IMG/VR virus record: IMGVR_UViG_3300013288_000004
Coordinates: 127,360-191,359 of that record
Reading direction: 5' to 3' (one strand)
DNA: 64,000 nucleotides
Source of the DNA: a virus
Lineage: Duplodnaviria > Heunggongvirae > Uroviricota > Caudoviricetes
The notes under the pieces are model-generated. The model saw nothing but the letters and a program-made list of their open reading frames with translations, did not search any database and had not been told where the DNA came from. The translations under genes were made by a program, and so were the position numbers. This document shows positions 1-64,000 of this stretch, piece after piece (positions within the stretch are counted from its first letter, which is position 1; each line of letters opens with the position of its first letter).

Positions 1-223
1 AAAAAACTATAATCATTGGAACAAAATAAAACAATATAATGTCTAACATATTGATTTCCTTAAGATAATAAAATTACTTTGTCGTTGTCTCTGACATTAT
101 TTTCAATTTTAATTGAATTGACCACTTCGGCGTAACGCCAATAGTCCGCATAGTAGACTTGATAATCACCATGTTCTTCAATTGTACGTTGCAATTTATC
201 AATTAATGTACTAGCTTTCATTT

Positions 224-460
224 TTAGTCCACCATCAATGTCAAGTTTTCATCATCCATCATATCCGCAACCATTTCAAGTACTTCGCAAATATCTTTAT
301 AATTCCATTCACAATCCTCAAGATAATTTCGCAAATATAATAATCTATCATTGTCATTTGTTAAATTGATGACTTGACGCGACACTTCCGTTGGAATTTG
401 TATCGGAAAATCCACATGACCGTTTGGGCGAACCCTTCTAAAATATAAATTATGAGACAT
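224..460 (-). CDS. hypothetical protein
   Basis: 78-aa ORF from track; no recognisable motif. Confidence 0.35.
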   Translation of the reverse strand: MSHNLYFRRVRPNGHVDFPIQIPTEVSRQVINLTNDNDRLLYLRNYLEDCEWNYKDICEVLEMVADMMDDENLTLMVD

Positions 461-620
461 TATTTTTGCTCTTCCAAAATTTTACCATCAATTTCTGCCA
501 ATTGTGCTGCTATATCATCCACAGAATCATCGTTACACAAACTTATTAAATAAATTTGATGAGCACGATTAAAATACTCTATCGTTTCTTGTTTTGTGGC
601 ACTAATTAATTGGCTCATAT

Positions 621-947
621 CTAATCATCCACTCTAAGTTTACGCTTTCCGTGGAATTTTTCCAGATACCACCATTTCATATGATAATATTTACGAATTA
701 CATATGGTTTATATGTACTATTAAATTTGTATGGAAGATTTACCAAAAAATATATCAATAATAGTAAAGGCTCTTTGATTAAGCGATATTCCAATTTACG
801 TAATATAAAAAGTTCATCATATTTTCTACCCAAAGATTTAGGTGAATTTGAAAAACAATATCCCAAAAGTACGCATTCCAATCGTTCTAACAATGTTTCT
901 TTTTTGTCCATTATAATTTCCACCAATGAGGTTTTTGTGTCTTCCAT
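621..947 (-). CDS. hypothetical protein
   Basis: 108-aa ORF; overlaps next ORF, start uncertain. Confidence 0.3.
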   Translation of the reverse strand: MEDTKTSLVEIIMDKKETLLERLECVLLGYCFSNSPKSLGRKYDELFILRKLEYRLIKEPLLLLIYFLVNLPYKFNSTYKPYVIRKYYHMKWWYLEKFHGKRKLRVDD

Positions 948-1360
948 GTTGAGAATGATGCTTTCTCGCCATGGTAATAATTTCTATACGCTATAACAGC
1001 ATCTTCGTGTTTATATTGGTCTGGCATAGCCTGCGCGAATGGTGTTAAACCGATATCAGGCATTGATTCTGGTGGCATATACTCAGCTAAGTATTGTTCA
1101 CTCTTGTGAACCTTGCCATAACGTCTTGTGTACTCTTTACAGAGTTCTTTCGTATGAAACCATAGCCACATGAAGTTCTGCTTACTGTCGCCAGCCCATC
1201 GCGTACAGGGATGATTATGATGAGTCGGTTTGTATGTACAATAATAACCTTCGCCGTAACGATGAAGTACAGTTGTCATTAGCTGACAACCCTCTAAAAT
1301 TAATTTTATCACGTGTTTGTCGTTTAATTCTCTGGCCGCTACTTCAGGATTTCGATCCAC
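911..1360 (-). CDS. putative pyrimidine dimer DNA glycosylase (T4 endonuclease V / DenV-like)
   Basis: 149 aa; by-eye similarity to the Pyr_excise family (N-terminal RELNDKH block, central HP..W.G.. and FHTKEL..Y.RRYG block resembling T4 endoV). Recalled alignment, not computed. Confidence 0.4.
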   Translation of the reverse strand: MDRNPEVAARELNDKHVIKLILEGCQLMTTVLHRYGEGYYCTYKPTHHNHPCTRWAGDSKQNFMWLWFHTKELCKEYTRRYGKVHKSEQYLAEYMPPESMPDIGLTPFAQAMPDQYKHEDAVIAYRNYYHGEKASFSTWKTQKPHWWKL

Positions 1361-1598
1361 AATAAAAATATTAATTTTTCTCTCTCCATAATTTCTGGTA
1401 TTAATCTAAATACGCTGTGGTATATCCGATAGTCTCACCTTCTAGGGTCAATTCTACGGAGATAGTTTTACAAGAGTCGTCATATCCATACTCTTTATTA
1501 ATATTTAAATTAATTTTTAAATTGTCTCGGATATATTTCGCAACAAATTCTTTGAATGATATAGAATCATTTGACATTTTAGTATTTCCTTTTATATT

Positions 1599-1670
1599 TG
1601 GTGCCCACTACGGGACTTAAACCCGTGACCAGCTATGTTTTCCGCTGCTCTTTCTCTGAGCTAAGAGGGC
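1599..1670 (-). tRNA. tRNA-like sequence, possible pseudo-tRNA (anticodon arm does not fold canonically)
   Basis: Minus-strand reverse complement has acceptor GCCCTCT/AGTGGGC, D-arm GCTC-AGAGAAA-GAGC, T-arm ACGGG-TTTAAGT-CCCGT and encoded ACCA. The 19 nt between D- and T-arms cannot form a 5-bp/7-nt anticodon arm. Confidence 0.35.
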
Positions 1671-1792
1671 ATTTGTTCTTGTTCACAATATTCTACTGGG
1701 AGTGACAATATGACTTATCACCCTATCACCAATTTGTATATCCAAAAATGGTGACTTCTGATAACATTCTTTTCATGGATATCATAAAATTT

Positions 1793-1933
1793 AAACATAT
1801 GCAGATTGACATTGTGATAACGAACCCGGTCCATTCCGTAAGTCTCGACAGTATACAGATTTCGAACTCTGTTGCTATCTCAGCCGGGTAGTATTCAATC
1901 GTCTTTAAATGGCACCATTTCTGGTTACATATG
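1793..1933 (-). repeat. structured repeat element, copy 1 (140 nt), conserved after the tRNA-like gene
   Basis: Near-identical ends (AACATATGCAGRTTGACATTGTGATAACGAACCCGGTCCATTCC ... GGTTACATATG) shared with 4055-4195. Internal T-arm-like hairpin differs by compensatory changes between copies. Confidence 0.4.
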
Positions 1934-2092
1934 TTATTCTTGATTTGTTGAAGCTATCATAGCTGACTCTTGGGTTGACGTCAAGCGTTCTAACAATTTT
2001 TCTATTCGTTGGATTGGCAACATTTGATTATAATAAAAGCCAGCATCTACTGGACTGTGCCCATCACCCATTCCATGAGTATCACACGAGCT

Positions 2093-2344
2093 TCAGCAAC
2101 AACAATATCCGACTTCGAAATCCCCTTCATTGATAACATTTATTACCATCTGTAAAGTTTCTTTTATTTCTTGTAAGAGTTCCTTATCCATTGTTTTGCT
2201 CGCCATTAATACGTTTTCTATAAACGTTAAAATGTCCAGATTTTGATTTTTCGGGGAGAGTTCCAAGATACTCATATCCTTGTTGTAACATATCAAGGTA
2301 CTCTTTCTCGACATGCCCATAACCTTCCTTAAACCGATGCTCAA
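2093..2344 (-). CDS. hypothetical protein
   Basis: 83-aa ORF; overlapping alternative ORF 2184-2399 in another frame. Confidence 0.3.
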   Translation of the reverse strand: MSIGLRKVMGMSRKSTLICYNKDMSILELSPKNQNLDILTFIENVLMASKTMDKELLQEIKETLQMVINVINEGDFEVGYCCC

Positions 2345-2355
2345 TTACTTTCCAT

Positions 2356-2652
2356 TCATATTGCATAAATAATCCTTTTACAATTAATAATATTATCAAT
2401 ATATTTACATTGTGTAGGTAAACATCGTGCTAAATCATATACATCATCATATTCATCAAAATCATCTAACCCAATATTCATCCAACCCAAAGCAAGTTTT
2501 TTAACTTTATCAAAAAGATAATCATTTGCCATAACTGCGTTCTCAAATTCTTCATATGTAAAACATTGAGAACCCCGAATTCTTTTATATTCGTCAAAGA
2601 ATGGTTGTAACATATTACGACTATCTACAGTAATTTTAAATTCAATTTTCAT
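2356..2652 (-). CDS. hypothetical protein
   Basis: 98-aa ORF in a tightly packed minus-strand run. Confidence 0.5.
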   Translation of the reverse strand: MKIEFKITVDSRNMLQPFFDEYKRIRGSQCFTYEEFENAVMANDYLFDKVKKLALGWMNIGLDDFDEYDDVYDLARCLPTQCKYIDNIINCKRIIYAI

Positions 2653-3091
2653 TTATATTTCGATTCCTCTTTATAGTGTATTTCAATTGAATATAATTAC
2701 ATGGTAGAACCGGTTTGATCAATAAGTCAACCCACATCAACTCTTTACCGATCATTCCATCCTTCCACAATTTAACTGCATGACGCTTACTACGACACTT
2801 AACATCATCAGCGTATGTTATAAATTCATTTTGATCTATTACAAATGGGCGGATATAATACCTTCTATTTTTACGAATAAATTCATAACTATGGTACGTG
2901 ACAGTCTTACAATCTGTTACGCCATAATCATATATCATATTTTTATCTTTAAAATATTCGCAAGTATCTTTTATAATACTTTCACAATTATGCAAATCAT
3001 TGGTAAATAGATCATGCATTAATCTTTGTGAACATTCTTCCTGTAATTTTTGAATTACTCTTCTGGTATTTACTTTACTTAAAGCGTCCAT
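2642..3091 (-). CDS. hypothetical protein
   Basis: 149-aa ORF; 11-nt overlap with the downstream gene (operon-like). Confidence 0.5.
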   Translation of the reverse strand: MDALSKVNTRRVIQKLQEECSQRLMHDLFTNDLHNCESIIKDTCEYFKDKNMIYDYGVTDCKTVTYHSYEFIRKNRRYYIRPFVIDQNEFITYADDVKCRSKRHAVKLWKDGMIGKELMWVDLLIKPVLPCNYIQLKYTIKRNRNINEN

Positions 3092-3389
3092 CGTCCACCA
3101 TTTGTTGTATTTCCGCTAAAATTTCTTTATCTATTTCATCTCTGATTTCGTTTGCCAATCTGCGCACAACATTGTTCATGGCTAAGTGCCATTGTCTTTT
3201 ATTGCGACGATATCTAGATTGCCATGGCTGAATTATTGCCTTATTGCGTTTAAATGCATACGTTTTTTTATACTGTAATGGAAGCCACCATTTTTCAGCC
3301 TCCATTGTCCAACTAGCAGTTAATTTTCTGCCTTCATGTTTCCAAAATAAACTTTTTATGTATTTGTATAATTTGTAAATTACATTCAT
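3075..3389 (-). CDS. hypothetical protein, paralog of 4593-4925
   Basis: Shares IIQPWQSxYxRxxR..H...V...A.EIxDEIDKEl.Ae motif block with ORF 4593-4925. Confidence 0.45.
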   Translation of the reverse strand: MNVIYKLYKYIKSLFWKHEGRKLTASWTMEAEKWWLPLQYKKTYAFKRNKAIIQPWQSRYRRNKRQWHLAMNNVVRRLANEIRDEIDKEILAEIQQMVDDGRFK

Positions 3390-3425
3390 TACTTAAATAT
3401 CTCTTTTGTCTGTCAATTACTGAAT

Positions 3426-3881
3426 TTATTGCTTTTCATTCAGATTGTCCTCAAGTTCTTTAATGCGTTTGCGAAGCTCGCCGTTAATGACACTCATATT
3501 CTTTATATTATCACGTTCAAAATCGACAGTTCGCAATGCTTTCTTTAAATTTACATTATTGAAATCACAGGCGTCAGCAATGTTTGAATCGCGATTGTCC
3601 CATTCTATAAATAATTCACGCTTTTTGAGCCTTCTAGCCGCAAGAGCATCCTCACTAATCTGCCACTTTCTTGCTACAAAGTCAATAGCTGCAAGTACAT
3701 CACCCATCTCTTCAGTCATTCTGGTTATCATGGAACCTTTACCATCCGGGTGATCATCACTATCATAATATGCGATTTTCTTTGCGCATATCTGAACTAG
3801 TTCACCGCATTCTTCCATCAATTTTGTTAAACCATTTGCAGACATCATAAAGCCAATATTCCTGTATAATTTGGAGCCCAC
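3426..3881 (-). CDS. MazG-like nucleotide pyrophosphohydrolase
   Basis: 151 aa; LMEECGELVQ ... EEMGDVLAAIDF blocks typical of the MazG/NTP-PPase all-alpha family. Confidence 0.5.
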   Translation of the reverse strand: MGSKLYRNIGFMMSANGLTKLMEECGELVQICAKKIAYYDSDDHPDGKGSMITRMTEEMGDVLAAIDFVARKWQISEDALAARRLKKRELFIEWDNRDSNIADACDFNNVNLKKALRTVDFERDNIKNMSVINGELRKRIKELEDNLNEKQ

Positions 3882-3946
3882 TACGGGACTTGAACCCGCG
3901 CTCGCCGCTATACGCTATCGCTGCTCTTTCTCTGAGCTAAATGGGC
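3872..3946 (-). tRNA. tRNA-like sequence, possible pseudo-tRNA
   Basis: Reverse complement GCCCATT-TA-GCTC-AGAGAAA-GAGC...GCGGG-TTCAAGT-CCCGT-AGTGGGC-T-CCA has good acceptor, D- and T-arms plus CCA. Anticodon region (contains CGCTATACGCTATCG direct repeat) has no canonical stem. Same family as 1599-1670. Confidence 0.35.
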
Positions 3947-3962
3947 TTAATTCTTTTTCATA

Positions 3963-4034
3963 CACCCTGTGACGGTATCGAACCGTCCTCTTCCAGATCA
4001 ATATAGATATTCTAGCCGCTATTACTAACAGGGT
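3963..4034 (-). tRNA. tRNA-like sequence (acceptor ACCCTGT/ACAGGGT, perfect T-arm GACGG-TTCGATA-CCGTC; D and anticodon arms non-canonical)
   Basis: Folded by eye on the minus strand; no CCA; low confidence. Confidence 0.3.
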
Positions 4035-4054
4035 GTACTATTACATATAAGTAA

Positions 4055-4195
4055 AACATATGCAGGTTGACATTGTGATAACGAACCCGGTCCATTCCTT
4101 AGTTCTCGATAGTTTGAGAGTTTCGAACCTCTCTGTCTAATCTCAGCCGGGTAGTATTCAACCGCCTTTAATGACACCGTTTCCGGTTACATATG
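4055..4195 (-). repeat. structured repeat element, copy 2
   Basis: Paralog of 1793-1933; hairpin GAGAG-GTTCGAAA-CTCTC here versus CAGA-GTTCGAAA-TCTG in copy 1 (covariation). Confidence 0.4.
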
Positions 4196-4600
4196 TTATT
4201 CTTGTTTCTCATTTGATGGCTCTATAGTATCTGGTAGCAGAGTCCTTGTCAACTGTTTGAGCAATTCTTCTCTGTCTAGTATAATTACATTATCACCTTC
4301 AACTGTCGCCCCACTATTGGAAGGATATGGAAAAATGTAATCTTCTTGTAACGATAGCGGATTGTAATAACCGTCTTGGTTATCAAGCTCTAGATCGTGG
4401 ATATCCTTCATCGCGAAATCCCTCTCTTCATTTTTATCAACGTCTAGAGCGTTTAAAAGAAATTGTGGCTCTTTGTGATATTCCGTTGATCCAAACCATA
4501 TGCAAATTGGGCGAATAGTTCTTACTGAACGTTCGCCCTTATAGTTTGTGTAATCAATCTTGAAATTGCAGTTATATGTCAAGTTTGCTATGTTATACAT
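4196..4600 (-). CDS. hypothetical protein
   Basis: 134-aa ORF. Confidence 0.45.
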   Translation of the reverse strand: MYNIANLTYNCNFKIDYTNYKGERSVRTIRPICIWFGSTEYHKEPQFLLNALDVDKNEERDFAMKDIHDLELDNQDGYYNPLSLQEDYIFPYPSNSGATVEGDNVIILDREELLKQLTRTLLPDTIEPSNEKQE

Positions 4601-4925
4601 TAAATAATGGCCCTCTAAATAATTTTACTAAATCTGCCATAAGTTCCTTATCAATTTCATCACATATCTCTTTAGCGCATTTCTTAACGAGAAGTCTTTC
4701 GATAATATGGGGATTTCTATTCCACCGCTTATATGATGACTGCCAAGGCTGAATAATATTATGATTTCTTTTACTCTTTGGTAGGATTCTATTGGTATTC
4801 AATCTACGCTTCGAAGTTTTCTCCCAAGATATATCTAAATCAAAATTGGCATCAAGCTTATAGCTCGGACCTCCCCTATTAACTCCATCCAATATAATAA
4901 ATGGCCCATTGACTGTATAATTCAT
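4593..4925 (-). CDS. hypothetical protein, paralog of 3075-3389
   Basis: Shared IIQPWQS.Y.R..R motif block. Confidence 0.45.
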   Translation of the reverse strand: MNYTVNGPFIILDGVNRGGPSYKLDANFDLDISWEKTSKRRLNTNRILPKSKRNHNIIQPWQSSYKRWNRNPHIIERLLVKKCAKEICDEIDKELMADLVKLFRGPLFNV

Positions 4926-5131
4926 TTCTTAAATCTCTCTTTCGTCTGTTTACGAAGCTCTTTAATCAGATGTTTTAAGACGGCTTCAGTCGCATATTTA
5001 TCAACAATTACTTTAGCATCATCGGCTATCTCTTGTTTTAACTGTTTAACCATCATTCGTAATGCCCGACTATGATATTGCCTAACAGGCTTTTCATATT
5101 CTATTGTCCACTCGCCTTCTAGCTTACGCAT
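4922..5131 (-). CDS. hypothetical protein
   Basis: 69-aa ORF, start overlaps upstream stop (ATGA). Confidence 0.4.
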   Translation of the reverse strand: MRKLEGEWTIEYEKPVRQYHSRALRMMVKQLKQEIADDAKVIVDKYATEAVLKHLIKELRKQTKERFKK

Positions 5132-5596
5132 TCACTTACCCCATACTATATTTTTGATGATTCTATCAATGATCCTTTCCCACAATGATTTCTTTTTACG
5201 AATGTTTATGGTTTCACCATATTCTGGCTTAGGTTCTGGCTTGACTATTTCTTTCTGTTTCTTTTTAGGAGGATCAGCATCTTTCTTTAATTGTGGTTCT
5301 GGCCATTGTTTCTTCTGTTCTTCGGATACATAATCATATGTAACTTCACCTGTAGATTCATTTATCAACCTATTAGGTGGGAACCGAAGAAATGCTTTAC
5401 TATTTTCGATATTACCTTCTATCTGAACCAATCCATTAGACGACTTATGTTGTGTTGCCACTTTTTTCGTTTGTATATTGTCTATCTTTATCTTTGCAAA
5501 CATTTGATCATCGGAAAATGATGGACTTACATACGATGAGTAAAATAATTTTAATTCTATTGGATCAGAATCTAACAGTTCTTTATTTAATTTCAT
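5132..5596 (-). CDS. hypothetical lysine-rich protein
   Basis: 154-aa ORF; KKDADPPKKKQKEIVKPEPKPE low-complexity segment. Confidence 0.45.
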   Translation of the reverse strand: MKLNKELLDSDPIELKLFYSSYVSPSFSDDQMFAKIKIDNIQTKKVATQHKSSNGLVQIEGNIENSKAFLRFPPNRLINESTGEVTYDYVSEEQKKQWPEPQLKKDADPPKKKQKEIVKPEPKPEYGETINIRKKKSLWERIIDRIIKNIVWGK

Positions 5597-5709
5597 ATAA
5601 GAATGACTACCATCACCATTATCTGCTTCCTAAAACATGTACATAATGTACATCATTCCAGTTCCTAATTCAACCATCCAACTTTCACACGATTTTCTGT
5701 GCAAATTGG

Positions 5710-6948
5710 TCAGATGTCCAAAGGCGTAACTTCGGGACAAGCCATCCCTAGTTGTCTCATTCCTGAGACATAAATATTTTTGGCAGCATTCCAATCTCTG
5801 TCCATTTTATGACCACAATCCGTACAGCAGAAGATTCGATCACTCAATTTCAAGTCTGATTTATAGCTACCACAACTAGAACATGATTTGGAAGTCGGTG
5901 CCCATTTATCTATTACAACTAAATTGTTGTTATAAATCAATGACTTGTATTTGAGTTGGCGTCGGGCTTCGCCCACGCCACCATCAATTCCTGACTTCCC
6001 AAACATTTTGCTCCAGCTTTTCAAATTCAAATCTTCTATAATTATCGTTTGGTTTTCGCGACAGATTTGAGTTGTAAATTTGTGTGTGAAATCGTGACGT
6101 AAGTCACTGATTTCTTTATGTATTTTTGCTACTTTACATCTTTGTTTCTTTTTGTTTTGACTTCCATCTTTTCTCTTTGAACAAATTCTCTGATACCTTT
6201 TCAGCTTTTGAAGCTTGTTTTTCAATGGTTTTGGTGCATCGAAAGATGCGCCATTTTGATCAACCGCGAAAGTTTTGATGCCAAAATCAATTGCTATGGT
6301 GTTATCTGATGTTCTAGCTTTACCATAATCATTCATCTCTACCGCAATTGATATAAACCATTTATCAGCTTTTCGACTGACCACAGCAGACATGATCTTA
6401 CCTTCAAATCTCAATGTCTCTTCCAATTTAATTTTTCCAATTAGTGGAAGTTTAATCATATTATCAGTTATGTGAAATTGATCGTTTGAGACATAAAATG
6501 AATCGCGTTTGTACTTTTTCTTAAACTGCGGATACGCGGTTCGTTTGTCGAAGAAACCTTTGAAAGCACTTTGTAAATTTGTAAATGGTTGTTGATTTGC
6601 ATCTTTTGGTGAATCGTATATCCATGGAAATTCCTGCTTTTTAATGGAATTGAATTGCTTTTTCAATTTTAATGCTGACGGTTTCTCGCCTGCCATATAT
6701 TGCTTATTCCATTCGGCCAAAGCCCAATTGTAAGTGAATCTGGCGCAGCCTGCGGCTCGCGCCAGCATCTGCTTCTGTTCTTTGTTGGGTTTTAACTGAA
6801 TTTTGTGGGCAAGATTCACGGCGATTTTATTCGCTTTTTCTCTTAACTTTGGCGTCTTTCGGCACCAATATAGTGCGTGATGCCGTTTGGTATGCACCTT
6901 CGATGTAGCCAAGGTGGAACCAATTGTAAGCTGTTCTGTAACATACAC
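5710..6948 (-). CDS. tnpB: IS607/IS605-family TnpB (OrfB) RNA-guided endonuclease
   Basis: 412 aa; N-terminal LKPNKEQKQMLARAAGCARFTYNWAL; RuvC-I IAIDFGIKTFA, RuvC-II IIIEDLNLKSW, zinc finger CSSCGS...CCTDCGH, RuvC-III DRDWNAAKNI. All catalytic blocks intact. Confidence 0.85.
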   Translation of the reverse strand: MYVTEQLTIGSTLATSKVHTKRHHALYWCRKTPKLREKANKIAVNLAHKIQLKPNKEQKQMLARAAGCARFTYNWALAEWNKQYMAGEKPSALKLKKQFNSIKKQEFPWIYDSPKDANQQPFTNLQSAFKGFFDKRTAYPQFKKKYKRDSFYVSNDQFHITDNMIKLPLIGKIKLEETLRFEGKIMSAVVSRKADKWFISIAVEMNDYGKARTSDNTIAIDFGIKTFAVDQNGASFDAPKPLKNKLQKLKRYQRICSKRKDGSQNKKKQRCKVAKIHKEISDLRHDFTHKFTTQICRENQTIIIEDLNLKSWSKMFGKSGIDGGVGEARRQLKYKSLIYNNNLVVIDKWAPTSKSCSSCGSYKSDLKLSDRIFCCTDCGHKMDRDWNAAKNIYVSGMRQLGMACPEVTPLDI

Positions 6949-6985
6949 CTTGCGTCTTTGCGAAATCTACTAATTTTATCATCAT
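6828..6985 (-). pseudogene. remnant of IS607 TnpA serine recombinase (MerR-like HTH N-terminus only, about 52 codons)
   Basis: Minus-strand ORF MMIKLVDFAKTQGVCYRTAYNWFHLGYIEGAYQTASRTILV... matches the HTH N-terminus of IS607 TnpA (compare the intact TnpA at 20845-21411). No resolvase catalytic domain follows; the TnpB ORF begins overlapping it in another frame. Confidence 0.45.
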
Positions 6986-7030
6986 TTTTCAATCCTTTAC
7001 ATCTATTTATACGGATTTTAAAAATACGCG

Positions 7031-7288
7031 CTAACAATTTTTGATTTCTTGTTCCTTTAATCGTTTAATTTCTCTACGCATTAAGTTGTCATAATTGTTC
7101 ATTGCAACACCAATATTACCACCACTTTCGGCGTGTTGCAATATCAACTCTTCTTTGATTTTTTCTAAAGGTGAAAATGGGTATGAGGTTAGATTCCATA
7201 AAATTGTATCACATTCCTCATAGGTTAAATCTTGTGACCAATACTTGCGAACAAAATCTACAAAAGTGCCTTCAGTTATTTCTTCCAT
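7031..7288 (-). CDS. hypothetical protein
   Basis: 85-aa ORF. Confidence 0.45.
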   Translation of the reverse strand: MEEITEGTFVDFVRKYWSQDLTYEECDTILWNLTSYPFSPLEKIKEELILQHAESGGNIGVAMNNYDNLMRREIKRLKEQEIKNC

Positions 7289-7575
7289 TATTCATTCTCA
7301 ATTACAGTTCTTCTGTTCCAACGGTCAATAGCTTCTTGTTCACTATCACCACTTATTTCTGCGCCACATCCTCCAGCATTTTCGGTACAATTCATAGTCC
7401 AGCACATACCGTCACCTTCCTTAGCTCTATCTCTTCCATGATAAGACCGCATAGTCCCTTCATTTGGAAGTACATTATCTCTCCAGTATGTCCCAGATGG
7501 ATATAGCGTATCAATTAAATCTTCTTCTGGTTCCATACCACAGAACGGGCATGGTAGTAATTTTACGTTGCTCAT
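7288..7575 (-). CDS. lar: Lar-family restriction alleviation protein (zinc ribbon)
   Basis: 95 aa; LPCPFCG...C..C...EAIDRWNRR matches the Lar family signature (PCPFCG zinc ribbon, C-terminal EAIxxWNRR). Confidence 0.6.
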   Translation of the reverse strand: MSNVKLLPCPFCGMEPEEDLIDTLYPSGTYWRDNVLPNEGTMRSYHGRDRAKEGDGMCWTMNCTENAGGCGAEISGDSEQEAIDRWNRRTVIENE

Positions 7576-7580
7576 AATGA

Positions 7581-7967
7581 TTAATCCATTTCAATAATTT
7601 TAATATCTCTACCCAAATAACCAGAAGTATTAACAGGTGTGCATGGTGGTCGCCATTTATTTTCCAATGCTGTTTTAATCCAATCAGGTGTTAACAATTT
7701 TAATTGTTCATTACCAATCTTTTCAGCTTTTTTACATGCTTCTACTGCTGTTTTAGCCTTTCCAATATATCTAGTATGTTTATAATTCCAATCAGTAATT
7801 TCTACTGACCATCGATACATTCCATCGATCAAATCAACTTCCAAATCTATATTAGCTGGAGAATTGTAGTATAATGATTTTCTCCAAGGACTATAATTTA
7901 ATGATTTGGAACCCCAACCAGTACCGTTGAATGGTTTTGGCGGAAAATAATCTAATTCATAGCTCAT
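7581..7967 (-). CDS. hypothetical protein
   Basis: 128-aa ORF. Confidence 0.45.
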   Translation of the reverse strand: MSYELDYFPPKPFNGTGWGSKSLNYSPWRKSLYYNSPANIDLEVDLIDGMYRWSVEITDWNYKHTRYIGKAKTAVEACKKAEKIGNEQLKLLTPDWIKTALENKWRPPCTPVNTSGYLGRDIKIIEMD

Positions 7968-8176
7968 ACTATCCTCACATCAAAGTCATGTACGTACCCT
8001 TTTACCAGAACATCGCCTGTAATGCAAGTCAATGCTAGATGATCACCATGGTGAATATGATCTACTTTGAATTTATGTCCTTTATATTCTTCATAATAAG
8101 GATAGAATGGTGGCTCATAAACTTTGTCCACAAACTCTACAATCATGCCGAGCTTAATCTGAGTCATACTCATCAT
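7964..8176 (-). CDS. hypothetical protein
   Basis: 70-aa ORF, overlapping start/stop with neighbour. Confidence 0.4.
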   Translation of the reverse strand: MMSMTQIKLGMIVEFVDKVYEPPFYPYYEEYKGHKFKVDHIHHGDHLALTCITGDVLVKGYVHDFDVRIV

Positions 8177-8181
8177 ATCCT

Positions 8182-8490
8182 TTAGGTGATATAGGTAACA
8201 TTTTTATTACGGTTGAGGTTCGTGACCTCGAAATAAATAATACAACCATACTGACTATACTCACCAGCACAAACCTTTATTTTACAATCTACGCCGTATT
8301 GTAGTCGAATAGTCGTAATGAATGCTGCGAAATGTGATGGCTCACTTGCGGCGACATCAAGTGAATCAACTAAACAATCATATTCATTAAGTTTGGCAGC
8401 AATCTTACCATCACACTCAATTAATCGATATCTGTCAGTTTCAATATCCTGCACAATGAACACAAGCTCTGAATTAGGTGGTGCGTACAT
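8182..8490 (-). CDS. hypothetical protein
   Basis: 102-aa ORF. Confidence 0.4.
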   Translation of the reverse strand: MYAPPNSELVFIVQDIETDRYRLIECDGKIAAKLNEYDCLVDSLDVAASEPSHFAAFITTIRLQYGVDCKIKVCAGEYSQYGCIIYFEVTNLNRNKNVTYIT

Positions 8491-8712
8491 ATCTTATAGC
8501 CTATCCGAGATATTCACGATTTTGTAAAAATCGTAATACTTATTTTGTTGAGAGATATATTCTTGCGCATCAGCTTCATTATCGAATGAGGCTAAAAAAT
8601 TGTCAATATTTGGATAATATTGATCCCACCCCAACACCCAAAATAATTTCATGTCCTTCATCCCCTATGTTTAAGCTATCATAAGGGAATTGAGGTTAGA
8701 TGTCAATGATGA

Positions 8713-9105
8713 TCAATACGCCAACGCGGTGTCAGCTTGTTGCTGTGTCAATAGACCAACACTGACGAGGTATGCAATACCATTGATTGCATCTGGCGAT
8801 CCTAATCTCACGGTCTGTCGGGCGCGAAGCGTGACCAACATTTCTGCGATGATAGGGTCGTTCGGTGCCGCTGCTGTTATCGCGGCGAATCGCTCCGCGC
8901 CAATACGTTCAACAAACTCAAATACTGAAATTTGATCAACCTTCGCTGAGTCAGCCCATGATTCAGCTACACGTTCGATTGCATTTTGTACATATTCCTG
9001 TACAGATTGGTACGGTGAATCTCCATCTTCAGGGATTGTCATCATATAAGCCGCATTTGCGCCAGCTATGTGTCTGTTATTTGTTAAAGTAACCGTAATT
9101 GTCAT
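8713..9105 (-). CDS. hypothetical tail-fibre-associated protein (GC-rich island)
   Basis: 130 aa; GC-rich codon usage unlike flanking DNA; last gene of the fibre-proximal module. Confidence 0.5.
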   Translation of the reverse strand: MTITVTLTNNRHIAGANAAYMMTIPEDGDSPYQSVQEYVQNAIERVAESWADSAKVDQISVFEFVERIGAERFAAITAAAPNDPIIAEMLVTLRARQTVRLGSPDAINGIAYLVSVGLLTQQQADTALAY

Positions 9106-9165
9106 TTTTATTCCTATTTAGTTTATAAAGGTATTTATCAATTCAAGGCGACCAACCTAATCATA

Positions 9166-9672
9166 TCACACTGCTCTGGCTTTAGCGGCATGAAACAAGT
9201 CATCAACTTGTTCCTGAGTTAATCCAAGGGCGATTCTTCCCGACTCAATAAAATCAGAATCGCGACGTATCGTTGATCTGTGTTGCCAATAGATTTGTTC
9301 CACCGGAGAAAGCGTATCTACATAACCCTGCACAGAGGGAAGTAGATTGAGATCATGTAATGTCAATTTGAATGCTATAGTGTCCACTTCCTCTGGCACG
9401 GCAAGTTCTTCGACAACCCATGTCTGGGTCCATCTGCCATTTATTAGGGCATCTGGTCCATTGCTCAATTGTTCATCAGGTCCAAATTCTGGAGGGTCTA
9501 CTTCCAAAACATATTGATAGCCTACCGCCGCTAACTGCTCATCGGTTGGGGGATTATCCCAGACTGTGCGGATGCCTTGCGCGGGATTTGCTACTGATCC
9601 GATACGTGGAAACGTTCGAAGTAATTGTTGCAGCGTAGTTCTACCGCCAGTTATTGTGTTTACTATTTTCAT
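9166..9672 (-). CDS. hypothetical protein (GC-rich island; possible tail-fibre assembly/accessory protein)
   Basis: 168 aa; GC-rich; ATGA overlap with the upstream gene. Confidence 0.5.
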   Translation of the reverse strand: MKIVNTITGGRTTLQQLLRTFPRIGSVANPAQGIRTVWDNPPTDEQLAAVGYQYVLEVDPPEFGPDEQLSNGPDALINGRWTQTWVVEELAVPEEVDTIAFKLTLHDLNLLPSVQGYVDTLSPVEQIYWQHRSTIRRDSDFIESGRIALGLTQEQVDDLFHAAKARAV

Positions 9673-10421
9673 ACTAACTCCGTGTGTCTTCGTTGTCTTG
9701 CGTTTAGAAAATTGATTACTTCAGGATTGACTATTTGATTGATGACACCAGCGCCTCGCCAGATTCGCAAAGCTGCAAGATTTGCGTCAAGATAAGAGCC
9801 GGGGGTTACGGATGTCGATCCGATCCTGACGTCAGATGAGCTACCGGCTCGTGCGCCTCCAACTAAAGTGGTTGTCACAGCCGCATCCGTGCCGATTTTC
9901 ACTCCAATTACATCTGCATTTGGATCGTGCCAACATAACACAGGAATCCATTCACTCATCGGTACATTAGCAGAAACCGATACAGCGCCATCAGCAGCGA
10001 CAGATCTCCCAACAGTAAAGATCAAAGTCGACAAAGAAAAGTAAATAATGAATGCTCTTGCGGTAGCAGTAGCGACCACAGTACTCGGTGATTTGGCAAA
10101 AATGATGCGGGCGCCAGTTGCGTTTCGCTTGGCCCAAAAGTGCATGGCCCATTCATTATCTAAAATATTTACATTTGATGTTCCTGAACTTGGCAGATAG
10201 AGATGCTCCGAGTTATCTGGTGTAAACAAGCGTGACCCGTATCCGGGCGTTGCTCCGGCGGCGGATTCCACTGTATTCACATCAATGAAATCATACTCAC
10301 TAATACTTTGATCAATAGCGTCCCCACTAACCTCTTCAAGATCAAGTGAAAGAACTAAATTAGATGATAGGTCCAAGCTACCATTAGACCGTTGTAAGAA
10401 CCTGCCGCCGCGTTTAATCAC
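9669..10421 (-). CDS. hypothetical phage tail protein (GC-rich island)
   Basis: 250 aa; Gly/Ser/Thr/Ala-rich beta-type composition typical of fibre/baseplate-distal proteins. Confidence 0.5.
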   Translation of the reverse strand: MIKRGGRFLQRSNGSLDLSSNLVLSLDLEEVSGDAIDQSISEYDFIDVNTVESAAGATPGYGSRLFTPDNSEHLYLPSSGTSNVNILDNEWAMHFWAKRNATGARIIFAKSPSTVVATATARAFIIYFSLSTLIFTVGRSVAADGAVSVSANVPMSEWIPVLCWHDPNADVIGVKIGTDAAVTTTLVGGARAGSSSDVRIGSTSVTPGSYLDANLAALRIWRGAGVINQIVNPEVINFLNARQRRHTELV

Positions 10422-10777
10422 GCTGTACTTCCTCCAATGATCACGGAGTTTGTTCCATCACATTCCCACCATAGGAATGATGGGTCAGCAGCACTTCCTG
10501 TGTGTCCAGTAGACGCAGCATCAGGGGTTATGACCATTGATCCCGTCACTGACCAAGTGATGACCCCAGCTCCAACGGCTCGCATAATCAAGCCGCCCAT
10601 TCCAGCGGTTAAAGTGTCAGGAAATATAGCGCTGTTCGCTCCAGCATCCGTAAACCTTACGCACTTGTTTACATCACTTGGGCCAAAAGTGTGAGAGTTG
10701 GTAGACGTTGGTTCTTTATAAGTCTGCCTTGCGACAAAAGAACCTTCGACTTCAAACTCATCCGTAGTAATTTTCAT
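10418..10777 (-). CDS. hypothetical phage tail protein (GC-rich island)
   Basis: 119 aa; overlapping stop/start with neighbours. Confidence 0.5.
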   Translation of the reverse strand: MKITTDEFEVEGSFVARQTYKEPTSTNSHTFGPSDVNKCVRFTDAGANSAIFPDTLTAGMGGLIMRAVGAGVITWSVTGSMVITPDAASTGHTGSAADPSFLWWECDGTNSVIIGGSTA

Positions 10778-10808
10778 GTGTGTATATCCCTATTAGTCTA
10801 ATTGATAT

Positions 10809-12596
10809 TTATGCTGCTTGAATCAGTTCGACTCGACCAACCCAATAAGTTGTCGTTGCGTTGGCAGGAGTTACTTGGATTACGATTGCACCCGCACCCG
10901 CACCCGTTGCCGGTACTACATTGATCGTTGGTGTGCCTAAAGCAGCATCTAAACCCTTGGTAGTAACCGTGTTAGTGCCAACGATTATTGCATTGCCGCT
11001 AGCTCCCCGGCGTGCAGTACCTTCGATCTTCCACGATCCAGCAGCGGCGCCAGACGCATGCACCGCAACAACCCGCGCTTCGAAATCTGCGCCAGAGTTA
11101 ATTGGCAACACCATCACATTCGTGGCGGATTCGGCGCCACCGTCCGCCGTGAGCGTTGTTGCGGATGCTGCGCTGGTCGTAATGCGGACTGGCTGTACTA
11201 TAACCTGCGCGTCGCCTAATGCCGCACGCTGACCAGCACTATACGCGCCTGCGCCATATAGCAGGCGCGTAGTGGCCGTCGATCCTCCGGGAATCCACGA
11301 CAGCGGACCAGATGCCAAGTTTGCATACCCACCACCAACAGCAGAAGTTTGTCCTCCTGCTATGTTTGTATTACCGCCAGCGACGACAGAAGTTGAACCT
11401 GAGGCAGTGTTTCTGAATCCCCCTGCGCATGTCGCCCATGCGCCGGAAGCGACCTGCGTAGCGAGAGTGCGAGTGCTTGTCTGCCAATCAACTGCATTCG
11501 TCCCGCGCGCATTACCACCCGCCGTGGTGCTATCCGGAACCTGCGCAGACAAAGCGCCTGTACCCGCAGGAGTCAGTGCGACGTTGATGTTAGCGGTGCC
11601 AGTACCCGCACTCTGCGCAGCGATCTGCATCCAACCGGATGTGGCGCCGGGAATGAGTGCCAAACGCTCGTAGTTGCTGGCATCGGTATAGGTATTGTAA
11701 ATGCGGGAAGTTTGGGTGGTAACACCACTACGTTGCGCAAGTATCCCAGCGGCATCCCTGAAAAGAGCTGTGCCCGTGCTGAAAGATAGAGACGCACTAG
11801 CGCTTACTACATTTATATCCGTAGTAGATATACTGATCATGCGCGTCCCGGAGCCGCTCCACATAGTGAGCGTACCTCCGTAGTTGCCGATGCCAGCAAC
11901 ACCGGGATCTTGCACTCCGGGTGACGTAGGAAATACGATAGCCCCGCGCCTCAGTATGCGGACAAAATCTGATCCATCCACACTAAATGTAGCGAACCTG
12001 CTCAGCACATCGCTAGCGGTATTCGTCACGTTGAGTTTGATGCCCTCAAACGTAACCGCAGCGTTATTCCAAGTCTGCGCAAGATTAAGAACAGGGTTAC
12101 TAGCAGTAAGGACACCGCCGCCTAGCGCTACAGTCTTGTTAGTCGTGTTGTAAGTAAACCCTGAGTCGCCGGCAAGTGCGCCAGCGTTGTTGAACTGAAT
12201 CTGTGTGTCTGCGCCACCCGCTGTTGCTGGGAAGGTAGCGGGCTTGTCTGTTATATCATCCCAGCCTACTGCGCCAGCATCGCCTGCTGAAAATTTATCG
12301 TATTCAATTCCTATATCAATGTCAAAAGCAGTAATATCTGGGCGAAGTATTTTATATTCACCCGGATATGATATTGTTAATGAGTATGCACTACCACTCA
12401 TAGCTACGACACCATTTAAGTAAAATGATTCGTAAATATCGAGAACATTTTTTCTTTTAACTCTAAAAAGAGGAATATCCTTCGGAATGTTCACAGTAGG
12501 ACTGAAAATGGTTAATTGTAACACTTCGTTCTCGCCAACAATGATTGACGATGTTAGTGTTTTAGTCCTTCCAGCGGTTAATAGAACAGTTGACAT
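10809..12596 (-). CDS. tail fibre protein (mosaic: AT-rich N-terminus, GC-rich C-terminal receptor-binding region)
   Basis: 595 aa; long Gly/Ala/Thr/Ser/Asn-rich fibre-like repeats (GGADTQIQFNNAGALAGDSGFTYN, NTASGSTSVVAGGNTNIAGGQTS). First ~100 codons are AT-rich like the host genome, the remainder ~60% GC. TATAAATA-like element 23 nt upstream. Confidence 0.7.
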   Translation of the reverse strand: MSTVLLTAGRTKTLTSSIIVGENEVLQLTIFSPTVNIPKDIPLFRVKRKNVLDIYESFYLNGVVAMSGSAYSLTISYPGEYKILRPDITAFDIDIGIEYDKFSAGDAGAVGWDDITDKPATFPATAGGADTQIQFNNAGALAGDSGFTYNTTNKTVALGGGVLTASNPVLNLAQTWNNAAVTFEGIKLNVTNTASDVLSRFATFSVDGSDFVRILRRGAIVFPTSPGVQDPGVAGIGNYGGTLTMWSGSGTRMISISTTDINVVSASASLSFSTGTALFRDAAGILAQRSGVTTQTSRIYNTYTDASNYERLALIPGATSGWMQIAAQSAGTGTANINVALTPAGTGALSAQVPDSTTAGGNARGTNAVDWQTSTRTLATQVASGAWATCAGGFRNTASGSTSVVAGGNTNIAGGQTSAVGGGYANLASGPLSWIPGGSTATTRLLYGAGAYSAGQRAALGDAQVIVQPVRITTSAASATTLTADGGAESATNVMVLPINSGADFEARVVAVHASGAAAGSWKIEGTARRGASGNAIIVGTNTVTTKGLDAALGTPTINVVPATGAGAGAIVIQVTPANATTTYWVGRVELIQAA

Positions 12597-12618
12597 AAAT
12601 TATCCATGATATTTTGTA

Positions 12619-12626
12619 TATTTATA
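12619..12626 (-). promoter_or_regulatory. TATAAATA (T4-late-promoter-like -10 element) upstream of the tail fibre gene
   Basis: Minus strand reads TATAAATA, 23 nt upstream of the fibre ATG. Confidence 0.35.
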
Positions 12627-12643
12627 TCATGTGATAAAATAAA

Positions 12644-12871
12644 TTAATTTATTTGTACTCCAATATCCGTACCAAAATATGATATGTTAGGGCGGTATAC
12701 CCTATATGTACCAACGATATCTATCGCGACACATAAATTTTTTTCAGTTAAAATAAGCTGCCCCACACCAGCCACAAATGCATCATCAAAAATTCCTAAA
12801 TTATTCATTCGTTGAATTTTTAATGTAGCAGTTTCATTTTGAAGAGGGTCTGCGCCAGTATATATGCACAC
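12644..12871 (-). CDS. hypothetical protein
   Basis: 75-aa ORF. Confidence 0.35.
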   Translation of the reverse strand: MCIYTGADPLQNETATLKIQRMNNLGIFDDAFVAGVGQLILTEKNLCVAIDIVGTYRVYRPNISYFGTDIGVQIN

Positions 12872-13151
12872 TAATACCGAAGAACCCTCGGAAACAACAA
12901 ATGAATCAGAATATGCAGAAGTTTGGCCTAACGAAAGAATGCTTGTAGTAATGATTATATCCCCTTATGAATAACATATATGGATATTTATATATTTTCA
13001 TATTCCGAATTATCTTCTTGTTTATGAATCAATAATAATTCATATTCTTCAAGAGAATCTCTGTATTTTTCTAGGGCAGTTTTTTCTCTATACTCTAATA
13101 CGGAGCCAGTGCAATAGTAGCACATGCAACGACGACTAAATCTACGTGTTT

Positions 13152-13427
13152 TCATTTTTCTTCCACGTCAGTTGGTGGTAATTCCATCCATGCGATTGGT
13201 TTACAATTATTTGATCTAGTTGTGACATGCCCACCTACAATATATCCATTCCAGAATCCACTGCCCGGATGATGTTCTTCGAAGATACCATTAAAATATC
13301 CTATACCTACTTGTTTACAATTATATCGGTTATCACTATGATTAGTGAATTGCCATAAAATAAGAATATCTCTGTCCTTGGGAGCAGTATCCATAGATTG
13401 CCACGGTGGGAATTGGCTATAGTTCAT
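13152..13427 (-). CDS. DUF551-family phage protein
   Basis: 91 aa; W.SMDTAPKDRDILILW motif characteristic of the DUF551 C-terminal domain. Confidence 0.55.
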   Translation of the reverse strand: MNYSQFPPWQSMDTAPKDRDILILWQFTNHSDNRYNCKQVGIGYFNGIFEEHHPGSGFWNGYIVGGHVTTRSNNCKPIAWMELPPTDVEEK

Positions 13428-13428
13428 A

Positions 13429-13641
13429 TTATCTCTTCAATGTACTGGAAATTTGTTCATAATCTAATCTTGGTTCAACTTTAGTTAGATCATAGAACAC
13501 TTTTAATTTAGCATCAGTGTCTATATTAGACATACCTTCAAAAAGATATGCCATTTGTTCTTTAAGACCATAAGTTAATTCTTTATGACCCATAATAGCC
13601 GAAGAATATTCGACCATTTGTTCTTGGAATGATGTAACCAT
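13429..13641 (-). CDS. hypothetical protein
   Basis: 70-aa ORF directly downstream. Confidence 0.45.
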   Translation of the reverse strand: MVTSFQEQMVEYSSAIMGHKELTYGLKEQMAYLFEGMSNIDTDAKLKVFYDLTKVEPRLDYEQISSTLKR

Positions 13642-13658
13642 GATATTCCTTAAAATTG

Positions 13659-13783
13659 AGGACCATGTTGGAATCGAACCAACCTAATGCTGCTTACTTT
13701 TGGTGATTTCAGATTTGAACTGATCAGAGCCTAAAACTCTTACACCCACAGGCAGCCGTAATACCCAGACATACCAATGATCC
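13659..13783 (-). tRNA. putative tRNA-His(GTG) interrupted by a ~51-nt intervening sequence at the canonical 37/38 anticodon-loop position
   Basis: Minus strand: GGATCAT-TG-GTA-(D loop with GG)-TAC-G-GCTGC-CTGTGG-[51 nt]-A-GCAGC-ATTAG-GTTGG-TTCGATT-CCAAC-ATGGTCC-T. Acceptor and anticodon stems pair only if the 51 nt are removed. Folded by eye. Confidence 0.4.
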
Positions 13784-13799
13784 ATATAATATTATTTTG

Positions 13800-13897
13800 C
13801 AGACCGGCAGGGACTTGAACCCCGATCATCAGTTTTCCTAAATATTCTTTTACAAAAACATTTAGGAGACTGGTATGCTGCCATTGCACCACCGATC
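13800..13897 (-). tRNA. tRNA-like sequence with ~30-nt palindromic insert (CCTAAAT...ATTTAGG); anticodon uncertain
   Basis: Acceptor GATCGGT/GCCGGTC (2 GU), T-arm CGGGG-TTCAAGT-CCCTG; length ~98 nt. Confidence 0.3.
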
Positions 13898-14004
13898 TAT
13901 ATTACTTTATTTATTCCATTCTACAGTAGCATTTTTTGCAAAACCTGTAAATGGCATCTTTATGCAAACGCTTTTAATTCACGTTCTCTAGCTATTCTTT
14001 CCAT

Positions 14005-14055
14005 TTCTTCTAATTCTTCTAATTCTTCTAATTCTTCTAATTCTTCTAATTCTTT
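14005..14055. repeat. hexanucleotide tandem repeat (TTCTAA)n, ~8 units
   Basis: Direct inspection; minus strand would encode a small (ELE)n peptide. Confidence 0.8.
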
Positions 14056-14094
14056 AGCTGAGACAACAATTATTTCCATAATTTTATTTAATTT

Positions 14095-14170
14095 TGGCGA
14101 GGACAGATGGATTCGAACCACCATTTCACAATTTTAACATCATGCGTAATTCCAAATGTGGTGAATGCAT
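14095..14170 (-). tRNA. tRNA-like 3' portion (T-arm GGTGG-TTCGAAT-CCATC, acceptor 3' strand TGTCCTC, encoded GCCA); 5' half not identifiable
   Basis: Complementary 5' acceptor strand GAGGACA not found within 300 nt. Confidence 0.3.
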
Positions 14171-14304
14171 TCTACTCACGCGTTATACGACATCCCCATT
14201 TCTTGTATCATACACAACTTATTTAGTGTTGTCAGCTATGTTTGATTTCAGTGTTTTGAACTATTTTATGTTCACGTTGATAAATACTTAAAAAGGATAA
14301 CAAA

Positions 14305-15114
14305 ATGATTAAAACATGTTTATACTGTAGTAAAGAGTTTACCACAAATGACTCAAGAAGTAAATTCTGTAATCAATCGTGTGCCGCTTCATATAATAAC
14401 AGTAGAAGAAAACATAGTGAAGAAACAAAACGAAAAATGTCTGAAAACCATAAACTAAGCAGATCACTTAAAATAATAACATGCATAATCTGTAACGCGC
14501 AATATCAACATCGGCGATATAGAAAAACGTGTTCTGATGAATGTTACCATAAAGCAAGATCACAATTGACAATCAATTATTGGAAAAACGGATTATATGA
14601 TGGTGTAAAAATGGGAGGCGTTCGTCTAGGCTCTACCAGAGGTAAGTCTGGAAAATACCAAGGCATATATTGCGATTCTACTTATGAATTAGCTTTTGTA
14701 ATATACAACTTAGATCACGGTAATAATATTGAAAGATATGGAAAATATTTCGACTATTATGACCCTGATCGCAATGACCACTTCAAATTTTTTCCCGACT
14801 TTTTAGTCAATGGTAAAATCATAGAAATAAAGAATTATTTTAGAAATATAGACACTTACAAATTATCAGGAACAAACGGTTTGGTGACCATAAAATATAA
14901 ACAAGATTTACAAGAGATATTTGAATATGTTGAAAACAAGACTGGATTACACCGAAACAGATTTTTTGAATTATATGATGATGTCGTAATTGAATTTAAG
15001 GGATGTGCTAATTGTGGTACAGAGTTTAAAGTTACTTCTGACCGTAAGAAATTTTGTTCTCAAAAATGTGGCGGGCAGTATGCGGGAAATCATAATAGAT
15101 TCTGTAAATCTTAA
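14305..15114 (+). CDS. putative homing endonuclease-like protein with N- and C-terminal CxxC zinc-finger motifs
   Basis: 269 aa; N-terminal CLYCSKEF...FCNQSCAASYNNSRR shared with the HNH endonucleases at 21791-22423; C-terminal CANCGTEF...FCSQKCG; lies between tRNA genes on the opposite strand. Confidence 0.5.
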   Translation: MIKTCLYCSKEFTTNDSRSKFCNQSCAASYNNSRRKHSEETKRKMSENHKLSRSLKIITCIICNAQYQHRRYRKTCSDECYHKARSQLTINYWKNGLYDGVKMGGVRLGSTRGKSGKYQGIYCDSTYELAFVIYNLDHGNNIERYGKYFDYYDPDRNDHFKFFPDFLVNGKIIEIKNYFRNIDTYKLSGTNGLVTIKYKQDLQEIFEYVENKTGLHRNRFFELYDDVVIEFKGCANCGTEFKVTSDRKKFCSQKCGGQYAGNHNRFCKS

Positions 15115-15121
15115 AGAAGAA

Positions 15122-15198
15122 TGGCGGGGTTAAACGGATTCGAACCGATATTTCATTCATCGACAGTGAATTTTCTTCGCCAGTTAGAAGATAACCCC
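15122..15198 (-). tRNA. tRNA-Asp(GTC)
   Basis: GGGGTTA-TC-TTCT-AACTGGCGA-AGAA-A-ATTCA-CTGTCGA-TGAAT-GAAAT-ATCGG-TTCGAAT-CCGTT-TAACCCC-G-CCA; clean cloverleaf, anticodon GTC. Confidence 0.75.
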
Positions 15199-15486
15199 GC
15201 AGTTCCTTAATTTTTATTACCTATATCTTGTATATATGCTATTACATCATCACAAATTCTACAATAGCCTGTTAAATTTTTGAGCAGGACTTCTCAAATC
15301 CTTCGCGGACTTCGACATCCACATAGTTGCTCAAGCTATGGCATCTATTCAGTAAGTGCCTCTTACCTGCTGGGTGGTTTAGAGCATGACCAGTCGCATG
15401 CTATCCATTTCACCTTATGGACAAGGACCGGTGTGAGATCACCGAATTTCTAAGTTGTGCTATCATAACTGATGCACCAACTCTTG

Positions 15487-16443
15487 TCAACACTTTATCG
15501 ATATGTACTTACTGTACCTTAAACATGCAAACTCTTCCTCGTCAAGGTCATAGTCAAATCCACCATGGATGCTCATATAATTGTTACCAGATGTCAGGTT
15601 CTTATATCTAACATAACCGATAGTATTAGTAAAATTCTCAAGTTTTAGTGGCTTTTTCTGCACAATTAGAAAATGAGTAATCCAACCATCTACTTCTAAT
15701 TGACTACCAGAACCAACGTTCTTTTGTGTAAAAATATCCTTCCAAAAGGAAATTCTATCCGCCTCACTGGCTTCAAATGAGTTAACTATATTGTCTAGAA
15801 TTATTTTAACTCTTACTGGATAGTTCTTAAAATTATAGCACTTGCCAAGCAATTCAAAAAGCTTATCAAAGTTCGTGCGAATATTTTTCCAATCGTCTAC
15901 GGTGCCTAGCACTTTTATCTCTGGCAGACCACACATAAACATTGAGTACGAATAATACGGTGACGCCATTTCACAAAATAAAGCCTGAATCATTCCAACA
16001 GATTCTTCGCTCTCAATTGATAATTCTGGAAAGAGGATAGACGCATCAAAATTAATGCTCTTCGATAAAGCCTCTGATAATAAATCCATCGGCATCTCAT
16101 ATTCGCTATTCGTTGGAACTAGAATTTCTTTCTTTTCAGTGGAATCGGTAAACAGTTCCCTAAATGGTTCCGGCTTATCTACAATAAATTTGGACACTTC
16201 ACTAATAATCAGAATCCAAATATCATATGGTGAGATAGATACATTCACATGATTCGAATAAGCGTGACTCAAAAATCCCAAGAGTCCCGCGTTACGCAAT
16301 TTGGTCTGGGGAAATTCATAAAAGAATTGATATTTTTCATCAGGTTTCAATACCTTAGTCATATTTGACCGAATAATATCTCCTAACGGATATTCTCGTA
16401 TATTCTCAGATTTAGTCAGTTTATCATTTAAAATTAATTTCAT
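15487..16443 (-). CDS. hypothetical protein
   Basis: 318-aa ORF, no motif recognised. Confidence 0.55.
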   Translation of the reverse strand: MKLILNDKLTKSENIREYPLGDIIRSNMTKVLKPDEKYQFFYEFPQTKLRNAGLLGFLSHAYSNHVNVSISPYDIWILIISEVSKFIVDKPEPFRELFTDSTEKKEILVPTNSEYEMPMDLLSEALSKSINFDASILFPELSIESEESVGMIQALFCEMASPYYSYSMFMCGLPEIKVLGTVDDWKNIRTNFDKLFELLGKCYNFKNYPVRVKIILDNIVNSFEASEADRISFWKDIFTQKNVGSGSQLEVDGWITHFLIVQKKPLKLENFTNTIGYVRYKNLTSGNNYMSIHGGFDYDLDEEEFACLRYSKYISIKC

Positions 16444-16985
16444 AGCACAAAATCATCCGCTGAAACATAGTGATATACACGATTATTATGGAAATCATCC
16501 ACATGAAGGTGGAAGTCGCCATTCACATATTCTTTTCGATGCTGTACAAGCTTCTTATGAACCTGTAAGAACTCCGCTTCCATTCGAGCCTCATTAACTA
16601 GCTTCCAAGACAGCGTTGTCTTATTGGCATGTACATAATTTTCATCAAGGTTCATTATCTGCTGATTGAGATCAAGCAGAATCTTGTCCAATTTGATTCT
16701 CCCTTCTTCTAAGATAGAATCACGCTTACTGATTAACTTCTGTTCGATCTCTTCCCACGAAAGAAAGCGCTCTACACCCCTTTCTTTTGATGCTAAGAAG
16801 ACGCAATACTTACCTTCAAGTTTCATCTGTGCGATAAAATCTACAACTGATTTCGGATCAACATATTCGTCATATTTATTCACGTTTTTAACAAACTCCG
16901 CATTAATATGCGACAACGTTCCGAACGACTTTAACATTTCTTTTCTGTCGTCTGTAAGCTTATGGATCTTGAAGTAATTATTCAT
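16440..16985 (-). CDS. hypothetical protein
   Basis: 181-aa ORF, ATGA overlap with the downstream gene. Confidence 0.5.
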   Translation of the reverse strand: MNNYFKIHKLTDDRKEMLKSFGTLSHINAEFVKNVNKYDEYVDPKSVVDFIAQMKLEGKYCVFLASKERGVERFLSWEEIEQKLISKRDSILEEGRIKLDKILLDLNQQIMNLDENYVHANKTTLSWKLVNEARMEAEFLQVHKKLVQHRKEYVNGDFHLHVDDFHNNRVYHYVSADDFVL

Positions 16986-17190
16986 ATTTCTCTCTTAGTT
17001 ATAATTTAACGCTGCGGTGCCTAGTTCTAGCTTTCGGCATCTCATCATAGTCCCCTTCACGCATACCCAAGTATGGTTGAGGCCAAGGCACACCTACTAT
17101 GATCCCCCTTGGTCGTGTACGTCTATCCGTACTGTCCGCAGCGGCGCTCTTTGATTCTTTCGTGTATCTTACATGGAGTCCTTCATCTTG

Positions 17191-17667
17191 TCAATAGCTG
17201 ATCGTCAAGTATCTATTCTTTTTTGTAAATTCATATGTTACGCATAACGGTAATGCAAAGATTTCTGAGAGATATTTCGCGGCCTTGATAGCGTTTGCAT
17301 TTTGTAGTAAATCGTAATATCTATCTTGCTGCTCGTCAGTTATAACATATTTTACATCATCTATGACTATGTAAACATCATATTCTATTGGTACATGCGA
17401 TTCATTATCAGTAGAGGCGATAAAAATAATATTATTGTCTTTTATAAATTGACGAACAACTTCTAAAAATTTACAAGACAACATTTTTTCTGGAGAGTCA
17501 CTAAGTTTGATATAATCTTTATAATCATACCAACCAAATCTATTATGACAGTATGGACCACCACCATCATGCGCAGGACCGTAAAGGACAGGATCGACAT
17601 AACCCAGAACACCTTCAGACAAGGCATCTTTTAATAGATCGTGTAAATATTTTCGTTCAACTTTCAT
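17191..17667 (-). CDS. hypothetical protein
   Basis: 158-aa ORF. Confidence 0.5.
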   Translation of the reverse strand: MKVERKYLHDLLKDALSEGVLGYVDPVLYGPAHDGGGPYCHNRFGWYDYKDYIKLSDSPEKMLSCKFLEVVRQFIKDNNIIFIASTDNESHVPIEYDVYIVIDDVKYVITDEQQDRYYDLLQNANAIKAAKYLSEIFALPLCVTYEFTKKNRYLTISY

Positions 17668-17945
17668 TTCGGATCTAACCTAGATATACCAATTCTTTTC
17701 CATTTATTACCGTAGTGAATGAACCCTTCTGGGCTGACGACTCTACAATTTGAATACATTTCAGTAATTACTACTGTTTCCAACCAATAGATGGTATCTT
17801 TATGTAGTAGTGGGAACCAAGCGAATTTTGTATAAATTCGCTGTTCATTTATTTTTGCCTTGCTTCGGGGCTTTTGTTTTATATTAAAGATCATTTGCGT
17901 TCGTTTCCATATCCGGTAAATAATCCCACTTAATAGGACTGGCAA
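17664..17945 (-). CDS. hypothetical protein
   Basis: 93-aa ORF. Confidence 0.4.
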   Translation of the reverse strand: MPVLLSGIIYRIWKRTQMIFNIKQKPRSKAKINEQRIYTKFAWFPLLHKDTIYWLETVVITEMYSNCRVVSPEGFIHYGNKWKRIGISRLDPK

Positions 17946-18204
17946 ATCCGTCCATACTCAATTCTTTTCCAAACTTTGAATTGCCAGTAAAAAATCCTAC
18001 ATACTCTCGTTGGAAATAAACCAAACTAAAATGAGTAATTGCGATAAACTTTTCCCCATCCTGACGTTCCCATACTGCAAGGCACACTGTACCATCTTTT
18101 GGAGCAGAATCAATCGGTTTCCAATCTGGCTTCATTTTTAAGGTCTCTTTCACAAGCTTCAAACGCAGTATCCAAGATTTTGTTGATCTTGTCAAGCTCT
18201 TCAA
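17884..18204 (-). CDS. DUF551-family phage protein
   Basis: 106 aa; WKPIDSAPKDGTVCLAVW motif. Confidence 0.5.
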   Translation of the reverse strand: MKSLTRSTKSWILRLKLVKETLKMKPDWKPIDSAPKDGTVCLAVWERQDGEKFIAITHFSLVYFQREYVGFFTGNSKFGKELSMDGFASPIKWDYLPDMETNANDL

Positions 18205-18337
18205 TGCACACGTTTGCTAAAAAGATAGCATCTTCTCTTGTCTCAATCTTAGGTGCAGCATCATAATACTCTCTGACATCTTTGACATCATATCTCTTAG
18301 ACATATCACGTATATTATTGCTCATCTGGAATCCCAT
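18110..18337 (-). CDS. hypothetical protein
   Basis: 75-aa ORF. Confidence 0.4.
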   Translation of the reverse strand: MGFQMSNNIRDMSKRYDVKDVREYYDAAPKIETREDAIFLANVCIEELDKINKILDTAFEACERDLKNEARLETD

Positions 18338-18602
18338 ACACAGAAATAAGATATCTCAACTGGTTGAGATCGCGGTTTTTATCTAATTCTTTACGACGTT
18401 CTTCCAAAAAAAGACGAGCTTCATATTCTTTATCGGTTTCTTCTCTTTCATACTTTAACCAAACGTATTCATCATCATGGTCATACTGCAACCGTATATC
18501 GTCATATGATATATGATTAGGTAGTCCATTTACTGTTTGTAAAATATCATTCAAACTCATACCATAATTTAAGTTGATGTATTTTTCTACGATCTTTTTC
18601 AT
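18315..18602 (-). CDS. hypothetical protein
   Basis: 95-aa ORF. Confidence 0.45.
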   Translation of the reverse strand: MKKIVEKYINLNYGMSLNDILQTVNGLPNHISYDDIRLQYDHDDEYVWLKYEREETDKEYEARLFLEERRKELDKNRDLNQLRYLISVYGIPDEQ

Positions 18603-18647
18603 TTATACTTTATCCCAGTGAAAACATTTTAAATTGTTTATCTACCT

Positions 18648-18833
18648 TTAACATTTCATTTCGTCAATATAGTCCATAACTTTGGCACGTTCAACTAACA
18701 TTTTATCTGCATAAGCATATGCTTGCGTTGCAACAAACTCTGGGTTATTCCACCCATATATTTTAATTTGTAATAATGTTTTCATAGCACATTTAGCGAA
18801 GTTATCTCTGAGTTTTTGTTCATATTTTGTCAT
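18648..18833 (-). CDS. hypothetical protein
   Basis: 61-aa ORF. Confidence 0.4.
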   Translation of the reverse strand: MTKYEQKLRDNFAKCAMKTLLQIKIYGWNNPEFVATQAYAYADKMLVERAKVMDYIDEMKC

Positions 18834-18834
18834 A

Positions 18835-19020
18835 TTATTCGTGATCCTTGGGTTGTAAACTCATGATAGTTTGGCGTTTTTCTTCTACGTCTTCTAACAA
18901 TTGACGTATGGCGGCATGAACATGACCGCCGAAATAATAATCTTCGACGATTGCGACCACTTTACCTTTCAGGTATATTCTAATACAACTACCATCATCC
19001 TGTATATCATAGATATTCAT
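18835..19020 (-). CDS. hypothetical protein
   Basis: 61-aa ORF. Confidence 0.4.
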   Translation of the reverse strand: MNIYDIQDDGSCIRIYLKGKVVAIVEDYYFGGHVHAAIRQLLEDVEEKRQTIMSLQPKDHE

Positions 19021-19283
19021 TCTACAAAACCCGCAGCTTTAATTAGACGAGTAGCAATTTCTCTACCGTATTGCTCGGCTTTAGCTTCATATTCGACTTC
19101 ATCTTTTTTTGCATGCGGAACATTTAAGGCAACCTGAAGAGCACAATGGCGCGCCATCATATCTGGAAACTTATCCCAAGTAAATTTGTCGCCTCTCATT
19201 TTATCATTCAAAAAGGTAGCAAACATGCCAGAGACTGTCGCATAGCACTGATTTGCAATTCGTATTTGATGAAGTTCTTTCAT
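19017..19283 (-). CDS. hypothetical protein
   Basis: 88-aa ORF. Confidence 0.45.
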   Translation of the reverse strand: MKELHQIRIANQCYATVSGMFATFLNDKMRGDKFTWDKFPDMMARHCALQVALNVPHAKKDEVEYEAKAEQYGREIATRLIKAAGFVE

Positions 19284-19558
19284 AATCTTTCAACTTCACA
19301 AGTTTTTGGTTGTTTTGTTTCTGGATCAATGACTGGAGTTGTTGGACGAAGATATTCACCTAAGAAATAAACAACGCCATTAATACACCCTATCTTCAGT
19401 CCATTAGATGTTGTTATAACATTTGATCGACAATACTTGTCGTTACTATCTTTACATGATTGCTTTTCCTTAACAATGGGAATGATAATTGCGGCAATTA
19501 TAGCCATAATCACAATAACAATCATCAATTCAATTATTGTAAAACCTTTAGTTTTCAT
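19280..19558 (-). CDS. prepilin-type N-terminal cleavage/methylation domain protein (type IV pilin/pseudopilin-like)
   Basis: 92 aa; MKTKGFTIIELMIVIVIMAIIAAIIIP is the class III signal (G-F-T-x-x-E + hydrophobic helix) of type IV pilins. Confidence 0.55.
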   Translation of the reverse strand: MKTKGFTIIELMIVIVIMAIIAAIIIPIVKEKQSCKDSNDKYCRSNVITTSNGLKIGCINGVVYFLGEYLRPTTPVIDPETKQPKTCEVERL

Positions 19559-19618
19559 TTTCTTTCCTCTACTTTATATTCACATGTAATTGGAGTACCA
19601 TCATTATAGTTCCATAAA

Positions 19619-20848
19619 TCAATGCCAATAATGACATAACTTAGGTTTTGTGTCAAGTGAAATTTTCACTGACAAGGGCCAACTACATGCCTCTATCGGA
19701 TCAATTTTTACATCTCCGACTGCTTTTCTCATAATATTATATGCGCCATTGACATCTGCATTTATTTCTAAATCAAGACATTTGTCTTTATAAATTCCTC
19801 TGGTTTTTCTATATCCAGAAAATTTCATGTCATCCGTCTTCTCTCCATATGTCGGAATCATATCATTACTCAAACATGATGCCTTTGATGTATAGCTCTC
19901 TTCCTGACAAATGACATTAATTCCTCTTGATTCGGCTTTATATGTCAACATTTGTTTCAATTTATTGAATGGCACTGACACAAAATTTTGATTATTTTTC
20001 TTTCCGATGTTTATCTCTTGTTTCCAACCTTTATTTTCACCGATTATTAAGGTGTTTATTTGGTTGAAATCTAATTGATTAATAAGCCACGTACTTGCTT
20101 TATGTAAATAATCACGAATTTTGTCATTTCTTTTTCTAGAAATGGCGTTGATTCTATTACTTGTCTTTCTTTTGTCTCCTAATTTTGATTGTAGTTCTGC
20201 TTTTCTTTTATTATAATATTGGTTTATAGCTTTCAATGGTTTTCCATTTATTAAAAATGGTTTCATGACATTTGACGCTGTTGCTACTAAATTACTTAAA
20301 CCGATATCAACGGACAAATAACGACTATTGTCACTTCTTTTGTCTTCTATATCTGTCAAATATATCACTTCTATATCAAAATGATTGCTTCTCGGAACAA
20401 CTCTAACCTGTTGTATATCTGTTTTTTCTGTCTTTATAAAGATGTCATAACCAGATAATTTTACATATCCAGGTTTAACGAAAGATAATGCCTGATTAGT
20501 GAAAATTGTCACATATTTACCTGATTTGTCTAGGTAATTTGGTATACGTACCTTGTCATTTTTCTTTGCTTTCAACAAAGCAAAGAATGATCTAAAATTT
20601 TGATCAACCAATTTTAAGGTCTGTTGTGACACTTTTCTAGGTAATTGCTGGTAATCTATATTAGTTTTTGCGAAATCACCAGCTAATTTTGAATAGCCGA
20701 TGTATGTTTTTGTGGAGAAAAAATGCTGACGAATGGCATACAAAGATGCATTATACAAGTTTTTGGACTTGTGAGTCAGATCACACAAGTCACTAAAATA
20801 ATGACTTGTGCGACATATGGCATGCTTTTCTACACGTCTAGCTTTCAT
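19619..20848 (-). CDS. tnpB: IS607-family TnpB (OrfB) RNA-guided endonuclease
   Basis: 409 aa; RuvC-I LSVDIGLSNL, RuvC-II LIIGENKGW, RuvC-III INADVNGAYNI; zinc-finger cysteines reduced (only 2 Cys); 4-nt overlap with tnpA. Confidence 0.85.
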   Translation of the reverse strand: MKARRVEKHAICRTSHYFSDLCDLTHKSKNLYNASLYAIRQHFFSTKTYIGYSKLAGDFAKTNIDYQQLPRKVSQQTLKLVDQNFRSFFALLKAKKNDKVRIPNYLDKSGKYVTIFTNQALSFVKPGYVKLSGYDIFIKTEKTDIQQVRVVPRSNHFDIEVIYLTDIEDKRSDNSRYLSVDIGLSNLVATASNVMKPFLINGKPLKAINQYYNKRKAELQSKLGDKRKTSNRINAISRKRNDKIRDYLHKASTWLINQLDFNQINTLIIGENKGWKQEINIGKKNNQNFVSVPFNKLKQMLTYKAESRGINVICQEESYTSKASCLSNDMIPTYGEKTDDMKFSGYRKTRGIYKDKCLDLEINADVNGAYNIMRKAVGDVKIDPIEACSWPLSVKISLDTKPKLCHYWH

Positions 20849-21411
20849 GCAGCTTCCAAGGATTGGATCAGCTTTTCGGTCTGTCGCTTGGACCTACGCA
20901 ATCCATACAACCGGGCTGTAAAAGATGTGACAAGTGACACGAAATCTTGCATTAAATCTTCTTTTTCGTCCTGAACCGGATTGATGACCTCAATCTTTCT
21001 GTCAGAAACAGCCAGCAATTTCTCGATGTAATTGGTGCCGAAACGGGCTAATCGATCTTTGTGTTCCACAACAATCAAGTCAATGTCTTTATCTATTAAA
21101 AGCGACTCAAGTTTTGGTCTGTTGTCATTTAAACCAGAACCAATTTCTGTGACAATCTTCTCTATTTTGTATCCTTTGGCATTGCAATAAGACACAACTC
21201 GATCTTTTTGTCTATCAAGATTATCTTTGTTTTCTGTACTCGAAACTCGGGCATAAACAGCGACTTTTGTCTCTTTATTGACATCAAGTAAGATGCGAAC
21301 CCTGCCAGTTTGTGTATGTTCTATTTGTAGTTCGTTATTTTTGATCCAGCGCCATACTGTGCGCTGGCTCACACCTTTCATTTTTGCATATTCAGATATT
21401 TTTATTCTCAT
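20845..21411 (-). CDS. tnpA: IS607-family TnpA serine recombinase (MerR-like HTH + resolvase catalytic domain)
   Basis: 188 aa; N-terminal IKISEYAKMKGVSQRTVWRWIKNN HTH; catalytic YARVSS...DRQ...VVEHKDRLAR serine recombinase blocks. Confidence 0.85.
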   Translation of the reverse strand: MRIKISEYAKMKGVSQRTVWRWIKNNELQIEHTQTGRVRILLDVNKETKVAVYARVSSTENKDNLDRQKDRVVSYCNAKGYKIEKIVTEIGSGLNDNRPKLESLLIDKDIDLIVVEHKDRLARFGTNYIEKLLAVSDRKIEVINPVQDEKEDLMQDFVSLVTSFTARLYGLRRSKRQTEKLIQSLEAA

Positions 21412-21488
21412 TTGTTTTTCTCTTCTACAAATCTATTTATAGTAAACGCAGACAAGTGTACCAAAAATATCCTGTTATGTCTTCTAAT

Positions 21489-21794
21489 TCAATAAAGATT
21501 CATAATACCAGCAGATTTCAGCAAGTCAACGCCTTCTTTTTCTGATAGTGGCGGCAACCCACCAATAGACTCAAATTCGGAATTATCATTTTTAATCGCT
21601 TGAATTTGTTTACGAATATATCTCATAAACAATATAGCTTTATCTTCATCCAAGAAAGTCCCGTCACCAGTATCACTAATAGGCACTGGAAACATGAAGC
21701 CACATTCAGTTTTATAAAACAATTCACCATGCTTATAGTAACAAAACTTCACTCTCTTATTATCTTTAACTATGTCTTTAATATTGTAATTCAT
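21489..21794 (-). CDS. hypothetical protein
   Basis: 101-aa ORF. Confidence 0.45.
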   Translation of the reverse strand: MNYNIKDIVKDNKRVKFCYYKHGELFYKTECGFMFPVPISDTGDGTFLDEDKAILFMRYIRKQIQAIKNDNSEFESIGGLPPLSEKEGVDLLKSAGIMNLY

Positions 21795-22423
21795 GAATCT
21801 ATCCCTCTGGTTATTTCTAATCCACTATTTTCTAGTAGTCTTTTTGCTCTACCATAATTGTCACCCTTTGGTGACATGTTTAAATTTAACAAACCATGGC
21901 GTATACTGCCAGCGTTTACTATGCTATTAATAAGTTCGTTATCACTTATTTTCGCCTTTCTTGTGTTTCTTCCTCGCCATGTCGGAGTTAATGAATGACA
22001 ATTAGGACATAATCCCTCTAGATTATCTCTAGAATTATTCTTATTATTTCCGTCAATATGGTCAATCTCTAATGAGATTGGAGATCCCATCCACTCAAAA
22101 ATACCACAAGAATTACATTTATTTTCTTGTTCTTTTATGACCCTAACCCGCTTTACATCAAAACATACAGAGTCAAATGGTTTTTCATTAATTTTCTTTT
22201 CGAGAGTTTCTTTTATTTTCTTAATTCTAGTTGGTGTATGTATTTTTGATATTCTCTCTACCCTTTCCAAATCTGATAAATTTCTCCAAAATATCTTGTT
22301 CTGGTCTGCTTTTTTAATTTTGGCTTCATCAGTAAAGACCCTAGTATTTCTACATGCTAGAGAACAATAATTTATTAACCCCTTGGATGGTATAAAATCT
22401 ACTTCACATTTTTTACATTTCAT
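21791..22423 (-). CDS. HNH homing endonuclease
   Basis: 210 aa; N-terminal CKKCEVDF...CSLACRN zinc ribbon; HNH core LEIDHIDGNNKNNSRDNLEGLCPNCHSLT. Confidence 0.8.
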   Translation of the reverse strand: MKCKKCEVDFIPSKGLINYCSLACRNTRVFTDEAKIKKADQNKIFWRNLSDLERVERISKIHTPTRIKKIKETLEKKINEKPFDSVCFDVKRVRVIKEQENKCNSCGIFEWMGSPISLEIDHIDGNNKNNSRDNLEGLCPNCHSLTPTWRGRNTRKAKISDNELINSIVNAGSIRHGLLNLNMSPKGDNYGRAKRLLENSGLEITRGIDS

Positions 22424-22484
22424 GTTATGGAACCTTATGGTTATATTCTTATTTATACATAAGGTTCGATATTGCCTAATTAAA

Positions 22485-22560
22485 TGGTGGGACGACCGGG
22501 CAACGATCCCGGAACCTGTCGGTTAAAAGCCGAATGCTCTGCCAATTGAGCTACCGTCCC
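22485..22560 (-). tRNA. tRNA-Lys(TTT)
   Basis: GGGACGG-TA-GCTC-AATTGGCA-GAGC-A-TTCGG-CTTTTAA-CCGAC-...-TCGTCCC-A-CCA; anticodon TTT; T-loop ATCGTTG is atypical. Confidence 0.7.
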
Positions 22561-22566
22561 ATAAAC

Positions 22567-22845
22567 TTACTCTTCGAATTCTCTGTAATTCTTTGCAGGA
22601 ATCCATTTATCATCGATCTTGATCATACAACCAGTCATCATTGTATAATGTGATGGTGTATTAGACATGTTCCATGTTTTAGTACATGAATATTCATTCA
22701 ACGCTGCTTCAAGTGTAAATAATGAAGCGAACCCAAATAAACATGCTATTATCATATATATCTCTCCATGCTTATAAGAATTCAAGCCTGCAATTCCAAC
22801 CACGATGGCTAACATAAGAAGTATTACGAATACAAAGAAGAACAT
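22567..22845 (-). CDS. hypothetical membrane protein
   Basis: 92 aa; N-terminal hydrophobic helix FFFVFVILLMLAIVVGIAG. Confidence 0.4.
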   Translation of the reverse strand: MFFFVFVILLMLAIVVGIAGLNSYKHGEIYMIIACLFGFASLFTLEAALNEYSCTKTWNMSNTPSHYTMMTGCMIKIDDKWIPAKNYREFEE

Positions 22846-22862
22846 TTATATCTCCGATCTGC

Positions 22863-23243
22863 TTATTGTGAAGCTATCTTACTGGAATCTTCGGTCAATG
22901 TCAACTCATATTCACGCTTGATCACTTCTCTAATCATTAAACTAAGTGCAAGACAAAGGATGAATACGATTGGTAGGAAAATATACCCATGATAAACTAA
23001 TGCTATAATCGCAATGATATTTAATGTCCTGTGTACGACAGTAATTGATGACTCTGGTTTATATACCTTTGCACTATTCTGCAAAATAGCGTCATTTGTT
23101 AATGCTAGAAATAATAGAAAAGAAATAGTAAAAGAGAGGTACACAAAGAATGACAGCAAATTCATAATATTTTCATATTGAAGAATAGCGCCAAAGAATG
23201 TCATTACAGATACTAGCACTAACATAAAAATTTTAGTTAACAT
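22863..23243 (-). CDS. hypothetical multi-pass membrane protein
   Basis: 126 aa; four hydrophobic segments. Confidence 0.45.
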   Translation of the reverse strand: MLTKIFMLVLVSVMTFFGAILQYENIMNLLSFFVYLSFTISFLLFLALTNDAILQNSAKVYKPESSITVVHRTLNIIAIIALVYHGYIFLPIVFILCLALSLMIREVIKREYELTLTEDSSKIASQ

Positions 23244-23680
23244 TTTGGATTTCCCATATATGTTTTAAGTAGTTTAAGAGTTCTTGTGACAAAGTTCATC
23301 GACTTAGGGCAACCATCATACCAATCCTTAACCACATCTGTCAAACCATCAATTAGAATTTTTTCTTTTGAAACGCCAGATTCTGACTCTATCTTCATAT
23401 TTTGTTGTAAAAGTTTTAGCAATGCTATGTCAGCCTCGTATGTTTCTTTAAGAGCCTGCTTCAATTCTTCGCCAATATCTTTGGCTATGATCAAATCCAT
23501 CTTCATCTCAAGCTTGCGTAAAATTGAATCACTTATTATCAAATCATGTAAATTATCCTCGGCATAACCAGAAGGATAAAGATCAGAACGATATGATGGG
23601 GGGACTTGATCGTCAGGGATTTCTATAATTATGCGCATGGTGGGTTTTTGGTTATGGAGGTTGTAAAGGCATGTTCGCAC
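23237..23680 (-). CDS. hypothetical protein
   Basis: 147-aa ORF. Confidence 0.45.
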   Translation of the reverse strand: MRTCLYNLHNQKPTMRIIIEIPDDQVPPSYRSDLYPSGYAEDNLHDLIISDSILRKLEMKMDLIIAKDIGEELKQALKETYEADIALLKLLQQNMKIESESGVSKEKILIDGLTDVVKDWYDGCPKSMNFVTRTLKLLKTYMGNPKC

Positions 23681-24469
23681 AAAAAAGGAATAATGTCAAC
23701 GAACTCGTATAAATACTTAAAAAGGAGAGTTCGAATGCCAAAACCAAGAACGTCAGTAATATGGTTAATACCTAGAGAAGATTTACAAAACATGATAGAC
23801 ACAAGTAGTTCTATCGTAGAAGTTTTAGAGAAGTTAGGATTTAATGGTTACAACGGGAACCATAGGACACTGACACGGAGGATCAGTGTGGAGTCAATTA
23901 ATACCGAACAAATGAAATTAAACTATAAAGAATATAGAAAAGCACGCATAGATTGTACTCATAATATACACAATGTTTTTGTTACTGGTTCTAAGACGAG
24001 TAGAAAAACAATTAAAAAGATACTAACAGAAAATAATCTATTAGCTTACAAATGTTCTGAATGTGATAATAATGGAAGTCATAATGGCAAACCATTAATC
24101 TTGCAATTAGAGCACATTAATGGGATTAATGATGACAATAGATTAGAAAATTTATGTTTTCTTTGTCCTAACTGTCACAGCCAAACTACTACATTTTCTG
24201 GTCGAAATTCCAAACGTCCGAAGAATGACAAGCGGAAGAGCTATGAATCAGCAGAGAAAAAGGCCATCAGGACTCAAAATATGAGAAAGTTTAACGTCAC
24301 TAAAGAGGAATTGACAGAATTGATCATAAACCATTCAATGGTGTCTTTGGGTGAGAAGTTTGGTGTCAGTGACACGGCAATTAAGAAAAGATGTAAGCGG
24401 TTGGGGATAGATTTAGATTTGAGAAAATATAAAAAATTGGAGCGGGCGATGGGAATCGAACCCACCTAA
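23606..24469 (+). CDS. HNH homing endonuclease (3' end of ORF runs into tRNA-Gly; true stop may be earlier by frameshift or read-through)
   Basis: 287 aa; LEHINGINDDNRLENLCFLCPNCHSQT HNH core; C-terminal region with HTH-like VSLGEKFGVSDTAIKKRCKRLG. Confidence 0.7.
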   Translation: MIVRDFYNYAHGGFLVMEVVKACSHKKGIMSTNSYKYLKRRVRMPKPRTSVIWLIPREDLQNMIDTSSSIVEVLEKLGFNGYNGNHRTLTRRISVESINTEQMKLNYKEYRKARIDCTHNIHNVFVTGSKTSRKTIKKILTENNLLAYKCSECDNNGSHNGKPLILQLEHINGINDDNRLENLCFLCPNCHSQTTTFSGRNSKRPKNDKRKSYESAEKKAIRTQNMRKFNVTKEELTELIINHSMVSLGEKFGVSDTAIKKRCKRLGIDLDLRKYKKLERAMGIEPT

Positions 24470-24514
24470 ACTCTGCGTTGGAAGCGCAGGGCACAGCCAC
24501 TATACCACACCCGC
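24438..24514 (-). tRNA. tRNA-Gly(TCC)
   Basis: Acceptor GCGGGTG/CGCCCGC, anticodon arm CTGCG-CTTCCAA-CGCAG, T-arm GTGGG-TTCGATT-CCCAT, encoded T-CCA; D-stem uses GU pairs. Confidence 0.7.
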
Positions 24515-24529
24515 CTAATTCTTTAATTT

Positions 24530-24605
24530 TGGTGCAACCGAGAGGCTTCGAACCTCCAACACCTGACATTTCACGCCAGTGCTCTACCAGTTGAGCTACA
24601 GTTGC
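24530..24605 (-). tRNA. tRNA-Phe(GAA)
   Basis: GCAACTG-TA-GCTC-AACTGGTA-GAGC-A-CTGGC-GTGAAAT-GTCAG-GTGTT-GGAGG-TTCGAAG-CCTCT-CGGTTGC-A-CCA; canonical. Confidence 0.85.
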
Positions 24606-24720
24606 ATTGTTCATACATACTACACCTATTTAGTATGTTTGTCAACTGTTGTTTTTGCCTAGAAAATAACAAATTCGAACCATCTGTATAAATACAATTA
24701 ACAACATAAGAAGGTTCAAA

Positions 24721-25470
24721 ATGAATTATATATCAAAAGAAGATTTACAAGAGGCGATCAATGCCAGTACATCAAAAGCCGAGTGTTTTAATTTTCTAGG
24801 TTTACACACTACTAGCAATTACTCTTATAAGTCATTAAATTATTATATAAAGTTATATGATTTAAATATAGATAAGTTTACAAATAATAAAATAGGGAAA
24901 AATAACATTAAAATAAATCTAAAAGATATATTGGATGGGAAATATCCATCATACACAACATCTAAACTAAGAGTGCGATTAATTAAAGAGAATATATTCT
25001 CTCATCAATGCTCTATATGTTCATTAACTGAATGGAACGATAAACCAATACCATTGGATTTAGATCATATAAATGGAGATCCAACAGACCATCGACTAGA
25101 AAATATAAGATTATTATGTAGGAATTGTCACGCACAGACTAGTAACTTCTGCGGAGCAAATGTCAAAAAGAGATCAGTTAAGATAAAACCAGAAAGACCT
25201 AAAAAGATAAAACCCGAAATAATCCGAAAAGAAATATACAATTATAGGACGGGAGAACTAACAACAAAAATAAAAGATGATATGGAAATAATTAAAAACT
25301 GTGATATTGATTTTACAAAATATGGATGGGTGACAAAATTAGCCACATTACTTGGTAAGAAACCTCAGAAAATCAATAGATGGATGAAGAAATATATGCC
25401 AGAAATTTTAGAAAAATCATTTCAAAAATCTAATAATTTGGCAGCGGTAGATGGAATCGGACCACCATAG
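24721..25470 (+). CDS. HNH homing endonuclease (3' end overlaps tRNA-Gln)
   Basis: 249 aa; LDLDHINGDPTDHRLENIRLLCRNCHAQT HNH core. Confidence 0.7.
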   Translation: MNYISKEDLQEAINASTSKAECFNFLGLHTTSNYSYKSLNYYIKLYDLNIDKFTNNKIGKNNIKINLKDILDGKYPSYTTSKLRVRLIKENIFSHQCSICSLTEWNDKPIPLDLDHINGDPTDHRLENIRLLCRNCHAQTSNFCGANVKKRSVKIKPERPKKIKPEIIRKEIYNYRTGELTTKIKDDMEIIKNCDIDFTKYGWVTKLATLLGKKPQKINRWMKKYMPEILEKSFQKSNNLAAVDGIGPP

Positions 25471-25512
25471 TCTGAGTCAAAGTCAGATGCATTACCATTA
25501 TGCTATACCGCT
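25439..25512 (-). tRNA. tRNA-Gln(TTG)
   Basis: AGCGGTA-TA-GCAT-AATGGTA-ATGC-A-TCTGA-CTTTGAC-TCAGA-CTAT-GGTGG-TCCGATT-CCATC-TACCGCT-G-CCA. Confidence 0.75.
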
Positions 25513-25664
25513 ACATATTTTGTTAATGGACAGTAAATAATCGTGTACTTAAATCATTTACTGCCCTAGATTTAACATGAGTGTTCGATAGATCATCCAA
25601 CCGGGAATTCCACCGTAGGTCACATACGATCTGAGTCATCTTAAATCTATTTCTTAATTTTTTG

Positions 25665-25737
25665 CGGGCATGATAGGAGTCGAACCCACAGCCGAATGAT
25701 TCGTATTCATTCCATCGTCCATCGAAAGTGCATACCC
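25665..25737 (-). tRNA. tRNA-Arg(ACG), 5' region atypical
   Basis: Acceptor GGGTATG/CATGCCC, anticodon arm AATGA-ATACGAA-TCATT, T-arm GTGGG-TTCGACT-CCTAT; D-arm spacing irregular. Confidence 0.5.
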
Positions 25738-26084
25738 GTGATTTGTGTATCTTACATCTATTTAGTGTTGCTGTCAACTACTGGTTTCACCATAAACAAT
25801 AAAACCTAATTGTTGTCACATCTTTTGATACATGTTTTAAATCTACTTCTAATCCCTCACACACATCGGCATTATATTTTCTAACATAATTTAATGATGT
25901 GGCAATACACTCTTCTTCTTCTTCGGGATATTCCCCATCAAAAAAAATTAACAACCTCAATTGGTGGTTTGATGTTTAATTTCTTACAAGAGTCCCAAAC
26001 AGCCTTCATCACTCGCCATTTATCATCTACTGGCACTAATCCTACAACATGCATTGACATACTCATAAACTTATTATCCTTTTA

Positions 26085-26396
26085 TTAAAAGAAACTTTTT
26101 CCAGTACTTTCTATCTGATAGATGCCCATTTTTAGCTTTTCACCAGCATCGTTTGTGTCAGGAGTGCTTCGTGTATGTTCTTCCTGCAAATCCCACTTAC
26201 CTCTCAACCGATATTTTTTTAAATCTTTATCTTTTAGTTGTTCAGCTTCAACGTCCAAATGTTTATTTGGTAATACGTCAATATTGAATTTTTCCTTCAA
26301 CATTTTTCGAATCTCTGACAGGACTATAGATTTACCAGTGCCTGCTGGACCAGATACAGTAATTGTTGTAATATTTTTTCTGCGCCCACGATTCAT
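26085..26396 (-). CDS. small P-loop NTPase
   Basis: 103 aa; Walker A VSGPAGTGKS. Confidence 0.5.
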   Translation of the reverse strand: MNRGRRKNITTITVSGPAGTGKSIVLSEIRKMLKEKFNIDVLPNKHLDVEAEQLKDKDLKKYRLRGKWDLQEEHTRSTPDTNDAGEKLKMGIYQIESTGKSFF

Positions 26397-26399
26397 TAT

Positions 26400-26690
26400 T
26401 TAACCCTTATCAGTTTCTTGTAATTCTTCTTCATCTTTATTGACAACACCATAACAATACCAGAAATCATCTGATTCATTTATTAATAACCAAATTGCCA
26501 TATCAATATTAGCACTATCAGTAACATCTGTCTGCCGGAACGCTTTATGAAAGTAACCGTCAATATCTGGTAAATCTGATTCGTATTCTTTAAGCAATTT
26601 ATACAAAGCTCTAGAAGCATAGCTATCTGAAGTTTTGGTTCGTTTTTCAAACAACTCAAGAAATTGTTTGATTTTTACTTGGTCATTCAT
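26400..26690 (-). CDS. hypothetical protein
   Basis: 96-aa ORF. Confidence 0.45.
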   Translation of the reverse strand: MNDQVKIKQFLELFEKRTKTSDSYASRALYKLLKEYESDLPDIDGYFHKAFRQTDVTDSANIDMAIWLLINESDDFWYCYGVVNKDEEELQETDKG

Positions 26691-26699
26691 AATATTCTC

Positions 26700-27023
26700 T
26701 CAAATAGATCCATAATCAAATAATGACAATCGTTCTTGTTTAATCACTAGAATATTCTTCCTGTACGGGATACCAAAATCTTCCAGCAATTCTTCAGAAG
26801 ATACCGAAAAATCTTCACCACAACAATCACAAGTAATATTGTGTGGATATCTTTCAAACTTTTCTATGAAATATTCGACAGCCTCATCATATGGCAGTTC
26901 AATGTATATGACACCATAATCTTTAATCTTTCTTGAGCCGCCACTACACATATCATAAAATTCGGTCCACATATTAGTCTTCTTCTGTTGGTGCACTATA
27001 CAGTAACGGATTGAACCATTCAA
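26700..27023 (-). CDS. hypothetical protein
   Basis: 107-aa ORF. Confidence 0.45.
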   Translation of the reverse strand: MNGSIRYCIVHQQKKTNMWTEFYDMCSGGSRKIKDYGVIYIELPYDEAVEYFIEKFERYPHNITCDCCGEDFSVSSEELLEDFGIPYRKNILVIKQERLSLFDYGSI

Positions 27024-27143
27024 GCTCTTTTGGAGAAATTTTCATCTCATCCATGGTAGCAACCATAGCTTGGGCTAGCTCTTCAATCCACGCATTTTTT
27101 ACTTTTTGAAATTCATCGATATTCATTTTAATACTCCAATGAC

Positions 27144-27359
27144 TTAATTTGAACGTTCTGCTGAACGCTGTAAATTAAATTGTGTGCTATTCCCATTTAT
27201 ACATGTCACCACCATCAAACCGTTTGCGGAATGAATTATTTCTTGGATTTTATCCTGACCACCACAAATATCTACAGCAAGATTTACTGTCCAACCCGGT
27301 ACAGTATCGCTACAGGCAGAAAGTAGAAATACAATCATAATTAACATTATTGTGCGCAT
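27144..27359 (-). CDS. small lipoprotein (paralog of 27360-27569)
   Basis: 71 aa; signal peptide + lipobox LLSAC; conserved ...CGGQDKIQEI... with neighbour. Confidence 0.5.
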   Translation of the reverse strand: MRTIMLIMIVFLLSACSDTVPGWTVNLAVDICGGQDKIQEIIHSANGLMVVTCINGNSTQFNLQRSAERSN

Positions 27360-27569
27360 TTACTTATCCTCTTGTAACTGAATTGAGTAGAATATACCAT
27401 TTTTACAATTTACTGAGCCGGAACTAGTAGATGCATCATAAAACATTTGCTGTATCTTATCTGCCCCGCCACAATGAATTGCGGCACTGTCAGCAACCCA
27501 TTGTGGGATTGCATCGTTACATCCAGCAAGTGATAAAATTAAAACTATTAAGATTGTGGTTTTGGCCAT
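27360..27569 (-). CDS. small lipoprotein (paralog of 27144-27359)
   Basis: 69 aa; signal peptide + lipobox LSLAGC; ...CGGADKIQQM... Confidence 0.5.
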   Translation of the reverse strand: MAKTTILIVLILSLAGCNDAIPQWVADSAAIHCGGADKIQQMFYDASTSSGSVNCKNGIFYSIQLQEDK

Positions 27570-27823
27570 GGTAGTAAGTCCGAATGTGGTAGTGGTCTAT
27601 TATTCACTGCTGCGAGAAGATTGTCAAGCATTCTTCTGACATCTTTGTCCGTATATCTTGGATGTTCATGACCTTCTAATAACATTAGACCAATGACTTG
27701 ATAAGCTTCATTACAAGCGGCTTGTAGCCTTTCTTTATGCTCTTTAATAGTGTCCGAATCTTCACAATTTTCAGACATGAACTTAATTGTGTCGTTTTTA
27801 TAAACTCTCATACAAATGGCCAA
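27548..27823 (-). CDS. hypothetical protein
   Basis: 91-aa ORF. Confidence 0.4.
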   Translation of the reverse strand: MAICMRVYKNDTIKFMSENCEDSDTIKEHKERLQAACNEAYQVIGLMLLEGHEHPRYTDKDVRRMLDNLLAAVNNRPLPHSDLLPWPKPQS

Positions 27824-28014
27824 ACACGCTTAGGAGCTTCATAGGGTTCTACCACAACTGGAGTGGGTTCTGGCTTATTAGCTTCTGCGATAGCACGAAG
27901 CAATTCGATATGATGTTCATTATCACGCTTAATACTTTCATCATAAGCTTGTTTTAAGACAAGTGCACCAAGCAATCCACCAGTGAGTAAATTATTGTCC
28001 ATCATCATTCTCAT
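27808..28014 (-). CDS. hypothetical protein
   Basis: 68-aa ORF. Confidence 0.4.
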   Translation of the reverse strand: MRMMMDNNLLTGGLLGALVLKQAYDESIKRDNEHHIELLRAIAEANKPEPTPVVVEPYEAPKRVWPFV

Positions 28015-28219
28015 TTGAGAGTTGTTTTTGTATAAGTTCTCTTAAAAGAGACTTTCCAGAATTACCTTTTGAGTATAATACGACCATTTGACCGGGTTTG
28101 CAACCACCAGCAAGTATTTCATTGATCGACATCATGGCATCAACCATAACTCGCCTACTTTCTTTCGTGACAGACTCATGTACTTGTGGATCATATAAAT
28201 GGAAGCTATTGGTGTTCAT
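27992..28219 (-). CDS. hypothetical protein
   Basis: 75-aa ORF. Confidence 0.4.
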   Translation of the reverse strand: MNTNSFHLYDPQVHESVTKESRRVMVDAMMSINEILAGGCKPGQMVVLYSKGNSGKSLLRELIQKQLSNENDDGQ

Positions 28220-28391
28220 ATTATTCCTAGTAATAAATGGCTAAGTAAAATCTCCACAAGTGTAAAACCTTATGATGACCGTCATAGTACGTCGAATAGT
28301 AACCAAATAATTTTTTGTTCGGTAATTTGTTTCTACTACAATATCCGCAAGTCACTTCACCATATCTAAGTATGTAAAATAACTCTTTCAA

Positions 28392-28727
28392 TTAACGGCC
28401 CCAACGATCTCTATGGCGCCTATCATGCCTGTAATTTCGATGATTGTCAAATCTATAGTTGTATTGATATTCGTAGCGATATCTATAATTACGAGGATAA
28501 TTGTAATAACCATATGGCCTATAATATCGTTGCCCATAATATGGATAACTTCGATAATAATTATATGGTGGTCTGTAATAACCGTTATAATAGCCATGGT
28601 TGCTATAGCGATCTACTGCTACCACAAAGTTCCCATTATCATAAATCAATCTTACATCACTATCCGCCTTAACGGTGCCAGCGAACAATGATGCTACCAA
28701 CGCAAAGATTACTAAAAATTTGTTCAT
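28392..28727 (-). CDS. secreted Tyr/Arg/Asn-rich low-complexity protein
   Basis: 111 aa; Sec signal MNKFLVIFALVASLFAGTVKA, then YYNGYYRPPYNYYRSYPYYGQRYYRPYGYYNYPRNYRYRYEYQYNYR... Confidence 0.55.
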   Translation of the reverse strand: MNKFLVIFALVASLFAGTVKADSDVRLIYDNGNFVVAVDRYSNHGYYNGYYRPPYNYYRSYPYYGQRYYRPYGYYNYPRNYRYRYEYQYNYRFDNHRNYRHDRRHRDRWGR

Positions 28728-28755
28728 GGTATTCTCCTAATGAACTTATAACTAT

Positions 28756-28989
28756 TTATGATCTAAAAGGCTTTAAATCCCGAATCATTTTATCTTTCAT
28801 ATCTTGTTGAAGTTTTTCTTTAAACAGTTGAATTTCACCTAAAACCGTGTTACCAATTATAGCTGGAATATTATTCCTGATTTCAGAATACTGCATGTCC
28901 TGCAAATATTCAACAGAGACATACAATTCCACTTTGTAATATGGTTTGAAATCCGATTCATTGATCAATAATTCTACATTATTCTTCAT
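28756..28989 (-). CDS. hypothetical protein
   Basis: 77-aa ORF. Confidence 0.4.
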   Translation of the reverse strand: MKNNVELLINESDFKPYYKVELYVSVEYLQDMQYSEIRNNIPAIIGNTVLGEIQLFKEKLQQDMKDKMIRDLKPFRS

Positions 28990-29329
28990 GAATTTTATAC
29001 TCTATTTCATTAGCATCAATTAATTTTACCCAGAACCTGATGCTCTTTGTAATCTTTTTCTTATTAATTACTGGTATCGATTCCTTCAACCACAAAAAAG
29101 TAATGCTATCATATGCTGGTGAACCCTTTTTGATATAAATTCTATCAATCTTTAATAAAGCATCTATGGGTAACTCACATCGTGTAAGTTTATTTGGTTC
29201 ATAGTAGCTAGGTCTTGGAAGACCTAGATACTCTCTCAACCCTGTGTTTCGATATTCGTCATAATAATTAAATGCCCATTCTGACGTTAATTTTAATACT
29301 GTGCCTAATGGCGGAATGAATAGTTTCAT
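28979..29329 (-). CDS. hypothetical protein
   Basis: 116-aa ORF. Confidence 0.45.
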   Translation of the reverse strand: MKLFIPPLGTVLKLTSEWAFNYYDEYRNTGLREYLGLPRPSYYEPNKLTRCELPIDALLKIDRIYIKKGSPAYDSITFLWLKESIPVINKKKITKSIRFWVKLIDANEIEYKIHEE

Positions 29330-29330
29330 T

Positions 29331-29534
29331 TCAATCTAATCCTAACCAGTGTTCCCATCCTTCAGTACCGAAGAAATCATCATTTCCTAATGGGTCAAGG
29401 AAGTTATCCTGAAGATATCCTAAAATGATATCAATGTCAACCTCCGACCCATCTCTAGAAACTTCCATAAATTTCTCGCCTATTAGCTTGAGGACTTCTC
29501 TCTGCTTCTTCTCTTTGAGATCGGTTAAGTTCAT
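29331..29534 (-). CDS. hypothetical protein
   Basis: 67-aa ORF. Confidence 0.4.
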   Translation of the reverse strand: MNLTDLKEKKQREVLKLIGEKFMEVSRDGSEVDIDIILGYLQDNFLDPLGNDDFFGTEGWEHWLGLD

Positions 29535-29537
29535 GAT

Positions 29538-29951
29538 TTATAGCTTGGTTATATTGATTTTTTGTACCTGAGAGATAAGGTAATTATCCTTCAACTCATA
29601 AACTCCAAGTCTGAAGTCCTCTTCGAAACCTTCACAATCTTCTTCAGCATAACGCCGAATAACATTCTGGATTTCATTCTCCCCGACGTTTACTTCGACC
29701 ACATTTTCATCTTCGTAATCGAATATCAGAAACTGTTTTGGTTTTTGAATGGTTTCTGATTTAGTATTTTGTGCTTGATCACGCAGGGTGATATACGCAT
29801 CATATAGTTGCTTTACTCTTACAGAAAAGCTCTTTTCGGGACAATTCCAATTTTTAAACAAGCTATCAGGCCCGTGTACAATGGCAGAGCCGTTTTCATC
29901 TATTACTAAAATACTGCCATTATCTAAAAAATCAAATCTACTAAAGTTCAT
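29538..29951 (-). CDS. hypothetical protein
   Basis: 137-aa ORF. Confidence 0.45.
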   Translation of the reverse strand: MNFSRFDFLDNGSILVIDENGSAIVHGPDSLFKNWNCPEKSFSVRVKQLYDAYITLRDQAQNTKSETIQKPKQFLIFDYEDENVVEVNVGENEIQNVIRRYAEEDCEGFEEDFRLGVYELKDNYLISQVQKINITKL

Positions 29952-29969
29952 TATGGATTTTCCTTGATC

Positions 29970-30398
29970 TTATTTAAACAGGCTGGCGATTTCATCAATT
30001 TCCATCGCAGTTCTGGTGTCTTCACTGACCAACTTCTTAAGTTTCAGTTCAGCGGCTTCCAATTCCTTCTTCTTGGATTCCCAAGATACTACGCTTAGAC
30101 GGGTTTTGAAATCATCACACCATTCGTCTAGAGTATATCCATTCCACTGCAACACTTTCTGTGGTACTGACAACATGTTTGCCGCAATATCATTGAAATT
30201 CTGTTTCAGCAGTAGATGCGACAAAGCTTCAACCAATTTCTGTGGGTCCACGATAGTATTGATATTGAAAAAATCATTATTATCATACTTGAACACACCA
30301 TTAGTCTTATAACTAATTCGTGGCTTCTGGCCTAGTGCTTCTTTCTTAGAAGCAATGGTTTCCAGAAGAGCTTTAATTTTATTATCATTGTTTGACAT
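29970..30398 (-). CDS. hypothetical protein
   Basis: 142-aa ORF. Confidence 0.45.
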   Translation of the reverse strand: MSNNDNKIKALLETIASKKEALGQKPRISYKTNGVFKYDNNDFFNINTIVDPQKLVEALSHLLLKQNFNDIAANMLSVPQKVLQWNGYTLDEWCDDFKTRLSVVSWESKKKELEAAELKLKKLVSEDTRTAMEIDEIASLFK

Positions 30399-30414
30399 TT
30401 TATTTTCCTTTTAA

Positions 30415-31524
30415 TTATCGAATTTTGTGGATTTTGCCATATTCATTATGGGCAATTGCTTGATATAATTTAAGATTATTTAATTGTGTACTGAATTGAT
30501 CTTTTGGCAGTTTATGATAATCATAAAAATAATTATAACTATCTCGTGTTGGGCGTACACATAACACCTTATAACCGTCAATCATACATTCAATCCTACA
30601 ACGAATATTGATGATATCATCTTTAATTCCGTTATAGTCAAATTCATAATACTTTCCATCTTTACTTGAGAAGTAACCATAGCCCATAACTCTCGTATGT
30701 CCGTAGTGATTTACAATCTCAGGTACGACCTCTTCAAATGTAACTTTGGTTACGGGAGACCCATAGAATGACTGTTTTAATTTCTCATATTCTTCAGCAA
30801 AGTCTGAAGAAATTGCATCAGACAATTTGGATGCAATTTTTGTAAATCCTGTTTGAATCCAGTACTTTCCTGCCTTATCTTTATCAGTATGAAGGAATAC
30901 GTGTTTCTTTCCTTTATTCACTTGTTGATAAGCGGTGTACTTATCATTATCAAAGCCATAATCAGTTTCAAATTCGTAGTAATCCTCTCTGCCCAGATAA
31001 AGAACATTTTCCATGTCCTTATTCATGTAGACGCATCCGGGGATCATGTCACTCTTTGAAACCTTTGATAGCTTATGATCTGTGAAAACCTTTGATGACT
31101 GATATTCAACTGATTCAGTTGGGAGAAGAATTAGATTAGTACCATCCCACGCATACACAAATTCTCCCTCAAGACCCTTACCCTTCGTGGAAGTACATTC
31201 CTGAAGGATATAAAGAAGATTTTCTACAGAAATTTCAAATTCAAACCCACGCGGATCATACACGCGAATGTGGGCCATGCGATGATTCCAATCGCTACGA
31301 TAATCGCCAACCTTCTTGTTTAGAACAAAACCAGAAGTGGGTTCGTTCGGAAATTCCTGTGCATCAATCTTATGATCGCGCCAAGAGTCCCAACTCTTTT
31401 CCTTGCGGAGCACACCCTTCTCATCATAATAGATGATGTACGCCAACATTCCAGTATATGTATCAGAGCGCTTATTGAATCCGACTTTGATGGTCTTTGC
31501 GATGTTTAACTTATTATTGGACAT
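30415..31524 (-). CDS. hypothetical protein
   Basis: 369-aa ORF, no motif recognised. Confidence 0.5.
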   Translation of the reverse strand: MSNNKLNIAKTIKVGFNKRSDTYTGMLAYIIYYDEKGVLRKEKSWDSWRDHKIDAQEFPNEPTSGFVLNKKVGDYRSDWNHRMAHIRVYDPRGFEFEISVENLLYILQECTSTKGKGLEGEFVYAWDGTNLILLPTESVEYQSSKVFTDHKLSKVSKSDMIPGCVYMNKDMENVLYLGREDYYEFETDYGFDNDKYTAYQQVNKGKKHVFLHTDKDKAGKYWIQTGFTKIASKLSDAISSDFAEEYEKLKQSFYGSPVTKVTFEEVVPEIVNHYGHTRVMGYGYFSSKDGKYYEFDYNGIKDDIINIRCRIECMIDGYKVLCVRPTRDSYNYFYDYHKLPKDQFSTQLNNLKLYQAIAHNEYGKIHKIR

Positions 31525-31588
31525 GATGTATTCTTTGTTAGTGGTGGTAGTTGTGAAGACTATACTATCTTATGCTACAAGCGTCAAG

Positions 31589-32395
31589 TTATTTTGACAC
31601 TGGTACTTGCAGCATCCCTTTGAAGTCCATCGGAATGATAATAGTATTAACTTTACCGTCACGTACAGCCTCTGCAATCGTTACAGTGGCAGTTGCCTGC
31701 ATATAACCTACTGCACCAGCATTCGCGTTCAAAACTGCAATACGCTCAGCTTCCTTGCGTGCTGTGTCAACTTCTACTTCCTTTTGTAAGAAGCGATTCT
31801 TAGCCTCAACTAAAGCATTAGCAGATTCAATAATCTTGTCCGCTGGAAGAATATTCTTCACTAATACCTGTTGAATTAGAATAGACTCGGCAAGTCCTTC
31901 TGCGGCAAGAGAATCTATCATACTTTCCTTAATCTCTTGTTCAATGGATGCGCGATTATCACTCATTTTCAGTGATTCATACTTACGAGCAGATTTGTAT
32001 GCTGCATTGCGTGCAACCTGATGAACATAATTATACATCAATAGAATGTCTCCATCTTCACTGACAGCGTGGAAGCTACGATTCTTGTCAATATAAATGT
32101 CTGCAACTTGCGAAATATTTAGACTGTAAATAACAGCCATGTCAAAATCTTTTACTGTGCTATTGTCGGATGCGAGCGGAGTCATATCTTTAACTTCTAC
32201 TTGAACATCTTTCGTAGGAAATGTAAGTACATCACCAATCAAATGTTGATTGAATGATCCCGGTACAAGCTCATCAGTTTTAACTTGCTTATCAAATCCT
32301 ACACGGACGCCTACTTCACCAGTTTCGATACGGGTACAGCCGACAGCGAAAGCTGAGATGGCAATTGCTAGGGACAACTTTGTAAGTTTATTCAT
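31589..32395 (-). CDS. SPFH/band-7 (prohibitin/HflK-like) domain lipoprotein
   Basis: 268 aa; signal + lipobox AFAVGC; SPFH-type core with coiled-coil C-terminal region (EAKNRFLQKEVEVDTARKEAERIAV). Confidence 0.65.
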   Translation of the reverse strand: MNKLTKLSLAIAISAFAVGCTRIETGEVGVRVGFDKQVKTDELVPGSFNQHLIGDVLTFPTKDVQVEVKDMTPLASDNSTVKDFDMAVIYSLNISQVADIYIDKNRSFHAVSEDGDILLMYNYVHQVARNAAYKSARKYESLKMSDNRASIEQEIKESMIDSLAAEGLAESILIQQVLVKNILPADKIIESANALVEAKNRFLQKEVEVDTARKEAERIAVLNANAGAVGYMQATATVTIAEAVRDGKVNTIIIPMDFKGMLQVPVSK

Positions 32396-32415
32396 TGGTC
32401 TTTTCCTTGATTAGT

Positions 32416-32592
32416 TAAAATAATGTAACGAAGAGGTATAGCGTGATACTTGTTAATGCTGTTACAATCAGTGCGTATGTCCACTTTTGATTTGTCCTGA
32501 GCTTTACATGATACACGTGCTTGGCTACATAGTCAATACCGAAGAAGAATACACAGAAGAATGCAACGATTGTTAGAATAATTTTGATCATG
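32416..32592 (-). CDS. small two-helix membrane protein (possible NfeD-like partner of the SPFH protein)
   Basis: ~58-codon ORF not in the supplied track (below cutoff): MIKIILTIVAFFCVFFFGIDYV...ALIVTALTSITLYLFV; immediately upstream of the SPFH gene. Confidence 0.3.
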
Positions 32593-32689
32593 TTATGTCC
32601 TTATTACGAGCAACTGTGGCATGTTCCTTTGTGAACCTTTTCACTATCTGGTGTTGGCACTACGCCACGTTTAATAATTTTCATGATTT

Positions 32690-33406
32690 TCATGATTTTC
32701 TAATCTCCGAATCTCTGTGTGGTACTTTACGACGATTAAAAGCGCCATCGTCTATGACGTGTCTGACAATCTCTAAATCAAGACCATCAATATAATCACC
32801 ATCGATAATACAATCCAATAATTCTTGATAAGGGATTGTATAACGTTCTCCATCTACTACAAATTCCACCCTGAGTGATTCGTCATATGAATGGTTCTTT
32901 GTAAGTTCGAAATCGTCCTTCTTTGATCTATCTGTACAAAGTTCCATATATGATACACACATACAATCTACCGTATATCGAGCATGCTCAGAGAACCAAT
33001 TAAAAATTTTTAATAATTTTTCATTATCCTTGATCTTGTTAGAATTAGATTTAGGCTTAGAATCCTCTTTCTCTTTTTTACATGCATCCGATCTTGAGTC
33101 ATAAATCACCAATTCCACTTTTTCGCGAATAACATCAACCATGCGAGATCGCAAATGCTGCGCGATAATATGCACATTTTCTATAACTTGTGCAGTTGTA
33201 TGTTTAGAATGAGAATAGTGCATCGTGGCATAACACTTCACACCTTCACCTAAACAGATGTCATTTTCGATGCACGAAAATATCCAACCAGTCTCTTCTA
33301 CGATAGGTTTAAGCTCTGAAGCTTTACCAAGCATTGTGACATGGCATTCATAATATTGTTTCATTTGATAGTGTTCTTTTGTATGTGGACACAAACATAG
33401 TAACAA
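32690..33406 (-). CDS. hypothetical protein
   Basis: 238-aa ORF. Confidence 0.5.
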   Translation of the reverse strand: MLLCLCPHTKEHYQMKQYYECHVTMLGKASELKPIVEETGWIFSCIENDICLGEGVKCYATMHYSHSKHTTAQVIENVHIIAQHLRSRMVDVIREKVELVIYDSRSDACKKEKEDSKPKSNSNKIKDNEKLLKIFNWFSEHARYTVDCMCVSYMELCTDRSKKDDFELTKNHSYDESLRVEFVVDGERYTIPYQELLDCIIDGDYIDGLDLEIVRHVIDDGAFNRRKVPHRDSEIRKS

Positions 33407-33430
33407 GCATAAGACGATATGTCAAGAACG

Positions 33431-33460
33431 AAAAAGGCCAGCGCAAGCTGGCCTTTTTCT
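33431..33460. terminator. rho-independent terminator hairpin (bidirectional)
   Basis: AAAAAGGCCAGC-GCAA-GCTGGCCTTTTT perfect 8-bp GC stem flanked by A/T runs; ends the minus-strand tRNA array. Confidence 0.6.
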
Positions 33461-33597
33461 GAATCACAATAAGTTGCTAAAATGGTTCGAATAGCTTTCG
33501 CTATTTTGTCCGGGTTTGAACCAGACTCGCGATCCGATGATTAAGTCGAACGTTTCTCCAAGGTAAACCAGATTAATCGACTGTGAAAAAAAACTGA

Positions 33598-33683
33598 GGA
33601 CAGTGTGGGATTCGAACCCACGGCCCCTTTCGGAGCTTCACTTTTCAAGAGTGACGTGATAAACCTGACTCCACCAACCGTCC
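33598..33683 (-). tRNA. tRNA-Ser(TGA), type II with long variable arm
   Basis: GGACGGT-TG-GTGG-AGTCAGGTTTAT-CAC-G-TCACT-CTTGAAA-AGTGA-[AGCTCC-GAAA-GGGGCC]-GTGGG-TTCGAAT-CCCAC-ACTGTCC-T. Confidence 0.8.
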
Positions 33684-33726
33684 GTAATACATTACCAGTA
33701 AGTTATCAACAATCAAATGCGAACCG

Positions 33727-33800
33727 ACGCTAGTGTTGGATTCGAACCAACTAATTCCCAAATTTTTGGCGGGAAGATAATGATCATCTATCGACTGATA
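33727..33800 (-). other. tRNA-like unit c: T-arm GTTGG-TTCGAAT-CCAAC + acceptor 3' strand; upstream leader with CAGTCGATAGATGATCATTATCTT; no 5' acceptor partner found
   Basis: Direct inspection; member of a repeated promoter-leader-tRNA-like family. Confidence 0.25.
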
Positions 33801-33937
33801 AATTCAAAATTATTGTAGTAAGTTATTCGTAAGGAATTATGGGCACGCGGCCCAATTCACCAATTGAAAGATAATCCTTAGCAGATCGACTACAAATTCT
33901 ATTTATATGTTTGCCAATAAGTTTTAGTAAAAGTTTT

Positions 33938-34022
33938 GGTGCCATACCCAAGGTGGGATTCGAACCCACAGTCTTTTTTAAGATAATCTTCTACAAATCG
34001 ACTGACAATTTTATTCTATTTA
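33938..34022 (-). other. tRNA-like unit d: TATAAATA, CAGTCGATT, AGATTATCTT leader, perfect T-arm GTGGG-TTCGAAT-CCCAC, ...GGCACCA 3' end; no 5' acceptor partner
   Basis: Direct inspection. Confidence 0.25.
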
Positions 34023-34098
34023 TACATGTTCAAGTAAGTTAAACAATGAAAGATGTTTTGACGGCTGGCTAACCACTTGCCTACCAGTTCTATTTCTA

Positions 34099-34180
34099 GT
34101 ACCCGGATGGGATTCGAACCCACGTGCTGCTGTTTGCTTGATAACCTTTACATCTTCGACTTAAACAATTTTATTCTATT
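34099..34180 (-). other. tRNA-like unit e: upstream TAAATAGAAT + AAGTCGAAG motif, T-arm GTGGG-TTCGAAT-CCCAT; no 5' acceptor partner
   Basis: Direct inspection. Confidence 0.25.
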
Positions 34181-34189
34181 TAGTACATT

Positions 34190-34402
34190 CTACACTTTTG
34201 TTTTCTTGTTGTCAACTACTTCAATCCGTTCCAACATATCAATCCACCATTGTGGGTCTTTTGTTTCGCGCCATCTACCGTATGGTCCACAACCCCATTG
34301 ACATGCACATCTTGGCCATGCTCCATGTTTCTTAACAAATTCCACAATCCACTTTTCGGTTTCATCTATTGATTTACCGCAGTTACGATCACAATACAGC
34401 AT
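34190..34402 (-). CDS. hypothetical Cys/Trp-rich protein
   Basis: 70-aa ORF; CDRNC...CACQWGC. Confidence 0.4.
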   Translation of the reverse strand: MLYCDRNCGKSIDETEKWIVEFVKKHGAWPRCACQWGCGPYGRWRETKDPQWWIDMLERIEVVDNKKTKV

Positions 34403-34403
34403 A

Positions 34404-34589
34404 TCAATATGTTTTCCTTGGCCAATCCAAATCCTCTGCGATTAGCCTAGCATGTTCGATAGAATCTGCCAATACCGTTTTCCAGTTTCTACCCCAATGA
34501 CTATCTAGTCCACCTTGAGAAACAAAGAAGTCATACTCTTTTACAAAATATTTACCACCATCATTTTTAAATACTTTATACTTATCCAT
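34404..34589 (-). CDS. hypothetical protein
   Basis: 61-aa ORF. Confidence 0.4.
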   Translation of the reverse strand: MDKYKVFKNDGGKYFVKEYDFFVSQGGLDSHWGRNWKTVLADSIEHARLIAEDLDWPRKTY

Positions 34590-34603
34590 AATGTACTCTA
34601 ATT

Positions 34604-34679
34604 TGGAGTCTCGTGAGAGAATCGAACTCCCCTAAAATCCGGGTTGCAATCGGATACATAGCCACTCTGTCAACGAGAC
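34604..34679 (-). tRNA. tRNA-Cys(GCA)
   Basis: GTCTCGT-TG-ACAG-...-TCCGA-TTGCAAC-CCGGA-TTTTAG-GGGAG-TTCGATT-CTCTC-ACGAGAC-T-CCA; anticodon GCA with U33/A37; one A.C mismatch in anticodon stem, 6-nt variable loop. Confidence 0.55.
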
Positions 34680-34776
34680 ATTATTAATTCAGTAAGTTTT
34701 ATTGACGGTTATGGGAGTTTTCATAATAGTTGATAACCCATAGTTGTCCTTCGACTGAATATTCTTACAATTCTAT

Positions 34777-35127
34777 TTATGTTTTCTTAAAGTGCTTTTT
34801 AAGCACGTCAATCATGTTGCTATTATTAAAAACAACACCTAATACATAAGATGCTACAGTTCTTCCAGTTTCAATTGGACCGTCCCACGATTTATAAGCA
34901 AAACCATACGGTTCTCCCCATTCTTCAAGTAAGACCTTTTTAGCATCTTCAAATTCATCATCATTAAATTTCCAGACATTAGCATCAACAATGATACCAT
35001 TGTTCCAATTTATAATTACGTATTCTTTCTCTGGATCATCGTTTCTAAGTAAATTAAATGCGATAGCCATGATGGTCTCAATAACGCTTAATCGTAATTT
35101 TTGGCTTAGTACTAATTTCAATTTCAA
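34777..35127 (-). CDS. hypothetical protein
   Basis: 116-aa ORF. Confidence 0.45.
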   Translation of the reverse strand: MKLKLVLSQKLRLSVIETIMAIAFNLLRNDDPEKEYVIINWNNGIIVDANVWKFNDDEFEDAKKVLLEEWGEPYGFAYKSWDGPIETGRTVASYVLGVVFNNSNMIDVLKKHFKKT

Positions 35128-35332
35128 TTGAAGTTGCCTTGTAAACTATAAAGTCTACATCATCTTCGGTATACTCATTTTCGTCCAAATATCTTTGAAC
35201 TTCATCTTCAATTTCATTGAATTCAATTGCTTCTGCTACAAGTTCACCATTATTAACATCCATAATGACATACAATGAACCGTCATCATCTGCTGATACA
35301 GCAGCACAGCTACAGCTATTTTTCTTTGCCAT
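35078..35332 (-). CDS. hypothetical acidic protein
   Basis: 84-aa ORF. Confidence 0.4.
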   Translation of the reverse strand: MAKKNSCSCAAVSADDDGSLYVIMDVNNGELVAEAIEFNEIEDEVQRYLDENEYTEDDVDFIVYKATSIEIEISTKPKITIKRY

Positions 35333-35411
35333 TTTACAATCCTTTTTTTTTTGTTTTGTTTTAGAAAGATCATTTTATGAGAAGAGTTATAAATGACACC
35401 CTCTTTACTTA

Positions 35412-35831
35412 TCAAATCTTTATTGCGTTTTCAAGCTCTTTTGCGTTGCTGAACCAGCCATTTTCAAAATCTGACCTGCGTCCATCAAAGGTGAAGCTAA
35501 TGAACCACTCATTTCCACCAATGTCAAACTTCTGCCAAGACCCTCTTTCAACATCACAATAATTATAATCAATTAAAGGCAGATTCAACTCTTTTAAATA
35601 ATCTACTATTTCATCCGTAGCTGGGATGATATCTAGAGGAAAATAATCCACATTTTCTTCCAAAACTTCTCGAATATCATCCTTATCACTATTACACAAG
35701 AAATATTCTACAATTAAGGCCAGACATACTCTTGCAGAAACGGACATGTTGTATTTAGTACAAATTTTTCTGATGTTTACCAGAATGTCATTCATTCTGT
35801 TCCACTCGTACTGTCTGACATTTTCCATCAA
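35412..35831 (-). CDS. hypothetical protein
   Basis: 139-aa ORF. Confidence 0.5.
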   Translation of the reverse strand: MMENVRQYEWNRMNDILVNIRKICTKYNMSVSARVCLALIVEYFLCNSDKDDIREVLEENVDYFPLDIIPATDEIVDYLKELNLPLIDYNYCDVERGSWQKFDIGGNEWFISFTFDGRRSDFENGWFSNAKELENAIKI

Positions 35832-35954
35832 TCAGTGGATATCCACAAGTAGTTGATATGAGATAAAAAACGTACATCATAACCGCCATCAACACAACCC
35901 CGATTCCTGCTCCGGCCATCGCAGTATATTTTTCTGTTTTAGATCGCCATTTCA

Positions 35955-36170
35955 TTATTGAGTCCCTTTCATGTTTTGTATCTTAACCATTTCTGTAGGT
36001 TCTGTCAAGGTCTTTCCTGTTCCACCACATGCGCCACATTTGGGGCTACCATTGTGATCATATCGTCCAGATCCATTACATGCGTTACATTTTTCTAACT
36101 TTCTTCCATGATTTTCTTGATAAGCTTTTCTACGCTCTTCTTTTCTAATTTTATAATTATTTTCAAACAT
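35955..36170 (-). CDS. DnaJ-type zinc-finger (CxxCxGxG) small protein
   Basis: 71 aa; CNACNGSG ... CGACGGTG. Confidence 0.45.
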   Translation of the reverse strand: MFENNYKIRKEERRKAYQENHGRKLEKCNACNGSGRYDHNGSPKCGACGGTGKTLTEPTEMVKIQNMKGTQ

Positions 36171-36172
36171 GA

Positions 36173-36640
36173 TTACACCTTTTGTAATTTTTCTAATTCT
36201 AGCTTAAGATCTTGTATTTTCTTAGCTTTGTTATAAGCTTTATAAGATTGTACCGATTTATTATATTCTTCCAATGCGTTGGAATACTTTTCATCAAATT
36301 CTTTTAATTCTTTGTTAAATTCTTCATCGGATTTTTCCAACACAACGTGGAATTCCATAATAGGATAATAATGGTCTTCAATTAATGATATTTTTATTTT
36401 ATCTGGAACTATATTAAATGTTTTGGCTAGTTCATTTACAGCCGTATTAATTTCACTAAGCCGAATATCGCTGTTATGAACAGAATAATCATCATAATGT
36501 TCGTTTTCATAATCTTCAAATAATTTAATATCATTATCTGAATATCCACGATACATATAAAAGAATTTATGACTAGTTTTTTCAGGTTTTTTAAACGTTG
36601 GCTTAATTGGCTTTTTCATAACCAAAATTCCTTGTGACAT
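36173..36640 (-). CDS. hypothetical protein
   Basis: 155-aa ORF. Confidence 0.5.
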   Translation of the reverse strand: MSQGILVMKKPIKPTFKKPEKTSHKFFYMYRGYSDNDIKLFEDYENEHYDDYSVHNSDIRLSEINTAVNELAKTFNIVPDKIKISLIEDHYYPIMEFHVVLEKSDEEFNKELKEFDEKYSNALEEYNKSVQSYKAYNKAKKIQDLKLELEKLQKV

Positions 36641-37082
36641 TTATAATTTCATTAGGTACAAAATATACTTCGGCACTTTCAAAGACTCTACAAAAGTTGT
36701 GCTCATCTTGATAATAAGAATTTTCTGGAGAACCCAGCAAATCTACAACGATTTGATAATAAGAATCACTAACATAGTGAGAGAAGTTCTGCTCGTCAGG
36801 AATATCTTCAACCGTGTGACCAAGATCGTACTCTTCTACGATTTCTCTGGCTACTGACGGATGTCGTAAAAGAACTTTATCAACATATTGAATAAGCAAT
36901 TCGTCTTCGACACCTTGATTACAAAAGCGCTCATCATCAGAATCGAAACCTTTAAGGAACTCTAAAAAGAATAGAACTTTTTCTTTAGAAAGTCCATATA
37001 GTGTAATTGTCTTTGGCGAATCGCCATCGTTTTCCCAAGAATCTACAACTAATTGAAATCCTGCACTAATATTTTTATTCAT
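36603..37082 (-). CDS. hypothetical protein
   Basis: 159-aa ORF. Confidence 0.5.
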   Translation of the reverse strand: MNKNISAGFQLVVDSWENDGDSPKTITLYGLSKEKVLFFLEFLKGFDSDDERFCNQGVEDELLIQYVDKVLLRHPSVAREIVEEYDLGHTVEDIPDEQNFSHYVSDSYYQIVVDLLGSPENSYYQDEHNFCRVFESAEVYFVPNEIINVTRNFGYEKAN

Positions 37083-37086
37083 GACG

Positions 37087-37326
37087 TTATCCTAATAATT
37101 CATTGATGTGATTTTTGATATAAGTTGCTCCGTCCTTGAACTCATAATATCTTTCGCCTTCAGCTACTATATCAAGTAGTTCAAGTTTTAACAACCTCAA
37201 AAGTTCTGCAAGCTGGTCATCATAGATAGACGACCAATCAATCTCTGCGCCAGCAGGCTTCCAAGGTTCATCTGACCAAAAACAAAATCCCGCTTCTTCC
37301 GCTAACTGTTTGATTTTATTGTTCAT
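37087..37326 (-). CDS. hypothetical protein
   Basis: 79-aa ORF. Confidence 0.45.
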   Translation of the reverse strand: MNNKIKQLAEEAGFCFWSDEPWKPAGAEIDWSSIYDDQLAELLRLLKLELLDIVAEGERYYEFKDGATYIKNHINELLG

Positions 37327-37505
37327 TTTAATTCTACCTGCGCTGTAATTCCCATTCGTTTAAGCTTAAACTGCTTTGTTATAGCTTCTTCGTGTGTGTC
37401 ATAAAATTTATGAACCTCATAATCTTTTTCGAAGTCCCACCACGAAACGATCCATCTAACTTTCTTCTTTGACATGGTCGGCCACCTTTCATTTCCATTT
37501 TTCAT
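37323..37505 (-). CDS. hypothetical protein
   Basis: 60-aa ORF. Confidence 0.4.
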   Translation of the reverse strand: MKNGNERWPTMSKKKVRWIVSWWDFEKDYEVHKFYDTHEEAITKQFKLKRMGITAQVELK

Positions 37506-37543
37506 ATGCTATCATTGGCATCTAATTCAGTCAAGGAACGTAC

Positions 37544-37804
37544 ATGTCCATGAAGATAGAATCACTATTCGAAAGTCCGCCACAATTTACACCTGATGGA
37601 CAACATTTTTGGGACAATAGAGTTGCGGATGCTTTACAAAATAAATCATATGTTTACTATGTAAATTTGTTACCACATAGAGAAATAATTCGAATTACGT
37701 CACTAAAACAATATGATGAATTAGCAAATAGTAAGGAGATTTGGGGCGATGGTACAAAACATCAGGCAAGACGAATTATAATTACAACTAAACAATTAAT
37801 TTAA
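37544..37804 (+). CDS. hypothetical protein
   Basis: 86-aa ORF; first plus-strand gene after a long minus-strand block (divergent junction ~37510). Confidence 0.4.
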   Translation: MSMKIESLFESPPQFTPDGQHFWDNRVADALQNKSYVYYVNLLPHREIIRITSLKQYDELANSKEIWGDGTKHQARRIIITTKQLI

Positions 37805-37815
37805 AGGAATTTAAC

Positions 37816-38841
37816 ATGCATTGGGTACTACAGGAAAATTTGTTTAACGAACAAGGATTTAGGGACGCTCTGGACGTTTTTGAAAGGTTTAAGATACCAT
37901 ATTCTTTACATAAGGTTGTGCCGTTTGTTGGTGAGCTAGAGCCTGACATTAGTCCAGATGACAATGTGATCTGCATGGGTTCTTACTCTATGCGCCACAT
38001 TGCTAAGAAGAAGGGTTGGTATCCCGGTGTGTTCGATCTAGAACCAGTTAATTTTAATGAACAAATGAAGCATTGGGGAAAGCACATGCTCAATGCTGAT
38101 GCTGTTGTGTCAAGATTTGCTGATGCTAAGATTGTAACAGGAAAAGCATTCCTACGTCCAATTGAAGATTCCAAAGTATTTGCTGGAAAAGTATTTACAG
38201 ATCAAGAACTTACAGAATGGCAGCATAGTATCATTACTATGGGAGATGACTATGGTTCTTCTATGAATGGTGACACACTGATACAAGTATGCCCGGTCAA
38301 GGAAATCTACGCAGAGTATAGATACTGGGTTGTGGACGATAAAATCGTAACCAAGTCCATGTATAAGCGTGGTGGGACGGTTCATTACTCCAGTGACGTT
38401 GATCATCGATTTGATAAGTTTGTGTCATCACTAACTTCTGGACCGTTTTCAGTAGATTATTGGCGACCGCATGATGCATACGTGATAGACGTTTGTGACA
38501 CACCAGATGGTATCAAGGTGGTCGAATTGAATACACTCACAAGCGCGGGGTTCTATGCGGCCAATATGACAGACCTAATCATGGCACTAGAAGATAAGTT
38601 TAGTAGAAAAGAACCTAGAAAAGATATTGGCGGTATTATTACTTATAAAGTGCAACGCAGTATGGATAAAGGATTCTTTTATTGTCCATATAACCCATTT
38701 GTGCCAGTTGTAGAAAAGTTACCAGAACCTGAGCCTCCAACTCAAGAGATGATAACTATGTGGATTGATGGTGTTAAAAACAATGATCCACAGAAAGATG
38801 CTTATATAGAATTGTTGAAAAAACTCCCACCATTCAGTTAA
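37816..38841 (+). CDS. ATP-grasp domain protein
   Basis: 341 aa; FLRPIEDSKVFAGKVF, EYRYWVVDDKIV, VIDVCDTPDGIKVVELNTLTSAGFY blocks typical of ATP-grasp ligases. Confidence 0.6.
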   Translation: MHWVLQENLFNEQGFRDALDVFERFKIPYSLHKVVPFVGELEPDISPDDNVICMGSYSMRHIAKKKGWYPGVFDLEPVNFNEQMKHWGKHMLNADAVVSRFADAKIVTGKAFLRPIEDSKVFAGKVFTDQELTEWQHSIITMGDDYGSSMNGDTLIQVCPVKEIYAEYRYWVVDDKIVTKSMYKRGGTVHYSSDVDHRFDKFVSSLTSGPFSVDYWRPHDAYVIDVCDTPDGIKVVELNTLTSAGFYAANMTDLIMALEDKFSRKEPRKDIGGIITYKVQRSMDKGFFYCPYNPFVPVVEKLPEPEPPTQEMITMWIDGVKNNDPQKDAYIELLKKLPPFS

Positions 38842-39200
38842 ATATAATTACTGCGTGAAATGGTATCTTGGTGGACTGACAATTGTTGTTTTATCATCTT
38901 CACGATATCATTAAACAATCCTTGAAGTCTGTTCATATTTGTAAAAATTCTAGACTTGTGAAAGTTCTTTTGCTCAGGGTCTTTTAATTTTGCAACCAGT
39001 GGAACAGCACGTTGTGCGGCTTCAAGGCGTTTCTTAGCAATTTCAAATGCTTGGGTCAAATCCATATCTTCTGGTAAATTTGTAACAGGAGAATCTGTAG
39101 TATTGAATGATGCTTCATTTAATATATTATTCAATTGTTCAAGCATGACTTGCTGTTGAACATCTTCCATGCTATTGTATATTTCGCTAAGTAATTTCAT
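38838..39200 (-). CDS. hypothetical protein
   Basis: 120-aa ORF, convergent with the upstream gene. Confidence 0.45.
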   Translation of the reverse strand: MKLLSEIYNSMEDVQQQVMLEQLNNILNEASFNTTDSPVTNLPEDMDLTQAFEIAKKRLEAAQRAVPLVAKLKDPEQKNFHKSRIFTNMNRLQGLFNDIVKMIKQQLSVHQDTISRSNYI

Positions 39201-39240
39201 AATTATTTTCCGTTTTACATATTTATAAAAGATAGGTGCT

Positions 39241-39948
39241 ATGAGAATTTTTTCAAAATTTATTGACTACTACGATAAAGTTCAGGCATTTGGTGCTGAT
39301 GATTCAGTCGTGTATATTAGAAATCGTGAATATACTAATGACTGTGGTATCGACCTACAAGATACTAGATCATATCGCGATAAGTATACATGGAAAAAGT
39401 ATAAATCTACACATGAAATGCAAAGGGGAGCAATTATTTTCTGTGGCAAAATATATAAATTTGTACAGCTACATTGTGGTAAGGCTGAGTATTCTTTCAA
39501 CCCTTATTCTTTCCCTTATACAATAGCATATGATTACACCTCTATGGTAGAGGCTCTGAAAAAATTATGTGAAGAAACTTATCCAAAAAACCCAGAAGCA
39601 CTATATAAAAATACTATCATAGATTTTCCAAACGAAGAGTTTTTTAAAGTTTTGGATACTAACCTAAATATCGAAAGAAAATGTCCAATAATCTATCAGA
39701 AAAGTGGTTCAATTTATGAAGATCATTTAAAAACTGATTATAATTCTATGTTAAACCCTTGTCTAAAGTACTATGATTTTTTTAAAGTGAAAGATCCATT
39801 CACAGCCTATATGGAGTTGGATATGTACCTATCTGGCGTTTTGGGTAATTCTGGCAATCCCATGGTTAATATTAGTGACAAAGATAAAGTTTATAAACAC
39901 GGTTTCGACCCCGAATATGGATTTAGAAAGAGAAAAAATGAAATTTAA
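39241..39948 (+). CDS. hypothetical protein
   Basis: 235-aa ORF. Confidence 0.5.
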   Translation: MRIFSKFIDYYDKVQAFGADDSVVYIRNREYTNDCGIDLQDTRSYRDKYTWKKYKSTHEMQRGAIIFCGKIYKFVQLHCGKAEYSFNPYSFPYTIAYDYTSMVEALKKLCEETYPKNPEALYKNTIIDFPNEEFFKVLDTNLNIERKCPIIYQKSGSIYEDHLKTDYNSMLNPCLKYYDFFKVKDPFTAYMELDMYLSGVLGNSGNPMVNISDKDKVYKHGFDPEYGFRKRKNEI

Positions 39949-40670
39949 ATTTATAAGTCATAATGTATTATATTATATTGGAATGATGACAACCATTCTA
40001 GTAACAGTTTTACTTGGTTTTGCGATTTATATTAATGGGTTAGTAGAACCGTGGATCACCTTACTTTTTATGAATTTCCTTGGATATTTACTACTTTTAT
40101 ACATCTACATATCCGAGTGAGTTGACATTCAAATTTTTCACGTCTACAATTGAAGCACAACATAGGAAGCAACAAATGACATACCAAGAAATTCGTGACA
40201 TTATTAATAATACCACAGATACCAATGAATTGCAAGATATCATCAATCAGTTATCAGAAGCTCTAAAGAACGTTAAGTAAATGTGTGGAGAAAATCGGGT
40301 CTTTCGGCCCGATTTTTTATATGGTAAATCTAATCATTACTCCAGATCAAGAAACTGATAATTTTCCATCACGTTTAATATTACCATTCAATAATGAAGA
40401 GGATATTAGACTTGCGATGGATACTATAATTGAAATTACTAACGCTGGCGTTACATTTACTACAAGATTGACAGAAAATCTGATGGATGAAGAATGCAAA
40501 CTGTAAGAAACATATACGCAGAAGTATTGCTACTCATAGCTTTTTTCGTTCCTTTTTGTTTTATAACATATCAACTTATAGATAATACCATCAATGGTAC
40601 AATAGAATTTATCGATATTTTAGTACTAACTTTCGATTTATTTCTAGCGGCGAGTATCTATTTACAAATT

Positions 40671-41162
40671 TCAACAATTAGGCTTTATATGTGGTCTATC
40701 AGGAAAAAATCCCATGACATGACAGGTAATTAATGCTGGGTCTACCTTTCTCCCGGAAGCATCTAATATTTTACCTTCCTCGTCAACAATGAACCCTATA
40801 TCCGCTATAAATTTTTTATATGCCTTGCCGTGATTTTTCTTTTCTACAAAAACTTTAGTCTTAAAAAGCTCAAACGATTCTTGATATTCTTTTGCCAATT
40901 TGAATGTCATATCATCCTCGCTAACACTCAAATCACTATACATTACAACTTTAGGAGACAATGTTGTTTCTATCGTTACGGGCATGCTAGTTTGTGTAGG
41001 CTGCGTGTACATGACAACATTTTGATTATCTATAGGCAATGTATAAGGTATATCCTCTTGTTTTACAGTTCCAAAAATTATGACAGAGGAAATTATTACG
41101 ATTCCCACTATTATCCATGAAATACCCATGACACCTTGTTTGGCTCGTTGACTCATCAACAT
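40671..41162 (-). CDS. hypothetical membrane-anchored protein
   Basis: 163 aa; N-terminal TM helix ISWIIVGIVIISSVIIFG. Confidence 0.45.
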   Translation of the reverse strand: MLMSQRAKQGVMGISWIIVGIVIISSVIIFGTVKQEDIPYTLPIDNQNVVMYTQPTQTSMPVTIETTLSPKVVMYSDLSVSEDDMTFKLAKEYQESFELFKTKVFVEKKNHGKAYKKFIADIGFIVDEEGKILDASGRKVDPALITCHVMGFFPDRPHIKPNC

Positions 41163-41194
41163 TTAATTTCAATGCCTTTTTAAAACTATTTATC

Positions 41195-41202
41195 TATAAA
41201 TA
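41195..41202 (+). promoter_or_regulatory. TATAAATA late-promoter-like element upstream of the lipoprotein/adhesin gene pair
   Basis: Plus-strand TATAAATA 11 nt before the ATG at 41213; spacing short, so weak. Confidence 0.25.
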
Positions 41203-41212
41203 AAGTGAATAT

Positions 41213-41521
41213 ATGAGCAAAAAATCAATGAAATTTATTTTAATAATGTTATTAATGATCTTATCTAGTTGTCGCTCATCAGTGGAGATAGACTTTACAA
41301 AAGAGGTTATCGCATGCACAAACATATACGATTTACAAGATGACATTATATATTATGAAGAAAACAAAAGTTCTTTTGAATCAATGAGCACTGGTGTTAT
41401 ACAATATACATATGTGGATGTATATCAAAATCGTAGAATGCTTAATGAATATGAATTAGAAAATTATGAGTGTACGCAAGTAACAAGTGCGGAAGAATAT
41501 AATAAAATAGTGAACGATTAA
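41213..41521 (+). CDS. lipoprotein
   Basis: 102 aa; signal + lipobox MILSSC. Confidence 0.5.
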   Translation: MSKKSMKFILIMLLMILSSCRSSVEIDFTKEVIACTNIYDLQDDIIYYEENKSSFESMSTGVIQYTYVDVYQNRRMLNEYELENYECTQVTSAEEYNKIVND

Positions 41522-43230
41522 TGTTATTAAATTTTTCAAATGGTATAGTCCAAAGGCAACCCGTAACTCCTTTCCTAATCAAGAATGGAACTAGCATATC
41601 ACTTAATAGTGCGACAGCACCTTTAATACTATCTTTCTCTCACGGATCATCAAATTATCTAACTATACACCCTGACATAATAAAGAGTGCATGGAAGGGT
41701 CCATTCAACAAAAATAAAGACGCATATTTATATGTAGATATTAATATTAATACAGCAAAGATAACATATGGCTCTACACCACTACCTCCTAAAGCTGGAG
41801 GAAAACTTCCTATCCATGCAGAAATAGATCAGAATTTCTTCGAATTCAAATCTAGAAAAATGTACATTAAACGTGCTGGGGTGAATTCGTGGAAAGAAGT
41901 AATAAGAGTATTTGTTGGTGAATATAGAAAAGGAGCTATTTTAAAGTGTTACGACATTGGATCTAATTTTAACTTAGCAACCAAAAACAATTCCGGTTTA
42001 ATCCTATTTGATGAAAATAGACATCCAATTAAAAAAGACAATAGCAATGAGTTTCTAACCACCGAAAGTGAACTGACAGTTGAAAATGGGTATATTGGAA
42101 AAATAGATCAACATCTGAACATCACTAAATGTTTAGAGGCTATTCCAAAACATCATTGTGTGTCAATTGATACAAAGAATTACAAATATTGTAAATTGGC
42201 AAAAAATGGACTAGCGTGCACCGGAATCAACCAAAACGGGCATGCTTCCGGTGATGTTGTAAATTATGTCAAATATGGTTATCTATATGACGTTTTAGGC
42301 TGGGGGTTTTCGGGTTCACCGGGTTCTCCTTTATATCTAGGAGAACAAGCGAATATAAGCGAATCACCATCTAGGTATATCATACAAAGAGTAGGATTCA
42401 TAATAGACGAATTCACAATTTTTGTTGATATTAGCGATCCTATAAAAACAATGTTTGATTTTCAAATGTCACCAAGCGTTACTCCCACATCTACCAATAT
42501 TTCAGCTACAGTGACACCTACAGTGACACCATCTGTAACACCTACAGTGACACCTACAGTGACACCATCTGTAACACCTACAGTGACACCATCGGCTTCA
42601 CCATCTGTGACAGCCACAGTGACACCATCGGCTTCACCATCTGTGACAGCCACAGTGACACCATCGGCTTCACCATCTGTGACAGCCACAGTGACACCAT
42701 CGGCTTCACCATCTGTGACAGCCACAGTGACACCATCGGCTTCACCATCTGTGACAGCCACAGTGACACTATCGATTTCACCGACAATTACTCCTACGGT
42801 CACACCTTCGCCAATACCATCAGAATCAATTGTAGAAGTAATTGTTTTTTACTCTTTTGGAACACTAATTAATATGATAGTTTTAGATGATCCTTGTTCA
42901 TACACACCTCGTGAAGATTTAGGATACGCTAATATAACTAGTGGTACTGTATATACATATACCGGTAACAATGGTTGTGATTTTAATTATTACAACGATT
43001 GTGGGGTTATAGTAGATGTGGATAATGGTACAGAAGTATTGTCTAATACATACCCAATTACACCGATGTCAATACCATTTTCTGGCGCATTGCCAGAATT
43101 TGATACAAGTAACATTCCAATCGGAGCACAAAGCGAAATTGAATTTTCAGGTGGTTGTATAGCTATATTAAATATAGAGACCGGTATTGGGAATTTCATA
43201 TGGAAAATAGTATACAGTTCATGCTCATGA
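41521..43230 (+). CDS. large surface/adhesin-like protein with Thr/Val/Pro/Ser tandem-repeat linker
   Basis: 569 aa; central (TVTPSASPSVTA)n encoded by perfect 36-nt tandem repeats, flanked by globular N- and C-terminal domains. Confidence 0.6.
   Translation: MLLNFSNGIVQRQPVTPFLIKNGTSISLNSATAPLILSFSHGSSNYLTIHPDIIKSAWKGPFNKNKDAYLYVDININTAKITYGSTPLPPKAGGKLPIHAEIDQNFFEFKSRKMYIKRAGVNSWKEVIRVFVGEYRKGAILKCYDIGSNFNLATKNNSGLILFDENRHPIKKDNSNEFLTTESELTVENGYIGKIDQHLNITKCLEAIPKHHCVSIDTKNYKYCKLAKNGLACTGINQNGHASGDVVNYVKYGYLYDVLGWGFSGSPGSPLYLGEQANISESPSRYIIQRVGFIIDEFTIFVDISDPIKTMFDFQMSPSVTPTSTNISATVTPTVTPSVTPTVTPTVTPSVTPTVTPSASPSVTATVTPSASPSVTATVTPSASPSVTATVTPSASPSVTATVTPSASPSVTATVTLSISPTITPTVTPSPIPSESIVEVIVFYSFGTLINMIVLDDPCSYTPREDLGYANITSGTVYTYTGNNGCDFNYYNDCGVIVDVDNGTEVLSNTYPITPMSIPFSGALPEFDTSNIPIGAQSEIEFSGGCIAILNIETGIGNFIWKIVYSSCS
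42584..42765 (+). repeat. 36-nt perfect tandem repeat x5 (coding, TVTPSASPSVTA units)
   Basis: Direct inspection. Confidence 0.85.
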
Positions 43231-43250
43231 TAAATATTAAAATGTGAGGA

Positions 43251-43541
43251 ATGATTATGAAACTTAACGATATAATTCTTGAAAATAAGAAAGATGAAAA
43301 CAAAGATCTGAGTAGAACACCACCGCCTGACGGTGGTAAGATGACGACTGCACAAGCCGCCAAAAAACTTGGCGTCACAATGGGAAGAGTTAGACAGATG
43401 ATAATGAATGGTCAATTAGACTCTGATGGACCAGAAAAGGGACGTAGGGATAATCTACTATCTACGAAAGATGTGCAGGGTATCGCAAAAAAGAAAAGAA
43501 AAGCTGGTCGTCCTAAAAAGAAAGACTCAGAGAAAGAATAA
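43251..43541 (+). CDS. HTH DNA-binding protein with C-terminal AT-hook-like basic tail
   Basis: 96 aa; MTTAQAAKKLGVTMGRVRQMIMNGQL helix-turn-helix; KKKRKAGRPKKK contains a GRP AT-hook core. Confidence 0.5.
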   Translation: MIMKLNDIILENKKDENKDLSRTPPPDGGKMTTAQAAKKLGVTMGRVRQMIMNGQLDSDGPEKGRRDNLLSTKDVQGIAKKKRKAGRPKKKDSEKE

Positions 43542-43762
43542 TGAAAATTAAAACAGATTTTGGCATCATAAATGTTGATGCTGACACTATTTCATATTAT
43601 AACGTATCTGTGGATACAAACGCAAAAACATATGAAATTACATTTTATTTCAGTGAATCATCTAGTTCACTGAGTACAAAATTGAATTCAGTCGAAGAAG
43701 CAGTTAAACTGATGAAGACGATTGATTACGAAAAAACATCGTTAAAAATTCTTAGAAAATAA
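43541..43762 (+). CDS. hypothetical protein
   Basis: 73-aa ORF; TAATG overlap with the upstream gene. Confidence 0.4.
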   Translation: MKIKTDFGIINVDADTISYYNVSVDTNAKTYEITFYFSESSSSLSTKLNSVEEAVKLMKTIDYEKTSLKILRK

Positions 43763-43775
43763 CAGGAGAAAAAGA

Positions 43776-44006
43776 ATGAAAGTAGAAATCTTCTCGAAAG
43801 ATGGTTGCCCCTATTGCGTCAAGGCTAAAAATTTATTGAGTATAAAAGGTATATCATTTACAGAACATAAAGTTGGTCAGAATGGAATAGATAAACAATT
43901 TATACAAGAAAAAGCCGGTAAACCAATACATACTGTACCACAAATCTTTATTGACGAAACTCACGTTGGAGGATTTACAGACTTAGAAAAATGGTTCAAG
44001 GCGTAA
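43776..44006 (+). CDS. nrdC: glutaredoxin (NrdH/NrdC-like)
   Basis: 76 aa; CPYC active site, TVPQIFI motif; RBS AGGAG 8 nt upstream. Confidence 0.75.
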   Translation: MKVEIFSKDGCPYCVKAKNLLSIKGISFTEHKVGQNGIDKQFIQEKAGKPIHTVPQIFIDETHVGGFTDLEKWFKA

Positions 44007-44011
44007 ATTAA

Positions 44012-44019
44012 TATAAATA
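44012..44019 (+). promoter_or_regulatory. TATAAATA late-promoter-like element
   Basis: 19 nt upstream of the ATG at 44038 with AAAAAGG RBS between. Confidence 0.3.
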
Positions 44020-44037
44020 TAATAAAAAGGTATATTT

Positions 44038-44340
44038 ATGGACGAGACTCTTTGGATAATAATATTTACAACTATAATTTTGTTTTTTGTACATAAGAAA
44101 CTACAAAGAGACAAGTTCAAACCGCCAGCGGTGATCATAGGTCATAGAAAATATTATGATACTATTGGCAGAATGTATGTAGATGTAGTAGATTATGATG
44201 GAATTACAGTTTATTTTAGACTGGAAATAGAATCAGAAATAGCCGATGTGCAAACACTACCAGAAAAAGAATTCCTAAAAAGATATAAAAAAGTTGGTAG
44301 GCCAGATATCAGTATTGTCAGAGATGATTTCGTAGAATAA
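44038..44340 (+). CDS. hypothetical membrane-anchored protein
   Basis: 100 aa; N-terminal TM WIIIFTTIILFFV. Confidence 0.45.
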   Translation: MDETLWIIIFTTIILFFVHKKLQRDKFKPPAVIIGHRKYYDTIGRMYVDVVDYDGITVYFRLEIESEIADVQTLPEKEFLKRYKKVGRPDISIVRDDFVE

Positions 44341-44342
44341 GA

Positions 44343-44368
44343 AAAAGGGCCAATTTGGCCCTTTTTCT
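44343..44368. terminator. bidirectional rho-independent terminator
   Basis: AAAAAGGGCCAA-TT-TGGCCCTTTTT between convergent genes. Confidence 0.6.
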
Positions 44369-45611
44369 ATTCATAATTTCTAAGTAGAAACTTGTTGCAT
44401 GTTTTTGGAAAACAAGTATCATTATCCTCTGTTAAGAACCAAAACCATTTTTCTGGAATCTTTGGGGTAACTGTTGTTCCCAAACCATCAGTAATAATAA
44501 AAACACCTTCTGGATAAGAATCAAAATCTTTCAGAACTGATTCTTCAATAATTCTAAAACAAGTACCACCTCCCATTGGCAACCTATTTTTATTCAAATC
44601 TATTTCGTGCACATAAGTTGAAAAACAAAAAAACCTAACATCAAATTTATCCAGCGGGACACTTTTTGCGGCATCGTAGAAACGTTGGGCGTAACTATGG
44701 CAAGACCCGGAAGTATCTAGATAAAATGCTATACTAATTCTTTCTTTCTTCTTTTTATCCATATCCGCTATTGTTGGTAAAAAGAAATTACTATCCAATG
44801 TTACAAATCTTCTATTCTTTCTAGCCCACTGATAGTATTCATTTTCCGTAACCTTTAATTTAGATTTCACCCATTTATGTATAACAGTTTCCCACTTCTT
44901 CTTTTTAACTACTTTCTTATTTTCTAACTCCTTTACAACAAATACATAAGCAGACCCTGCTTGTTTTTTGTTAGAATTGTTTACGGAATCTAAAGCCTCT
45001 TTTAGTTGCTCTAATTCTGATTCATCCATCCCGTCGATCATTTCTTGAATTACTTTATCTGATACAATAAACCAGTCGGAATGATCGTCAAGCATATTAC
45101 CGCCAGAACGTCCTTGCGGTCCATTCCCTTGTTCATCTGTTTCAGCATCTTTTACTAACAAATTATAATAATATTCCATAGTCATTCCATATGGTACATT
45201 TTTGTCAGGAAAAGCATTATCAAGCCACCAACCTCCGATATCCAATTCTTCCTTGATAAATTTATAAAATCTAACAAGAGTTTCGTTCACACATATATCA
45301 GCAGCTATATTCATCAATTCTTTGTTGAATTCTGGTAAACTTAGCATTCCATATAATCTTGGTAGATGCGAGAGCATCACATGCATACATTCATGGCTAA
45401 TCAAGAATAATTTTTGCAATTTATTCATCTGACTCCAAAAAGTTGGATTAATTGTCAATAAAATGTGTTCCCGAGATTCATCCGTTGCAGACACTCCAAG
45501 TGTTGGTACACTATCACTAAATTGTACGTAGCTCATGTTAAGGAATGTATAGTACATATTCCCATATGGTTGTAGACCGCGTAATAATTCTAATTTCTCT
45601 TCCAATTCCAT
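44367..45611 (-). CDS. VWA-domain protein with N-terminal HExxH metallopeptidase-like motif (CobT-like / DUF2201-like partner of the AAA ATPase)
   Basis: 414 aa; HECMHVMLSH zincin-like motif; C-terminal AFYLDTSGSC (VWA MIDAS DxSxS) ... ITDGLGT. Confidence 0.65.
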   Translation of the reverse strand: MELEEKLELLRGLQPYGNMYYTFLNMSYVQFSDSVPTLGVSATDESREHILLTINPTFWSQMNKLQKLFLISHECMHVMLSHLPRLYGMLSLPEFNKELMNIAADICVNETLVRFYKFIKEELDIGGWWLDNAFPDKNVPYGMTMEYYYNLLVKDAETDEQGNGPQGRSGGNMLDDHSDWFIVSDKVIQEMIDGMDESELEQLKEALDSVNNSNKKQAGSAYVFVVKELENKKVVKKKKWETVIHKWVKSKLKVTENEYYQWARKNRRFVTLDSNFFLPTIADMDKKKKERISIAFYLDTSGSCHSYAQRFYDAAKSVPLDKFDVRFFCFSTYVHEIDLNKNRLPMGGGTCFRIIEESVLKDFDSYPEGVFIITDGLGTTVTPKIPEKWFWFLTEDNDTCFPKTCNKFLLRNYE

Positions 45612-45672
45612 ATTCTTGCCTCATGTATTTTTTCGATGATATCATTGCTCAACAGAAATTAAAAGGTCACCA

Positions 45673-48303
45673 ATGGCTACAATAGAAGATAAATTAAAAT
45701 TTGCTGCGAAGAATGAACTAAATGTCATGCTGATCGGGCATGCTGGAGTTGGAAAAACTTCAATAGTTAAAAACATATTCGAAGAACTTGGATTAAAGTA
45801 TCTGTACTACTCAGCTTCTACCATGGACCCATGGGTAGATTTTGTTGGAGTCCCGCACGAAGTAACTGGAGAAGACGGTGTAAAATATCTCGACCTAGTT
45901 CGTCCTAAAGCATTCGCATATGATGATGTTGAAGCTATCTTTTTGGATGAATATAATAGATGCATCAGTGGTGATACCAAAATTCTGTTAGCCGATGGTA
46001 CATCAGAAGCTGTTAAGGATTTAGTCGGTAGAGAACATTTTTATGTGTATTCTTTTGACACCAAAAACAAAAGTATAGAAATTGCAAAAGCACATTCTGC
46101 TAGAATTACCGTCAGAAACGAAAACTTACTAAAAATAACATTAGATAATGGCGCATCATTCAAATGTACAAAAGATCACCCTATATTAAGAATAACTGGA
46201 GAATTTGACTTAGCTGAGAATTTTTCAGTCAACGATTCTCTAATGCCGTGCTATCGTTTCTGGAAACAAACCGGATATGAATATATAATGCAACCACAAG
46301 GAAAGAAATGGGAATTAACGTATCTTTTGGCTGATTTATACAACTTAAGAAATAATATTTATAAAATTGATGATGGTGAGCATCGTCATCATGTAGATTT
46401 TGACAAACATAATAATTCACCAGAAAATATATTGAGATTAACAGAATCTGCGCACATGTCTCTCCATGCCAATCATGATGAGAAATCTATTATGGGTGGT
46501 AGAATGGCGCATAAAATTCACCCGGACTTGTATGCAAGGACAATAGGCACCGAGGAAAGTAGGAAAAAAATGAAAGAACGGTCGGCATTGGTAAGAAAAA
46601 CTTGTCCAAAATATAAAGCGAAGCGCTCTATCGCAAGCAAAAAAATGTATACTCAAGAGATGAGGGATTATCGTGCGGAAGTAACCAAAAAACAATGGCA
46701 AACTGAACAATTTAAGAATATAGACAGAAAGGCTTCCTTAGAAAGAAATCATCTATCTAGAGTATTAAACTTTCTCACGGATAATAATATAAACATCGGC
46801 GAATTGACCGAAGAAAACTATAAAAATGCTTACTTGGAAAGAAGTAGAAATAAAAGACGACTGCCAATGAAACATTCTACCATAATAACAAAATTTTCAG
46901 ATTTTGAAAATTTCAAAAAAATACTATTGGAATTTCAATCAGCTAAAAAAAATGGTAATCATAAAATAATAAAAATCGAAGAAGTTGATGCTGAAGATAC
47001 TTACGATATTACGGTTGATGAATTTGAGAATTTTGCCCTAGAGTGTGGAATTTTTGTTCATAATTCACCAATCAAGGTAAGGAACGCTGTTATGGAATTG
47101 ATACAATTCAAATCCATCAATGGTAAAAAATTCAATAATCTAAAACTGGTTTGGGCCGCAATAAATCCTAGTGATGAGGATGATACAGGAAAAACATATG
47201 ATGTTGAAGCTCTTGACCCGGCACAATTAGATCGTTTCCATTTTCACATTGAAATGCCTTATGCTTTAAATAAAAAATATTTCAAATCAAAATACCCAGA
47301 GTATGTAGATGCTGTTCTTGAATGGTGGAATGCTCTACCAAAACCACAAAAGAATTTAGTATCTCCTAGACGTGTTGACATGGCTTTAAGCGTTCTCAGA
47401 AATGGCGGTGATCTAAATTGGATATTACCAAATAATGTAAACTGTAAAGAATTGGTAGACATTCTAGATAATGGAACATTTTCCGCTAGAGTGGGCAATT
47501 GTTTTGAAGAAAAGAATGAAGAAAAAACTAAGAATTTATTGACTGACAATGACAAAACTCTTAGCAAATACATGAAGTGTATATTCCAAAAGAATGAATA
47601 TATTGAATATTTCATGCCATTCATCACTGATGAACAAATGATGAGCATGATAACCAACAACAATAAACCCGTCATAGATTATGTGTCACGAGCAGATATT
47701 GCCGTAACTCGTGAAAAATTGTTAAGTAGCATAGTAAAAGCTAAATCAGTGAAAAAGGATTTGTTGGACAAATTCAACAATGTATTAAAAGTCATTAGAC
47801 AATCAAAACAAAAAATAGATGTTACGTCTAATGTTGCGCATTTACCCTCCGAATCTTTGTGTATAGGTAAAAATGAAAATAGTCATATTGATTTAGAATC
47901 AAATCGTGACTGGCTAGATTTTTATCATAGGATTACATCAACTAGATATGTTCCAAATACATACGACAGGAAAAAAGTCTTTTTGGCGCTTACTGATATG
48001 GGTGGTGCTATCTATGATTATAAAATGCCAGAAAAAACAGAATTAATCGGTAATATATTTGATTGTGCTGTTTCTATAATAAAAAGTACTTATAATATTG
48101 TGCATGGCAAAGAAAACTTAATATATTTAATTAAAATTATGAATTCGTGTGATGTAATTTTATCAGAACACAATATAGATATATTCGCCTTAATGAAAAA
48201 GAAAACAGATAGAATAGACAAAGCGTTAAAAGTAATAGAACAAGAACAATCGTGCTATGATATGTTAAATTCAAAATTCAAGGACTATCATGATAATTTA
48301 TAA
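45673..48303 (+). CDS. MoxR/CobS-like AAA+ ATPase (AAA_5) interrupted by an HNH-containing intein
   Basis: 876 aa; Walker A LIGHAGVGKTS, Walker B IFLDEYNR immediately followed by Cys (intein start CISGDTKILLADG); extein resumes ...VHN|SPIKVRNA; sensor region AQLDRF. Confidence 0.8.
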   Translation: MATIEDKLKFAAKNELNVMLIGHAGVGKTSIVKNIFEELGLKYLYYSASTMDPWVDFVGVPHEVTGEDGVKYLDLVRPKAFAYDDVEAIFLDEYNRCISGDTKILLADGTSEAVKDLVGREHFYVYSFDTKNKSIEIAKAHSARITVRNENLLKITLDNGASFKCTKDHPILRITGEFDLAENFSVNDSLMPCYRFWKQTGYEYIMQPQGKKWELTYLLADLYNLRNNIYKIDDGEHRHHVDFDKHNNSPENILRLTESAHMSLHANHDEKSIMGGRMAHKIHPDLYARTIGTEESRKKMKERSALVRKTCPKYKAKRSIASKKMYTQEMRDYRAEVTKKQWQTEQFKNIDRKASLERNHLSRVLNFLTDNNINIGELTEENYKNAYLERSRNKRRLPMKHSTIITKFSDFENFKKILLEFQSAKKNGNHKIIKIEEVDAEDTYDITVDEFENFALECGIFVHNSPIKVRNAVMELIQFKSINGKKFNNLKLVWAAINPSDEDDTGKTYDVEALDPAQLDRFHFHIEMPYALNKKYFKSKYPEYVDAVLEWWNALPKPQKNLVSPRRVDMALSVLRNGGDLNWILPNNVNCKELVDILDNGTFSARVGNCFEEKNEEKTKNLLTDNDKTLSKYMKCIFQKNEYIEYFMPFITDEQMMSMITNNNKPVIDYVSRADIAVTREKLLSSIVKAKSVKKDLLDKFNNVLKVIRQSKQKIDVTSNVAHLPSESLCIGKNENSHIDLESNRDWLDFYHRITSTRYVPNTYDRKKVFLALTDMGGAIYDYKMPEKTELIGNIFDCAVSIIKSTYNIVHGKENLIYLIKIMNSCDVILSEHNIDIFALMKKKTDRIDKALKVIEQEQSCYDMLNSKFKDYHDNL
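45961..47064 (+). other. intein (368 aa) with HNH homing-endonuclease domain
   Basis: N-terminal Cys + block A ISGDTKILLADG; internal HRHHVDFDKHNNSPENILRLTESAHMSLH (HNH); C-terminal block G FVHN followed by Ser. Confidence 0.75.
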
Positions 48304-48754
48304 GAAGCTAGATGTAACATATGTAGAAAAAGGAATAATTGCACACGGTGTAAACGGACAATTTGTTATGGGCAGCGGGGTTGCATTAGCTATAAGAAAC
48401 AAATGGCCGATTGTTTATGATGAATACATGAAATTCAGACATTCAAACTATACGGGTGGATTATTGGGACAAGTAGCATTCGCAACTATCAACCAAAATC
48501 TGATAGTTGCGAATTGTTTTACACAGATGTATTATGGCAACACGGTAAACGTGAGGTATGCCAGTCCTTTAGCTATAGAAACATCTCTAAATCGATGTGT
48601 AAGCGAATGCAACTCTAGGGGGCTTGATCTGTATATGCCACGCATAGGGTGCGGTCTGGGCGGTTTGAGTTGGTCAGATGACGTATTACCGATAGTAGAT
48701 AAAGTCTCTCAAAAATTGAATGATGAATTAATTATAACTGTTTGTGATTTATAA
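48290..48754 (+). CDS. macro-domain (ADP-ribose binding/processing) protein
   Basis: 154 aa; AHGVNGQFVMGSGVALAIRNKWP and MPRIGCGLGGLSW resemble macro-domain phosphate-binding loops. Confidence 0.5.
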   Translation: MIIYKKLDVTYVEKGIIAHGVNGQFVMGSGVALAIRNKWPIVYDEYMKFRHSNYTGGLLGQVAFATINQNLIVANCFTQMYYGNTVNVRYASPLAIETSLNRCVSECNSRGLDLYMPRIGCGLGGLSWSDDVLPIVDKVSQKLNDELIITVCDL

Positions 48755-48789
48755 ACTTGATAAATAGTACGATTGAAGAAAAAATATAA

Positions 48790-49326
48790 ATGAATAAATC
48801 GGTATCAGATTTTGACAAAGATGTCTATAATAAAATCAGAAATAATATAGATCATTTTCTTAGTGGACAAGCTAAAACCCACAATAATGGATCTTTACAA
48901 TTATTGGACATTGCCCCGCAAATTCATGCTGGCGCAAAAAAATATTTCACCAAGTGTGATATAGACACTGCTGACATAGATCCAAAATCTAATGCTAACT
49001 ACATAGTGGACATATGTGAAAATAACTCCCACATTATCTCCAATAATGTATTTGATATAATCGTATGCACTGAAGTATTAGAGCATACTCTGAATCCATT
49101 CTCTGCTGTTTCCGAATTACATAGAATGCTTAAAATAGGTGGAAGACTTTTATTATCAACTCCGTTTGACTTCAGAATACATGGCCCTCTACCAGATTGC
49201 TGGAGGTTCACCGAGCATGGATTGCGTGCTTTGTTAAAAGATTTCAAATCTGTGGAAATTACACCACTAGAAAATGAAAATAGATTCTTGATGCCATATC
49301 ACTATACTACGGTAGCAATAAAGTGA
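48790..49326 (+). CDS. class I SAM-dependent methyltransferase
   Basis: 178 aa; LLDIAP (motif I), DIDP (acidic loop), IIVCTEVLEH, LKIGGRLLLS. Confidence 0.7.
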   Translation: MNKSVSDFDKDVYNKIRNNIDHFLSGQAKTHNNGSLQLLDIAPQIHAGAKKYFTKCDIDTADIDPKSNANYIVDICENNSHIISNNVFDIIVCTEVLEHTLNPFSAVSELHRMLKIGGRLLLSTPFDFRIHGPLPDCWRFTEHGLRALLKDFKSVEITPLENENRFLMPYHYTTVAIK

Positions 49327-50585
49327 AGAATGTATTGGTTTTTCCCTGCGGTTCTGAAATAGGACTGGAAATAAATCGTGCTTTGAAATATTCCAAACAT
49401 TTTAAAGTGTTTGGAGCATCAAGCGTAAATGATCATGGTAAATTCGAATTTGATAATTATGCAGATGGTGTTCCTAACGTTTCCGATGATAATTTCATTG
49501 ATCATATCAATTATCTAGTAAAACAATATAACATAGACTTTATATTTCCTGCTCATGACTCCGTAGTGGTTAAAATGATAGAAGAACAACATCGTTTATC
49601 TGCAACAGTCATAACCTCTGATAAAGAAACATCACAAATATGCAGGTCAAAATCAAGAACATATGATGTTTTTAAGGGATTATTACCAGTACCAAAAACA
49701 TATGATGTTGATGGTGGAATACGATTTCCTACTTTCTTAAAACCGGATGTAGGACAAGGTGCTAAAGGTACATACAAAGTAGCTAACTACAAAGATATAA
49801 AATTTTACGTAGAAAAAGACCCATCATTATTAATTCTAGAATATCTACCCGGAAGAGAATACACGGTTGATTGTTTTACTAATCGACACGGACAATTGAT
49901 ATTCTCTGAAGGTAGGGAACGCGGCAGAATAAACAACGGTATTAGTGTAAATTCCAAGAAAACTATAAATCATAAATTCACAGAACTGGCAGAAATAATA
50001 AATTCGAGATTAAAATTTCGTGGGGCATGGTTTTACCAACTGAAAGAACGGTCTGATGGAGAATTGGTTCTAATGGAAATTTCTCCAAGAATAGCCGGAA
50101 CAATGGAACTATTCAGAAACTATGGAATAAATTTTGCGCAATTAAGTTTGTTTGATAGAATGGGAATTGACGTGTCCATAATCAACAACAATATAGATTT
50201 AGAAATAGACAGGTCATTATCCGCCAAGTATAAAATGACTTATGAATATAACCACGTGTATATTGATTTAGATGATACTATCTTAATAAATGATAAAATA
50301 AATTCAAACGTCATGAAATTTCTATATGAGTGTATTAACAATCATAAGAAGATTCATTTATTGACAAAACATAGGCATGACGTGGAACATACATTATGTA
50401 ATAATTATATTGACATCAATATGTTCACTACTATTAACCAAATAAGTCAATTCGACCATAAACCCGATTTTATAATTCATAAAGATTCGATTTTTATAGA
50501 CGATTCTTTTGCGGAAAGAAAGAGAGTGTCAGATAATGTGGGGATTCCCGTATTTGACGTTGATGCTATTGACTGCTTGATGTAA
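49323..50585 (+). CDS. ATP-grasp enzyme fused to C-terminal HAD-like phosphatase domain
   Basis: 420 aa; ATP-grasp blocks FLKPDVGQGAKG, EYLPGREYTVDCF, LMEISPRIAG; C-terminal YIDLDDTIL (HAD motif I DxDxT) and HLLTKHRHD. Confidence 0.6.
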   Translation: MKNVLVFPCGSEIGLEINRALKYSKHFKVFGASSVNDHGKFEFDNYADGVPNVSDDNFIDHINYLVKQYNIDFIFPAHDSVVVKMIEEQHRLSATVITSDKETSQICRSKSRTYDVFKGLLPVPKTYDVDGGIRFPTFLKPDVGQGAKGTYKVANYKDIKFYVEKDPSLLILEYLPGREYTVDCFTNRHGQLIFSEGRERGRINNGISVNSKKTINHKFTELAEIINSRLKFRGAWFYQLKERSDGELVLMEISPRIAGTMELFRNYGINFAQLSLFDRMGIDVSIINNNIDLEIDRSLSAKYKMTYEYNHVYIDLDDTILINDKINSNVMKFLYECINNHKKIHLLTKHRHDVEHTLCNNYIDINMFTTINQISQFDHKPDFIIHKDSIFIDDSFAERKRVSDNVGIPVFDVDAIDCLM

Positions 50586-50680
50586 TTAATATTTTAACTA
50601 ACTGTCTCTGGGTTGTGGGATTCCCCTATATCACCATCCGGGGACGCTCCCAGCAGCGTTAAAATACCTAAGAGAAACAG

Positions 50681-52666
50681 TTAGTTAAAATGCCATGGTC
50701 TAGTTTGTAATCCGCAAACATTATCAAATGCCGCCCCAACATCAATTTGTATTATATCTCTTTCGTGATAATCGTGTATAAATTTCTTAGATACGAATGC
50801 ACATGCGTATAGTACCACACATTTGTCCACAATACTATCTTCCAACTGTTTAGCTAAATCATCATATTGATACACAACTGCACATCTGTCTTTAAAGCCA
50901 TTATTCTTTGTAATCAAAGTATTTTTTTTCAGCTTTAATTCATTATCAGTTATTATGTGTTTAAAATTTATATATTTTTTAAGATTAGCAAGATAATCTG
51001 GACCAACTATGATAACATTCTTATCTTTCAATAACTCCAACATTTCGAACAATACTCCGGTTATCTGCCATCTCGCAAACAACCCACCGTCAAAAATTTG
51101 TAGATCTTTTATATAATCGTAAATATGTTTCACCATTACTTCCGATTTTAAAACTTCATTACTAATACCAACATAATACGGGATAGTTTTTACAACAGGG
51201 GTGATATTTTTATCCACAAAATCTTCAGTGTTTTTATCCCATTTAACTTTATGTACATTATATAGATTTTTATCTGGAATCTTTAGCATGCACACCCATT
51301 CACCATCATTATATCTGGACAATGACATTTTTTGATTATTTTTTATATTATCAAAAATGAATTTTTTTATATTATCATTTTGTATATCTACATTATCATG
51401 AGTTATTAATGGATATTTCTTATTTTTTATTTTATAGATTGTATCTTCAGTAAAATACTTCGGAGCAAATTTTCTATACATTAAAAAAGATTCATGATAT
51501 CTGACATTTTCTATATAATCAAATATTCGCCCTTGTTGATTTTCATATGATAATATGTTACTGGAATAATTTTGAATGTTCTCAGACATTGATGATAATA
51601 AATCTCTATTATTATATAAACTAGATATAGCCTTTATCATGGCTTTTGTGTCTGATTTCTCAACAATAAAAAGCATATCATTCGTGTATTTCGCGTGTTT
51701 GTTTGCATTATGCACATCTGTGGTTATTAGAACTACACCTTGAAGAATTGCTTCGCATCCCAATGGCCAACCATTATATGCCGAACCATTTTCCAAATTT
51801 ACTATAACATCAACATTATCGTGATAAAACTGGTCCAACTCTTTAATTGGCATCGGGTTATAGTTAGTAATATGCGGAGAAGGTAGACAATTACCTATTG
51901 ATATAAATTTTATATCATGATTAGGATACATAGATTTATATTTGTCCACCATGACCTTGTAAACAGGAGCACCTTTCTGTGTCGATACTCCCATGTTACT
52001 AAAACATACCGTCAAAGTTCCATCATTTTTTAATTTTTTCTTTATAACATGGTTCTTTGGTAATAGCGTTCCACCGAAGACATCAATATAGTTAATATGT
52101 TTATATGCTTTAAGCCATTCAGTAGTATTATTATTTGTTGATATAACTTTTGTATCTTTGTGAATCTTGGATATCGCGTTTTTACCAGACAAACCTCCAC
52201 CGGGATACAGGTGTATGAATTGATTAGATTTTGAATATTTAAAACTGGTATTGAATCGTTCATACATAGACAAAAAAATATGATACACCGTCTTATAATT
52301 TTGTACATCAAATTTAATATCTCTAGTAAATAAGTAGGAAAAACCATTAACACAGTTGAATTTGGTACCGTCAATTCTAGAATTATATTTGTTTAGGTGG
52401 TTAAACCTTTTATCGAAGATTATTACATTGTATTCTTGTAAATTATAATACTCTTTCATTTCTTCATAATCGATATCATATTTTATATCAGCATACGAGT
52501 CAATTTTATAAACTAAAAAGTCAGCATTAAATTTATCTATAAAAGCTTTACTCTCTTCGATTCTCCACTTTGCATATTTGTTAGGAAAAACTATATCAGT
52601 TACTAGAATCATACGATTCAATCGCCTCACATATAGTCCAAAACTGTTGCTCAGTAATATCTTCAT
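50681..52666 (-). CDS. large multi-domain glycosyltransferase-like protein
   Basis: 661 aa; C-terminal ...IDVGAAFDNVCGLQTRPWHF block paralogous to the C-terminus of 53600-54355; overlaps the downstream gene by 70 nt (start may be later). Confidence 0.45.
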   Translation of the reverse strand: MKILLSNSFGLYVRRLNRMILVTDIVFPNKYAKWRIEESKAFIDKFNADFLVYKIDSYADIKYDIDYEEMKEYYNLQEYNVIIFDKRFNHLNKYNSRIDGTKFNCVNGFSYLFTRDIKFDVQNYKTVYHIFLSMYERFNTSFKYSKSNQFIHLYPGGGLSGKNAISKIHKDTKVISTNNNTTEWLKAYKHINYIDVFGGTLLPKNHVIKKKLKNDGTLTVCFSNMGVSTQKGAPVYKVMVDKYKSMYPNHDIKFISIGNCLPSPHITNYNPMPIKELDQFYHDNVDVIVNLENGSAYNGWPLGCEAILQGVVLITTDVHNANKHAKYTNDMLFIVEKSDTKAMIKAISSLYNNRDLLSSMSENIQNYSSNILSYENQQGRIFDYIENVRYHESFLMYRKFAPKYFTEDTIYKIKNKKYPLITHDNVDIQNDNIKKFIFDNIKNNQKMSLSRYNDGEWVCMLKIPDKNLYNVHKVKWDKNTEDFVDKNITPVVKTIPYYVGISNEVLKSEVMVKHIYDYIKDLQIFDGGLFARWQITGVLFEMLELLKDKNVIIVGPDYLANLKKYINFKHIITDNELKLKKNTLITKNNGFKDRCAVVYQYDDLAKQLEDSIVDKCVVLYACAFVSKKFIHDYHERDIIQIDVGAAFDNVCGLQTRPWHFN

Positions 52667-53615
52667 GTAAAGAAAAATTGATTATTCTTTTATACAAATT
52701 CATAGAATTAGCAAAACCGACTAATGGCTTATAATACTTATTAGCCTCTATTCCTCTATCTCTAAAATATTTAATATCAGCGGGTTTATCGAAAATTATC
52801 GGTAAGTTTCCATAAAATACACCAGCCGAATAATTAAACAGTTTATAACCACTTTTACCAATTAATCTATCAATAAATGTATCTTGGATCGCCAAATGTT
52901 TTTCTATGCTATACGAATCCATATGTTGCAAAATAAATGCTGCCGCAACATCTGACATTTTAAAATTGGATGAAAGCACTTTGTAATCTCTGGCATCATT
53001 AAAACCAAATCCAAGTAACCTTTGTACTTCGTCATATAATTTGCTATCCAACACCAAAAAACCACCTTCTCCAAATCCTAGAGTCTTTGTATGATGTAAT
53101 GAACTAAAGGAAACATCACCCATTAGTGATATATTTTTTCCGTTTTTATCTTTACTCATAAAAGATGATGCATTGTCATATATTGTTAAACCAAAATCAT
53201 TCTTATATGGAATAACTGTTCCAAAAAGATTTGTTATTATAACACCATCATATTTGTTAGCGTAATACTCATCGATAGTAAATGTTGAACTATCTATATC
53301 ATAAATGTCAGTATTAGACTTATTGACAGAGCATGAAGGGAATGTAAAAGCTGGGCTTGCCCATTTCCTAGCGCTTCCACATATAGCATCATAATAAAAC
53401 ATAAAAGCATGTAATGCTGTAGTTCCATTAGAAGCGCATAACACTTTTTTACCATCTGGTAAGTTTATCATTTCTGATAATCTATCTTCTAATATCCTTT
53501 TTACTGGTCCATTATTTGTATAATGATTCGCATTTTTGGATATTTCTAGATATTTCTGTACAGAGTCATAATTTATTTTCTTTCTTTGTATATAATTTAT
53601 CATTTGATTACGCAA
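52596..53615 (-). CDS. DegT/DnrJ/EryC1/StrS-family PLP-dependent sugar aminotransferase
   Basis: 339 aa; ASNGTTALH ... DVSFSSLHHTKTLGFGEGG (PLP-lysine region) ... typical family architecture. Confidence 0.8.
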   Translation of the reverse strand: MRNQMINYIQRKKINYDSVQKYLEISKNANHYTNNGPVKRILEDRLSEMINLPDGKKVLCASNGTTALHAFMFYYDAICGSARKWASPAFTFPSCSVNKSNTDIYDIDSSTFTIDEYYANKYDGVIITNLFGTVIPYKNDFGLTIYDNASSFMSKDKNGKNISLMGDVSFSSLHHTKTLGFGEGGFLVLDSKLYDEVQRLLGFGFNDARDYKVLSSNFKMSDVAAAFILQHMDSYSIEKHLAIQDTFIDRLIGKSGYKLFNYSAGVFYGNLPIIFDKPADIKYFRDRGIEANKYYKPLVGFANSMNLYKRIINFSLHEDITEQQFWTICEAIESYDSSN

Positions 53616-54355
53616 TATTCCTGTATGTTGCCATCTTTAAACCATGGGCGTGATTGAATACCGGCCCATGCGTCGAGTGTTGCACCGAAATCTATAGCTA
53701 TTTTATTCTGTTTCTTTAAAATTACACCGAGGTCTTTAGCCGTTATACTAACGCCATATAGAACAACATTTTCTTTTATGTCACGAGTCTTATTTATTAA
53801 CTTTTCTCTATCATTGTCAATTAATGTCACAGACACATTGGTTTGTAAAATGTTAGACAATTTATCAATATCCAAGGATTTATTTGGAGTTATTATATTA
53901 ATAGGTTCACCGCAGATTATATGTTTAAAATTATTAGGGTCTCCAAATAATTTGGATCTAGGTAATTTGTGATCACAACATACGGGTTCCGGTACGTTCA
54001 ATTTATTTAATTTTGAAATAGGAAGCGACCAAATATGTTTATAAAATTTTCTATTAATGTTTTCAACATTATTAAAATCCATTATGCCTAAAATATCAGT
54101 TTCTCGTATGGTTGTCAGCAATTGTTCTACATATTTTTGTCGCATTTTTGGATATTCTGAGACATGATATCCCCACAGATTAGCTATTCTTTGTTTTAAC
54201 GAATCTGGCGCATTATCATTTAGAATGTAAATTTCACCGTCTCCCATCCTAGATAAACAGAATGGAGTTTGATTTTTTATGCATAATTTTATACGTTCAG
54301 CAACTTGCTCGTTAGAAAGAGTAGCTTCAAGATATTTGACGGAATGGGCAGGCAT
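53600..54355 (-). CDS. putative glycosyltransferase-like protein
   Basis: 251 aa; shares C-terminal FGATLDAWAGIQSRPWF block with 50681-52666. Confidence 0.45.
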   Translation of the reverse strand: MPAHSVKYLEATLSNEQVAERIKLCIKNQTPFCLSRMGDGEIYILNDNAPDSLKQRIANLWGYHVSEYPKMRQKYVEQLLTTIRETDILGIMDFNNVENINRKFYKHIWSLPISKLNKLNVPEPVCCDHKLPRSKLFGDPNNFKHIICGEPINIITPNKSLDIDKLSNILQTNVSVTLIDNDREKLINKTRDIKENVVLYGVSITAKDLGVILKKQNKIAIDFGATLDAWAGIQSRPWFKDGNIQEYCVIK

Positions 54356-55103
54356 TAAATAGTTGTCTCAAATCAATATTAAAATCATAATCTTCGAAAC
54401 TATTTATGATATCATTTATTGTAGTATCATTTTCAACTCTAAAAGATTTACAATGCTCTCTGTTAACTGACGAATAATAATCTTGGAATTTGAAACCACC
54501 TCCAAGAACTTTATCTGAAAATTCCACCCATTTTGATTTTATACCATAAGCATCCGCTGCTATAATTCCGTGTAATGAACTAGAAGCTATCATATCGCAA
54601 GACAAAATCTGATCGACCACTTTGTCTATTCCAGACAATATGTCTATTTTCAGTACATCATTCGATGTATTTGTTTTAAACCATTCGTTCGTAGAATCTA
54701 TATAATGTGGTATAATACCTAATTTATATTTCTTCTTTATGTCAGGTTTGTAATATCTTGGATATAATAATGCCGGGTCGCCATAAACTTCAGGACAATC
54801 AATTCCTTGACTTAATATTATATTTCTTGTCAGCTTTCCTCTTACAGCACAAATTTGTTTAGGTGTGATTGACAATTTTCGCGAATTTGAAAGAAAGCCT
54901 GCGCCCCATATTATAGAACCTGCATCGGCTCTTTGTAAAATACTACCAATACAAATATACTTTTCTAAAGTATTGCCATGATTTATCCAAACTACTTTCT
55001 TCCTTGAAATTTTCTCTATTAACGTTTTATTGAGCAAATCGCCCCAATTGTTCCTATCAAATCCGTTGACAGGATTATACCAAAATGCATTTATTGTTGT
55101 CAT
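54327..55103 (-). CDS. polysaccharide pyruvyl transferase family protein
   Basis: 258 aa; N-terminal NNWGDLL and SSLHGIIAADAYGIKSKWV blocks match PS_pyruv_trans (CsaB/WcaK) motifs. Confidence 0.6.
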   Translation of the reverse strand: MTTINAFWYNPVNGFDRNNWGDLLNKTLIEKISRKKVVWINHGNTLEKYICIGSILQRADAGSIIWGAGFLSNSRKLSITPKQICAVRGKLTRNIILSQGIDCPEVYGDPALLYPRYYKPDIKKKYKLGIIPHYIDSTNEWFKTNTSNDVLKIDILSGIDKVVDQILSCDMIASSSLHGIIAADAYGIKSKWVEFSDKVLGGGFKFQDYYSSVNREHCKSFRVENDTTINDIINSFEDYDFNIDLRQLFNACPFRQIS

Positions 55104-55958
55104 TTACATTACCAAGATAGAACCAATAGCAGAATTACACAAATCATCAAAATAATATGACATGTCTCTTTCCAACATTCTTATGGCGGAATTTGCTTCT
55201 TCCTCATCTTTAAGATATATCGCCCCTTTTCCATATTTTAATGATTTTGGAGCATCGTTAAAGGTGATTTTCCCAGTTACTAGATATTGAGCAAATAATT
55301 CATTCATAAGTTCAAAATAATCTCTAACATTGCGATCTCTGGCCGATTTAAAAGTACATAATTGTTGCCCTATTTGTTTTAATAATAATTGTTTATCTCG
55401 TGATTTTGGGGCGTAATCATGTGGATAATGTCCTCGACCCCGTTCAAATTCTTCTTCTCTACCATAACACGCTAATATATCATTAAAACCACTAATTAGT
55501 GCACTTCCAGCTTCTTTAAAAGCTGGGAATTGAGATCCACCTCTATAATTTCTATCCGGTCTGGCCAATGCATGGGATAATCTATGGCAAATGATCCAAG
55601 GGGTCATTGATACACCTTGTGTGCCCTTATTATTAGTAAAAATGATATTAATTGCGTCGTCATCTAGACGTTTTTCTATATGATCTGCAACTTCTTGATC
55701 TAAATTTTTCCTAAGCCAGTTCATATCGACTTTTCCGACTTCGGTATGAGCATTACCTTTAGGTGAGTTCAAAAAATATAAATTCAAATTGTGATCAGTT
55801 TTTCCTAATTTTTTCTTTACATTCTCTATAGCCTTCGGTGAAGATACCATCAACCTATCTCTATTTCTAAAAGAAGAATTTTTGGAAAAATTACCAAATG
55901 TTTGGTAATCAGTAACAGGAGCCTCTGATAAAAATTGTATAAATGATTTTCTTTTCAT
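55104..55958 (-). CDS. hypothetical protein in glycan cluster
   Basis: 284-aa ORF. Confidence 0.45.
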   Translation of the reverse strand: MKRKSFIQFLSEAPVTDYQTFGNFSKNSSFRNRDRLMVSSPKAIENVKKKLGKTDHNLNLYFLNSPKGNAHTEVGKVDMNWLRKNLDQEVADHIEKRLDDDAINIIFTNNKGTQGVSMTPWIICHRLSHALARPDRNYRGGSQFPAFKEAGSALISGFNDILACYGREEEFERGRGHYPHDYAPKSRDKQLLLKQIGQQLCTFKSARDRNVRDYFELMNELFAQYLVTGKITFNDAPKSLKYGKGAIYLKDEEEANSAIRMLERDMSYYFDDLCNSAIGSILVM

Positions 55959-55994
55959 GAATAATATTTATCGAAATAAATATTTCTAAATCAA

Positions 55995-56453
55995 TTAAAC
56001 AGTAGTCCTGACTATTTTTTCGAAAGAATATATCAATCTAAAATCGTGGGGAGCGGATTCCGCATATGACACATTAGATCTGTTGAATAATAACTTACAA
56101 TTAGTTATATAAGAAACTGCAACCGGTTCACCACTCGATAAATATGTAATAATAAAATTACATTGTTTCAATTTATCCAATAATTTTATAATTTTATTAG
56201 TAACTTCATCTTCCAATACAACAGTAAACAAATTGTTATTTTGTAGAAAACTTTCTTGAATAAATGCTTCGATAACCTGTGAAGCAAATATTTTCTTTTC
56301 ATCAGGTGAAAATGACTGACTATCCACATCTAATCTGAAATTATGTTTACATTTTGGGTGTATAAAACCACCAAAGATTCGTCTCTCTTCATTTTCTTTT
56401 TTAGATGATGTTTCGTACATTTCTTTTAATGTTGTATCGATTATGTGTGCCAT
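55995..56453 (-). CDS. hypothetical protein
   Basis: 152-aa ORF; first gene of the minus-strand cluster. Confidence 0.4.
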   Translation of the reverse strand: MAHIIDTTLKEMYETSSKKENEERRIFGGFIHPKCKHNFRLDVDSQSFSPDEKKIFASQVIEAFIQESFLQNNNLFTVVLEDEVTNKIIKLLDKLKQCNFIITYLSSGEPVAVSYITNCKLLFNRSNVSYAESAPHDFRLIYSFEKIVRTTV

Positions 56454-56538
56454 ATATTTTCCAAATTTACTTGTTATTTATGGTTGACAACCTCTGTGTT
56501 TTTTCTATAATTAGCAATCTATCATTGGATAAAAGTTA

Positions 56539-57045
56539 ATGAAAGCAAAAGATATGAAATTTAATGAACAGTGGAGCGTGGCGATTGATCTCGATGGAAC
56601 CTTGGCAGCGTTTCAAGAGAAGGTTGAAGAAATTAACAATTTAGAATTCCATAAAATTCCTAAAGGAAAAATGTGGCAATCCATATCACATTATGATAAG
56701 ACGGTGGAACCATTCTTCGAATCGTTAGAACTATTACCAGATGCGATGCAACTTTTTAATTTCGTGAAGAATAATTTTATTAATTATTATATCTTAACTG
56801 CCTGCGGTAACACTCCACGAAATGCTGCCGAACAGAAAAGAAATTGGTGTAAAAAACATTTTGGTAACATTGTCGTTAAAACTGTTCAAAGTAGTGAACA
56901 AAAAGCACAATACGCAACGCCAAATTCTATCTTAATTGATGATAGAAATCAGTCTATTGCGCCATGGGTTGCGGCTGGTGGTATCGGTGTGCTACACACC
57001 AGCGCTAGTGATAGTATTGCAAAAATAAAACAAATTATTGGTTAG
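56539..57045 (+). CDS. HAD-superfamily 5'(3')-deoxyribonucleotidase-like protein
   Basis: 168 aa; IDLDGTLA (motif I), ILTAC, ILIDDR (motif IV). Confidence 0.65.
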   Translation: MKAKDMKFNEQWSVAIDLDGTLAAFQEKVEEINNLEFHKIPKGKMWQSISHYDKTVEPFFESLELLPDAMQLFNFVKNNFINYYILTACGNTPRNAAEQKRNWCKKHFGNIVVKTVQSSEQKAQYATPNSILIDDRNQSIAPWVAAGGIGVLHTSASDSIAKIKQIIG

Positions 57046-57563
57046 GAAACTCGGATGAAACTTCCCGTAGCTACAGTTGGGTCCGTTGTTACGTTAGTAG
57101 ACTTTCTGACATCCACACCAAAAAGTCCACCCGTAAGACCAATACTAACCAATCCTCGTAAATGGATGAAAGTCTCTCCGGTGATATCTGACAATATTGT
57201 CGGCATCACCTCATTCATCACTCCAGTAACGCCGGTAGATGTTGTATAAACAGCAGCGAAAGTTGTAATGTTTAACGCTGAACTATTAAATATAAAACCA
57301 AAACCATCCGTATTACCATTTTCTAACAACAATAAACATTCCACCGTATAAACAGTGTTAGGATTCAATGTTACGGATAATACCTGTTGTGGATCATCGG
57401 TAAGGACTATCTCTGGCGACGTTAAATAATCTAGACCTGCACTTGTTATATAATTTTTTACATCGTCCACGGAACCAGCCACATTACTCCCACCTTTAAC
57501 CAATGGTAACTTTTCTGTACCATCCAATGTGCCTGACGCTGGCATTACACTTATTTTTGACAT
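57042..57563 (-). CDS. putative virion structural protein
   Basis: 173 aa; beta-rich T/S/G/V composition. Confidence 0.4.
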   Translation of the reverse strand: MSKISVMPASGTLDGTEKLPLVKGGSNVAGSVDDVKNYITSAGLDYLTSPEIVLTDDPQQVLSVTLNPNTVYTVECLLLLENGNTDGFGFIFNSSALNITTFAAVYTTSTGVTGVMNEVMPTILSDITGETFIHLRGLVSIGLTGGLFGVDVRKSTNVTTDPTVATGSFIRVS

Positions 57564-57590
57564 TTTATTTTCCTTTTTGTATATTTATGA

Positions 57591-59096
57591 TTATTCCATT
57601 TCTATCGGTGAACCATCTTCCATAAGCATCGATGACCCACTCTCCATTAGAATATGTATTATTGGTGACACAGAAGGCGTGACCGATGGAGTTACAGAGA
57701 TTGTTGGTGTCGCCGTTGGAGTCACCGTGACCGTTAAAGTAGGTGTTACGGATGGTGTTGGGGTAACATCGTCTTCCATGAGCATAGGTGAATCGTCTTC
57801 CATGAGCATAGGTGAATCGTCTTCCATGAGCATCATTGGAAGAGTATATGAAGATGATGGTGTAACTGTTGGTGTGACGGTGATCGATGGTGTAACTGTT
57901 GGTGTGACGGTGATCGATGGTGTAACCGATATAGTAGGTGTTGGTGTAACAGGTACAGTATTAACTGTTATATTTAATACTTCACCAATGTTCATGTGAA
58001 TATTATATGGTTTAGGAATAGTACATTCTTCAAACCCATCAAACCCAGCGCCGAATCTATACCCGTATAGACGTATTTCACCATTTCCGGATACTGGAGT
58101 AGATATACTCTCAGCGAATGTTAATGTTGTAGCATCTGTTTCTGCATTATAAGAATGATTACTTATCTTATATTCGGTAACTTCTGTTGTATCAGGATTA
58201 TAATACCACACTCGTCTTGGAGCTATTAATCCTGTACGCAACTGTACTGACCCGTGCACAGTTTCTGTAACATGATTGAATATATTATTATTTCGTATAG
58301 TTACAATTGTATCAGTACCATTATATGAAACAGTTTTTACCTGATAAACGCCATTATTTTTGTTTGGACTCTTAACTTCGATATAACCGGAGACTATAGT
58401 AGTATCAACAGTTTCACTTACAATGATCTCTGTTCTATTTGTTGCTGGAATGTACCGTACCAGTGTTACAGCATATACACCGTTGTTATAACGGCTTCCA
58501 GACACCCTAAAATCCATCTTGCTTTGTATCTCGGATACTTTATTTCCGGAAACAAAAAAACTATTAGAAGTATTGGCAACAATGTCGAAAGTAAAGAATG
58601 GTACTACTAGAAATAATTTATGTGTATTAAATGTGGATTCGTGATTTCCCTTTAATACTATAGTATCGCTTGTCGGTATGTTGTGAATTTGAATTCGTTG
58701 GTCATACGTAAAATCACCTGATGTATATTCACCGGCCAATTCCACCGTATCAGCATCTTCATCTATGGAAACTATGGGAGCAGTGACCAATAAGTCAGAG
58801 TTATCAAATATTAATCCATATCCACCAATACATTCAAATAGATCACAACATTCAACAGCATCAAACCCACATTCTTCGTCCCATATAAGACCAAAACCTA
58901 CTGGACCACAAAGGGCTAGATTCTTTTTTATTATATCTATATCATAATTTTCAGATATTCCGACAGAAATATATTCATTTATTCTATATTTTTCTATCAC
59001 TTCCAAAAGCTTAGTATGATACGGTTTTACTTCCAAAAAGTATCGTATCAAAGCATCTATAGGTCTTGATATGCCGGGTCTTAATTCACAAGTCAT
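57591..59096 (-). CDS. putative virion structural protein with C-terminal tandem repeats
   Basis: 501 aa; C-terminal (TVTPx) and (MLMEDDSP)x3 repeats encoded by 24-nt and 30-nt tandem DNA repeats. Confidence 0.5.
   Translation of the reverse strand: MTCELRPGISRPIDALIRYFLEVKPYHTKLLEVIEKYRINEYISVGISENYDIDIIKKNLALCGPVGFGLIWDEECGFDAVECCDLFECIGGYGLIFDNSDLLVTAPIVSIDEDADTVELAGEYTSGDFTYDQRIQIHNIPTSDTIVLKGNHESTFNTHKLFLVVPFFTFDIVANTSNSFFVSGNKVSEIQSKMDFRVSGSRYNNGVYAVTLVRYIPATNRTEIIVSETVDTTIVSGYIEVKSPNKNNGVYQVKTVSYNGTDTIVTIRNNNIFNHVTETVHGSVQLRTGLIAPRRVWYYNPDTTEVTEYKISNHSYNAETDATTLTFAESISTPVSGNGEIRLYGYRFGAGFDGFEECTIPKPYNIHMNIGEVLNITVNTVPVTPTPTISVTPSITVTPTVTPSITVTPTVTPSSSYTLPMMLMEDDSPMLMEDDSPMLMEDDVTPTPSVTPTLTVTVTPTATPTISVTPSVTPSVSPIIHILMESGSSMLMEDGSPIEME
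57769..57833 (-). repeat. 24-nt tandem repeat (coding, MLMEDDSP units)
   Basis: Direct inspection. Confidence 0.8.
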
Positions 59097-59147
59097 TCCG
59101 AATCCAAATTCATAGCTTTATTTATGCTATGCGGACAGGTTGTTTAA

Positions 59148-59429
59148 TTAATCCAGATGTTCTGTTTTTTGGTTTATTTGAGCTTTTATCATATCAGTTA
59201 ACTTCGATGATAAAATTTCTAATGATTGTCGTGTTGCTATCGCTATGGCGCGTAATTCACCATCATGAATCTTTTCAATCGGATAATTCAAAATAAAATT
59301 TAATACTTTTCTATCAAAAGTATCAAATTCACCATCATTAAATATAGCACATATATCTAAATCATTCATATCTTTCATATTCTGCTTTTGTGAATTTAGC
59401 AGTATATTGTTCTTCTTTGTTTTTGTCAA
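59148..59429 (-). CDS. hypothetical protein
   Basis: 93-aa ORF; overlaps next ORF by 68 nt in another frame. Confidence 0.3.
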   Translation of the reverse strand: MTKTKKNNILLNSQKQNMKDMNDLDICAIFNDGEFDTFDRKVLNFILNYPIEKIHDGELRAIAIATRQSLEILSSKLTDMIKAQINQKTEHLD

Positions 59430-59595
59430 CTTCCATTACTACTTTTACTTTTTCTAGAAAATCTGAGCAATATGATTGTCTTGGATTTATTTTTTCGGCG
59501 CGTGACAGGACTGCTGTGTCAGTCAAAAACTTTATATAATCATTTACTGATTTTTCATCAATAATTCTTGATTTGGACATATTTACTAATCTCAA
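59362..59595 (-). CDS. hypothetical protein
   Basis: 77-aa ORF. Confidence 0.3.
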   Translation of the reverse strand: MRLVNMSKSRIIDEKSVNDYIKFLTDTAVLSRAEKINPRQSYCSDFLEKVKVVMEVDKNKEEQYTAKFTKAEYERYE

Positions 59596-59601
59596 TTCTG
59601 T

Positions 59602-60609
59602 TTAACTATTTAGTGTTTTTCTAACCGAAATCTGAAAATTTACATTTGATCCAGAGTAGATAGAATCGGTTATCAACTTAACCGTATATGGTCTACCATT
59701 TTTCTTTACGCTTTCTGTAATATCCTTAACATCATCATCATATTGTGGGATTGCAACTGACCAGTTATGCTTTAGTGCGAATTCTAATAATTTATCGGAT
59801 GATCCTTTTTTATCCGGTACAATGATCTTTTGTTTCTTACATTTAACCAATAAATCTTCTTGTTCCGGTGTTAGATAGTTTTCCATGACAGCAACACCAT
59901 TTATATGATAGGCATCAAAGAAACCTTCTGTAATGAATACTCTGTCGCAAGAATTATCATATAACCTATCTAAAAAATACATAGCTCCCAATTTAGGTTT
60001 ATCCACCGTAACATATCTTTTATGAGTTTCTATTAGCGCTCGTGCCTGATAGTAAATCATTTTTGAGTTCTTAAACACGGGGATTATTATTCTATTCTTT
60101 AAATATAATGCTTTGGCATTTTCATCTGGTGATGCTGATGATTTTCCAGAAGAAAGATAAAAAGGGTATTTTTCGTAGTCTATACACTTTTCATTCTTTA
60201 AAAAATTTATTGCCATTTTATAGAATGGATGTGTCGTAGCATTTTTAAGCTGTATGAAATAATCCGGTATGTCAATATATGAAAATTTAGGTTTTTCTTT
60301 CGGTATATTGGCTATCTTATCAGTAGACAATAGACGAAGATATAGAATTTTGTTTAAAGGGATTCCAAACGCTTCTAGGATGGTTTTAACATCAGAACCC
60401 ATGGTGTAGGGCGGCTCTAGTTTGCCTTTTATACCACAGTTAAAACAATGATATGACACTGTATCACCGTCTAACATCCACCCTCCACGCGGACCTTTCT
60501 TTCTGCTACCATCACCACAGACTTCACAATACACTTTCTGCCAACCGTTTCCGGTTGGATTTTTTATGTTAATGTAGTCTCGTACAATATCTTCTAATGA
60601 TTCATTCAT
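59602..60609 (-). CDS. DNA primase (T4 gp61-like; zinc-binding + TOPRIM)
   Basis: 335 aa; CEVCG...CFNCG zinc ribbon; TOPRIM VFITEGFFDA and IIVPDKKGSSDK. Confidence 0.75.
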   Translation of the reverse strand: MNESLEDIVRDYINIKNPTGNGWQKVYCEVCGDGSRKKGPRGGWMLDGDTVSYHCFNCGIKGKLEPPYTMGSDVKTILEAFGIPLNKILYLRLLSTDKIANIPKEKPKFSYIDIPDYFIQLKNATTHPFYKMAINFLKNEKCIDYEKYPFYLSSGKSSASPDENAKALYLKNRIIIPVFKNSKMIYYQARALIETHKRYVTVDKPKLGAMYFLDRLYDNSCDRVFITEGFFDAYHINGVAVMENYLTPEQEDLLVKCKKQKIIVPDKKGSSDKLLEFALKHNWSVAIPQYDDDVKDITESVKKNGRPYTVKLITDSIYSGSNVNFQISVRKTLNS

Positions 60610-60641
60610 CTTGACATTCTATATCAAGATGAATATGTGCG

Positions 60642-61337
60642 TCAATTTTTCTTTTTTGTTGGTGGTTTTTTAACTACTGGTTTTTTCTTGGGAATTAATG
60701 GAACTACTTCAGGTTCATCTTCTTCCTCATCATCTAATTTTGCTATCGGTTGATTGTTCTTTTGTAAACGGTCTAAGACTTCATCACTATCCAACCATAT
60801 GTCTTTACCTTCTAACATATCCTTTATCTCTACATCAGTTAAGAACCCACCATATATTTCATAAGTCAACTTTTTAAACCAGTCTGTAGCATGCTTAACT
60901 CTAGATATTATTTCATTCCCCTTCCCAAATACACCTTCAGAATAATTATGAATCATAAAACTACAGTGCTTATTGACAATGTATTCATGCCCGGATAAAA
61001 ATATTAATGTTGCTGCCGAACAAACTTGACCATCCATACATGTTACAACTGTGGCCCTAGATGTTCTTATGGCGTTTATGATTTGTATGGCCACATACAA
61101 ATCACCACCCGGACAATTTAAATATATTAATATTCTATCATGCTCTTCAGCAGTTTTTAATATATTAATAAGATCTTGAAATGGTTTATAATCTTCGATT
61201 TGATCACTAATATAAAAGTGATAAATGTTTACTGGAATAGTTTGTTTGTAACATTTTATTGAACTGTTGTCTTGCGGTTGAAACATAATTAACTCGTTAG
61301 ATATCTGCTGTTCTTCGTTTCCATAACGTTTACTCAT
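60642..61337 (-). CDS. ClpP-like serine protease (S14 family), probable prohead protease
   Basis: 231 aa; NCPGGDLYVAIQI, GQVCSAATLI (Ser), MIHNYS (His); acidic/basic C-terminal tail. Confidence 0.7.
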   Translation of the reverse strand: MSKRYGNEEQQISNELIMFQPQDNSSIKCYKQTIPVNIYHFYISDQIEDYKPFQDLINILKTAEEHDRILIYLNCPGGDLYVAIQIINAIRTSRATVVTCMDGQVCSAATLIFLSGHEYIVNKHCSFMIHNYSEGVFGKGNEIISRVKHATDWFKKLTYEIYGGFLTDVEIKDMLEGKDIWLDSDEVLDRLQKNNQPIAKLDDEEEDEPEVVPLIPKKKPVVKKPPTKKKN

Positions 61338-61418
61338 GTAGTTTTTAATTCCATATTAGCAAACGTATTTATCTTAGTGTTTTTATTTGTAAACCTAAAA
61401 ACCGGTGGGCATAAACAA

Positions 61419-61446
61419 AAACACCAGCGAAAGCTGGTGTTTTGTA
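61419..61446. terminator. rho-independent terminator hairpin
   Basis: AACACCAGC-GAAA-GCTGGTGTTTTG. Confidence 0.55.
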
Positions 61447-61647
61447 ATCTTATTTGGTAACAAGGTAGATTAGACCCCGTGATAGTTCATGCCGCTTGCG
61501 CGTACTCGACATCAAAAAATTCATCGTTAGATGCATTTATAGTTTCATGCTGATTAGGTCAGTCATCTATCCGGTTGCCACATACACACTCCACTATGAG
61601 TCGAAGCCAATTATACCCCCGTCAAAAGATTACAGACCATAATCTTT

Positions 61648-61720
61648 TGGTGGAGGTAAGCGGAGTCGAACCGCTGTGTTCATAACTTTGTTGTAATGGG
61701 ATTACAACCATTTATTCTTC
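61648..61720 (-). tRNA. tRNA-like 3' portion (T-arm AGCGG-TTCGACT-CCGCT, acceptor strand TACCTCC, encoded ACCA); 5' half not identifiable
   Basis: Direct inspection; adjacent 7-bp hairpin TTGTAAT-CCC-ATTACAA. Confidence 0.3.
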
Positions 61721-61793
61721 TTTCGAAGAATTTTTAAAAATACCTTTCATAATTCTACCAATCAAATAACCTTCCGCTATATATTTATCTAAA

Positions 61794-62012
61794 TCAGTTT
61801 TTCACCCTAAAGTCTTTATAGTCATAATCATTAATCATGCAACAAATATATCTCCAATCATATTCCATATCTTTGATATTTTTGAAATGCCAAGCAGCTA
61901 TTGGTTGTTTATCATCACCATAAAAAATAATACAATTCTCTTTCTTAACAATGCGAGATATAATCCTAAGATTTAATATATTATTATCATTATTTTTTGA
62001 AATTATGAACAT
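61794..62012 (-). CDS. hypothetical protein
   Basis: 72-aa ORF. Confidence 0.35.
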   Translation of the reverse strand: MFIISKNNDNNILNLRIISRIVKKENCIIFYGDDKQPIAAWHFKNIKDMEYDWRYICCMINDYDYKDFRVKN

Positions 62013-62272
62013 GATTCTACCTTTTGTGTAATTGTCGCATATCTCTCTTGATACAATTTTATGTCTCTTACGATTTTAGTATAATCTATTAACATTGATG
62101 ATTCGTCTGGATAGTTCCAGTACAATGATGGAACATCACTCCCAGTGTAATGACTTTTTCTACCTATAATACTATAGAAGAATGCTATCCTATTACGTGA
62201 AGTACAGAAAAAACGCTCAATATTGTTAATGTTAATAGCCCCATTACCCGGTTGATTTGAAATTATAAACAT
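62003..62272 (-). CDS. hypothetical protein
   Basis: 89-aa ORF; shares MFIISxxxxN N-terminus with the previous ORF (small paralogs). Confidence 0.35.
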   Translation of the reverse strand: MFIISNQPGNGAININNIERFFCTSRNRIAFFYSIIGRKSHYTGSDVPSLYWNYPDESSMLIDYTKIVRDIKLYQERYATITQKVESCS

Positions 62273-62273
62273 A

Positions 62274-62507
62274 TTAATACGCCTGATTGTTATAAATCAA
62301 CTTATGACGTATTTGTTCATATTCTTCATCGCGAGCTTCTACTGAATCATATGTTATGTTATATGTCCACCCATTTATAAAACCAAATGAATTTTCATAA
62401 TATTTTATATCACTGTGGTTATCTTCATTTACTACCGTACCCTTTCTAATCTCGACTAGACCGTCTAGATTCATTGCGCCATTATTATCTTTTCTAAAAT
62501 ATAACAT
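62274..62507 (-). CDS. hypothetical protein
   Basis: 77-aa ORF. Confidence 0.35.
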   Translation of the reverse strand: MLYFRKDNNGAMNLDGLVEIRKGTVVNEDNHSDIKYYENSFGFINGWTYNITYDSVEARDEEYEQIRHKLIYNNQAY

Positions 62508-62521
62508 ATTTTATCTCCTGA

Positions 62522-63013
62522 TTATCGTATATGTTCCATTGGTTCATCTTTGGGATGAGTTCTCCAATCTGGCCATTTCCTTTTTTGATTCTCTAATTGT
62601 TTAGTGACATAAGTCATCAAGATTGAATCAATATCATGCCCAGCACGTCTAGCACCATCAAAAGCCAATTGAATTACATCAACCCATTCCACCAGATCAC
62701 TTGGATCTTTTCTTATTTCTTCTAACTCTTTCTCAATATGTTTGATGACCCCTTCAGTCCTTTCACCGGGGCCAAAGGTATTATCAGACCATTCTGCTTG
62801 TTGTGTCAATATCTGCCTAAAAGCTAAACAAGTATCCGATAAATTATCATCAACATGTATTAAAAATGGTGCAGAATATAGGTGCATTATAGTATTTACA
62901 AAGTCACTATGATTTCCATCTATAGATCTGAGGTCATGTATATATTTGGAAGAATTTATTAAATTCTGTTTATCTTCTTTTGTCTTTACTATAAATTTTA
63001 TAGTACTCATCAC
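62522..63013 (-). CDS. DUF550-like / MazG-related nucleotide pyrophosphohydrolase-like phage protein
   Basis: 163 aa; ...FGPGERTEGVIKHIEKELEEI...DLVEWVDVIQLAFDGARRAGHD pattern. Confidence 0.45.
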   Translation of the reverse strand: MMSTIKFIVKTKEDKQNLINSSKYIHDLRSIDGNHSDFVNTIMHLYSAPFLIHVDDNLSDTCLAFRQILTQQAEWSDNTFGPGERTEGVIKHIEKELEEIRKDPSDLVEWVDVIQLAFDGARRAGHDIDSILMTYVTKQLENQKRKWPDWRTHPKDEPMEHIR

Positions 63014-63024
63014 ATTACTCCAGA

Positions 63025-63432
63025 TTATACTTCATATAACTTTCTGAATTTTTCGTCAGAAATTGCATAACCATCTGTCAATTCTTTGTCATTGAAGACT
63101 ACCCAATCACCAGCCTTATAATGTGTCGTACCTTCTTTAGTGGATATCGCCCCATCCGCTTCACATTGATATGCGTAAACCCCAACAGTCTTTTCATAAA
63201 GAACATCTGAAATTGGTGTATAAGTGTTAAGGAATGATTTTTCATCAATTGTATACACTTCTCCAGTGTGGGTTCTTACCAACCAGTCATACGGTTTACA
63301 TTGTTGAGTATCCCCCCATTTATCATATTTAAATAAATGTGTTGTTCCCGCAGGCACAGAAAATGCCAACTGAATTGCTGTAACTGGTGGAGTTTTCTTC
63401 CTGTTGTAATAAACTGGTAATTTAGTATTCAT
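63025..63432 (-). CDS. hypothetical protein
   Basis: 135-aa ORF. Confidence 0.45.
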   Translation of the reverse strand: MNTKLPVYYNRKKTPPVTAIQLAFSVPAGTTHLFKYDKWGDTQQCKPYDWLVRTHTGEVYTIDEKSFLNTYTPISDVLYEKTVGVYAYQCEADGAISTKEGTTHYKAGDWVVFNDKELTDGYAISDEKFRKLYEV

Positions 63433-63439
63433 ATTTTCC

Positions 63440-63718
63440 TCAAAAGAAGTCTGGCTTTGCCACTGATCTTGTAAGCGCCATCAAACCAGTTTGCATATCC
63501 GTCGCACCAATTGACACCCATCGCTGATCAAGATCATTAGTGTTACGCAGCTTGTCCACCAATTCTCCGAGAGCAACTCCCATTGTTTTAATTTCATTCA
63601 TCAAGTCGATCTCTTCTTGGGATAACTCACGATATCCTTTAATTTTTCTATGTTGATTTTCCATATTATTTTCCTTATTTGTAAGTTTAATCATATATTC
63701 CATCTTCTGGTACAACAT
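63440..63718 (-). CDS. hypothetical protein
   Basis: 92-aa ORF. Confidence 0.4.
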   Translation of the reverse strand: MLYQKMEYMIKLTNKENNMENQHRKIKGYRELSQEEIDLMNEIKTMGVALGELVDKLRNTNDLDQRWVSIGATDMQTGLMALTRSVAKPDFF

Positions 63719-63968
63719 CCCACCATGCTTTTAAAATTGTATCACCCCATCTTTCTAAATGTTCACCAACCCAATTGTCATTTTCGATAATAATTTTCCA
63801 ATTATTAATTTGATTATGAGTTCGTTTATCATTATTTTCATAATCTTCAACTGTACCATCTATAACATTTAACCAATTCAATTTAAATGTTTTTACTTTG
63901 CTAATACTATCTAATAATGATATAGCATCTGGACTTTGCCATCCGTAAAATATAATTTTATGTTTCAA
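63687..63968 (-). CDS. hypothetical protein
   Basis: 93-aa ORF. Confidence 0.4.
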   Translation of the reverse strand: MKHKIIFYGWQSPDAISLLDSISKVKTFKLNWLNVIDGTVEDYENNDKRTHNQINNWKIIIENDNWVGEHLERWGDTILKAWWDVVPEDGIYD

Positions 63969-64000
63969 TTGATGTTTAACAAACCATAATAGACGAGTTA

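Follow-up and report, generated by a model that had tools for sequence, protein, structure and literature searches.

Insertion sequences of the IS607 family, such as IS607 of Helicobacter pylori and IS1535 of Mycobacterium, encode a serine recombinase transposase (TnpA) with an N-terminal helix-turn-helix (HTH), followed by tnpB. A preference for insertion at GG was reported for IS607, and the ends of family members carry subterminal repeats to which TnpA binds. In the established layout of TnpB and its omegaRNA, the guide is read from the DNA flanking the right end of the transposon. A C4 zinc finger between RuvC-II and RuvC-III is typical of TnpB, not universal. The known TnpB/omegaRNA nucleases include ISDra2 TnpB and the TnpB of IS607-type ISFba1, which is guided by a RAGATH-18-derived RNA (PMC11061315). 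TnpB branches that lack the zinc finger or are catalytically rearranged, some of them enriched in viruses, have already been described (Altae-Tran et al. 2023, PMC10691335). Here we analysed a 64-kb stretch of a large phage genome, hereafter the window, and the results suggested that it probably holds an autonomous IS607-family insertion sequence (IS) with a TnpB/omegaRNA system, which sits at a deletion junction beside a resident pilin gene.

The initial annotation had placed a complete IS607-like tnpA-tnpB element at 19280-21440. The NCBIfam and Pfam matches described below and the location of both ends bore out the element itself, and its limits were redrawn. As shown by blastn, the window sequence was 81% identical to a full copy in a related phage (L071/L080) across exactly 21508..19605, which gives an IS of 1,904 bp on the minus strand with its left end at 21508 and its right end at 19605. 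The left end lies 68 nt further out than annotated, within the end of an apparent upstream ORF, and the pilin gene is left outside. The copies in the related phage number four, each in a context of its own: one full, one mini of 147 bp and two solo right ends. The right end was set by five independent contexts, each diverging past GGAACTAT(A/G), and the left end by three contexts, each beginning GTATT, so that the lineage-specific ends read GTATTWTRAATCTTTA ... GGAACTATA. The stretch 21412..21508 (minus strand), aligned with L071 and L076, formed the left end and is non-coding for the IS. When the mini copy (L076:4695-4841) was removed in silico, a tRNA-Phe gene was regenerated with only a 1-nt G ambiguity. 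On these end contexts and this empty-site test, we dropped an earlier variant with "GG crossover" limits (21507..19598) and two other in-frame rebuilds of an uninterrupted 101-aa upstream gene. The same ends were found in different genomic contexts of the related phage, showing that this IS family is mobile.

A repeat search at the ends of the IS found no terminal inverted repeats and no convincing subterminal repeats, and no direct repeat was shared between the flanks of the window copy and those of L071 and L076. The three left flanks (TGCTG, CCCAC and AGTAG) gave neither a common motif nor a TAM consensus; the left junctions were G|G, C|G and G|G, and the right flanks open with AT, TA, GC, AA and TT. 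The base before the left end is a G in two of the three contexts, which recalls the GG preference of IS607. The size of about 1.9 kb and the lack of terminal inverted repeats and target duplication are those of the family, whereas the large-phage host, the lineage-specific ends and the branch of TnpB set the window element apart from its described examples. It had been proposed that the ends be defined by alignment with the second TnpB locus of the window (5710..6948), which proved unworkable because no DNA similarity was found between the IS and that locus. Searches of INPHARED gave no megablast match with 7 kb, and distant blastn returned only scattered TnpB/HNH similarity. If the IS is excised, the expected circle junction would read ...GGAACTATA|GTATTATGAAT... 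(in longer form ...TTATGGAACTATA|GTATTATGAATC...), and precise excision would leave ...AAATCTGCTG|ATGATGGTACTCC....

The tnpA gene (21411..20845, minus strand, 188 aa) encodes an IS607 serine recombinase transposase. The protein scored 183.5 bits against the NCBIfam IS607 transposase equivalog NF033518 (cutoff 110), covering model positions 2-187 of 187, matched Pfam Resolvase with E = 1.2e-18, and contains the serine motif YARVSS; at residues 3-40, matches to HTH_17, MerR and HTH_23 were weak and sub-threshold. Its stop overlaps the start of tnpB on the same strand by the 4 nt ATGA (20848..20845), as in the IS607 family. TnpA was 95% identical to the L071/L080 copy (dN/dS ~0.03, dS ~1), and TnpB was 79% identical to the L071 copy (dN/dS ~0.12, dS ~1). 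Both ORFs are intact and, as estimated from these comparisons, under strong purifying selection. The window element is a complete tnpA-tnpB IS of the IS607 family, apparently functional, and these results suggested that the window copy itself could transpose.

The tnpB gene (19619..20848, minus strand, 409 aa) encodes a predicted RNA-guided nuclease, with 167 bits against NCBIfam guided_TnpB (cutoff 100) and matches to Pfam OrfB_IS605 and Cas12f1-like_TNB. Its RuvC-type D..E..D core (D181, E271 and D365) and its length are like those of OMEGA TnpB proteins (~390-410 aa). The NCBIfam IS607_TnpB 'exception' model reached only 18 bits (cutoff 350), and the protein therefore falls outside the branch of the curated IS607 TnpB. 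A search by sequence against the PDB gave one weak match only, to a designed nuclease. A reduced zinc finger with only two Cys had been annotated. The count of Cys was right, but the two residues are not conserved in the closest homologues, where they are mostly Phe or other residues. Other TnpBs, the second one of the window among them, have CxxC...CxxC, and the segments here that align to this second TnpB read SCLSND...KCLDLE. The TnpB clade as a whole is without a zinc finger, unlike OMEGA nucleases such as ISDra2 TnpB and ISFba1 TnpB. In an alignment with 13 homologues, D181 and D365 were invariant, whereas the column of E271, the RuvC-II Glu position, varied among E, Q, N, K, H and Y, and the pair E316 and E317 was near-invariant across the clade. 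Because the canonical RuvC-II position is variable, the catalytic arrangement of this TnpB is uncertain. The loss of the zinc finger, the non-canonical RuvC-II of most clade members, and carriage by a virus together with a serine recombinase are features in which it resembles the branches described in PMC10691335, RIIr-4 and RIIIr-4 among them; a difference is that the RuvC-III Asp is canonical in the window TnpB.

At the 3' end of the element, a 126-nt segment with five helices (19605..19730, minus strand) overlaps the last 37 tnpB codons and ends at the IS right end, and we presume it to be the omegaRNA scaffold. In OMEGA systems, too, a structured RNA overlaps the tnpB 3' end and stops where the transposon ends on the right, and the flank is expected to supply the guide. 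The segment was 90% identical to L071, compared with 78% for the remaining tnpB, and was kept alone in the solo and mini copies. A covariance model located it in four more distant relatives (L073, L007, L008 and L010), each time at the tnpB 3' end, and the TnpB proteins of scaffold-bearing relatives were 42-56% identical to that of the window. In an alignment that is model-fitted and so favours structure, 95.5% of cells paired; shuffling lowered this to 75.5% and sliding to 32-45%. Of the 37 scaffold pairs, 28 had changed on both sides among the relatives. The imperfect hairpin that had been annotated in this region turned out to be conserved and to correspond to scaffold helix 4 (19651..19674, minus strand; 9 pairs and one bulge), with compensatory changes in eight of the nine pairs. 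Unlike the guide RNA of ISFba1, the scaffold matched no Rfam family, RAGATH-18 included, and a search of the whole IS and of ten related loci gave no Rfam match either.

The 3'-terminal hairpins might instead act as DNA, in the manner of subterminal TnpA-binding repeats, or as a terminator. Two points fit a DNA-level role: the ends of this family carry subterminal TnpA-binding repeats, and the motif CACTTG/CAAGTG, seen by eye, occurs at one place in the left end and at two in the right. Yet pairing across four to five helices and 126 nt among elements with such divergent TnpB proteins is more in keeping with a folded RNA than with protein-binding sites, known omegaRNAs have a matching position and layout, and the hairpins are not followed by a T-run. 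We therefore consider a purely DNA-level or terminator role improbable and keep the guide-RNA scaffold as the preferred reading; the DNA-level and guide-RNA roles are not mutually exclusive. The right end also contains an outward sigma-70-like motif (TTGACA-17-CATTAT, with TG; 19628..19656, minus strand), a consensus match only, which sits in RNA helices 4-5. The region held 27 such sites, compared with 18.2 +/- 4.0 in shuffles, so the motif is no evidence of function.

From the TnpB/omegaRNA layout and the right-end boundary, the guide is predicted as the first 20 nt beyond the right end, 5'-AUGAUGGUACUCCAAUUACA (19604..19585, minus strand), with the predicted target sequence ATGATGGTACTCCAATTACA. 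The guide sequence occurs once in the window. In the proposed mechanism, TnpA, with its N-terminal HTH, would move the IS and leave neither inverted repeats nor a target duplication. The zinc-finger-less TnpB would bind an omegaRNA with the scaffold 19730..19605 and a guide read from the adjoining phage DNA, from 19604 to about 19585. The nuclease might then cut IS-free copies of the site in sibling or co-infecting phage genomes, and recombination would restore or spread the IS.

The genes on either side of the IS told of a loss of DNA. On the left, a 101-aa gene of the phrog_20427 family (21489..21794, minus strand) is truncated: its native part spans 21794..21509, and the first 20 nt of the IS left end, GTATTATGAATCTTTATTGA, give its last five codons and stop (IMNLY*). 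Compared with 13 aligned homologues, which differ after ...SAG, this IS-encoded tail replaces the native C-terminus, and the conserved domain (residues 5-73, matching phrog_20427) is left intact. On the right, 19555..19604 (minus strand) is what remains of a 74-aa membrane-protein gene, namely its last 16 codons (..DGTPITCEYKVEERK*), similar in both DNA and protein to L067:2231-2455 and L115:3058-3282; its TGA overlaps the pilin ATG, and it contains the pilin Shine-Dalgarno sequence GAGGA. In relatives, including L064, L066 and L115, these two genes are separated by 1.3-3.3 kb with two to eight accessory genes, and in no relative are the two IS flanks contiguous. By comparison with these genomes, the IS marks a deletion junction in the phage genome.

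The order of events was most likely insertion followed by deletion. The IS would have inserted in the 3' part of the 74-aa gene just upstream of the pilin gene, and the DNA between the IS left end and codon 95 of the 101-aa gene would then have been lost, possibly via a left-end-like sequence: the left end GTATTATGAAT resembles GGTATTCTTAAT of the native 101-aa gene in L115 over an 11-nt stretch, which could be chance. A simple insertion into a pre-existing in-frame fusion of the 101-aa N-part and the 74-aa C-tail would need no IS-associated deletion. Precise excision in silico indeed leaves an open frame, ...LLKSADDGTPITCEYKVEERK*, with a stop that overlaps the start of the pilin gene (ATG); the discarded 21507..19598 variant is in frame as well; an in-frame excision is expected by chance in one case of three. 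Such a fusion would require the IS to have landed exactly on the fusion joint, none of the 13 aligned homologues has such a tail, and the two genes lie well apart in the relatives named above. We thus give the fusion little credence and retain insertion with subsequent deletion.

Two contigs (L062 and L063) extend beyond the pilin gene by only about 140 nt on its upstream side; they were considered as empty sites and rejected, as both start inside tnpB. L063 starts with a Nextera adaptor.

Whether the IS might be a fixed, immobile relic was also considered, with tnpA and tnpB carried along or co-opted and no transposition or homing in this phage. The window holds a single copy, known at one site only; every contig of the phage that encodes the identical pilin protein and extends far enough in the upstream direction has the IS, at this same site; no empty homing site is known, given that the flanks are nowhere contiguous, and no match to the guide was found elsewhere. 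These observations would suit a relic, but strong purifying selection on two intact ORFs, measured against a copy at a different locus in another phage, would not, and in that phage mini and solo derivatives occur in additional contexts. Conservation extends to both ends and to the RNA scaffold. A relic is therefore unlikely in our judgement, and the autonomous IS remains the favoured reading.

The gene next to the right end (19280..19558, minus strand) encodes a prepilin-like mini-pilin of 92 aa beginning MKTKGFTIIELMIV. As annotated, its ATG lies exactly 60 nt from the tnpB stop (19618..19559), and the N_methyl check proposed for its prepilin-type class III signal was passed, with 30.5 bits against Pfam N_methyl (cutoff 21.2) and 29.1 against TIGR02532 (cutoff 16.3). 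The signal MKTKG|FTIIE has G(-1), F(+1) and E(+5), and the motif is invariant in 11 homologues, as are four Cys among the pilin homologues (dN/dS 0.15-0.25). The gene lies within reach of the IS, 46 nt from its right end and co-oriented with it, and could for this reason be taken for cargo in a composite or passenger arrangement. However, the right end is fixed at 19605 by the five contexts, the right flanks of the other IS copies are unrelated, and six IS-free relatives have the pilin gene at the same syntenic place, with homologues in IS-free relatives 70-84% identical in amino acids. The boundary and synteny data refute the cargo reading, to which we assign almost no probability, and indicate that the pilin-like gene is a conserved resident gene of the phage.

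The IS right end had also been thought to overlap the promoter of this gene. In the six relatives free of the IS, a same-strand gene lies directly upstream, its stop overlapping the pilin start or lying close against it, which points to operon expression and not to a private promoter; rather than hitting a promoter, the IS took the place of upstream genes. The pilin gene has retained its Shine-Dalgarno sequence and 46 nt of the native DNA before its start, and has lost the upstream ORF with the overlapping or abutting stop. Its transcription would now depend on read-through from the co-oriented IS or begin in the IS right end. The minus strand of the IS showed no terminator-like site.

With its class III signal (KG|FTxIE), predicted hydrophobic N-terminal helix and small Cys-containing C-terminal domain, the protein resembles type IV pilins, pseudopilins, ComGC-like minor pilins and phrog_3433, and its length is similar to that of ComGC and other minimal pilins. 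A phage pilin-like protein had been called unusual, which did not hold, as six PHROG families match the N-terminus and one of them (phrog_3433) is annotated "pilin". Equivalog pilin models (PilA, GspG/H, ComGC and others) reached about 30 bits on the N-terminus only (cutoffs 75-400), and the match to known models was limited to the N-terminal 25-40 residues. Unlike known pilin types, it has the C-terminal domain of an uncharacterised metagenomic family, mini-pilins of 70-95 aa. An AlphaFold2 model gave a helix at 8-31 and five strands with low confidence (mean pLDDT 57.7), and Foldseek of this low-confidence model against the PDB found no match at E <= 0.001. Searches for relatives by tblastn against cultured phages and by an IMG/VR peptide scan returned nothing, and a motif scan of the window found no second prepilin motif of note. 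The initial annotation had suggested a receptor decoy or interference with host type IV pili, which is speculation; the most likely reading would be that the host prepilin peptidase processes the protein and that it interferes with a host type IV filament. On non-systematic inspection, no pilus assembly genes were noticed near the pilin gene.

A bolder proposal is that the IS and its mini and solo copies serve as inter-phage weapons, and that the mini-pilin is a host-takeover or superinfection-exclusion factor that enters the host type IV pilus machine. If so, TnpB with its flank-derived guide would cut the variable accessory block upstream of the pilin gene in IS-free co-infecting relatives, so that this marker is excluded or converted, and each solo scaffold-plus-guide copy of the related phage would function as a stand-alone guide gene, served in trans. 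We consider this quite unlikely. The IS is ordinary biology of known kinds of element, with no new mechanism, and leaves current understanding unchanged. Its value lies in a precisely bounded phage IS607 lineage with in silico empty-site support, and in a covarying scaffold absent from Rfam, which could seed a new RNA family and accompanies a candidate for a compact zinc-finger-less TnpB editor. It also offers a clear case in which an IS marks where a block of accessory genes was lost from a hypervariable region of a phage, and points to a conserved phage and metagenomic family of 70-95-aa mini-pilins under purifying selection, with possible roles in pilus interference, exclusion or secretion.

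A GTDB genome scan for relatives of the pilin found no pilin, only a LysM (TsaP-like) protein with a 14-residue motif. This motif of the pilin C-terminus, RPTxPVIDPETKxP, is also present in the TsaP-like secretin-associated LysM protein of Rhodocyclaceae-type Betaproteobacteria, which we treat as a lead and not as a finding. The beta-type tmRNA of the phage likewise points to Rhodocyclaceae-type Betaproteobacteria as the host.

Between about 15.5 and 23.7 kb every gene is on the minus strand, including an HNH endonuclease gene (210 aa, 22423..21791), a 101-aa gene (21794..21489), tnpA (188 aa, 21411..20845), tnpB (409 aa, 20848..19619, with an ATGA overlap with tnpA) and, after a 60-nt spacer, a pilin-like gene (92 aa, 19558..19280; protein start MKTKGFTIIELMIV). 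With 183.5 bits, TnpA exceeded the 110-bit cutoff of the NCBIfam IS607-transposase equivalog; it also matched Pfam Resolvase. TnpB cleared NCBIfam guided_TnpB (167 bits against 100) and matched Pfam OrfB_IS605 and Cas12f1-like_TNB. These matches and the gene layout confirmed the initial annotation, which had placed an IS607-like tnpA-tnpB element upstream of a prepilin-like gene.

The nearest other copy, on the related phage contig L071 (= L080), has 79% amino acid identity in TnpB and 95% in TnpA, and sits at a different locus, flanked by a tmRNA gene and a ligase cluster. Blastn of the window against L071 gave a single alignment with 81% identity, spanning exactly 21508..19605. A search with a 17-mer taken from the 3' end of tnpB turned up further, partial copies in the same phage, namely two solo right ends (L084:3450-3586, = L077; L075:5404-5640, = L109) and a 147-bp mini element (L076:4695-4841, = L103) that joins 32 nt of the left end directly to the final ~115 nt. 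At the right end, all five contexts diverged directly past GGAACTAT(A/G), and at the left end GTATT opened all three. The mini element, which is non-autonomous and keeps the omegaRNA scaffold, interrupts the D-arm of a tRNA-Phe(GAA) gene of the phage. In silico excision of L076:4695-4841 restored a gene that ARAGORN recognised, an empty-site proof that fixes both ends to within a 1-nt G ambiguity. These contexts and the excision result therefore define the window element as 21508..19605 (1,904 bp), with the tnpB stop only 14 nt inside its right end. Terminal inverted repeats were searched for in the element and none was found; target duplication was also absent, matching the IS607 expectation. 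Compared with the L071 copy, dS was about 1.05 and dN/dS was 0.03 for tnpA and 0.12 for tnpB, and these low ratios indicated that both genes are being maintained. This is a genuine, well-bounded and probably active IS607-family IS with a TnpB/omegaRNA module of a zinc-finger-less clade, and it adds one more example to already known kinds of element. A sigma-70-like motif spans the left junction (21502-21529, minus strand; TTGACT-16-TATTAT, with TG), with its -35 in the phage flank and its -10 in the IS; as a consensus match only, it would serve as a junction promoter for tnpA.

The two full copies are 90% identical over the last 126 nt of the element (19730..19605) but only 78% identical over the remaining tnpB. 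This terminal portion is also what the solo and mini copies retain. RNAalifold predicted four to five helices in the right end, and the hairpin noticed earlier in the omegaRNA region corresponds to helix 4 of this presumed 126-nt omegaRNA scaffold. A covariance model built on five copies matched at the tnpB 3' end in four remoter relatives with 42-56% identical TnpB (58.5 bits in contig L073; 25-32 bits in L007, L008 and L010). In a nine-sequence alignment that had been fitted to this model, 95.5% of cells were in standard pairs, against 75.5% for shuffled and 32-45% for slid-partner controls; the covariation score was 0.547, against 0.204 and 0.12 or less, respectively, and both-sided changes were seen in 28 of the 37 pairs. 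No family matched in an Rfam search of the scaffold, RAGATH-18 included, which is the guide RNA for a different IS607-type TnpB group (PMC11061315). By analogy with the established omegaRNA layout, the predicted guide would be the flank from 19604 (AUGAUGGUACUCCAAUUACA), a sequence that occurs once in the window and was absent from IMG/VR. The left flanks of the three contexts (TGCTG, CCCAC and AGTAG) have no motif in common from which a TAM could be deduced. The solo copies, without tnpA or full tnpB, were 86-91% identical to the window scaffold; in L075 the scaffold is followed ~20 nt on by a GC-rich hairpin and T-run (AAAAGGCGGCCTAGGCCGCCTTTTCT), a layout that looks like a scaffold-guide-terminator unit. 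Solo right ends may act as independent guide genes, or may be no more than relics.

In the TnpB clade alignment D181 and D365 were invariant and E316 and E317 nearly so, and the canonical RuvC-II Glu column (E271 here) held E/Q/N/K/H/Y. In this lineage the tnpB ORF runs ~14 codons further than in homologues of 390-395 aa, into the terminal RNA hairpins. The two Cys earlier taken for a reduced zinc finger proved not to be conserved, and the whole clade is without a zinc finger. Earlier work has already described TnpB branches in which the catalytic site is rearranged and the zinc finger lost, some of them virus-enriched (PMC10691335). In contrast, a second, unrelated TnpB in the window (412 aa, 5710..6948, minus strand) has an intact CxxC...CxxC zinc finger; it also carries an HTH_OrfB_IS605 domain. 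No tnpA adjoins it, so it was assigned as an IS1341-like solo element, and no DNA similarity was found between its locus and the IS607 copy.

The pilin-like gene is a resident phage gene and not IS cargo, and homologues with 70-84% identity were present in six further phage lineages, all of them IS-free at this place. The upstream neighbour of the pilin gene differs in nearly every IS-free relative, and in most of these the neighbour's stop codon overlaps the pilin ATG or directly adjoins it (ATGA in contigs L066, L067, L069 and L070; TAAATG in L068), with gaps of 15 nt in L064 and 12 nt in L115. In the window, the 46 nt from the right end to the pilin ATG, together with the overlapping ATGA, make up the final 16 codons of a 74-aa-type gene (remnant 19555-19604), like the 74-aa membrane-protein genes at L067:2231-2455 and L115:3058-3282 (C-termini ..DGTPITCEYKVEERK* vs ..NGKPITCEYKVKKIK*). 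The 101-aa gene is native only to 21509 (through codon 95 and one base into codon 96); the protein tail IMNLY* is supplied by the IS left end and homologues of the protein read on ...GILNEDWQLHESFGGVGIITE and similar, and the conserved phrog_20427 domain of the protein (residues 5-73) is intact. The pilin gene is set apart from the 101-like gene by 1.3 kb and 2 genes in L066, 2.4 kb and 6 genes in L064, and 3.3 kb and 8 genes in L115, so the IS occupies the place of a missing block and stands at a deletion junction. A fusion gene that already existed could also have taken up the IS by simple insertion, but the IS would have had to strike the fusion joint exactly. The most economical history, with the order of events inferred, would be insertion followed by leftward deletion. 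The IS would have inserted into the 3' part of a 74-aa gene, and the right junction lines up cleanly with L067; leftward DNA would then have been lost as far as a sequence in the 101-like gene resembling the left end, and a sequence in the L115 101-like gene (GGTATTCTTAAT) does resemble it (GTATTATGAAT).

The 92-aa protein passed the Pfam N_methyl model (30.5 bits against 21.2) and TIGR02532 (29.1 against 16.3), so its earlier reading as prepilin-like was upheld. Known pilin models matched only its N-terminal 25-40 residues, and all curated type-specific pilin models scored far under their cutoffs. In 11 of 11 homologues the class III signal was unchanged, as were four Cys, and dN/dS was 0.15-0.25. 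A profile search of 1.8 billion representatives placed the family in a single 50% cluster, and showed that a looser set of 70-95-aa metagenomic mini-pilins has a common C-terminal C-x-G-x-x-Y(F/L)...P-x-x-C motif. The AlphaFold2 model had a helix (residues 8-31) and five strands at a mean pLDDT of only 57.7, and a Foldseek search with it gave no match. The N-terminus is common to six PHROG families, one annotated "pilin"; a phage pilin-like protein is thus uncommon, as first proposed, but not unknown. Most plausibly, the protein would be processed by the host prepilin peptidase and enter the host type IV filament machine, resulting in interference, exclusion or takeover.

The L067/L115-type 74-aa protein ends ...GKPITCEYKV.., like the pilin C-terminus ...TKQPKTCEVERL, and the pilin profile search also matched 73-80-aa proteins through the C-terminal part only; a distant paralogous relationship between these small genes is possible. 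The sole bacterial-genome relatives of the mini-pilin C-terminus were a 358-aa LysM protein in Ca. Desulfobacillus denitrificans and a Rhodocyclaceae MAG (bacterial loci L116:3611-4687 and L117, ~3851-4381), whose gene has def and dprA as neighbours, as does that of TsaP (PA0020) in Pseudomonas. The LysM protein and mini-pilin have in common RPT(K/T)PVIDPETK(E/Q)P and the preceding IG..G.VY strand (pairwise BLASTP E = 6e-8, hhalign probability 90%, for matches pre-selected by motif).

The pilin gene, which is clearly within the influence of the IS, retains a GAGGA Shine-Dalgarno, and the upstream ORF overlapping its start is cut to the 16-codon remnant. Since the IS is co-oriented with the pilin gene and terminator-like sites were sought on the IS minus strand without any being found, read-through from upstream phage promoters and tnpA-tnpB would be the likeliest source of pilin mRNA. 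TnpB is reported to process its own transcript into omegaRNA (PMC10278001), and self-processing of this kind could cut the pilin message close to the guide. The right end also has an outward sigma-70-like motif (19656..19628), which matches the consensus only and lies within the RNA helices. The proposed overlap of the IS end with a pilin promoter was thus unsupported as such.

The window most likely comes from a large phage; contigs with an identical pilin protein reach 306 kb at the longest, relatives are catalogued in IMG/VR, and a search of cultured phages gave no close relative. The window carries seven tRNA genes by ARAGORN and two more tRNA-like genes by Rfam (3875-3946 and 13800-13898, both minus strand), the latter of 99 nt and perhaps with an insertion or intron inside. 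It also codes for HNH endonucleases, an intein-containing ATPase and PHROG-family proteins. Just upstream of the IS, HNH endonuclease genes at 21791-22423 (-) and 23606-24469 (+) bracket tRNA-Lys and further tRNA genes, and the 21.8-23.2 kb segment is missing from L066; this region is a hotspot where mobile elements gather and gene content varies. A permuted two-piece tmRNA of betaproteobacterial type lies at 61417-61752 (-) (Rfam beta_tmRNA 103 bits against 84; tmRNA_permuted 98.5 bits; ARAGORN tag ASNDEFFDVEYAQAA), and hints at a betaproteobacterial host, though the window GC is only 35%. A second one, at L071:4786-5148 (-), is ~190 nt from the L071 IS copy. The intein (Pfam Intein_splicing, residues 104-464) splits an 876-aa AAA ATPase (45673-48303, plus strand) adjoined by a DUF2201 metallopeptidase-like gene (44367-45611). 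Two ATP-grasp family genes, R2K-type and Ter-operon-type, lie at 37816-38841 and 49323-50585 (both plus strand). The deposited contig ERZ761600 NODE_7331 opens with an untrimmed Illumina Nextera adaptor (TCGTCGGCAGCGTCAGATGTGTATAAGAGACAG; L063:1-41).

What the first reader, a model, noticed from the sequence alone, without database searches (positions are those of the whole stretch)
33431..34780. Array of tRNA and tRNA-like units sharing a conserved promoter-leader (TATAAATA ... YAGTCGA ... ATTATCTT)
Between the terminator at 33431 and about 34780 the minus strand carries tRNA-Ser(TGA), tRNA-Cys(GCA) and at least four further units. Each further unit begins with TAAATAGAAT (reverse complement contains TATAAATA or a one-off variant), then about 10 nt, then (C/T)AGTCGA(T/A), then a leader containing (A/G)GATTATCTT or GGTTATCAA. 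Units c, d and e (33727-33800, 33938-34022, 34099-34180) continue into a perfect T-arm plus acceptor 3' strand but lack any complementary 5' acceptor strand. Another unit (33860-33910) ends in a GGGC-CGCGT-GCCC hairpin instead. These look like independently promoted small RNAs, some of them tRNA 3'-half mimics. They could be processed tRNA fragments, decoys for host anticodon nucleases or CCA-adding enzyme, or split or degenerate tRNAs.
Basis: seen in the sequence. Interest (0 to 1): 0.65.

Follow-up and report, generated by a model that had tools for sequence, protein, structure and literature searches.

The report
Phage array of Y RNA-like genes
The "tRNA-like units" are six tandem genes for small structured RNAs built like Y RNAs, the partners of the Ro60 RNA-quality-control protein. 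They sit in a jumbo-phage tRNA region with no Ro60 gene within about 40 kb, which is unusual for this RNA class.

Summary
On the minus strand of 33464-34760 lie tRNA-Cys, tRNA-Ser and six complete small-RNA units (74-137 nt), not tRNA halves.

Every unit has the same frame:
- a 7-bp stem formed by its own 5' and 3' ends
- GUCGA(A/U) right after the 5' strand
- a second helix followed by UUAUC
- (A)AACUU right before the 3' strand

Between these parts sits a variable module. It is a plain hairpin in u1 and u4. In u2, u3, u5 and u6 it is a tRNA-elbow mimic with a T arm.

This frame matches that of Y RNA-like RNAs (YrlA/YrlB type). Those RNAs lie in arrays of 3-9 just upstream of Ro60 (TROVE) genes in many viral contigs. 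A DNA pattern taken from our units found Ro60 loci in 26 of 44 other IMG/VR hits. A covariance model trained only on Ro-linked RNAs recovers four of our six units with exact ends, although each hit alone is weak.

Helices covary across the units and against a 315-kb relative phage. Rfam's YrlA and Y_RNA models do not reach threshold. No Ro60-like gene lies in the window or within about 9 kb beyond it.

Verdict: a new member, possibly a Ro-unlinked variant, of the Y RNA family.

The parts
34770..34781 (-). CATAAATAGAAT, a 7/8 match to the T4-type late promoter TATAAATA, 9 nt upstream of u1
   Evidence: Promoter role is inferred.
34687..34760 (-). u1: simple Y RNA-like unit (74 nt). Layout: P1 ATTCAGT/ACTGAAT, CGAAG, P2 ..ATGGG/CCCAT.., UUAUC loop, AAUAAAACUU.
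   Evidence: Model R1 scores it 15.6 bits with exact ends; R2 scores it 10.6 bits.
34604..34679 (-). tRNA-Cys(GCA). The D stem is poorly paired, and the Rfam tRNA model does not detect it.
34190..34589 (-). Two small ORFs (61 aa and 70 aa) inside the array. A homologue of the 61-aa ORF is also present inside the relative's array.
34187..34215 (-). Sigma-70-like promoter TTGACA-17-TAGAAT (11 of 12 matches) upstream of u2
34173..34184 (-). ACTAAATAGAAT, a 7/8 late-promoter-like element before u2
34029..34165 (-). u2: YrlA-like unit (137 nt). Order: P1, CGAAG, P2, UUAUC, T arm, GNRA-capped 'acceptor-like' hairpin, UA, D-arm-like hairpin, AACUU, P1'.
   Evidence: The Rfam YrlA model aligns T/AS/D with high posterior but scores only 15.4 bits. 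R2 top hit in the window, 18.5 bits, E 0.075, exact ends. Covariation.
34013..34024 (-). TATAAATAGAAT: perfect late-promoter octamer before u3
33912..34007 (-). u3: Y RNA-like unit (96 nt) with a T arm followed by a small GG-containing hairpin
33896..33907 (-). TATAAATAGAAT: perfect late-promoter octamer abutting u4
33813..33895 (-). u4: simple Y RNA-like unit (83 nt) with long P2 (UAAGGAUUAU/AUAAUUCCUUA) and an apical GGGC/GCCC hairpin
   Evidence: One search shows a compensatory G-C to A-U change. R1 scores it 12.1 bits and R2 10.7 bits, with exact ends.
33693..33800 (-). u5: Y RNA-like unit (108 nt). Order: P1, P2, UUAUC, V hairpin, T arm, ACUA, D-like hairpin GCG-UCGGUU-CGC. It has no promoter motif of its own.
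   Evidence: One search shows 3 compensatory pairs.
33596..33683 (-). tRNA-Ser(TGA)
33464..33586 (-). u6: Y RNA-like unit (123 nt) with a T-arm-like hairpin (UUCAAAC loop) and a GAAA-capped hairpin. It directly follows tRNA-Ser.
   Evidence: R2 scores it 8.9 bits with exact ends.
33430..33459 (.). Perfect 13-bp GC-rich hairpin flanked by A and T runs: an intrinsic terminator that closes the array
   Evidence: I5; terminator part of Thr_leader aligned.

Best explanation
The locus is a tandem array of six genes for Y RNA-like non-coding RNAs, interleaved with two tRNA genes in the tRNA/tmRNA region of a jumbo phage. u1 and u4 are simple, YrlB-like. u2, u3, u5 and u6 carry a tRNA-elbow mimic, YrlA-like.

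Proposed mechanism:
1. Transcription (inferred). Each RNA comes either from its own T4-type late promoter (u1-u4) or from read-through of the sigma-70-like promoter at 34215. Transcription ends at the terminator at 33430-33459. The units are probably cut out together with the tRNAs.
2. Folding (shown by covariation). The 5' and 3' ends pair into a 7-bp stem. This stem continues, past a bulged C, into G.U and A-U pairs (GUCGA opposite ACUU), then into a second helix followed by UUAUC.
3. Protein binding (inferred). This bulged stem is the conserved docking site for a ring-shaped Ro60/Rsr (TROVE) protein, as in animal, bacterial and phage Y RNAs.
4. Partner recruitment (inferred). The variable distal module, a plain hairpin or a T-loop/D-loop tRNA mimic, recruits a second partner such as PNPase or tRNA-recognising enzymes. 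Different units would then tether Ro60 to different effectors, retuning RNA decay, repair or defence evasion late in infection.

The Ro60 partner is not encoded near the array. It must be encoded elsewhere in the roughly 300-kb genome, or be the host's.
For: (1) Structure
- P1 is 97.4% paired across 13 distinct units. Five of its 7 pairs show compensatory changes, and 0 of 500 shuffles reach the observed covariation score.
- Against the orthologous units of a 315-kb relative (L093/L120), 154 predicted pairs are 134 unchanged, 12 changed on one side, 8 compensatory and 0 broken. Substitutions affect 9% of paired columns against 24% of unpaired columns.

(2) Published hallmarks of Y RNAs
- A 5'-3' stem, a GNCGAA(N0-1)G / CGAA motif at its inner end, YUAY, then V/T/AS/D arms (PMC4201824; PMC12135203).
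- Our units have GUCGAAG (u1, u2) or GUCGAU (u3-u6) at positions 6-12, UUAUC after P2, and the T, AS, UA, D order in u2.
- The Rfam YrlA consensus has AaAcUuG at the same 3' position as our AAACUU.

(3) Independent link to Ro60
- The composite motif GNCGAW-N5-13-GRTTAYC gives 38 hits in 14 of 18 Ro-encoding viral loci. Nearly all are on the Ro strand, mostly just upstream of Ro. Background is 10 hits in 1.2 Mb. In the window it gives 4 hits, all in the array.
- A whole-IMG/VR scan with a pattern taken from our units returned 44 other loci. Of these, 26 encode a TROVE protein in the fetched flank.
- A stricter version of the pattern in 596 Gb of bacterial genomes gave 31 hits, only 1 with Ro, as expected for chance.
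- Ro-linked units fold like ours. Those of the AT-rich contig L188 are nearly superimposable on u1.

(4) Covariance models trained only on Ro-linked RNAs
- R1 and R2 rank our units at the top of the window with exact unit ends.
- R1: u1 15.6 bits, u2 14.6, u4 12.1.
- R2: u2 18.5 bits (E 0.075), plus u4, u1 and u6. Four of the 8 hits at E<=10 are our units.

(5) Context. Phage Ro60 genes sit next to tRNA/tmRNA arrays that contain Y RNAs, for example Gordonia phage Boopy.
Against: - Rfam YrlA scores u2 at only 15.4 bits against a gathering score of 69. No unit matches Rfam Y_RNA.
- Hits of my own Ro-trained models are not individually significant (E 0.07-9).
- Four of six units have CGAU instead of CGAA.
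- No TROVE, vWA_Ro60 or DUF2828/DUF7788 protein was found in the 64-kb window or in about 9.4 kb beyond each end, by Pfam, tblastn, a 3-sequence Ro HMM or phmmer. Known Y RNAs are almost always within a few kb of Ro60.
- Expression and Ro binding are untested.
Confidence: 0.7

Rival explanations
1. A Ro-independent family of tRNA-derived small RNAs. In this reading the 7-bp terminal stem acts as an acceptor-stem mimic, and the T/D elbow titrates or recruits tRNA-handling enzymes (RNase P, CCA-adding enzyme, TruB/Dus, tRNA-targeting defence nucleases). The resemblance to Y RNA reflects shared tRNA ancestry only.
For: - No Ro gene lies within about 83 kb.
- The stem is exactly 7 bp.
- The units sit inside a tRNA operon.
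- One unit of the relative aligns end to end with the Rfam tRNA model at 22.5 bits, E 0.19.
- Bacterial YrlA is itself a substrate of RNase P, CCA-adding enzyme, TruB and DusA (PMC4201824).
Against: - The conserved parts are the GUCGA / UUAUC / AACUU frame, not the tRNA-like parts. u1 and u4 have no T arm at all.
- That frame is statistically tied to Ro60 genes in independent viral contigs.
- No conserved anticodon arm and no encoded CCA.
Confidence: 0.17
2. Decayed, split or permuted tRNA genes: non-functional remnants, or halves joined in trans.
For: - Perfect T arms.
- Homing-endonuclease activity in the region. The relative carries an endonuclease-type ORF plus a duplicated tRNA-Cys 3' half.
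- The window's own tRNA-Cys has a weak D stem.
Against: - Every unit is closed by its own covarying stem.
- There are 8 compensatory changes and 0 broken pairs against the relative.
- The 'acceptor 3' strands' pair locally.
- Complementary 7-mers occur at chance frequency, and none lies beside a D arm.
- ARAGORN and Rfam find no tRNA.
Confidence: 0.03
3. Repeated regulatory DNA cassettes (promoter plus stem-loop, like the promoter-early stem-loop modules of T4-type phages, recalled from my own knowledge). In this reading the repeats matter at the DNA or transcription level and the RNAs have no function of their own.
For: TAAATAGAAT recurs before four units. TATAAATA behaves as a genuine promoter in this genome.
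Against: - u5 and u6 keep the full RNA frame without the promoter motif.
- Conservation and covariation lie in the transcribed helices up to 130 nt downstream.
- No ORFs follow the promoters.
Confidence: 0.04

Closest known systems
Bacterial and phage YrlA / YrlB Y RNAs (Rfam RF02553; Chen et al. 2014, PMC4201824)
   Same: - Terminal 5'/3' stem and a GNCGAA motif at its inner end.
- YUAY after the next helix, and an A-rich ...ACUU strand before the 3' stem.
- In u2, the V/T/acceptor-like/D order of a permuted tRNA mimic.
- Several different Y RNAs encoded in tandem, set among tRNA genes in phages.
   Different: - Below the Rfam threshold (15.4 against 69 bits).
- AT-rich, with (A/G)GUCGA(A/U) instead of GG(C/U)CGAAG.
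- u3 and u5 join the T arm directly to a D-like hairpin, with no acceptor-like stem.
- No Ro60 gene within about 40 kb, whereas YrlA was defined as lying within 4 kb of Ro60 on the same strand.
Ro-linked Y-like RNA arrays in uncultured phage contigs (e.g. L188 = IMGVR_UViG_3300018080_000113; also L155, L143, L194) and Gordonia phage Boopy
   Same: - Same frame, and the same mix of simple and tRNA-mimic units.
- 3-9 units in tandem, interleaved with tRNAs.
- One L188 unit (CCTAGGU-CGAAG-AUUAUGGG-UUAUU...CAAUAACUU-AUCUAGG) is nearly superimposable on u1.
   Different: Those arrays abut a TROVE/Ro60 gene; ours does not. No protein homology between those loci and this window beyond ORFs embedded in tRNA arrays.
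Thermus phage phiLo Yrl1/Yrl2 with phage Ro60 (PMC12135203)
   Same: A phage-encoded stem-bulge-stem RNA with a CGAA motif just inside the 5'-3' stem. In that work each CGAA nucleotide contributes to Ro60 binding. The complex engages host PNPase.
   Different: There are two RNAs, directly upstream of the phage Ro60 gene, with binding shown experimentally. Here there are six RNAs, the partner is unknown, and most units read CGAU.
Metazoan Y RNAs (hY1, hY3, hY4, hY5; sequences recalled from memory, Rfam RF00019)
   Same: - A bulged-C helix, 5' GGUC-C-GA opposite 3' UU-GACC, preceded by AC.
- An upper stem ending in GGGUUAUC in hY4 and hY5, like u1.
   Different: No match to the Rfam Y_RNA model. 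One base pair fewer at the bulge. Bacteriophage context.
T4 species 1 and 2 stable RNAs (rnaC, rnaD) at the end of the T4 tRNA cluster
   Same: Stable small RNAs of unknown function, co-located with phage tRNA genes. rnaC carries a T arm.
   Different: No GUCGA / UUAUC / AACUU frame. Neither the regex nor model R2 (default filters) hits them.

Membership tests
Y RNA / YrlA-YrlB (Ro60-associated ncRNA) | The 5' and 3' ends pair to form a terminal stem | tested here: met
   7-bp P1 in all six units. 97.4% of cells paired; 5 of 7 P1 pairs have compensatory changes; 0 of 500 shuffles reach the observed score.
Y RNA / YrlA-YrlB (Ro60-associated ncRNA) | GNCGAA(N0-1)G / CGAA motif at the inner end of the 5' strand (the Ro60 contact) | tested here: met
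   GUCGAAG in u1 and u2. GUCGAU in u3-u6, so the fourth base differs. Always at positions 6-12. Feature definition.
Y RNA / YrlA-YrlB (Ro60-associated ncRNA) | Stem-bulge-stem with a second helix followed by YUAY | tested here: met
   P2 and UUAUC appear in MFE folds and in alifold of orthologues, including compensatory changes in P2 of u4 and u5. The same layout is seen in Ro-linked units.
Y RNA / YrlA-YrlB (Ro60-associated ncRNA) | tRNA-like domain: T arm, acceptor-like hairpin, UA, D arm (YrlA subclass) | tested here: met
   Complete in u2, where the Rfam YrlA alignment covers T/AS/D with high posterior. T arm plus a D-like hairpin without AS in u3 and u5. T arm plus a GNRA hairpin in u6. 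Absent in u1 and u4, which are YrlB-like.
Y RNA / YrlA-YrlB (Ro60-associated ncRNA) | Reaches the curated Rfam score (RF02553 YrlA 69 bits; RF00019 Y_RNA) | tested here: not met
   u2 scores 15.4 bits. Other units give no hit at E<=10, and there is no Y_RNA hit. For comparison, a genuine Ro-adjacent YrlA in phage Boopy scores only 52 bits.
Y RNA / YrlA-YrlB (Ro60-associated ncRNA) | Recognised by a model built only from Ro60-linked phage Y-like RNAs | tested here: inconclusive
   R1 and R2 place u1, u2, u4 and u6 among the top window hits with exact ends, but at E 0.075-9 each. The clustering is jointly very unlikely by chance. The models are GC-rich and our units are AT-rich.
Y RNA / YrlA-YrlB (Ro60-associated ncRNA) | Encoded within a few kb of a Ro60/Rsr (TROVE) gene on the same strand | tested here: not met
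   No TROVE, vWA_Ro60 or DUF2828/DUF7788 protein in the window or in about 9.4 kb beyond each end. The rest of the genome could not be read.
Y RNA / YrlA-YrlB (Ro60-associated ncRNA) | Physically bound by Ro60/Rsr | not testable with these tools
   Needs RIP or EMSA.
Canonical tRNA | Cloverleaf with a paired acceptor stem, D arm, anticodon arm and T arm | tested here: not met
   ARAGORN finds none. The Rfam tRNA model gives only a partial 18.3-bit match in u3 with the anticodon stem deleted.
Split or permuted tRNA | A separate 5' half complementary to the 3' acceptor strand | tested here: not met
   Complementary 7-mers occur at chance frequency and not beside D arms. The strands in question pair locally and covary.
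T4-type late promoter | TATAAATA about 6 nt upstream of the transcript start | tested here: inconclusive
   Perfect copies precede u3 and u4; 7/8 matches precede u1 and u2. In this window, 10 of the 13 copies outside the array lie 10-26 nt upstream of an ORF start, against 3.6% background. No transcript data and no gp55-like factor were examined.

The most novel reading that the evidence does not exclude
The phage carries an 'orphan' Y RNA array with no Ro60 gene of its own. Six late-expressed Y RNA mimics (ten in the 315-kb relative) would capture the host's Rsr/Ro60. Alternatively they could work with no Ro protein at all. Either way they would act as sponges or re-targeting adaptors that disable or redirect the host's Rsr-PNPase/RtcB RNA-repair and decay response, or a defence system, during infection. 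That would be the first case of a virus using Y RNA decoys against a cellular Ro60 pathway.
Probability: 0.3. Interest if true: 0.8.

Novelty: new member of a known kind. Interest (0 to 1): 0.6.

Why it matters
Y RNAs and Ro60 are conserved from bacteria to humans, where Ro60 is a lupus and Sjogren autoantigen. What they do in bacteria and phages is still poorly understood.

- **Missed by current tools.** This locus shows that jumbo phages can carry large, diverse sets of Y RNA-like genes that current RNA-family models miss and that tRNA finders ignore.
- **Widespread arrays.** In passing, multi-unit arrays (3-9) turned up next to phage Ro60 genes in many uncultured phage contigs (seen in dozens of loci). 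The few papers I checked describe one or two per locus.
- **A simple search signature.** Terminal stem, GNCGAW, N5-13, GRTTAYC ... ACUU, stem.
- **A testable question.** If the absence of a nearby Ro60 gene reflects a real absence, does a virus use Y RNA mimics to hijack a host Ro60 pathway?
- **Modular scaffolds.** The variety of distal modules on one common frame is a natural experiment in how Y RNAs act as modular tethers.

Tried and rejected
- **Loose promoter-plus-AGTCGA pattern on IMG/VR.** Almost all 119 loci were chance hits. Only L093 was a true relative.
- **blastn of the array against cultured phages.** It found only tRNA-Ser matches, so there is no close cultured relative.
- **Rfam at low thresholds on u1, u2 and the relative.** No family reached threshold.
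- **nhmmer profile of the 31-nt 5' block of Ro-linked units.** Our units rank first, but at E 0.4-4. The block is too short and GC-biased to be significant alone.
- **Looking for Ro60.** All of these were negative or inconclusive:
  - Pfam on all ORFs of at least 400 aa and on neighbouring ORFs
  - PHROGs and NCBIfam on neighbouring ORFs
  - phmmer of neighbouring and large ORFs against PDB sequences
  - tblastn, HMM and phmmer with Boopy, Atu_ph07, pir03 and FelixO1 Ro-like proteins
  - window extensions
  - two IMG/VR scans with Ro queries that did not return the relative's 315-kb contig

- **Other phages with Ro or Ro-like genes.** Atu_ph07, pir03 and FelixO1 showed no units with our frame.
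- **T4 rnaC/rnaD.** No shared frame.
- **Host inference.** No papers cite the sample accessions. The bacterial genome scan gave only chance-level hits.
- **Relaxed stem scan (CGAW...YTT).** Too many chance hits in AT-rich DNA to be useful.
Full report
**What is there**

The window is AT-rich DNA (about 34% GC) from a jumbo phage. It carries many tRNAs, a two-piece tmRNA, two TnpB genes and an intein-containing ATPase. Its nearest cultured relatives by protein similarity are XacN1-like Xanthomonas and Stenotrophomonas jumbo phages and some Vibrio phages. The same phage occurs in several metagenomes. A related 315-kb IMG/VR contig, read here as L093 and L120, carries the orthologous locus.

On the minus strand between 34760 and 33464, ARAGORN finds only tRNA-Cys and tRNA-Ser. 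I also found a second boundary motif, AACTTAYT. It occurs six times here and alternates strictly with AGTCGA.

The four bases before AGT are complementary to the four bases after AYT in every case. Each AGTCGA...AACTTAYT interval is therefore one unit closed by a 7-bp stem. The six units are:

| Unit | Coordinates (minus strand) | Length |
|---|---|---|
| u1 | 34687-34760 | 74 nt |
| u2 | 34029-34165 | 137 nt |
| u3 | 33912-34007 | 96 nt |
| u4 | 33813-33895 | 83 nt |
| u5 | 33693-33800 | 108 nt |
| u6 | 33464-33586 | 123 nt |

The relative has orthologues of all six plus four more, ten in total.

**These are structured RNAs under selection**

- Across 13 distinct units, the terminal helix plus the adjacent G.U and A-U pairs are 97.4% paired.
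- Five of the seven P1 pairs show compensatory changes. The covariation score is 0.63, against 0.21 in shuffles (0 of 500 reach it) and at most 0.16 when the partners are slid.
- Between the window and the relative, the consensus folds contain 154 pairs: 134 unchanged, 12 changed on one side, 8 compensatory and 0 broken.
- Substitutions hit 9% of paired columns against 24% of unpaired columns.
- The hairpin after the T arm of u2 has an entirely different sequence in the relative, yet still forms a GNRA-capped stem. That excludes the idea that it is an orphan acceptor 3' strand.

**Common anatomy**

Every unit follows the same order:
1. P1, a 7-bp stem
2. 5' CGA(A/U)N, in which C is bulged and GA can pair with the UU of ACUU
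3. P2, about 8 bp, whose 5' strand ends in the G(G/A) of GRUUAUC
4. UUAUC, which opens a loop or multiloop
5. a variable module
6. the P2 3' strand
7. an A-rich strand of about 8 nt ending in AACUU
8. the P1 3' strand

The variable module differs by unit:
- u1 and u4: a hairpin.
- u2: T arm, acceptor-like hairpin, UA, then a D-like hairpin.
- u3 and u5: V hairpin, T arm, then a D-like hairpin.
- u6: a T-arm-like hairpin plus a GAAA-capped hairpin.

**Identification as Y RNA-like**

The literature defines bacterial and phage Y RNAs by four features:
- a 5'-3' stem
- a GNCGAA(N0-1)G / CGAA motif that contacts Ro60
- a YUAY
- in YrlA, a permuted tRNA mimic in the order V, T, acceptor-like stem, D

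These come from PMC4201824 and PMC12135203. Our units fit feature by feature.

The Rfam YrlA consensus also shows AaAcUuG immediately before the 3' strand of the terminal stem, where ours have AAACUU. The Rfam model aligns the T/AS/D core of u2 with high posterior probability. However, the score is only 15.4 bits against a gathering score of 69. No unit hits Y_RNA. Curated-model membership therefore fails.

**An independent test**

I fetched Ro60 genes from Gordonia phage Boopy, Agrobacterium phage Atu_ph07 and Vibrio phage pir03. I aligned them and retrieved 17 Ro-encoding IMG/VR loci.

*Same frame next to Ro60.* Orphan T loops in those loci, most of them just upstream of Ro on the same strand, turned out to sit inside RNAs with exactly our frame. 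An example is GACGAGC-CGAAU-GUUCUGGG-UUAUC...CCCAGAAC-AAUAACUU-GCUCGUC.

*Motif enrichment.* The composite motif GNCGAW-N5-13-GRTTAYC was written from our units plus the published motif.
- It hits 38 times in 14 of 18 Ro loci. Nearly all hits are on the Ro strand, mostly just upstream of Ro.
- It hits 10 times in 1.2 Mb of unrelated viral loci.
- It hits four times in the window, all in the array.
- It does not hit T4, FelixO1, pir03 or Atu_ph07.

*Covariance models.*
- Model R1 was built from 12 small Ro-linked units only. It finds 50 units in the Ro loci, all on the Ro strand, in arrays of 3-5.
- With filters off, R1's best full-length hits in the window and the relative are our units with exactly my boundaries: L093 7362 at 17.0 bits, u1 at 15.6, u2 at 14.6 and u4 at 12.1.
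- Model R2, rebuilt from the 50 Ro-linked hits, ranks u2 first in the window at 18.5 bits and E 0.075. It also lists u4, u1 and u6, so four of its eight hits at E<=10 are our units.
- Each hit alone is marginal, because the training set is GC-rich and our units are AT-rich. Four hits with exact ends inside 1.3 kb of a 128-kb search space is not a chance outcome.

*Whole-database scan.* A scan of all IMG/VR with GTCGAA-N7-12-GGTTATC-N15-45-GGTTCGA, taken from our u2-type units, returned 45 stretches. Besides the relative, 26 of 44 carry a TROVE ORF in the short fetched flank. Several of the rest belong to contigs that have Ro a few kb away. Arrays reach 7-9 units.

*Negative control.* A stricter version of the pattern, run on 596 Gb of bacterial genomes, gave 31 hits, which is about the chance expectation. 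Only one of them had Ro.

*Closest analogue.* The AT-rich contig L188 has Ro, at least 8 units and a tRNA. Its units are almost superimposable on u1.

I conclude that the units belong to the same RNA class as the Ro60-linked phage Y RNAs.

**What is unusual**

In the comparison loci the arrays abut Ro60. Here no TROVE, vWA_Ro60 or FelixO1-type DUF2828/DUF7788 protein is detectable in the 64-kb window or in about 9.4 kb beyond either end. The methods were Pfam, tblastn, a three-sequence Ro HMM with filters off, and phmmer.

The genes next to the array have no recognisable function. I could not read the remaining 200 kb or more of the genome. Two Ro-query scans of IMG/VR did not return the relative's contig, but those scans are capped and not exhaustive. 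Divergent Ro-like proteins are easy to miss: Pfam does not recognise the pir03 TROVE protein. Ro60 may therefore be encoded elsewhere in the phage, be supplied by the host, or be absent.

**Expression (inferred)**

TATAAATA behaves as a real promoter in this genome. Ten of the 13 copies outside the array lie 10-26 nt upstream of an ATG that opens an ORF, against 3.6% for random positions. Perfect copies precede u3 and u4, and 7/8 copies precede u1 and u2. They are placed so that a T4-type start about 6 nt downstream would fall at or just before P1.

A strong sigma-70-like promoter, TTGACA-17-TAGAAT, lies upstream of u2. A perfect 13-bp terminator hairpin closes the array at 33430-33459. u5 and u6 have no promoter motif and flank tRNA-Ser, so they must be processed from a longer transcript.

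**Mechanism proposed**

The conserved bulged stem docks a Ro60-type ring, as in Xenopus, Deinococcus, Salmonella and phage phiLo. The variable module recruits a second factor. Known precedents are:
- PNPase in RYPER complexes, and in phiLo, where the complex attenuates PNPase (PMC12135203).
- tRNA-recognising enzymes for YrlA (PMC4201824).
- A Ro60-like protein of phage Bas63, which lies just upstream of its tRNA array and counters the Ppl defence system (PMC11482910).

Six to ten different modules on one frame suggest several different tethers. All of this beyond the fold and the motif is inference.

**Rivals**

- A Ro-independent tRNA-mimic family remains possible, mainly because Ro is missing nearby.
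- Split or decayed tRNAs are rejected by the covariation data.
- Pure promoter cassettes are also rejected by the covariation data.

**Verdict**

It is wrong on the specific mechanism. This is best filed as a new, AT-rich member of the Y RNA (YrlA/YrlB-like) class. Existing models fail to annotate it, and it has a potentially interesting twist, namely no linked Ro60 gene.

Noticed in passing
window 5710-6948(-) and 19619-20848(-), with 20845-21411(-): Two TnpB (OrfB_IS605 / Cas12f1-like) genes. The second is paired with a serine resolvase, which is IS607-like. TATAAATA sits 18-22 nt upstream of the first TnpB and of the resolvase.
   Followed up: partly
window 61396-61752(-): Two-piece (permuted) tmRNA with tag ASNDEFFDVEYAQAA, next to a ClpP-like gene according to the metagenome gene calls.
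   Followed up: no
window 13660-14200(-): Three long tRNA-like genes (about 100-120 nt) with 7-bp acceptor stems and internal insertions. One has two T-arm-like hairpins. ARAGORN misses them. Rfam calls only 13800-13898, as a 99-nt tRNA.
   Followed up: partly
window 4045-4200(-) and 1790-1945(-): Two paralogous non-coding elements of about 150 nt (…AATACTACCCGGCTGAGAT…GGACCGGGTTCGTTATCACAATGTCAA…). Each lies upstream of a similar tRNA gene. No Rfam match at gathering level.
   Followed up: no
window 34604-34679(-); L093 6501-7355: The window's tRNA-Cys has an unpaired D stem, and the Rfam tRNA model does not detect it. In the relative, a different intact tRNA-Cys (61.8 bits) is followed by an opposite-strand ORF resembling a homing endonuclease, then by a leftover 3' half matching the window's tRNA-Cys apart from one base. 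This looks like gene replacement by homing. A GIY-YIG-like ORF also follows tRNA-Ser in the relative.
   Followed up: partly
L137, L143, L146, L148, L151-L157, L182, L188, L194 (Ro60-encoding phage loci): Arrays of 3-9 Y RNA-like units next to Ro60 genes are common in phage contigs. In Gordonia phage Boopy, at least 5 such units lie among the tRNA and tmRNA genes. The bona fide YrlA there overlaps a feature annotated 'tRNA-Leu'.
   Followed up: partly
L140 (Vibrio phage pir03) 6160-6470 and 8990-10750: Runs of annotated 30-aa 'hypothetical proteins' beside the TROVE gene look like unannotated non-coding RNA regions. The stretch upstream of TROVE contains a GAUCGAAUC motif. Pfam does not detect this TROVE protein.
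   Followed up: no
window 10000-12600: A GC-rich island (about 52% GC against 34%) holds a 595-aa ORF with no family match, preceded by TATAAATA.
   Followed up: no
window 45673-48303(+) and 44367-45611(-): An AAA ATPase interrupted by an intein, next to a DUF2201 metallopeptidase-type gene. ATP-grasp genes lie nearby at 37816-38841 and 49323-50585.
   Followed up: no
window 23606-24469(+) and 24721-25470(+): Plus-strand ORFs overlap minus-strand tRNA genes. They have homologues embedded in the tRNA and Y RNA arrays of Boopy (L137 5624-5914) and L194. They are probably mobile endonuclease-type genes.
   Followed up: no
L203 1-10000 (just beyond window position 64000): The precomputed Pfam marks show Acb1 and Acb2/Tad1-hairpin (anti-CBASS/Thoeris) genes, an NAD-dependent DNA ligase split by a DUF723 gene, and PhoH immediately outside the window.
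   Followed up: no

Follow-up and report, generated by a model that had tools for sequence, protein, structure and literature searches.

A mosaic locus in a jumbo-phage genome encodes a Mimivirus L136-type sugar aminotransferase and may glycosylate virion proteins

In the 64,000-nucleotide stretch of Caudoviricetes DNA analyzed here (the window), we found a glycan-building gene cluster centred on a PLP-dependent sugar aminotransferase, glycosyltransferases and a pyruvyl transferase, as the initial annotation had proposed (Table 1). The region is, however, a mosaic and not a single nine-gene pathway. In the explanation to which, taken as a whole, we give an even chance, the backbone of a jumbo myovirus resembling XacN1 has taken in a glycosylation island, which encodes a cytoplasmic system. 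This system would make a viosamine-type sugar, N-acylated and methylated, and would build a pyruvylated oligosaccharide on virion proteins rich in Thr/Pro. The chemistry has good support, and the target is what we infer.

Table 1. Genes and other features of the island and its surroundings (positions in the window).
Feature	Position	Strand	Remarks
569-aa protein, ~110-residue (V/A)TP(T/S)-repeat linker	41521..43230	+	second candidate acceptor
Macro-domain protein	48290..48754	+	PF01661; flanks island, outside pathway
Class I SAM methyltransferase, 178 aa	48790..49326	+	Pfam Methyltransf_23, Methyltransf_11; first gene of acquired two-gene module
ATP-grasp ligase (~residues 1-300) + small HAD phosphatase (~310-420), 420 aa	49323..50585	+	GTG start
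Stable hairpin	50598..50684		between convergent ATP-grasp and glycosyltransferase genes
Bifunctional glycosyltransferase, 643 aa (most likely start)	50681..52612	-	N-terminal GT-B (GT4-like) ~1-385; C-terminal GT-D ~400-643
PLP-dependent sugar aminotransferase, 335 aa	52596..53603	-	DegT; Mimivirus L136 (viosamine synthase) type
Stand-alone GT-D-fold glycosyltransferase, 251 aa	53600..54355	-	PF22882 GT-D-like
Polysaccharide pyruvyl transferase, 258 aa	54327..55103	-	PF04230 (PS_pyruv_trans)
284-aa protein	55104..55958	-	co-transcribed by position
152-aa lineage-restricted protein	55995..56453	-	at island edge
5'(3')-deoxyribonucleotidase (NT5C)	56539..57045	+	PF06941, phrog_2643; backbone gene on island's other flank
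501-aa protein, Thr/Pro/Ser-rich linker	57591..59096	-	candidate sugar acceptor

The nine ORFs and the nucleotidase gene that follows them lie where the initial annotation had placed them, on the same strands, and nearly all of its domain calls were upheld by Pfam matches (macro, methyltransferase, ATP-grasp, DegT, GT-D-like, PS_pyruv_trans and NT5C). The overlapping arrangement described for the minus-strand genes is also real, with overlaps of 17, 4 and 29 nt, one abutment and one 36-nt gap. The first glycosyltransferase does occupy a 661-aa ORF, but its start is most likely Met19, since an identical database protein and 17 of 17 aligned homologues begin there. The hairpin between this gene and the ATP-grasp gene (RNA fold -30.6 kcal/mol, z = -3.4, matched by 0 of 200 shuffles) is possibly a two-way terminator. 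Contamination can be excluded because at least four independent metagenome assemblies show this same arrangement, the same protein is found in the database on contigs of up to 307 kb, the flanking phage genes have XacN1 orthologues, and the GC content of the island is 0.29-0.33 against 0.32-0.37 across most of the window.

XacN1 is a cultured jumbo phage in which the macro and deoxyribonucleotidase genes follow the same order and are not separated by sugar genes. The macro gene had been counted as a member of the system, with its domain as the most unusual feature. Because the positions of both genes are kept in XacN1, which has no sugar cluster, they belong to the backbone and stand outside the system. 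The macro protein (Pfam Macro, 26.5 bits against a cutoff of 22; phrog_335, 2.5e-33; DarG-like, 6e-10; PDB relatives 5e3b, 2fg1 (BT1257) and OARD1) has a 43% identical XacN1 orthologue at the same backbone position, and its position is also kept in sister phages that lack the ATP-grasp gene. The nucleotidase (Pfam, 1.6e-8; phrog_2643, 6e-32) is 42% identical to its XacN1 orthologue and has its own promoter-like site, a perfect TTGACA-16-TATAAT at 56484-56511. Membership in the pathway is likewise not supported for the two proteins to which no function could be assigned. The 284-aa protein, for which Pfam, PHROG, NCBIfam and PDB searches gave no match, is probably not one of the pathway enzymes: its 114 homologues, several of them on contigs of 230-410 kb, form a jumbo-phage family, a homologue on contig L094 has no sugar genes nearby, and the gene is present in the sister phage L009 and missing from L008. 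The 152-aa protein is confined to this lineage, with only 8 matches among 1.8 billion representative proteins; in L008 and L009 its orthologues occupy the corresponding site.

The aminotransferase, whose length is counted from ATG, matches Pfam DegT (1.4e-16) and has the active-site motif SLHHTKTLGFGEGG, lysine included. Among solved structures its nearest relative, by a wide margin, is Mimivirus L136 (7mfo), which a PDB search matched over residues 3-331 with an E-value of 3e-39, the next match being at 1e-7. The two are 33% identical, and the aminotransferases of all six phage lineages match L136 at 1e-39 to 1e-45. L136 is reported to produce viosamine from UDP- or dTDP-4-keto-6-deoxyglucose (PMC9614988). 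For the 643-aa glycosyltransferase (AlphaFold pLDDT 89), Foldseek ranks 3oy2, a glycosyltransferase of chlorella virus NY2A, first among PDB structures and GT4 enzymes next; a homologue of its GT-B domain occurs on a giant-virus-like contig. The C-terminal block that the 643-aa enzyme shares with the 251-aa protein reflects true paralogy (BLASTP 4e-7), and the homologue P0013 has PF22882. In the 251-aa protein itself PF22882 scores 43.6 bits against a cutoff of 27 (E 2.7e-11), and the R..D-G-E (DxE) motif does not vary across 11 members of the family; orthologues are present in L005, L008 and L009. The pyruvyl transferase (PF04230, 50.9 bits against a cutoff of 25.3; E 2.6e-13) has orthologues in L008 (90%), L009 (75%) and L005/L006 (39%), always with the GT-D gene adjoining.

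The aminotransferase and the 643-aa glycosyltransferase form a core, usually joined by the second GT-D enzyme and the pyruvyl transferase. This conserved core was found again in five other divergent jumbo-phage lineages, with 44-85% identity, and the two core genes adjoin in all five. Among known systems, the fibril-sugar gene clusters of giant viruses, that of Mimivirus included, come closest to the phage island, and they combine the same functions. The Mimivirus cluster contains the aminotransferase L136, the N-acetyltransferase L142, the methyltransferase R132, the pyruvyl transferase L143 and several glycosyltransferases, and in Megavirus Mg537 (nearest 4PHR/5V4A) adjoins the pyruvyl transferase Mg538 (PMC10117803).

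The methyltransferase and ATP-grasp–HAD genes, in which stop and start overlap by 4 nt, have a different history. Both proteins are about 60% identical to bacterial proteins encoded beside DegT, RmlA and RmlB in polysaccharide clusters. The methyltransferase is 59-63% identical to bacterial methyltransferases adjoining ATP-grasp–HAD genes and 53% identical to one on virus contig L098, and the ATP-grasp–HAD protein has over 5,900 homologues, with identities of 55-60% throughout the bacterial phyla. The bacterial fusion gene adjoins DegT in 22 of 41 loci, lies no more than two genes from it in 31, and has the same methyltransferase adjacent in 14; RmlA, RmlB, GT4 and Wzm/Wzt genes are also near. 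A single co-directional run on a second virus contig, unrelated to the first, also brings together DegT, ATP-grasp–HAD, the methyltransferase and a GT-B-domain homologue. The bacterial adjacency to DegT and this second contig bear out the assignment of the pair to amino-sugar chemistry. The ATP-grasp domain (Pfam ATPgrasp_Ter, 7e-18; NCBIfam PRK12767, carbamoyl-phosphate-synthase-like, 1e-29 but below its cutoff) has as nearest folds 2pn1, PylC and L-amino-acid ligases, the latter two being enzymes that join a carboxylate to an amine. The HAD half is recognized by no HMM; its catalytic motifs D315-x-D317-D318-T319, K380 and D393-D394 are invariant in 27 homologues, and an alpha/beta domain is modelled there (AlphaFold pLDDT 87 for the protein). 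We found no characterized member of this family. The logic of an ATP-grasp enzyme followed by a HAD enzyme has a precedent in Campylobacter jejuni Cj1438C and Cj1435 (PMC11800397), although these show no homology to the phage protein beyond the superfamily level. The pair is absent from the sister phages L008 and L009. No acetyltransferase or ATP-grasp gene is seen close to their core, and N-acylation may therefore be dispensable. In more distant relatives, a PglD-like acetyltransferase takes the place of the pair.

Contrary to what had been suggested, the pathway is not complete, since no 4,6-dehydratase or nucleotidyltransferase was found in the window. The host, or a gene elsewhere in the ~307-kb genome, would provide NDP-4-keto-6-deoxyglucose, which the L136-type aminotransferase would convert to NDP-4-amino-4,6-dideoxyglucose, a sugar of the viosamine type. 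The ATP-grasp domain may then acylate the amine via an activated, phosphate-bearing carboxylic acid, where the more distant relatives would acetylate it instead. The fused HAD domain would take off the phosphate, and the methyltransferase would methylate the product. The soluble GT-B/GT-D fusion and the second GT-D enzyme would assemble a short glycan, to which the pyruvyl transferase would add a pyruvate ketal. The acceptor would be soluble and cytoplasmic; the likeliest candidates are Thr/Pro-rich linkers in phage proteins from neighbouring genes.

Virion proteins, host surface polysaccharide and DNA bases had been offered as targets; we infer that virion proteins fit best and the other two less well. 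In four of the other five lineages, TPT-linker genes are no more than 10 kb from the core. The 501-aa protein, whose length differs among assemblies, has a 30-residue stretch with 73% T+S+P, and in L008, L009 and L010 its orthologues are encoded at most 10 kb from the core. In the 569-aa protein the linker is 77% T+S+P; homologues of its N-domain are found ~2.4-4 kb upstream of DegT in L007 and L010, with TPT-rich ORFs between, and in L008 and L009 they are at most 10 kb from the core. At least two PAS-positive glycoproteins are present in the virions of XacN1 (PMC5852040). Against this target, ORF174 of XacN1, the orthologue of the 501-aa protein, likewise has a TPT linker in the absence of the island, so that the linker is independent of the island, and ORF174 is not named among the virion proteins of XacN1; neither of the two TPT proteins is known to be a virion component. 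Furthermore, the island-bearing L005/L006 have no TPT-rich ORF within 10 kb.

It is conceivable, though unlikely, that the island alters the O-antigen, capsule or glycoproteins of the host during infection, for instance to block superinfection or to change sugar-nucleotide pools. T4-like cyanophages carry LPS-type gene clusters of unproven function, which counts for such remodelling, as do the origin of the ATP-grasp–HAD and methyltransferase pair in bacterial polysaccharide clusters with RmlA/RmlB, Wzm/Wzt and Wzx, and the missing dehydratase, because of which host sugar-nucleotide pools would be used. The island, however, encodes no membrane protein, flippase, polymerase, priming phosphoglycosyl transferase or export component. 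Moreover, the closest relatives of the phage core genes are viral (L136, the chlorella virus glycosyltransferase, the giant-virus contig) rather than host-like, and the core has been inherited stably by divergent phages whose hosts probably differ. The absence of transmembrane segments from all island proteins would also suit a DNA hypermodification in which the glycosyltransferases put a modified sugar chain on a hydroxymethylated or otherwise activated phage base, shielding it from host nucleases. Phage GT-B enzymes resembling BshA, MshA and PglH are reported to glycosylate 5hmC with mono- to trisaccharides (bioRxiv 10.1101/2023.12.21.572611), and the GT-B domain here matches the same structural neighbours. 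Nucleotide-metabolism genes are nearby (NT5C, and a dATP/dGTP pyrophosphohydrolase at 62522-63013), but NT5C is a backbone gene that is present also without the island. The DNA-glycosylating clusters described so far adjoin a C5-methyltransferase, a TET-like dioxygenase or a ThyS homologue (bioRxiv 10.1101/2023.12.21.572611), whereas none of these, nor any other DNA-base-modification gene nearby, was found among window ORFs of at least 120 aa, and none of the three at 10 kb or less from the core in the other five lineages. Two papers on DNA glycosylation make no mention of aminotransferases, pyruvyl transferases or ATP-grasp enzymes, and the nearest functional relatives of the island make protein- or fibril-linked glycans. 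We therefore regard this modification as quite unlikely.

Biochemical proof that a DegT-type enzyme works in combination with an ATP-dependent amidoligase and a HAD phosphatase exists only for Campylobacter Cj1437, Cj1438C and Cj1435 (PMC11800397). By analogy, DegT would make the phosphate of an amino alcohol, for example serinol phosphate, the ATP-grasp domain would join it to a sugar carboxylate already in the glycan, and the HAD domain would remove the phosphate. This uronic-acid amidation is very improbable, as hhalign detects no significant similarity between the ATP-grasp–HAD profile of the phage and Cj1438C or Cj1435 (probability <1%), the phage DegT is an L136-type nucleotide-sugar aminotransferase, and its relatives pair with a PglD-like N-acetyltransferase that acts on amino sugars. 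The bacterial loci are rich in RmlA and RmlB, makers of keto-deoxy sugars, and UDP-glucose dehydrogenase is absent from the ten recurrent neighbour families identified in them.

If the glycosylation of Thr/Pro-rich virion proteins proposed here is true, the virion of this jumbo phage would bear a charged, unusual sugar coat, like the fibrils of Mimivirus.

The region is a mosaic of three layers: a phage backbone, an old phage sugar core and a bacterial module. Its nearest cultured relatives are the Xanthomonas and Stenotrophomonas jumbo myoviruses XacN1, Xoo-sp13, CM1 and RAS14. When the whole region was searched as nucleotides against GenBank phages, no relative was found, and IMG/VR pattern scans with single proteins found none either. 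Several assemblies, made independently from metagenomes of bioreactor sludge and other sources, carry the identical cluster, with the same protein on contigs of up to 307 kb, so host-derived contamination, which the initial annotation had named as one of the findings that would overturn its reading, was rejected. Farther relatives, whose large glycosyltransferase is 44-85% identical, lie on contigs of 66-315 kb, some of which encode T4 Gp23-like and gp15-like proteins. An ORF check recovered all nine open reading frames of the initial annotation where it had placed them. Nearly all of its domain calls were backed by HMM scans (Pfam, with PHROGs and NCBIfam concordant), and the minus-strand genes overlap or abut, as it described. 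Promoter and terminator scans were no richer than those of shuffled sequence and were therefore not used for defining operons.

The window shares orthologous genes with XacN1, at 38-47% identity and with order and orientation kept: those for ClpP, a primase-like protein of 335 aa, the Thr/Pro-rich protein of 501 aa, the nucleotidase NT5C (a call backed by HMM) and the macro protein. The NT5C-to-macro interval of XacN1 holds only four small ORFs. Thus, the macro and nucleotidase genes are backbone genes that flank a variable spot. The position of the macro gene is also kept in two sister phages (L008 and L009), both without the ATP-grasp gene. The macro protein is a genuine member of its family (PF01661, 26.5 bits, cutoff 22; PDB relatives 5e3b, 2fg1 (BT1257) and OARD1) that stands outside the sugar pathway. 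Cooperation of the macro domain with the sugar enzymes had been proposed; the synteny with XacN1, L008 and L009 is against it, and we rejected it as a positional coincidence. In another lineage (contigs L005/L006), WGR and PARP-like (ADP-ribosyltransferase) genes lie at 4403-5685, just upstream of the sugar island, and the macro (ADP-ribose hydrolase-type) gene lies beside the island in the studied phage and the two sister phages. The occurrence of an ADP-ribose writer and eraser at the same variable spot is probably a coincidence. Anti-defence signal sponge families (Tad3, Acb2/Tad1-hairpin and Tad2-like) are encoded within 10 kb of the island at 18564-20439 of L005/L006 and 937-1197 of L008.

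The sugar core is shared more widely. A DegT gene followed by the GT-B/GT-D fusion gene was present in each of the five other jumbo-phage lineages that were compared. L005/L006, L008 and L009 have the stand-alone GT-D and the pyruvyl transferase along with this core, and two further contigs (L007 and L010) have a 294-aa GT-D-like paralogue instead. The DegT protein matched PF01041 (61.1 bits, cutoff 19.8, E 1.4e-16). It has the PLP Schiff-base lysine (SLHHTKTLGFGEGG, aligned with SFHHTKPFGFGEGG of Mimivirus L136), the active-site residue used as the criterion for splitting transaminases from ColD-type dehydratases. Its PDB match to L136 spans residues 3-331 with E 3e-39; the next solved DegT relative reached 1e-7, a gap of more than 30 orders of magnitude. 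In each of the six phage lineages, the protein is about 33% identical to L136. L136 is reported to make viosamine from UDP- or dTDP-4-keto-6-deoxyglucose, after which the N-terminal domain of L142 N-acetylates it (PMC9614988). We assign the phage protein to the L136 subgroup of the DegT/DnrJ/EryC1 aminotransferases and predict that it is a C-4 transaminase of NDP-4-keto-6-deoxyglucose.

The 251-aa protein matched PF22882 (GT-D-like; 43.6 bits, cutoff 27, E 2.7e-11), and its score with NCBIfam GT-D_rel (31.3) was under the cutoff of 75. Its DxE metal-binding motif, D39-G40-E41, is invariant in 11 of 11 GT-D family sequences. A profile search against 4PHR, the solved DUF1792 structure, gave a marginal E of 0.095, confined to the motif region. 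The 661-aa ORF more likely encodes 643 aa, starting at Met19. The C-terminal block that the initial annotation saw in both the 661-aa and the 251-aa proteins reflects paralogy (4e-7), which covers the C-terminal third of the 643-aa protein; the GT-D status of this third comes only through the paralogy and through PF22882 in the homologue P0013. The N-terminal 385 residues have a GT-B, GT4-like fold (AlphaFold pLDDT 89), for which the best solved match is a chlorella virus glycosyltransferase. A homologue of this domain, 41% identical, lies on a giant-virus-like 720-kb contig with eIF, ubiquitin and E2 genes, and tblastn of the 661-aa protein against GenBank phages gave no match. The pyruvyl transferase matched PF04230 (50.9 bits, cutoff 25.3, E 2.6e-13), and a sequence search of the PDB found no solved relative.

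The ATP-grasp half of the ATP-grasp–HAD protein matched PF15632 (65 bits, cutoff 29.1, E 7e-18). Foldseek matched its fold to 2pn1 and PylC at 1e-17, with L-amino-acid ligases also near; 2pn1 is an uncharacterised CPS-like protein, and all of these couple carboxylates to amines. The domain is a predicted member of the carboxylate-amine ligase family. For the fused domain, HAD membership was judged by motifs I-IV (DxDxT, S/T, K, DD) on a Rossmann-like fold. Strands and helices alternate in residues 311-419, giving an alpha/beta domain (AlphaFold, protein of 420 aa, pLDDT 87), and D315-x-D317-D318-T319, K380 and D393-D394 are invariant in 27 homologues. Because no Pfam HMM matched the isolated fragment, its assignment to the HAD phosphatases rests on the motifs; it is predicted to be catalytically complete. 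The fused HAD domain suggests that one substrate of the ligase carries a phosphate that is cleaved off later.

The ATP-grasp–HAD family (about 424 aa) has thousands of bacterial members, which are 55-60% identical across Clostridiales, Alphaproteobacteria, Bacteroidia, Nitrospirae and Anaerolineae, and literature searching found no characterised member. One weak match was obtained in GenBank phages, and one in a single-sequence scan of genome contigs, which reaches close relatives only. For the bacterial neighbourhoods, 80 metagenome loci were fetched with the family alignment, ORFs were called and neighbours were clustered; adjacency was counted only in the 41 loci flanked on each side by 1.5 kb or more. 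In 22 of these, a DegT-family gene adjoined the ATP-grasp–HAD gene, and in 31 it was at most two genes away; a small methyltransferase gene adjoined the ATP-grasp–HAD gene in 14. The DegT partner was mostly directly upstream on the same strand. GT4 glycosyltransferases, RmlA, RmlB, Wzm/Wzt, Wzx, TagD-like and LicD-like genes also recurred. An unrelated second virus contig (PolB exonuclease, dUTPase, PhoH; GC 27%) carries, in one co-directional run, DegT, Methyltransf_24, ATP-grasp–HAD (45% identical), methyltransferase (53%), a homologue of the GT-B domain (44%) and GT2. These two independent lines place the ATP-grasp–HAD protein and the methyltransferase in the sugar chemistry. The glycan-pathway reading of the initial annotation stands in its link between amino-sugar, ATP-grasp and methyltransferase enzymes, which has more support than the sequence by itself could give, and falls on the macro association and on completeness: no epimerase/dehydratase-family protein (R141-type 4,6-dehydratase) was among the scanned proteins of the window, which is 64 kb of a genome of about 307 kb, and the pathway is hence incomplete there.

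The RmlA and RmlB genes around the bacterial module point in the same direction as the L136 kinship, to a 4-keto-6-deoxy sugar, and from these two observations the product would be a 4-amino-4,6-dideoxyhexose. It would be N-acetylated in the distant relatives and N-acylated by the ATP-grasp domain in the studied phage. L005/L006 and L007/L010 have a PglD-like acetyltransferase on the corresponding side of the large glycosyltransferase gene, and both the methyltransferase and ATP-grasp–HAD genes are missing from L008 and L009. The phage methyltransferase (class I by HMM) is 59-63% identical to the methyltransferases neighbouring bacterial ATP-grasp–HAD genes, whereas the phage DegT is just 28-30% identical to the DegT proteins found there; the methyltransferase/ATP-grasp–HAD pair thus looks as if it had arrived in one block, later than the phage core beside it.

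The 284-aa and 152-aa proteins of the island are probably not pathway enzymes. The 284-aa family comprises 114 proteins, none of them annotated, several on contigs of 230-410 kb; one member (contig L094) has no sugar-gene neighbours, and the family is missing from L008. A full-library search with the 152-aa protein gave eight matches, all lineage-restricted. Neither protein was similar to the 317-aa and 99-aa proteins at the corresponding positions in L005 and L007. An HMM scan of a 173-aa protein gave no match.

Other features of the window, including tRNA and tmRNA genes, IS605-type transposases and an intein-containing AAA ATPase
Feature	Position	Strand	Remark
tmRNA gene	61396-61740	-	tag ASNDEFFDVEYAQAA
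Seven tRNA genes (Asp, Lys, Gly, Phe, Gln, Ser, Cys)	15122-34679	all -	
AAA ATPase, 876 aa	45673-48303	+	split by intein with HNH endonuclease
DUF2201 metallopeptidase/VWA-like gene	44367-45611		pairs with the intein-bearing AAA ATPase gene
Tail-fibre-like protein, 595 aa, Ala/Gly/Thr-rich	10809-12596	-	no family match
Two IS200/IS605-type transposase (TnpB-like) genes	5710-6948, 19619-21411	both -	
dATP/dGTP pyrophosphohydrolase, MazZ-like	62522-63013	-	PF04447
DenV-like pyrimidine-dimer DNA glycosylase	911-1360	-	PF03013, 2.3e-7

In L007 and L010, the AAA ATPase is uninterrupted and about 335 aa long. At 0.52, the GC content of the tail-fibre-like gene is above the background of 0.34; the gene may determine host range and have been acquired recently. 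The second transposase gene lies directly downstream of a serine resolvase gene in an IS607-like arrangement, and the same pair is present in L009. A Pfam scan found a MazG-domain protein elsewhere in the window; together with the pyrophosphohydrolase, it may indicate a non-canonical purine in the DNA.

No membrane segment was predicted in any protein of the region, and the island has no flippase, polymerase or priming transferase, so the acceptor of the glycan should be soluble. We infer that it is a virion protein or another phage protein. The virions of XacN1 contain at least two periodic-acid-Schiff-positive proteins (PMC5852040), which we count in favour of a virion-protein acceptor. The two long (V/A)TP(T/S)-linker proteins of the window, of 569 and 501 aa, lie 5 kb and 1 kb from the island and are candidate acceptors. 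In four of the five other lineages, orthologues of the linker proteins map no more than 10 kb from the core; an orthologue of the N-domain of the 569-aa protein is found some 2.4-4 kb upstream of the DegT gene in L007 and L010, separated from it by TPT-rich ORFs. Against the linkers as acceptors, XacN1 has a TPT-linker orthologue without the island, L005/L006 have the island without a TPT-rich ORF nearby, and neither TPT protein is known from the virion. HMM scans of both Thr/Pro-rich proteins and tblastn of the 569-aa N-domain against GenBank phages gave no match. The Thr/Pro-rich protein at 57591-59096 (-) has 501 aa here, 511 aa in L002 (3487-5022) and is split into 398 and 96 aa in L001 (3429-5022), the last two being other assemblies of the same phage; the differences could come from TPT and MLMEDDSP repeats of polymorphic length or from their misassembly.

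A different destination for the sugar would be the bases of the phage DNA. Phage DNA-glycosylation clusters resemble the island in that their GT-B enzymes are soluble and have the same bacterial proteins as structural neighbours, and in their sugar-nucleotide tailoring enzymes, but they are defined by an adjoining C5-methyltransferase, TET-like dioxygenase or ThyS-like enzyme (Pyle et al., bioRxiv 10.1101/2023.12.21.572611). No C5-methyltransferase, 5-methylpyrimidine dioxygenase or ThyS-like hydroxymethylase was found in 33 further ORFs of the window, and precomputed Pfam annotation showed none of these in the regions flanking the core in the other five lineages. We consider transfer to DNA unlikely, and phage proteins remain the preferred acceptor.

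The closest functional counterpart of the island is the fibril-glycan cluster of the Megavirinae. In Mimivirus (R132-L143) it comprises L136, an N-acetyltransferase, the methyltransferase R132, the pyruvyl transferase L143 and several glycosyltransferases, and in Megavirus chilensis (Mg534-Mg539) Mg537, whose closest homologues are 4PHR and 5V4A, adjoins the pyruvyl transferase Mg538 (PMC10117803). Like the island, these clusters are virus-encoded and cytoplasmic and need no membrane machinery. An aminotransferase, an N-acylating enzyme, a methyltransferase, a pyruvyl transferase and multiple glycosyltransferases are common to both (five of five at family level), the phage aminotransferase being a specific L136 homologue. 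The phage GT-D gene beside the pyruvyl transferase gene recalls Mg537/Mg538, and the GT-B domain has its homologue on the giant-virus-like contig. In contrast, the studied virus is a tailed phage with a bacterial host. The R141-type dehydratase and R135-type GMC-oxidoreductase fibril protein of Mimivirus were not found in the phage window; the Mimivirus glycosyltransferases are reported as GT2-type whereas those of the phage are GT-B and GT-D; and the N-acyl step of the phage would use ATP-grasp–HAD, not an acetyl-CoA transferase.

The GT-D enzyme of streptococcal serine-rich-repeat glycosylation is a domain of a two-domain glycosyltransferase, and its acceptor is a Ser/Thr-rich repeat protein. 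The phage enzyme resembles it (DUF1792, 4PHR) in the Pfam GT-D-like match and the conserved DxE motif; however, sequence similarity is marginal and the phage fusion partner is GT-B. To our knowledge, mycobacteriophage glycosylation operons contain glycosyltransferases without an aminotransferase, pyruvyl transferase or ATP-grasp enzyme. As far as Freeman et al. 2023 is cited in PMC12619734, mycobacteriophage glycosyltransferases modify the phages' own structural proteins in the cytoplasm, as proposed for the island. By the same account, the glycans are at the C-termini of capsid and tail-tube subunits, whereas the candidate acceptors of the island have internal Thr/Pro-rich linkers; those phages and hosts are unrelated to the studied ones, and virion glycosylation is proven there but inferred here.

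The capsule amidation enzymes Cj1437, Cj1438C and Cj1435 of C. jejuni HS:2 show a similar logic, which is biochemically proven: Cj1438C performs an ATP-dependent amidation with serinol phosphate, Cj1435 is a dedicated HAD phosphatase, and a DegT-type transaminase is present (PMC11800397). There, a glucuronate of the polymer supplies the carboxylate, and serinol phosphate or ethanolamine phosphate the amine, whereas the phage amine is most likely an NDP-amino sugar, and the phage ligase and phosphatase are fused in one polypeptide. Profile comparison (hhalign) of ATP-grasp–HAD with the published Cj1438C and Cj1435 sequences gave probabilities of 0.1% and 0.9%. Since this is no family-level homology, membership in the Campylobacter amidoligase family was rejected and the parallel is an analogy.

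A 735-kb huge phage also carries an L136-like aminotransferase, in a sugar cluster that differs from the island, which indicates that large phages repeatedly carry such pathways. That aminotransferase, in the region LR756501.1 288184-313170, is 33% identical, and its neighbours, read from ORF sequences, look like a GMD-type 4,6-dehydratase, a GT2, a GT9-type enzyme, methyltransferases and a 1,755-aa multidomain protein; the region would thus hold a sugar cluster of its own that lacks annotation.

Taken as families, none of the components is unusual (DegT, GT-B, GT-D, pyruvyl transferase, ATP-grasp, HAD and macro). Within GenBank phages and the literature searched, what appears undescribed is the jumbo-phage core with an L136-type aminotransferase and the GT-B/GT-D fusion, its giant-virus links (L136, the chlorella virus fold match and the GT-B homologue on the 720-kb contig), and the substitution of a bacterial module (ATP-grasp–HAD plus methyltransferase) at the N-acylation step. 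The L136 link and that GT-B homologue suggest gene flow between phages and giant viruses. We tentatively propose, as a combined claim that we judge somewhat more likely to fail than to stand, that jumbo phages and giant viruses have in common one exchangeable toolkit that gives their particles a coat of bacterial-type sugars (L136-type aminotransferase, GT-B domain family, GT-D enzymes and pyruvyl transferase), and that ATP-grasp–HAD is a new family of N-acyl amino-sugar ligases using a phosphorylated acid, the phosphate of which is then removed by the same protein.

If this proposal is true, the studied phage would be a tailed-phage counterpart of the Mimivirus fibril glycan system. The island shows how one N-acylation enzyme can take the place of another, an ATP-grasp module that of an acetyltransferase, within a conserved viral glycan pathway. 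The analysis also offers a testable function for a very large bacterial ATP-grasp–HAD family, whose genes regularly accompany those for DegT and a small methyltransferase in polysaccharide clusters. Virus-made surface sugars are already documented in giant viruses and in some mycobacteriophages. Such biology would reach another group of large phages if a jumbo phage assembles a complex, pyruvylated amino-sugar glycan, and it would matter for how stable the particles are, how they adsorb and how hosts or immune systems recognise them.
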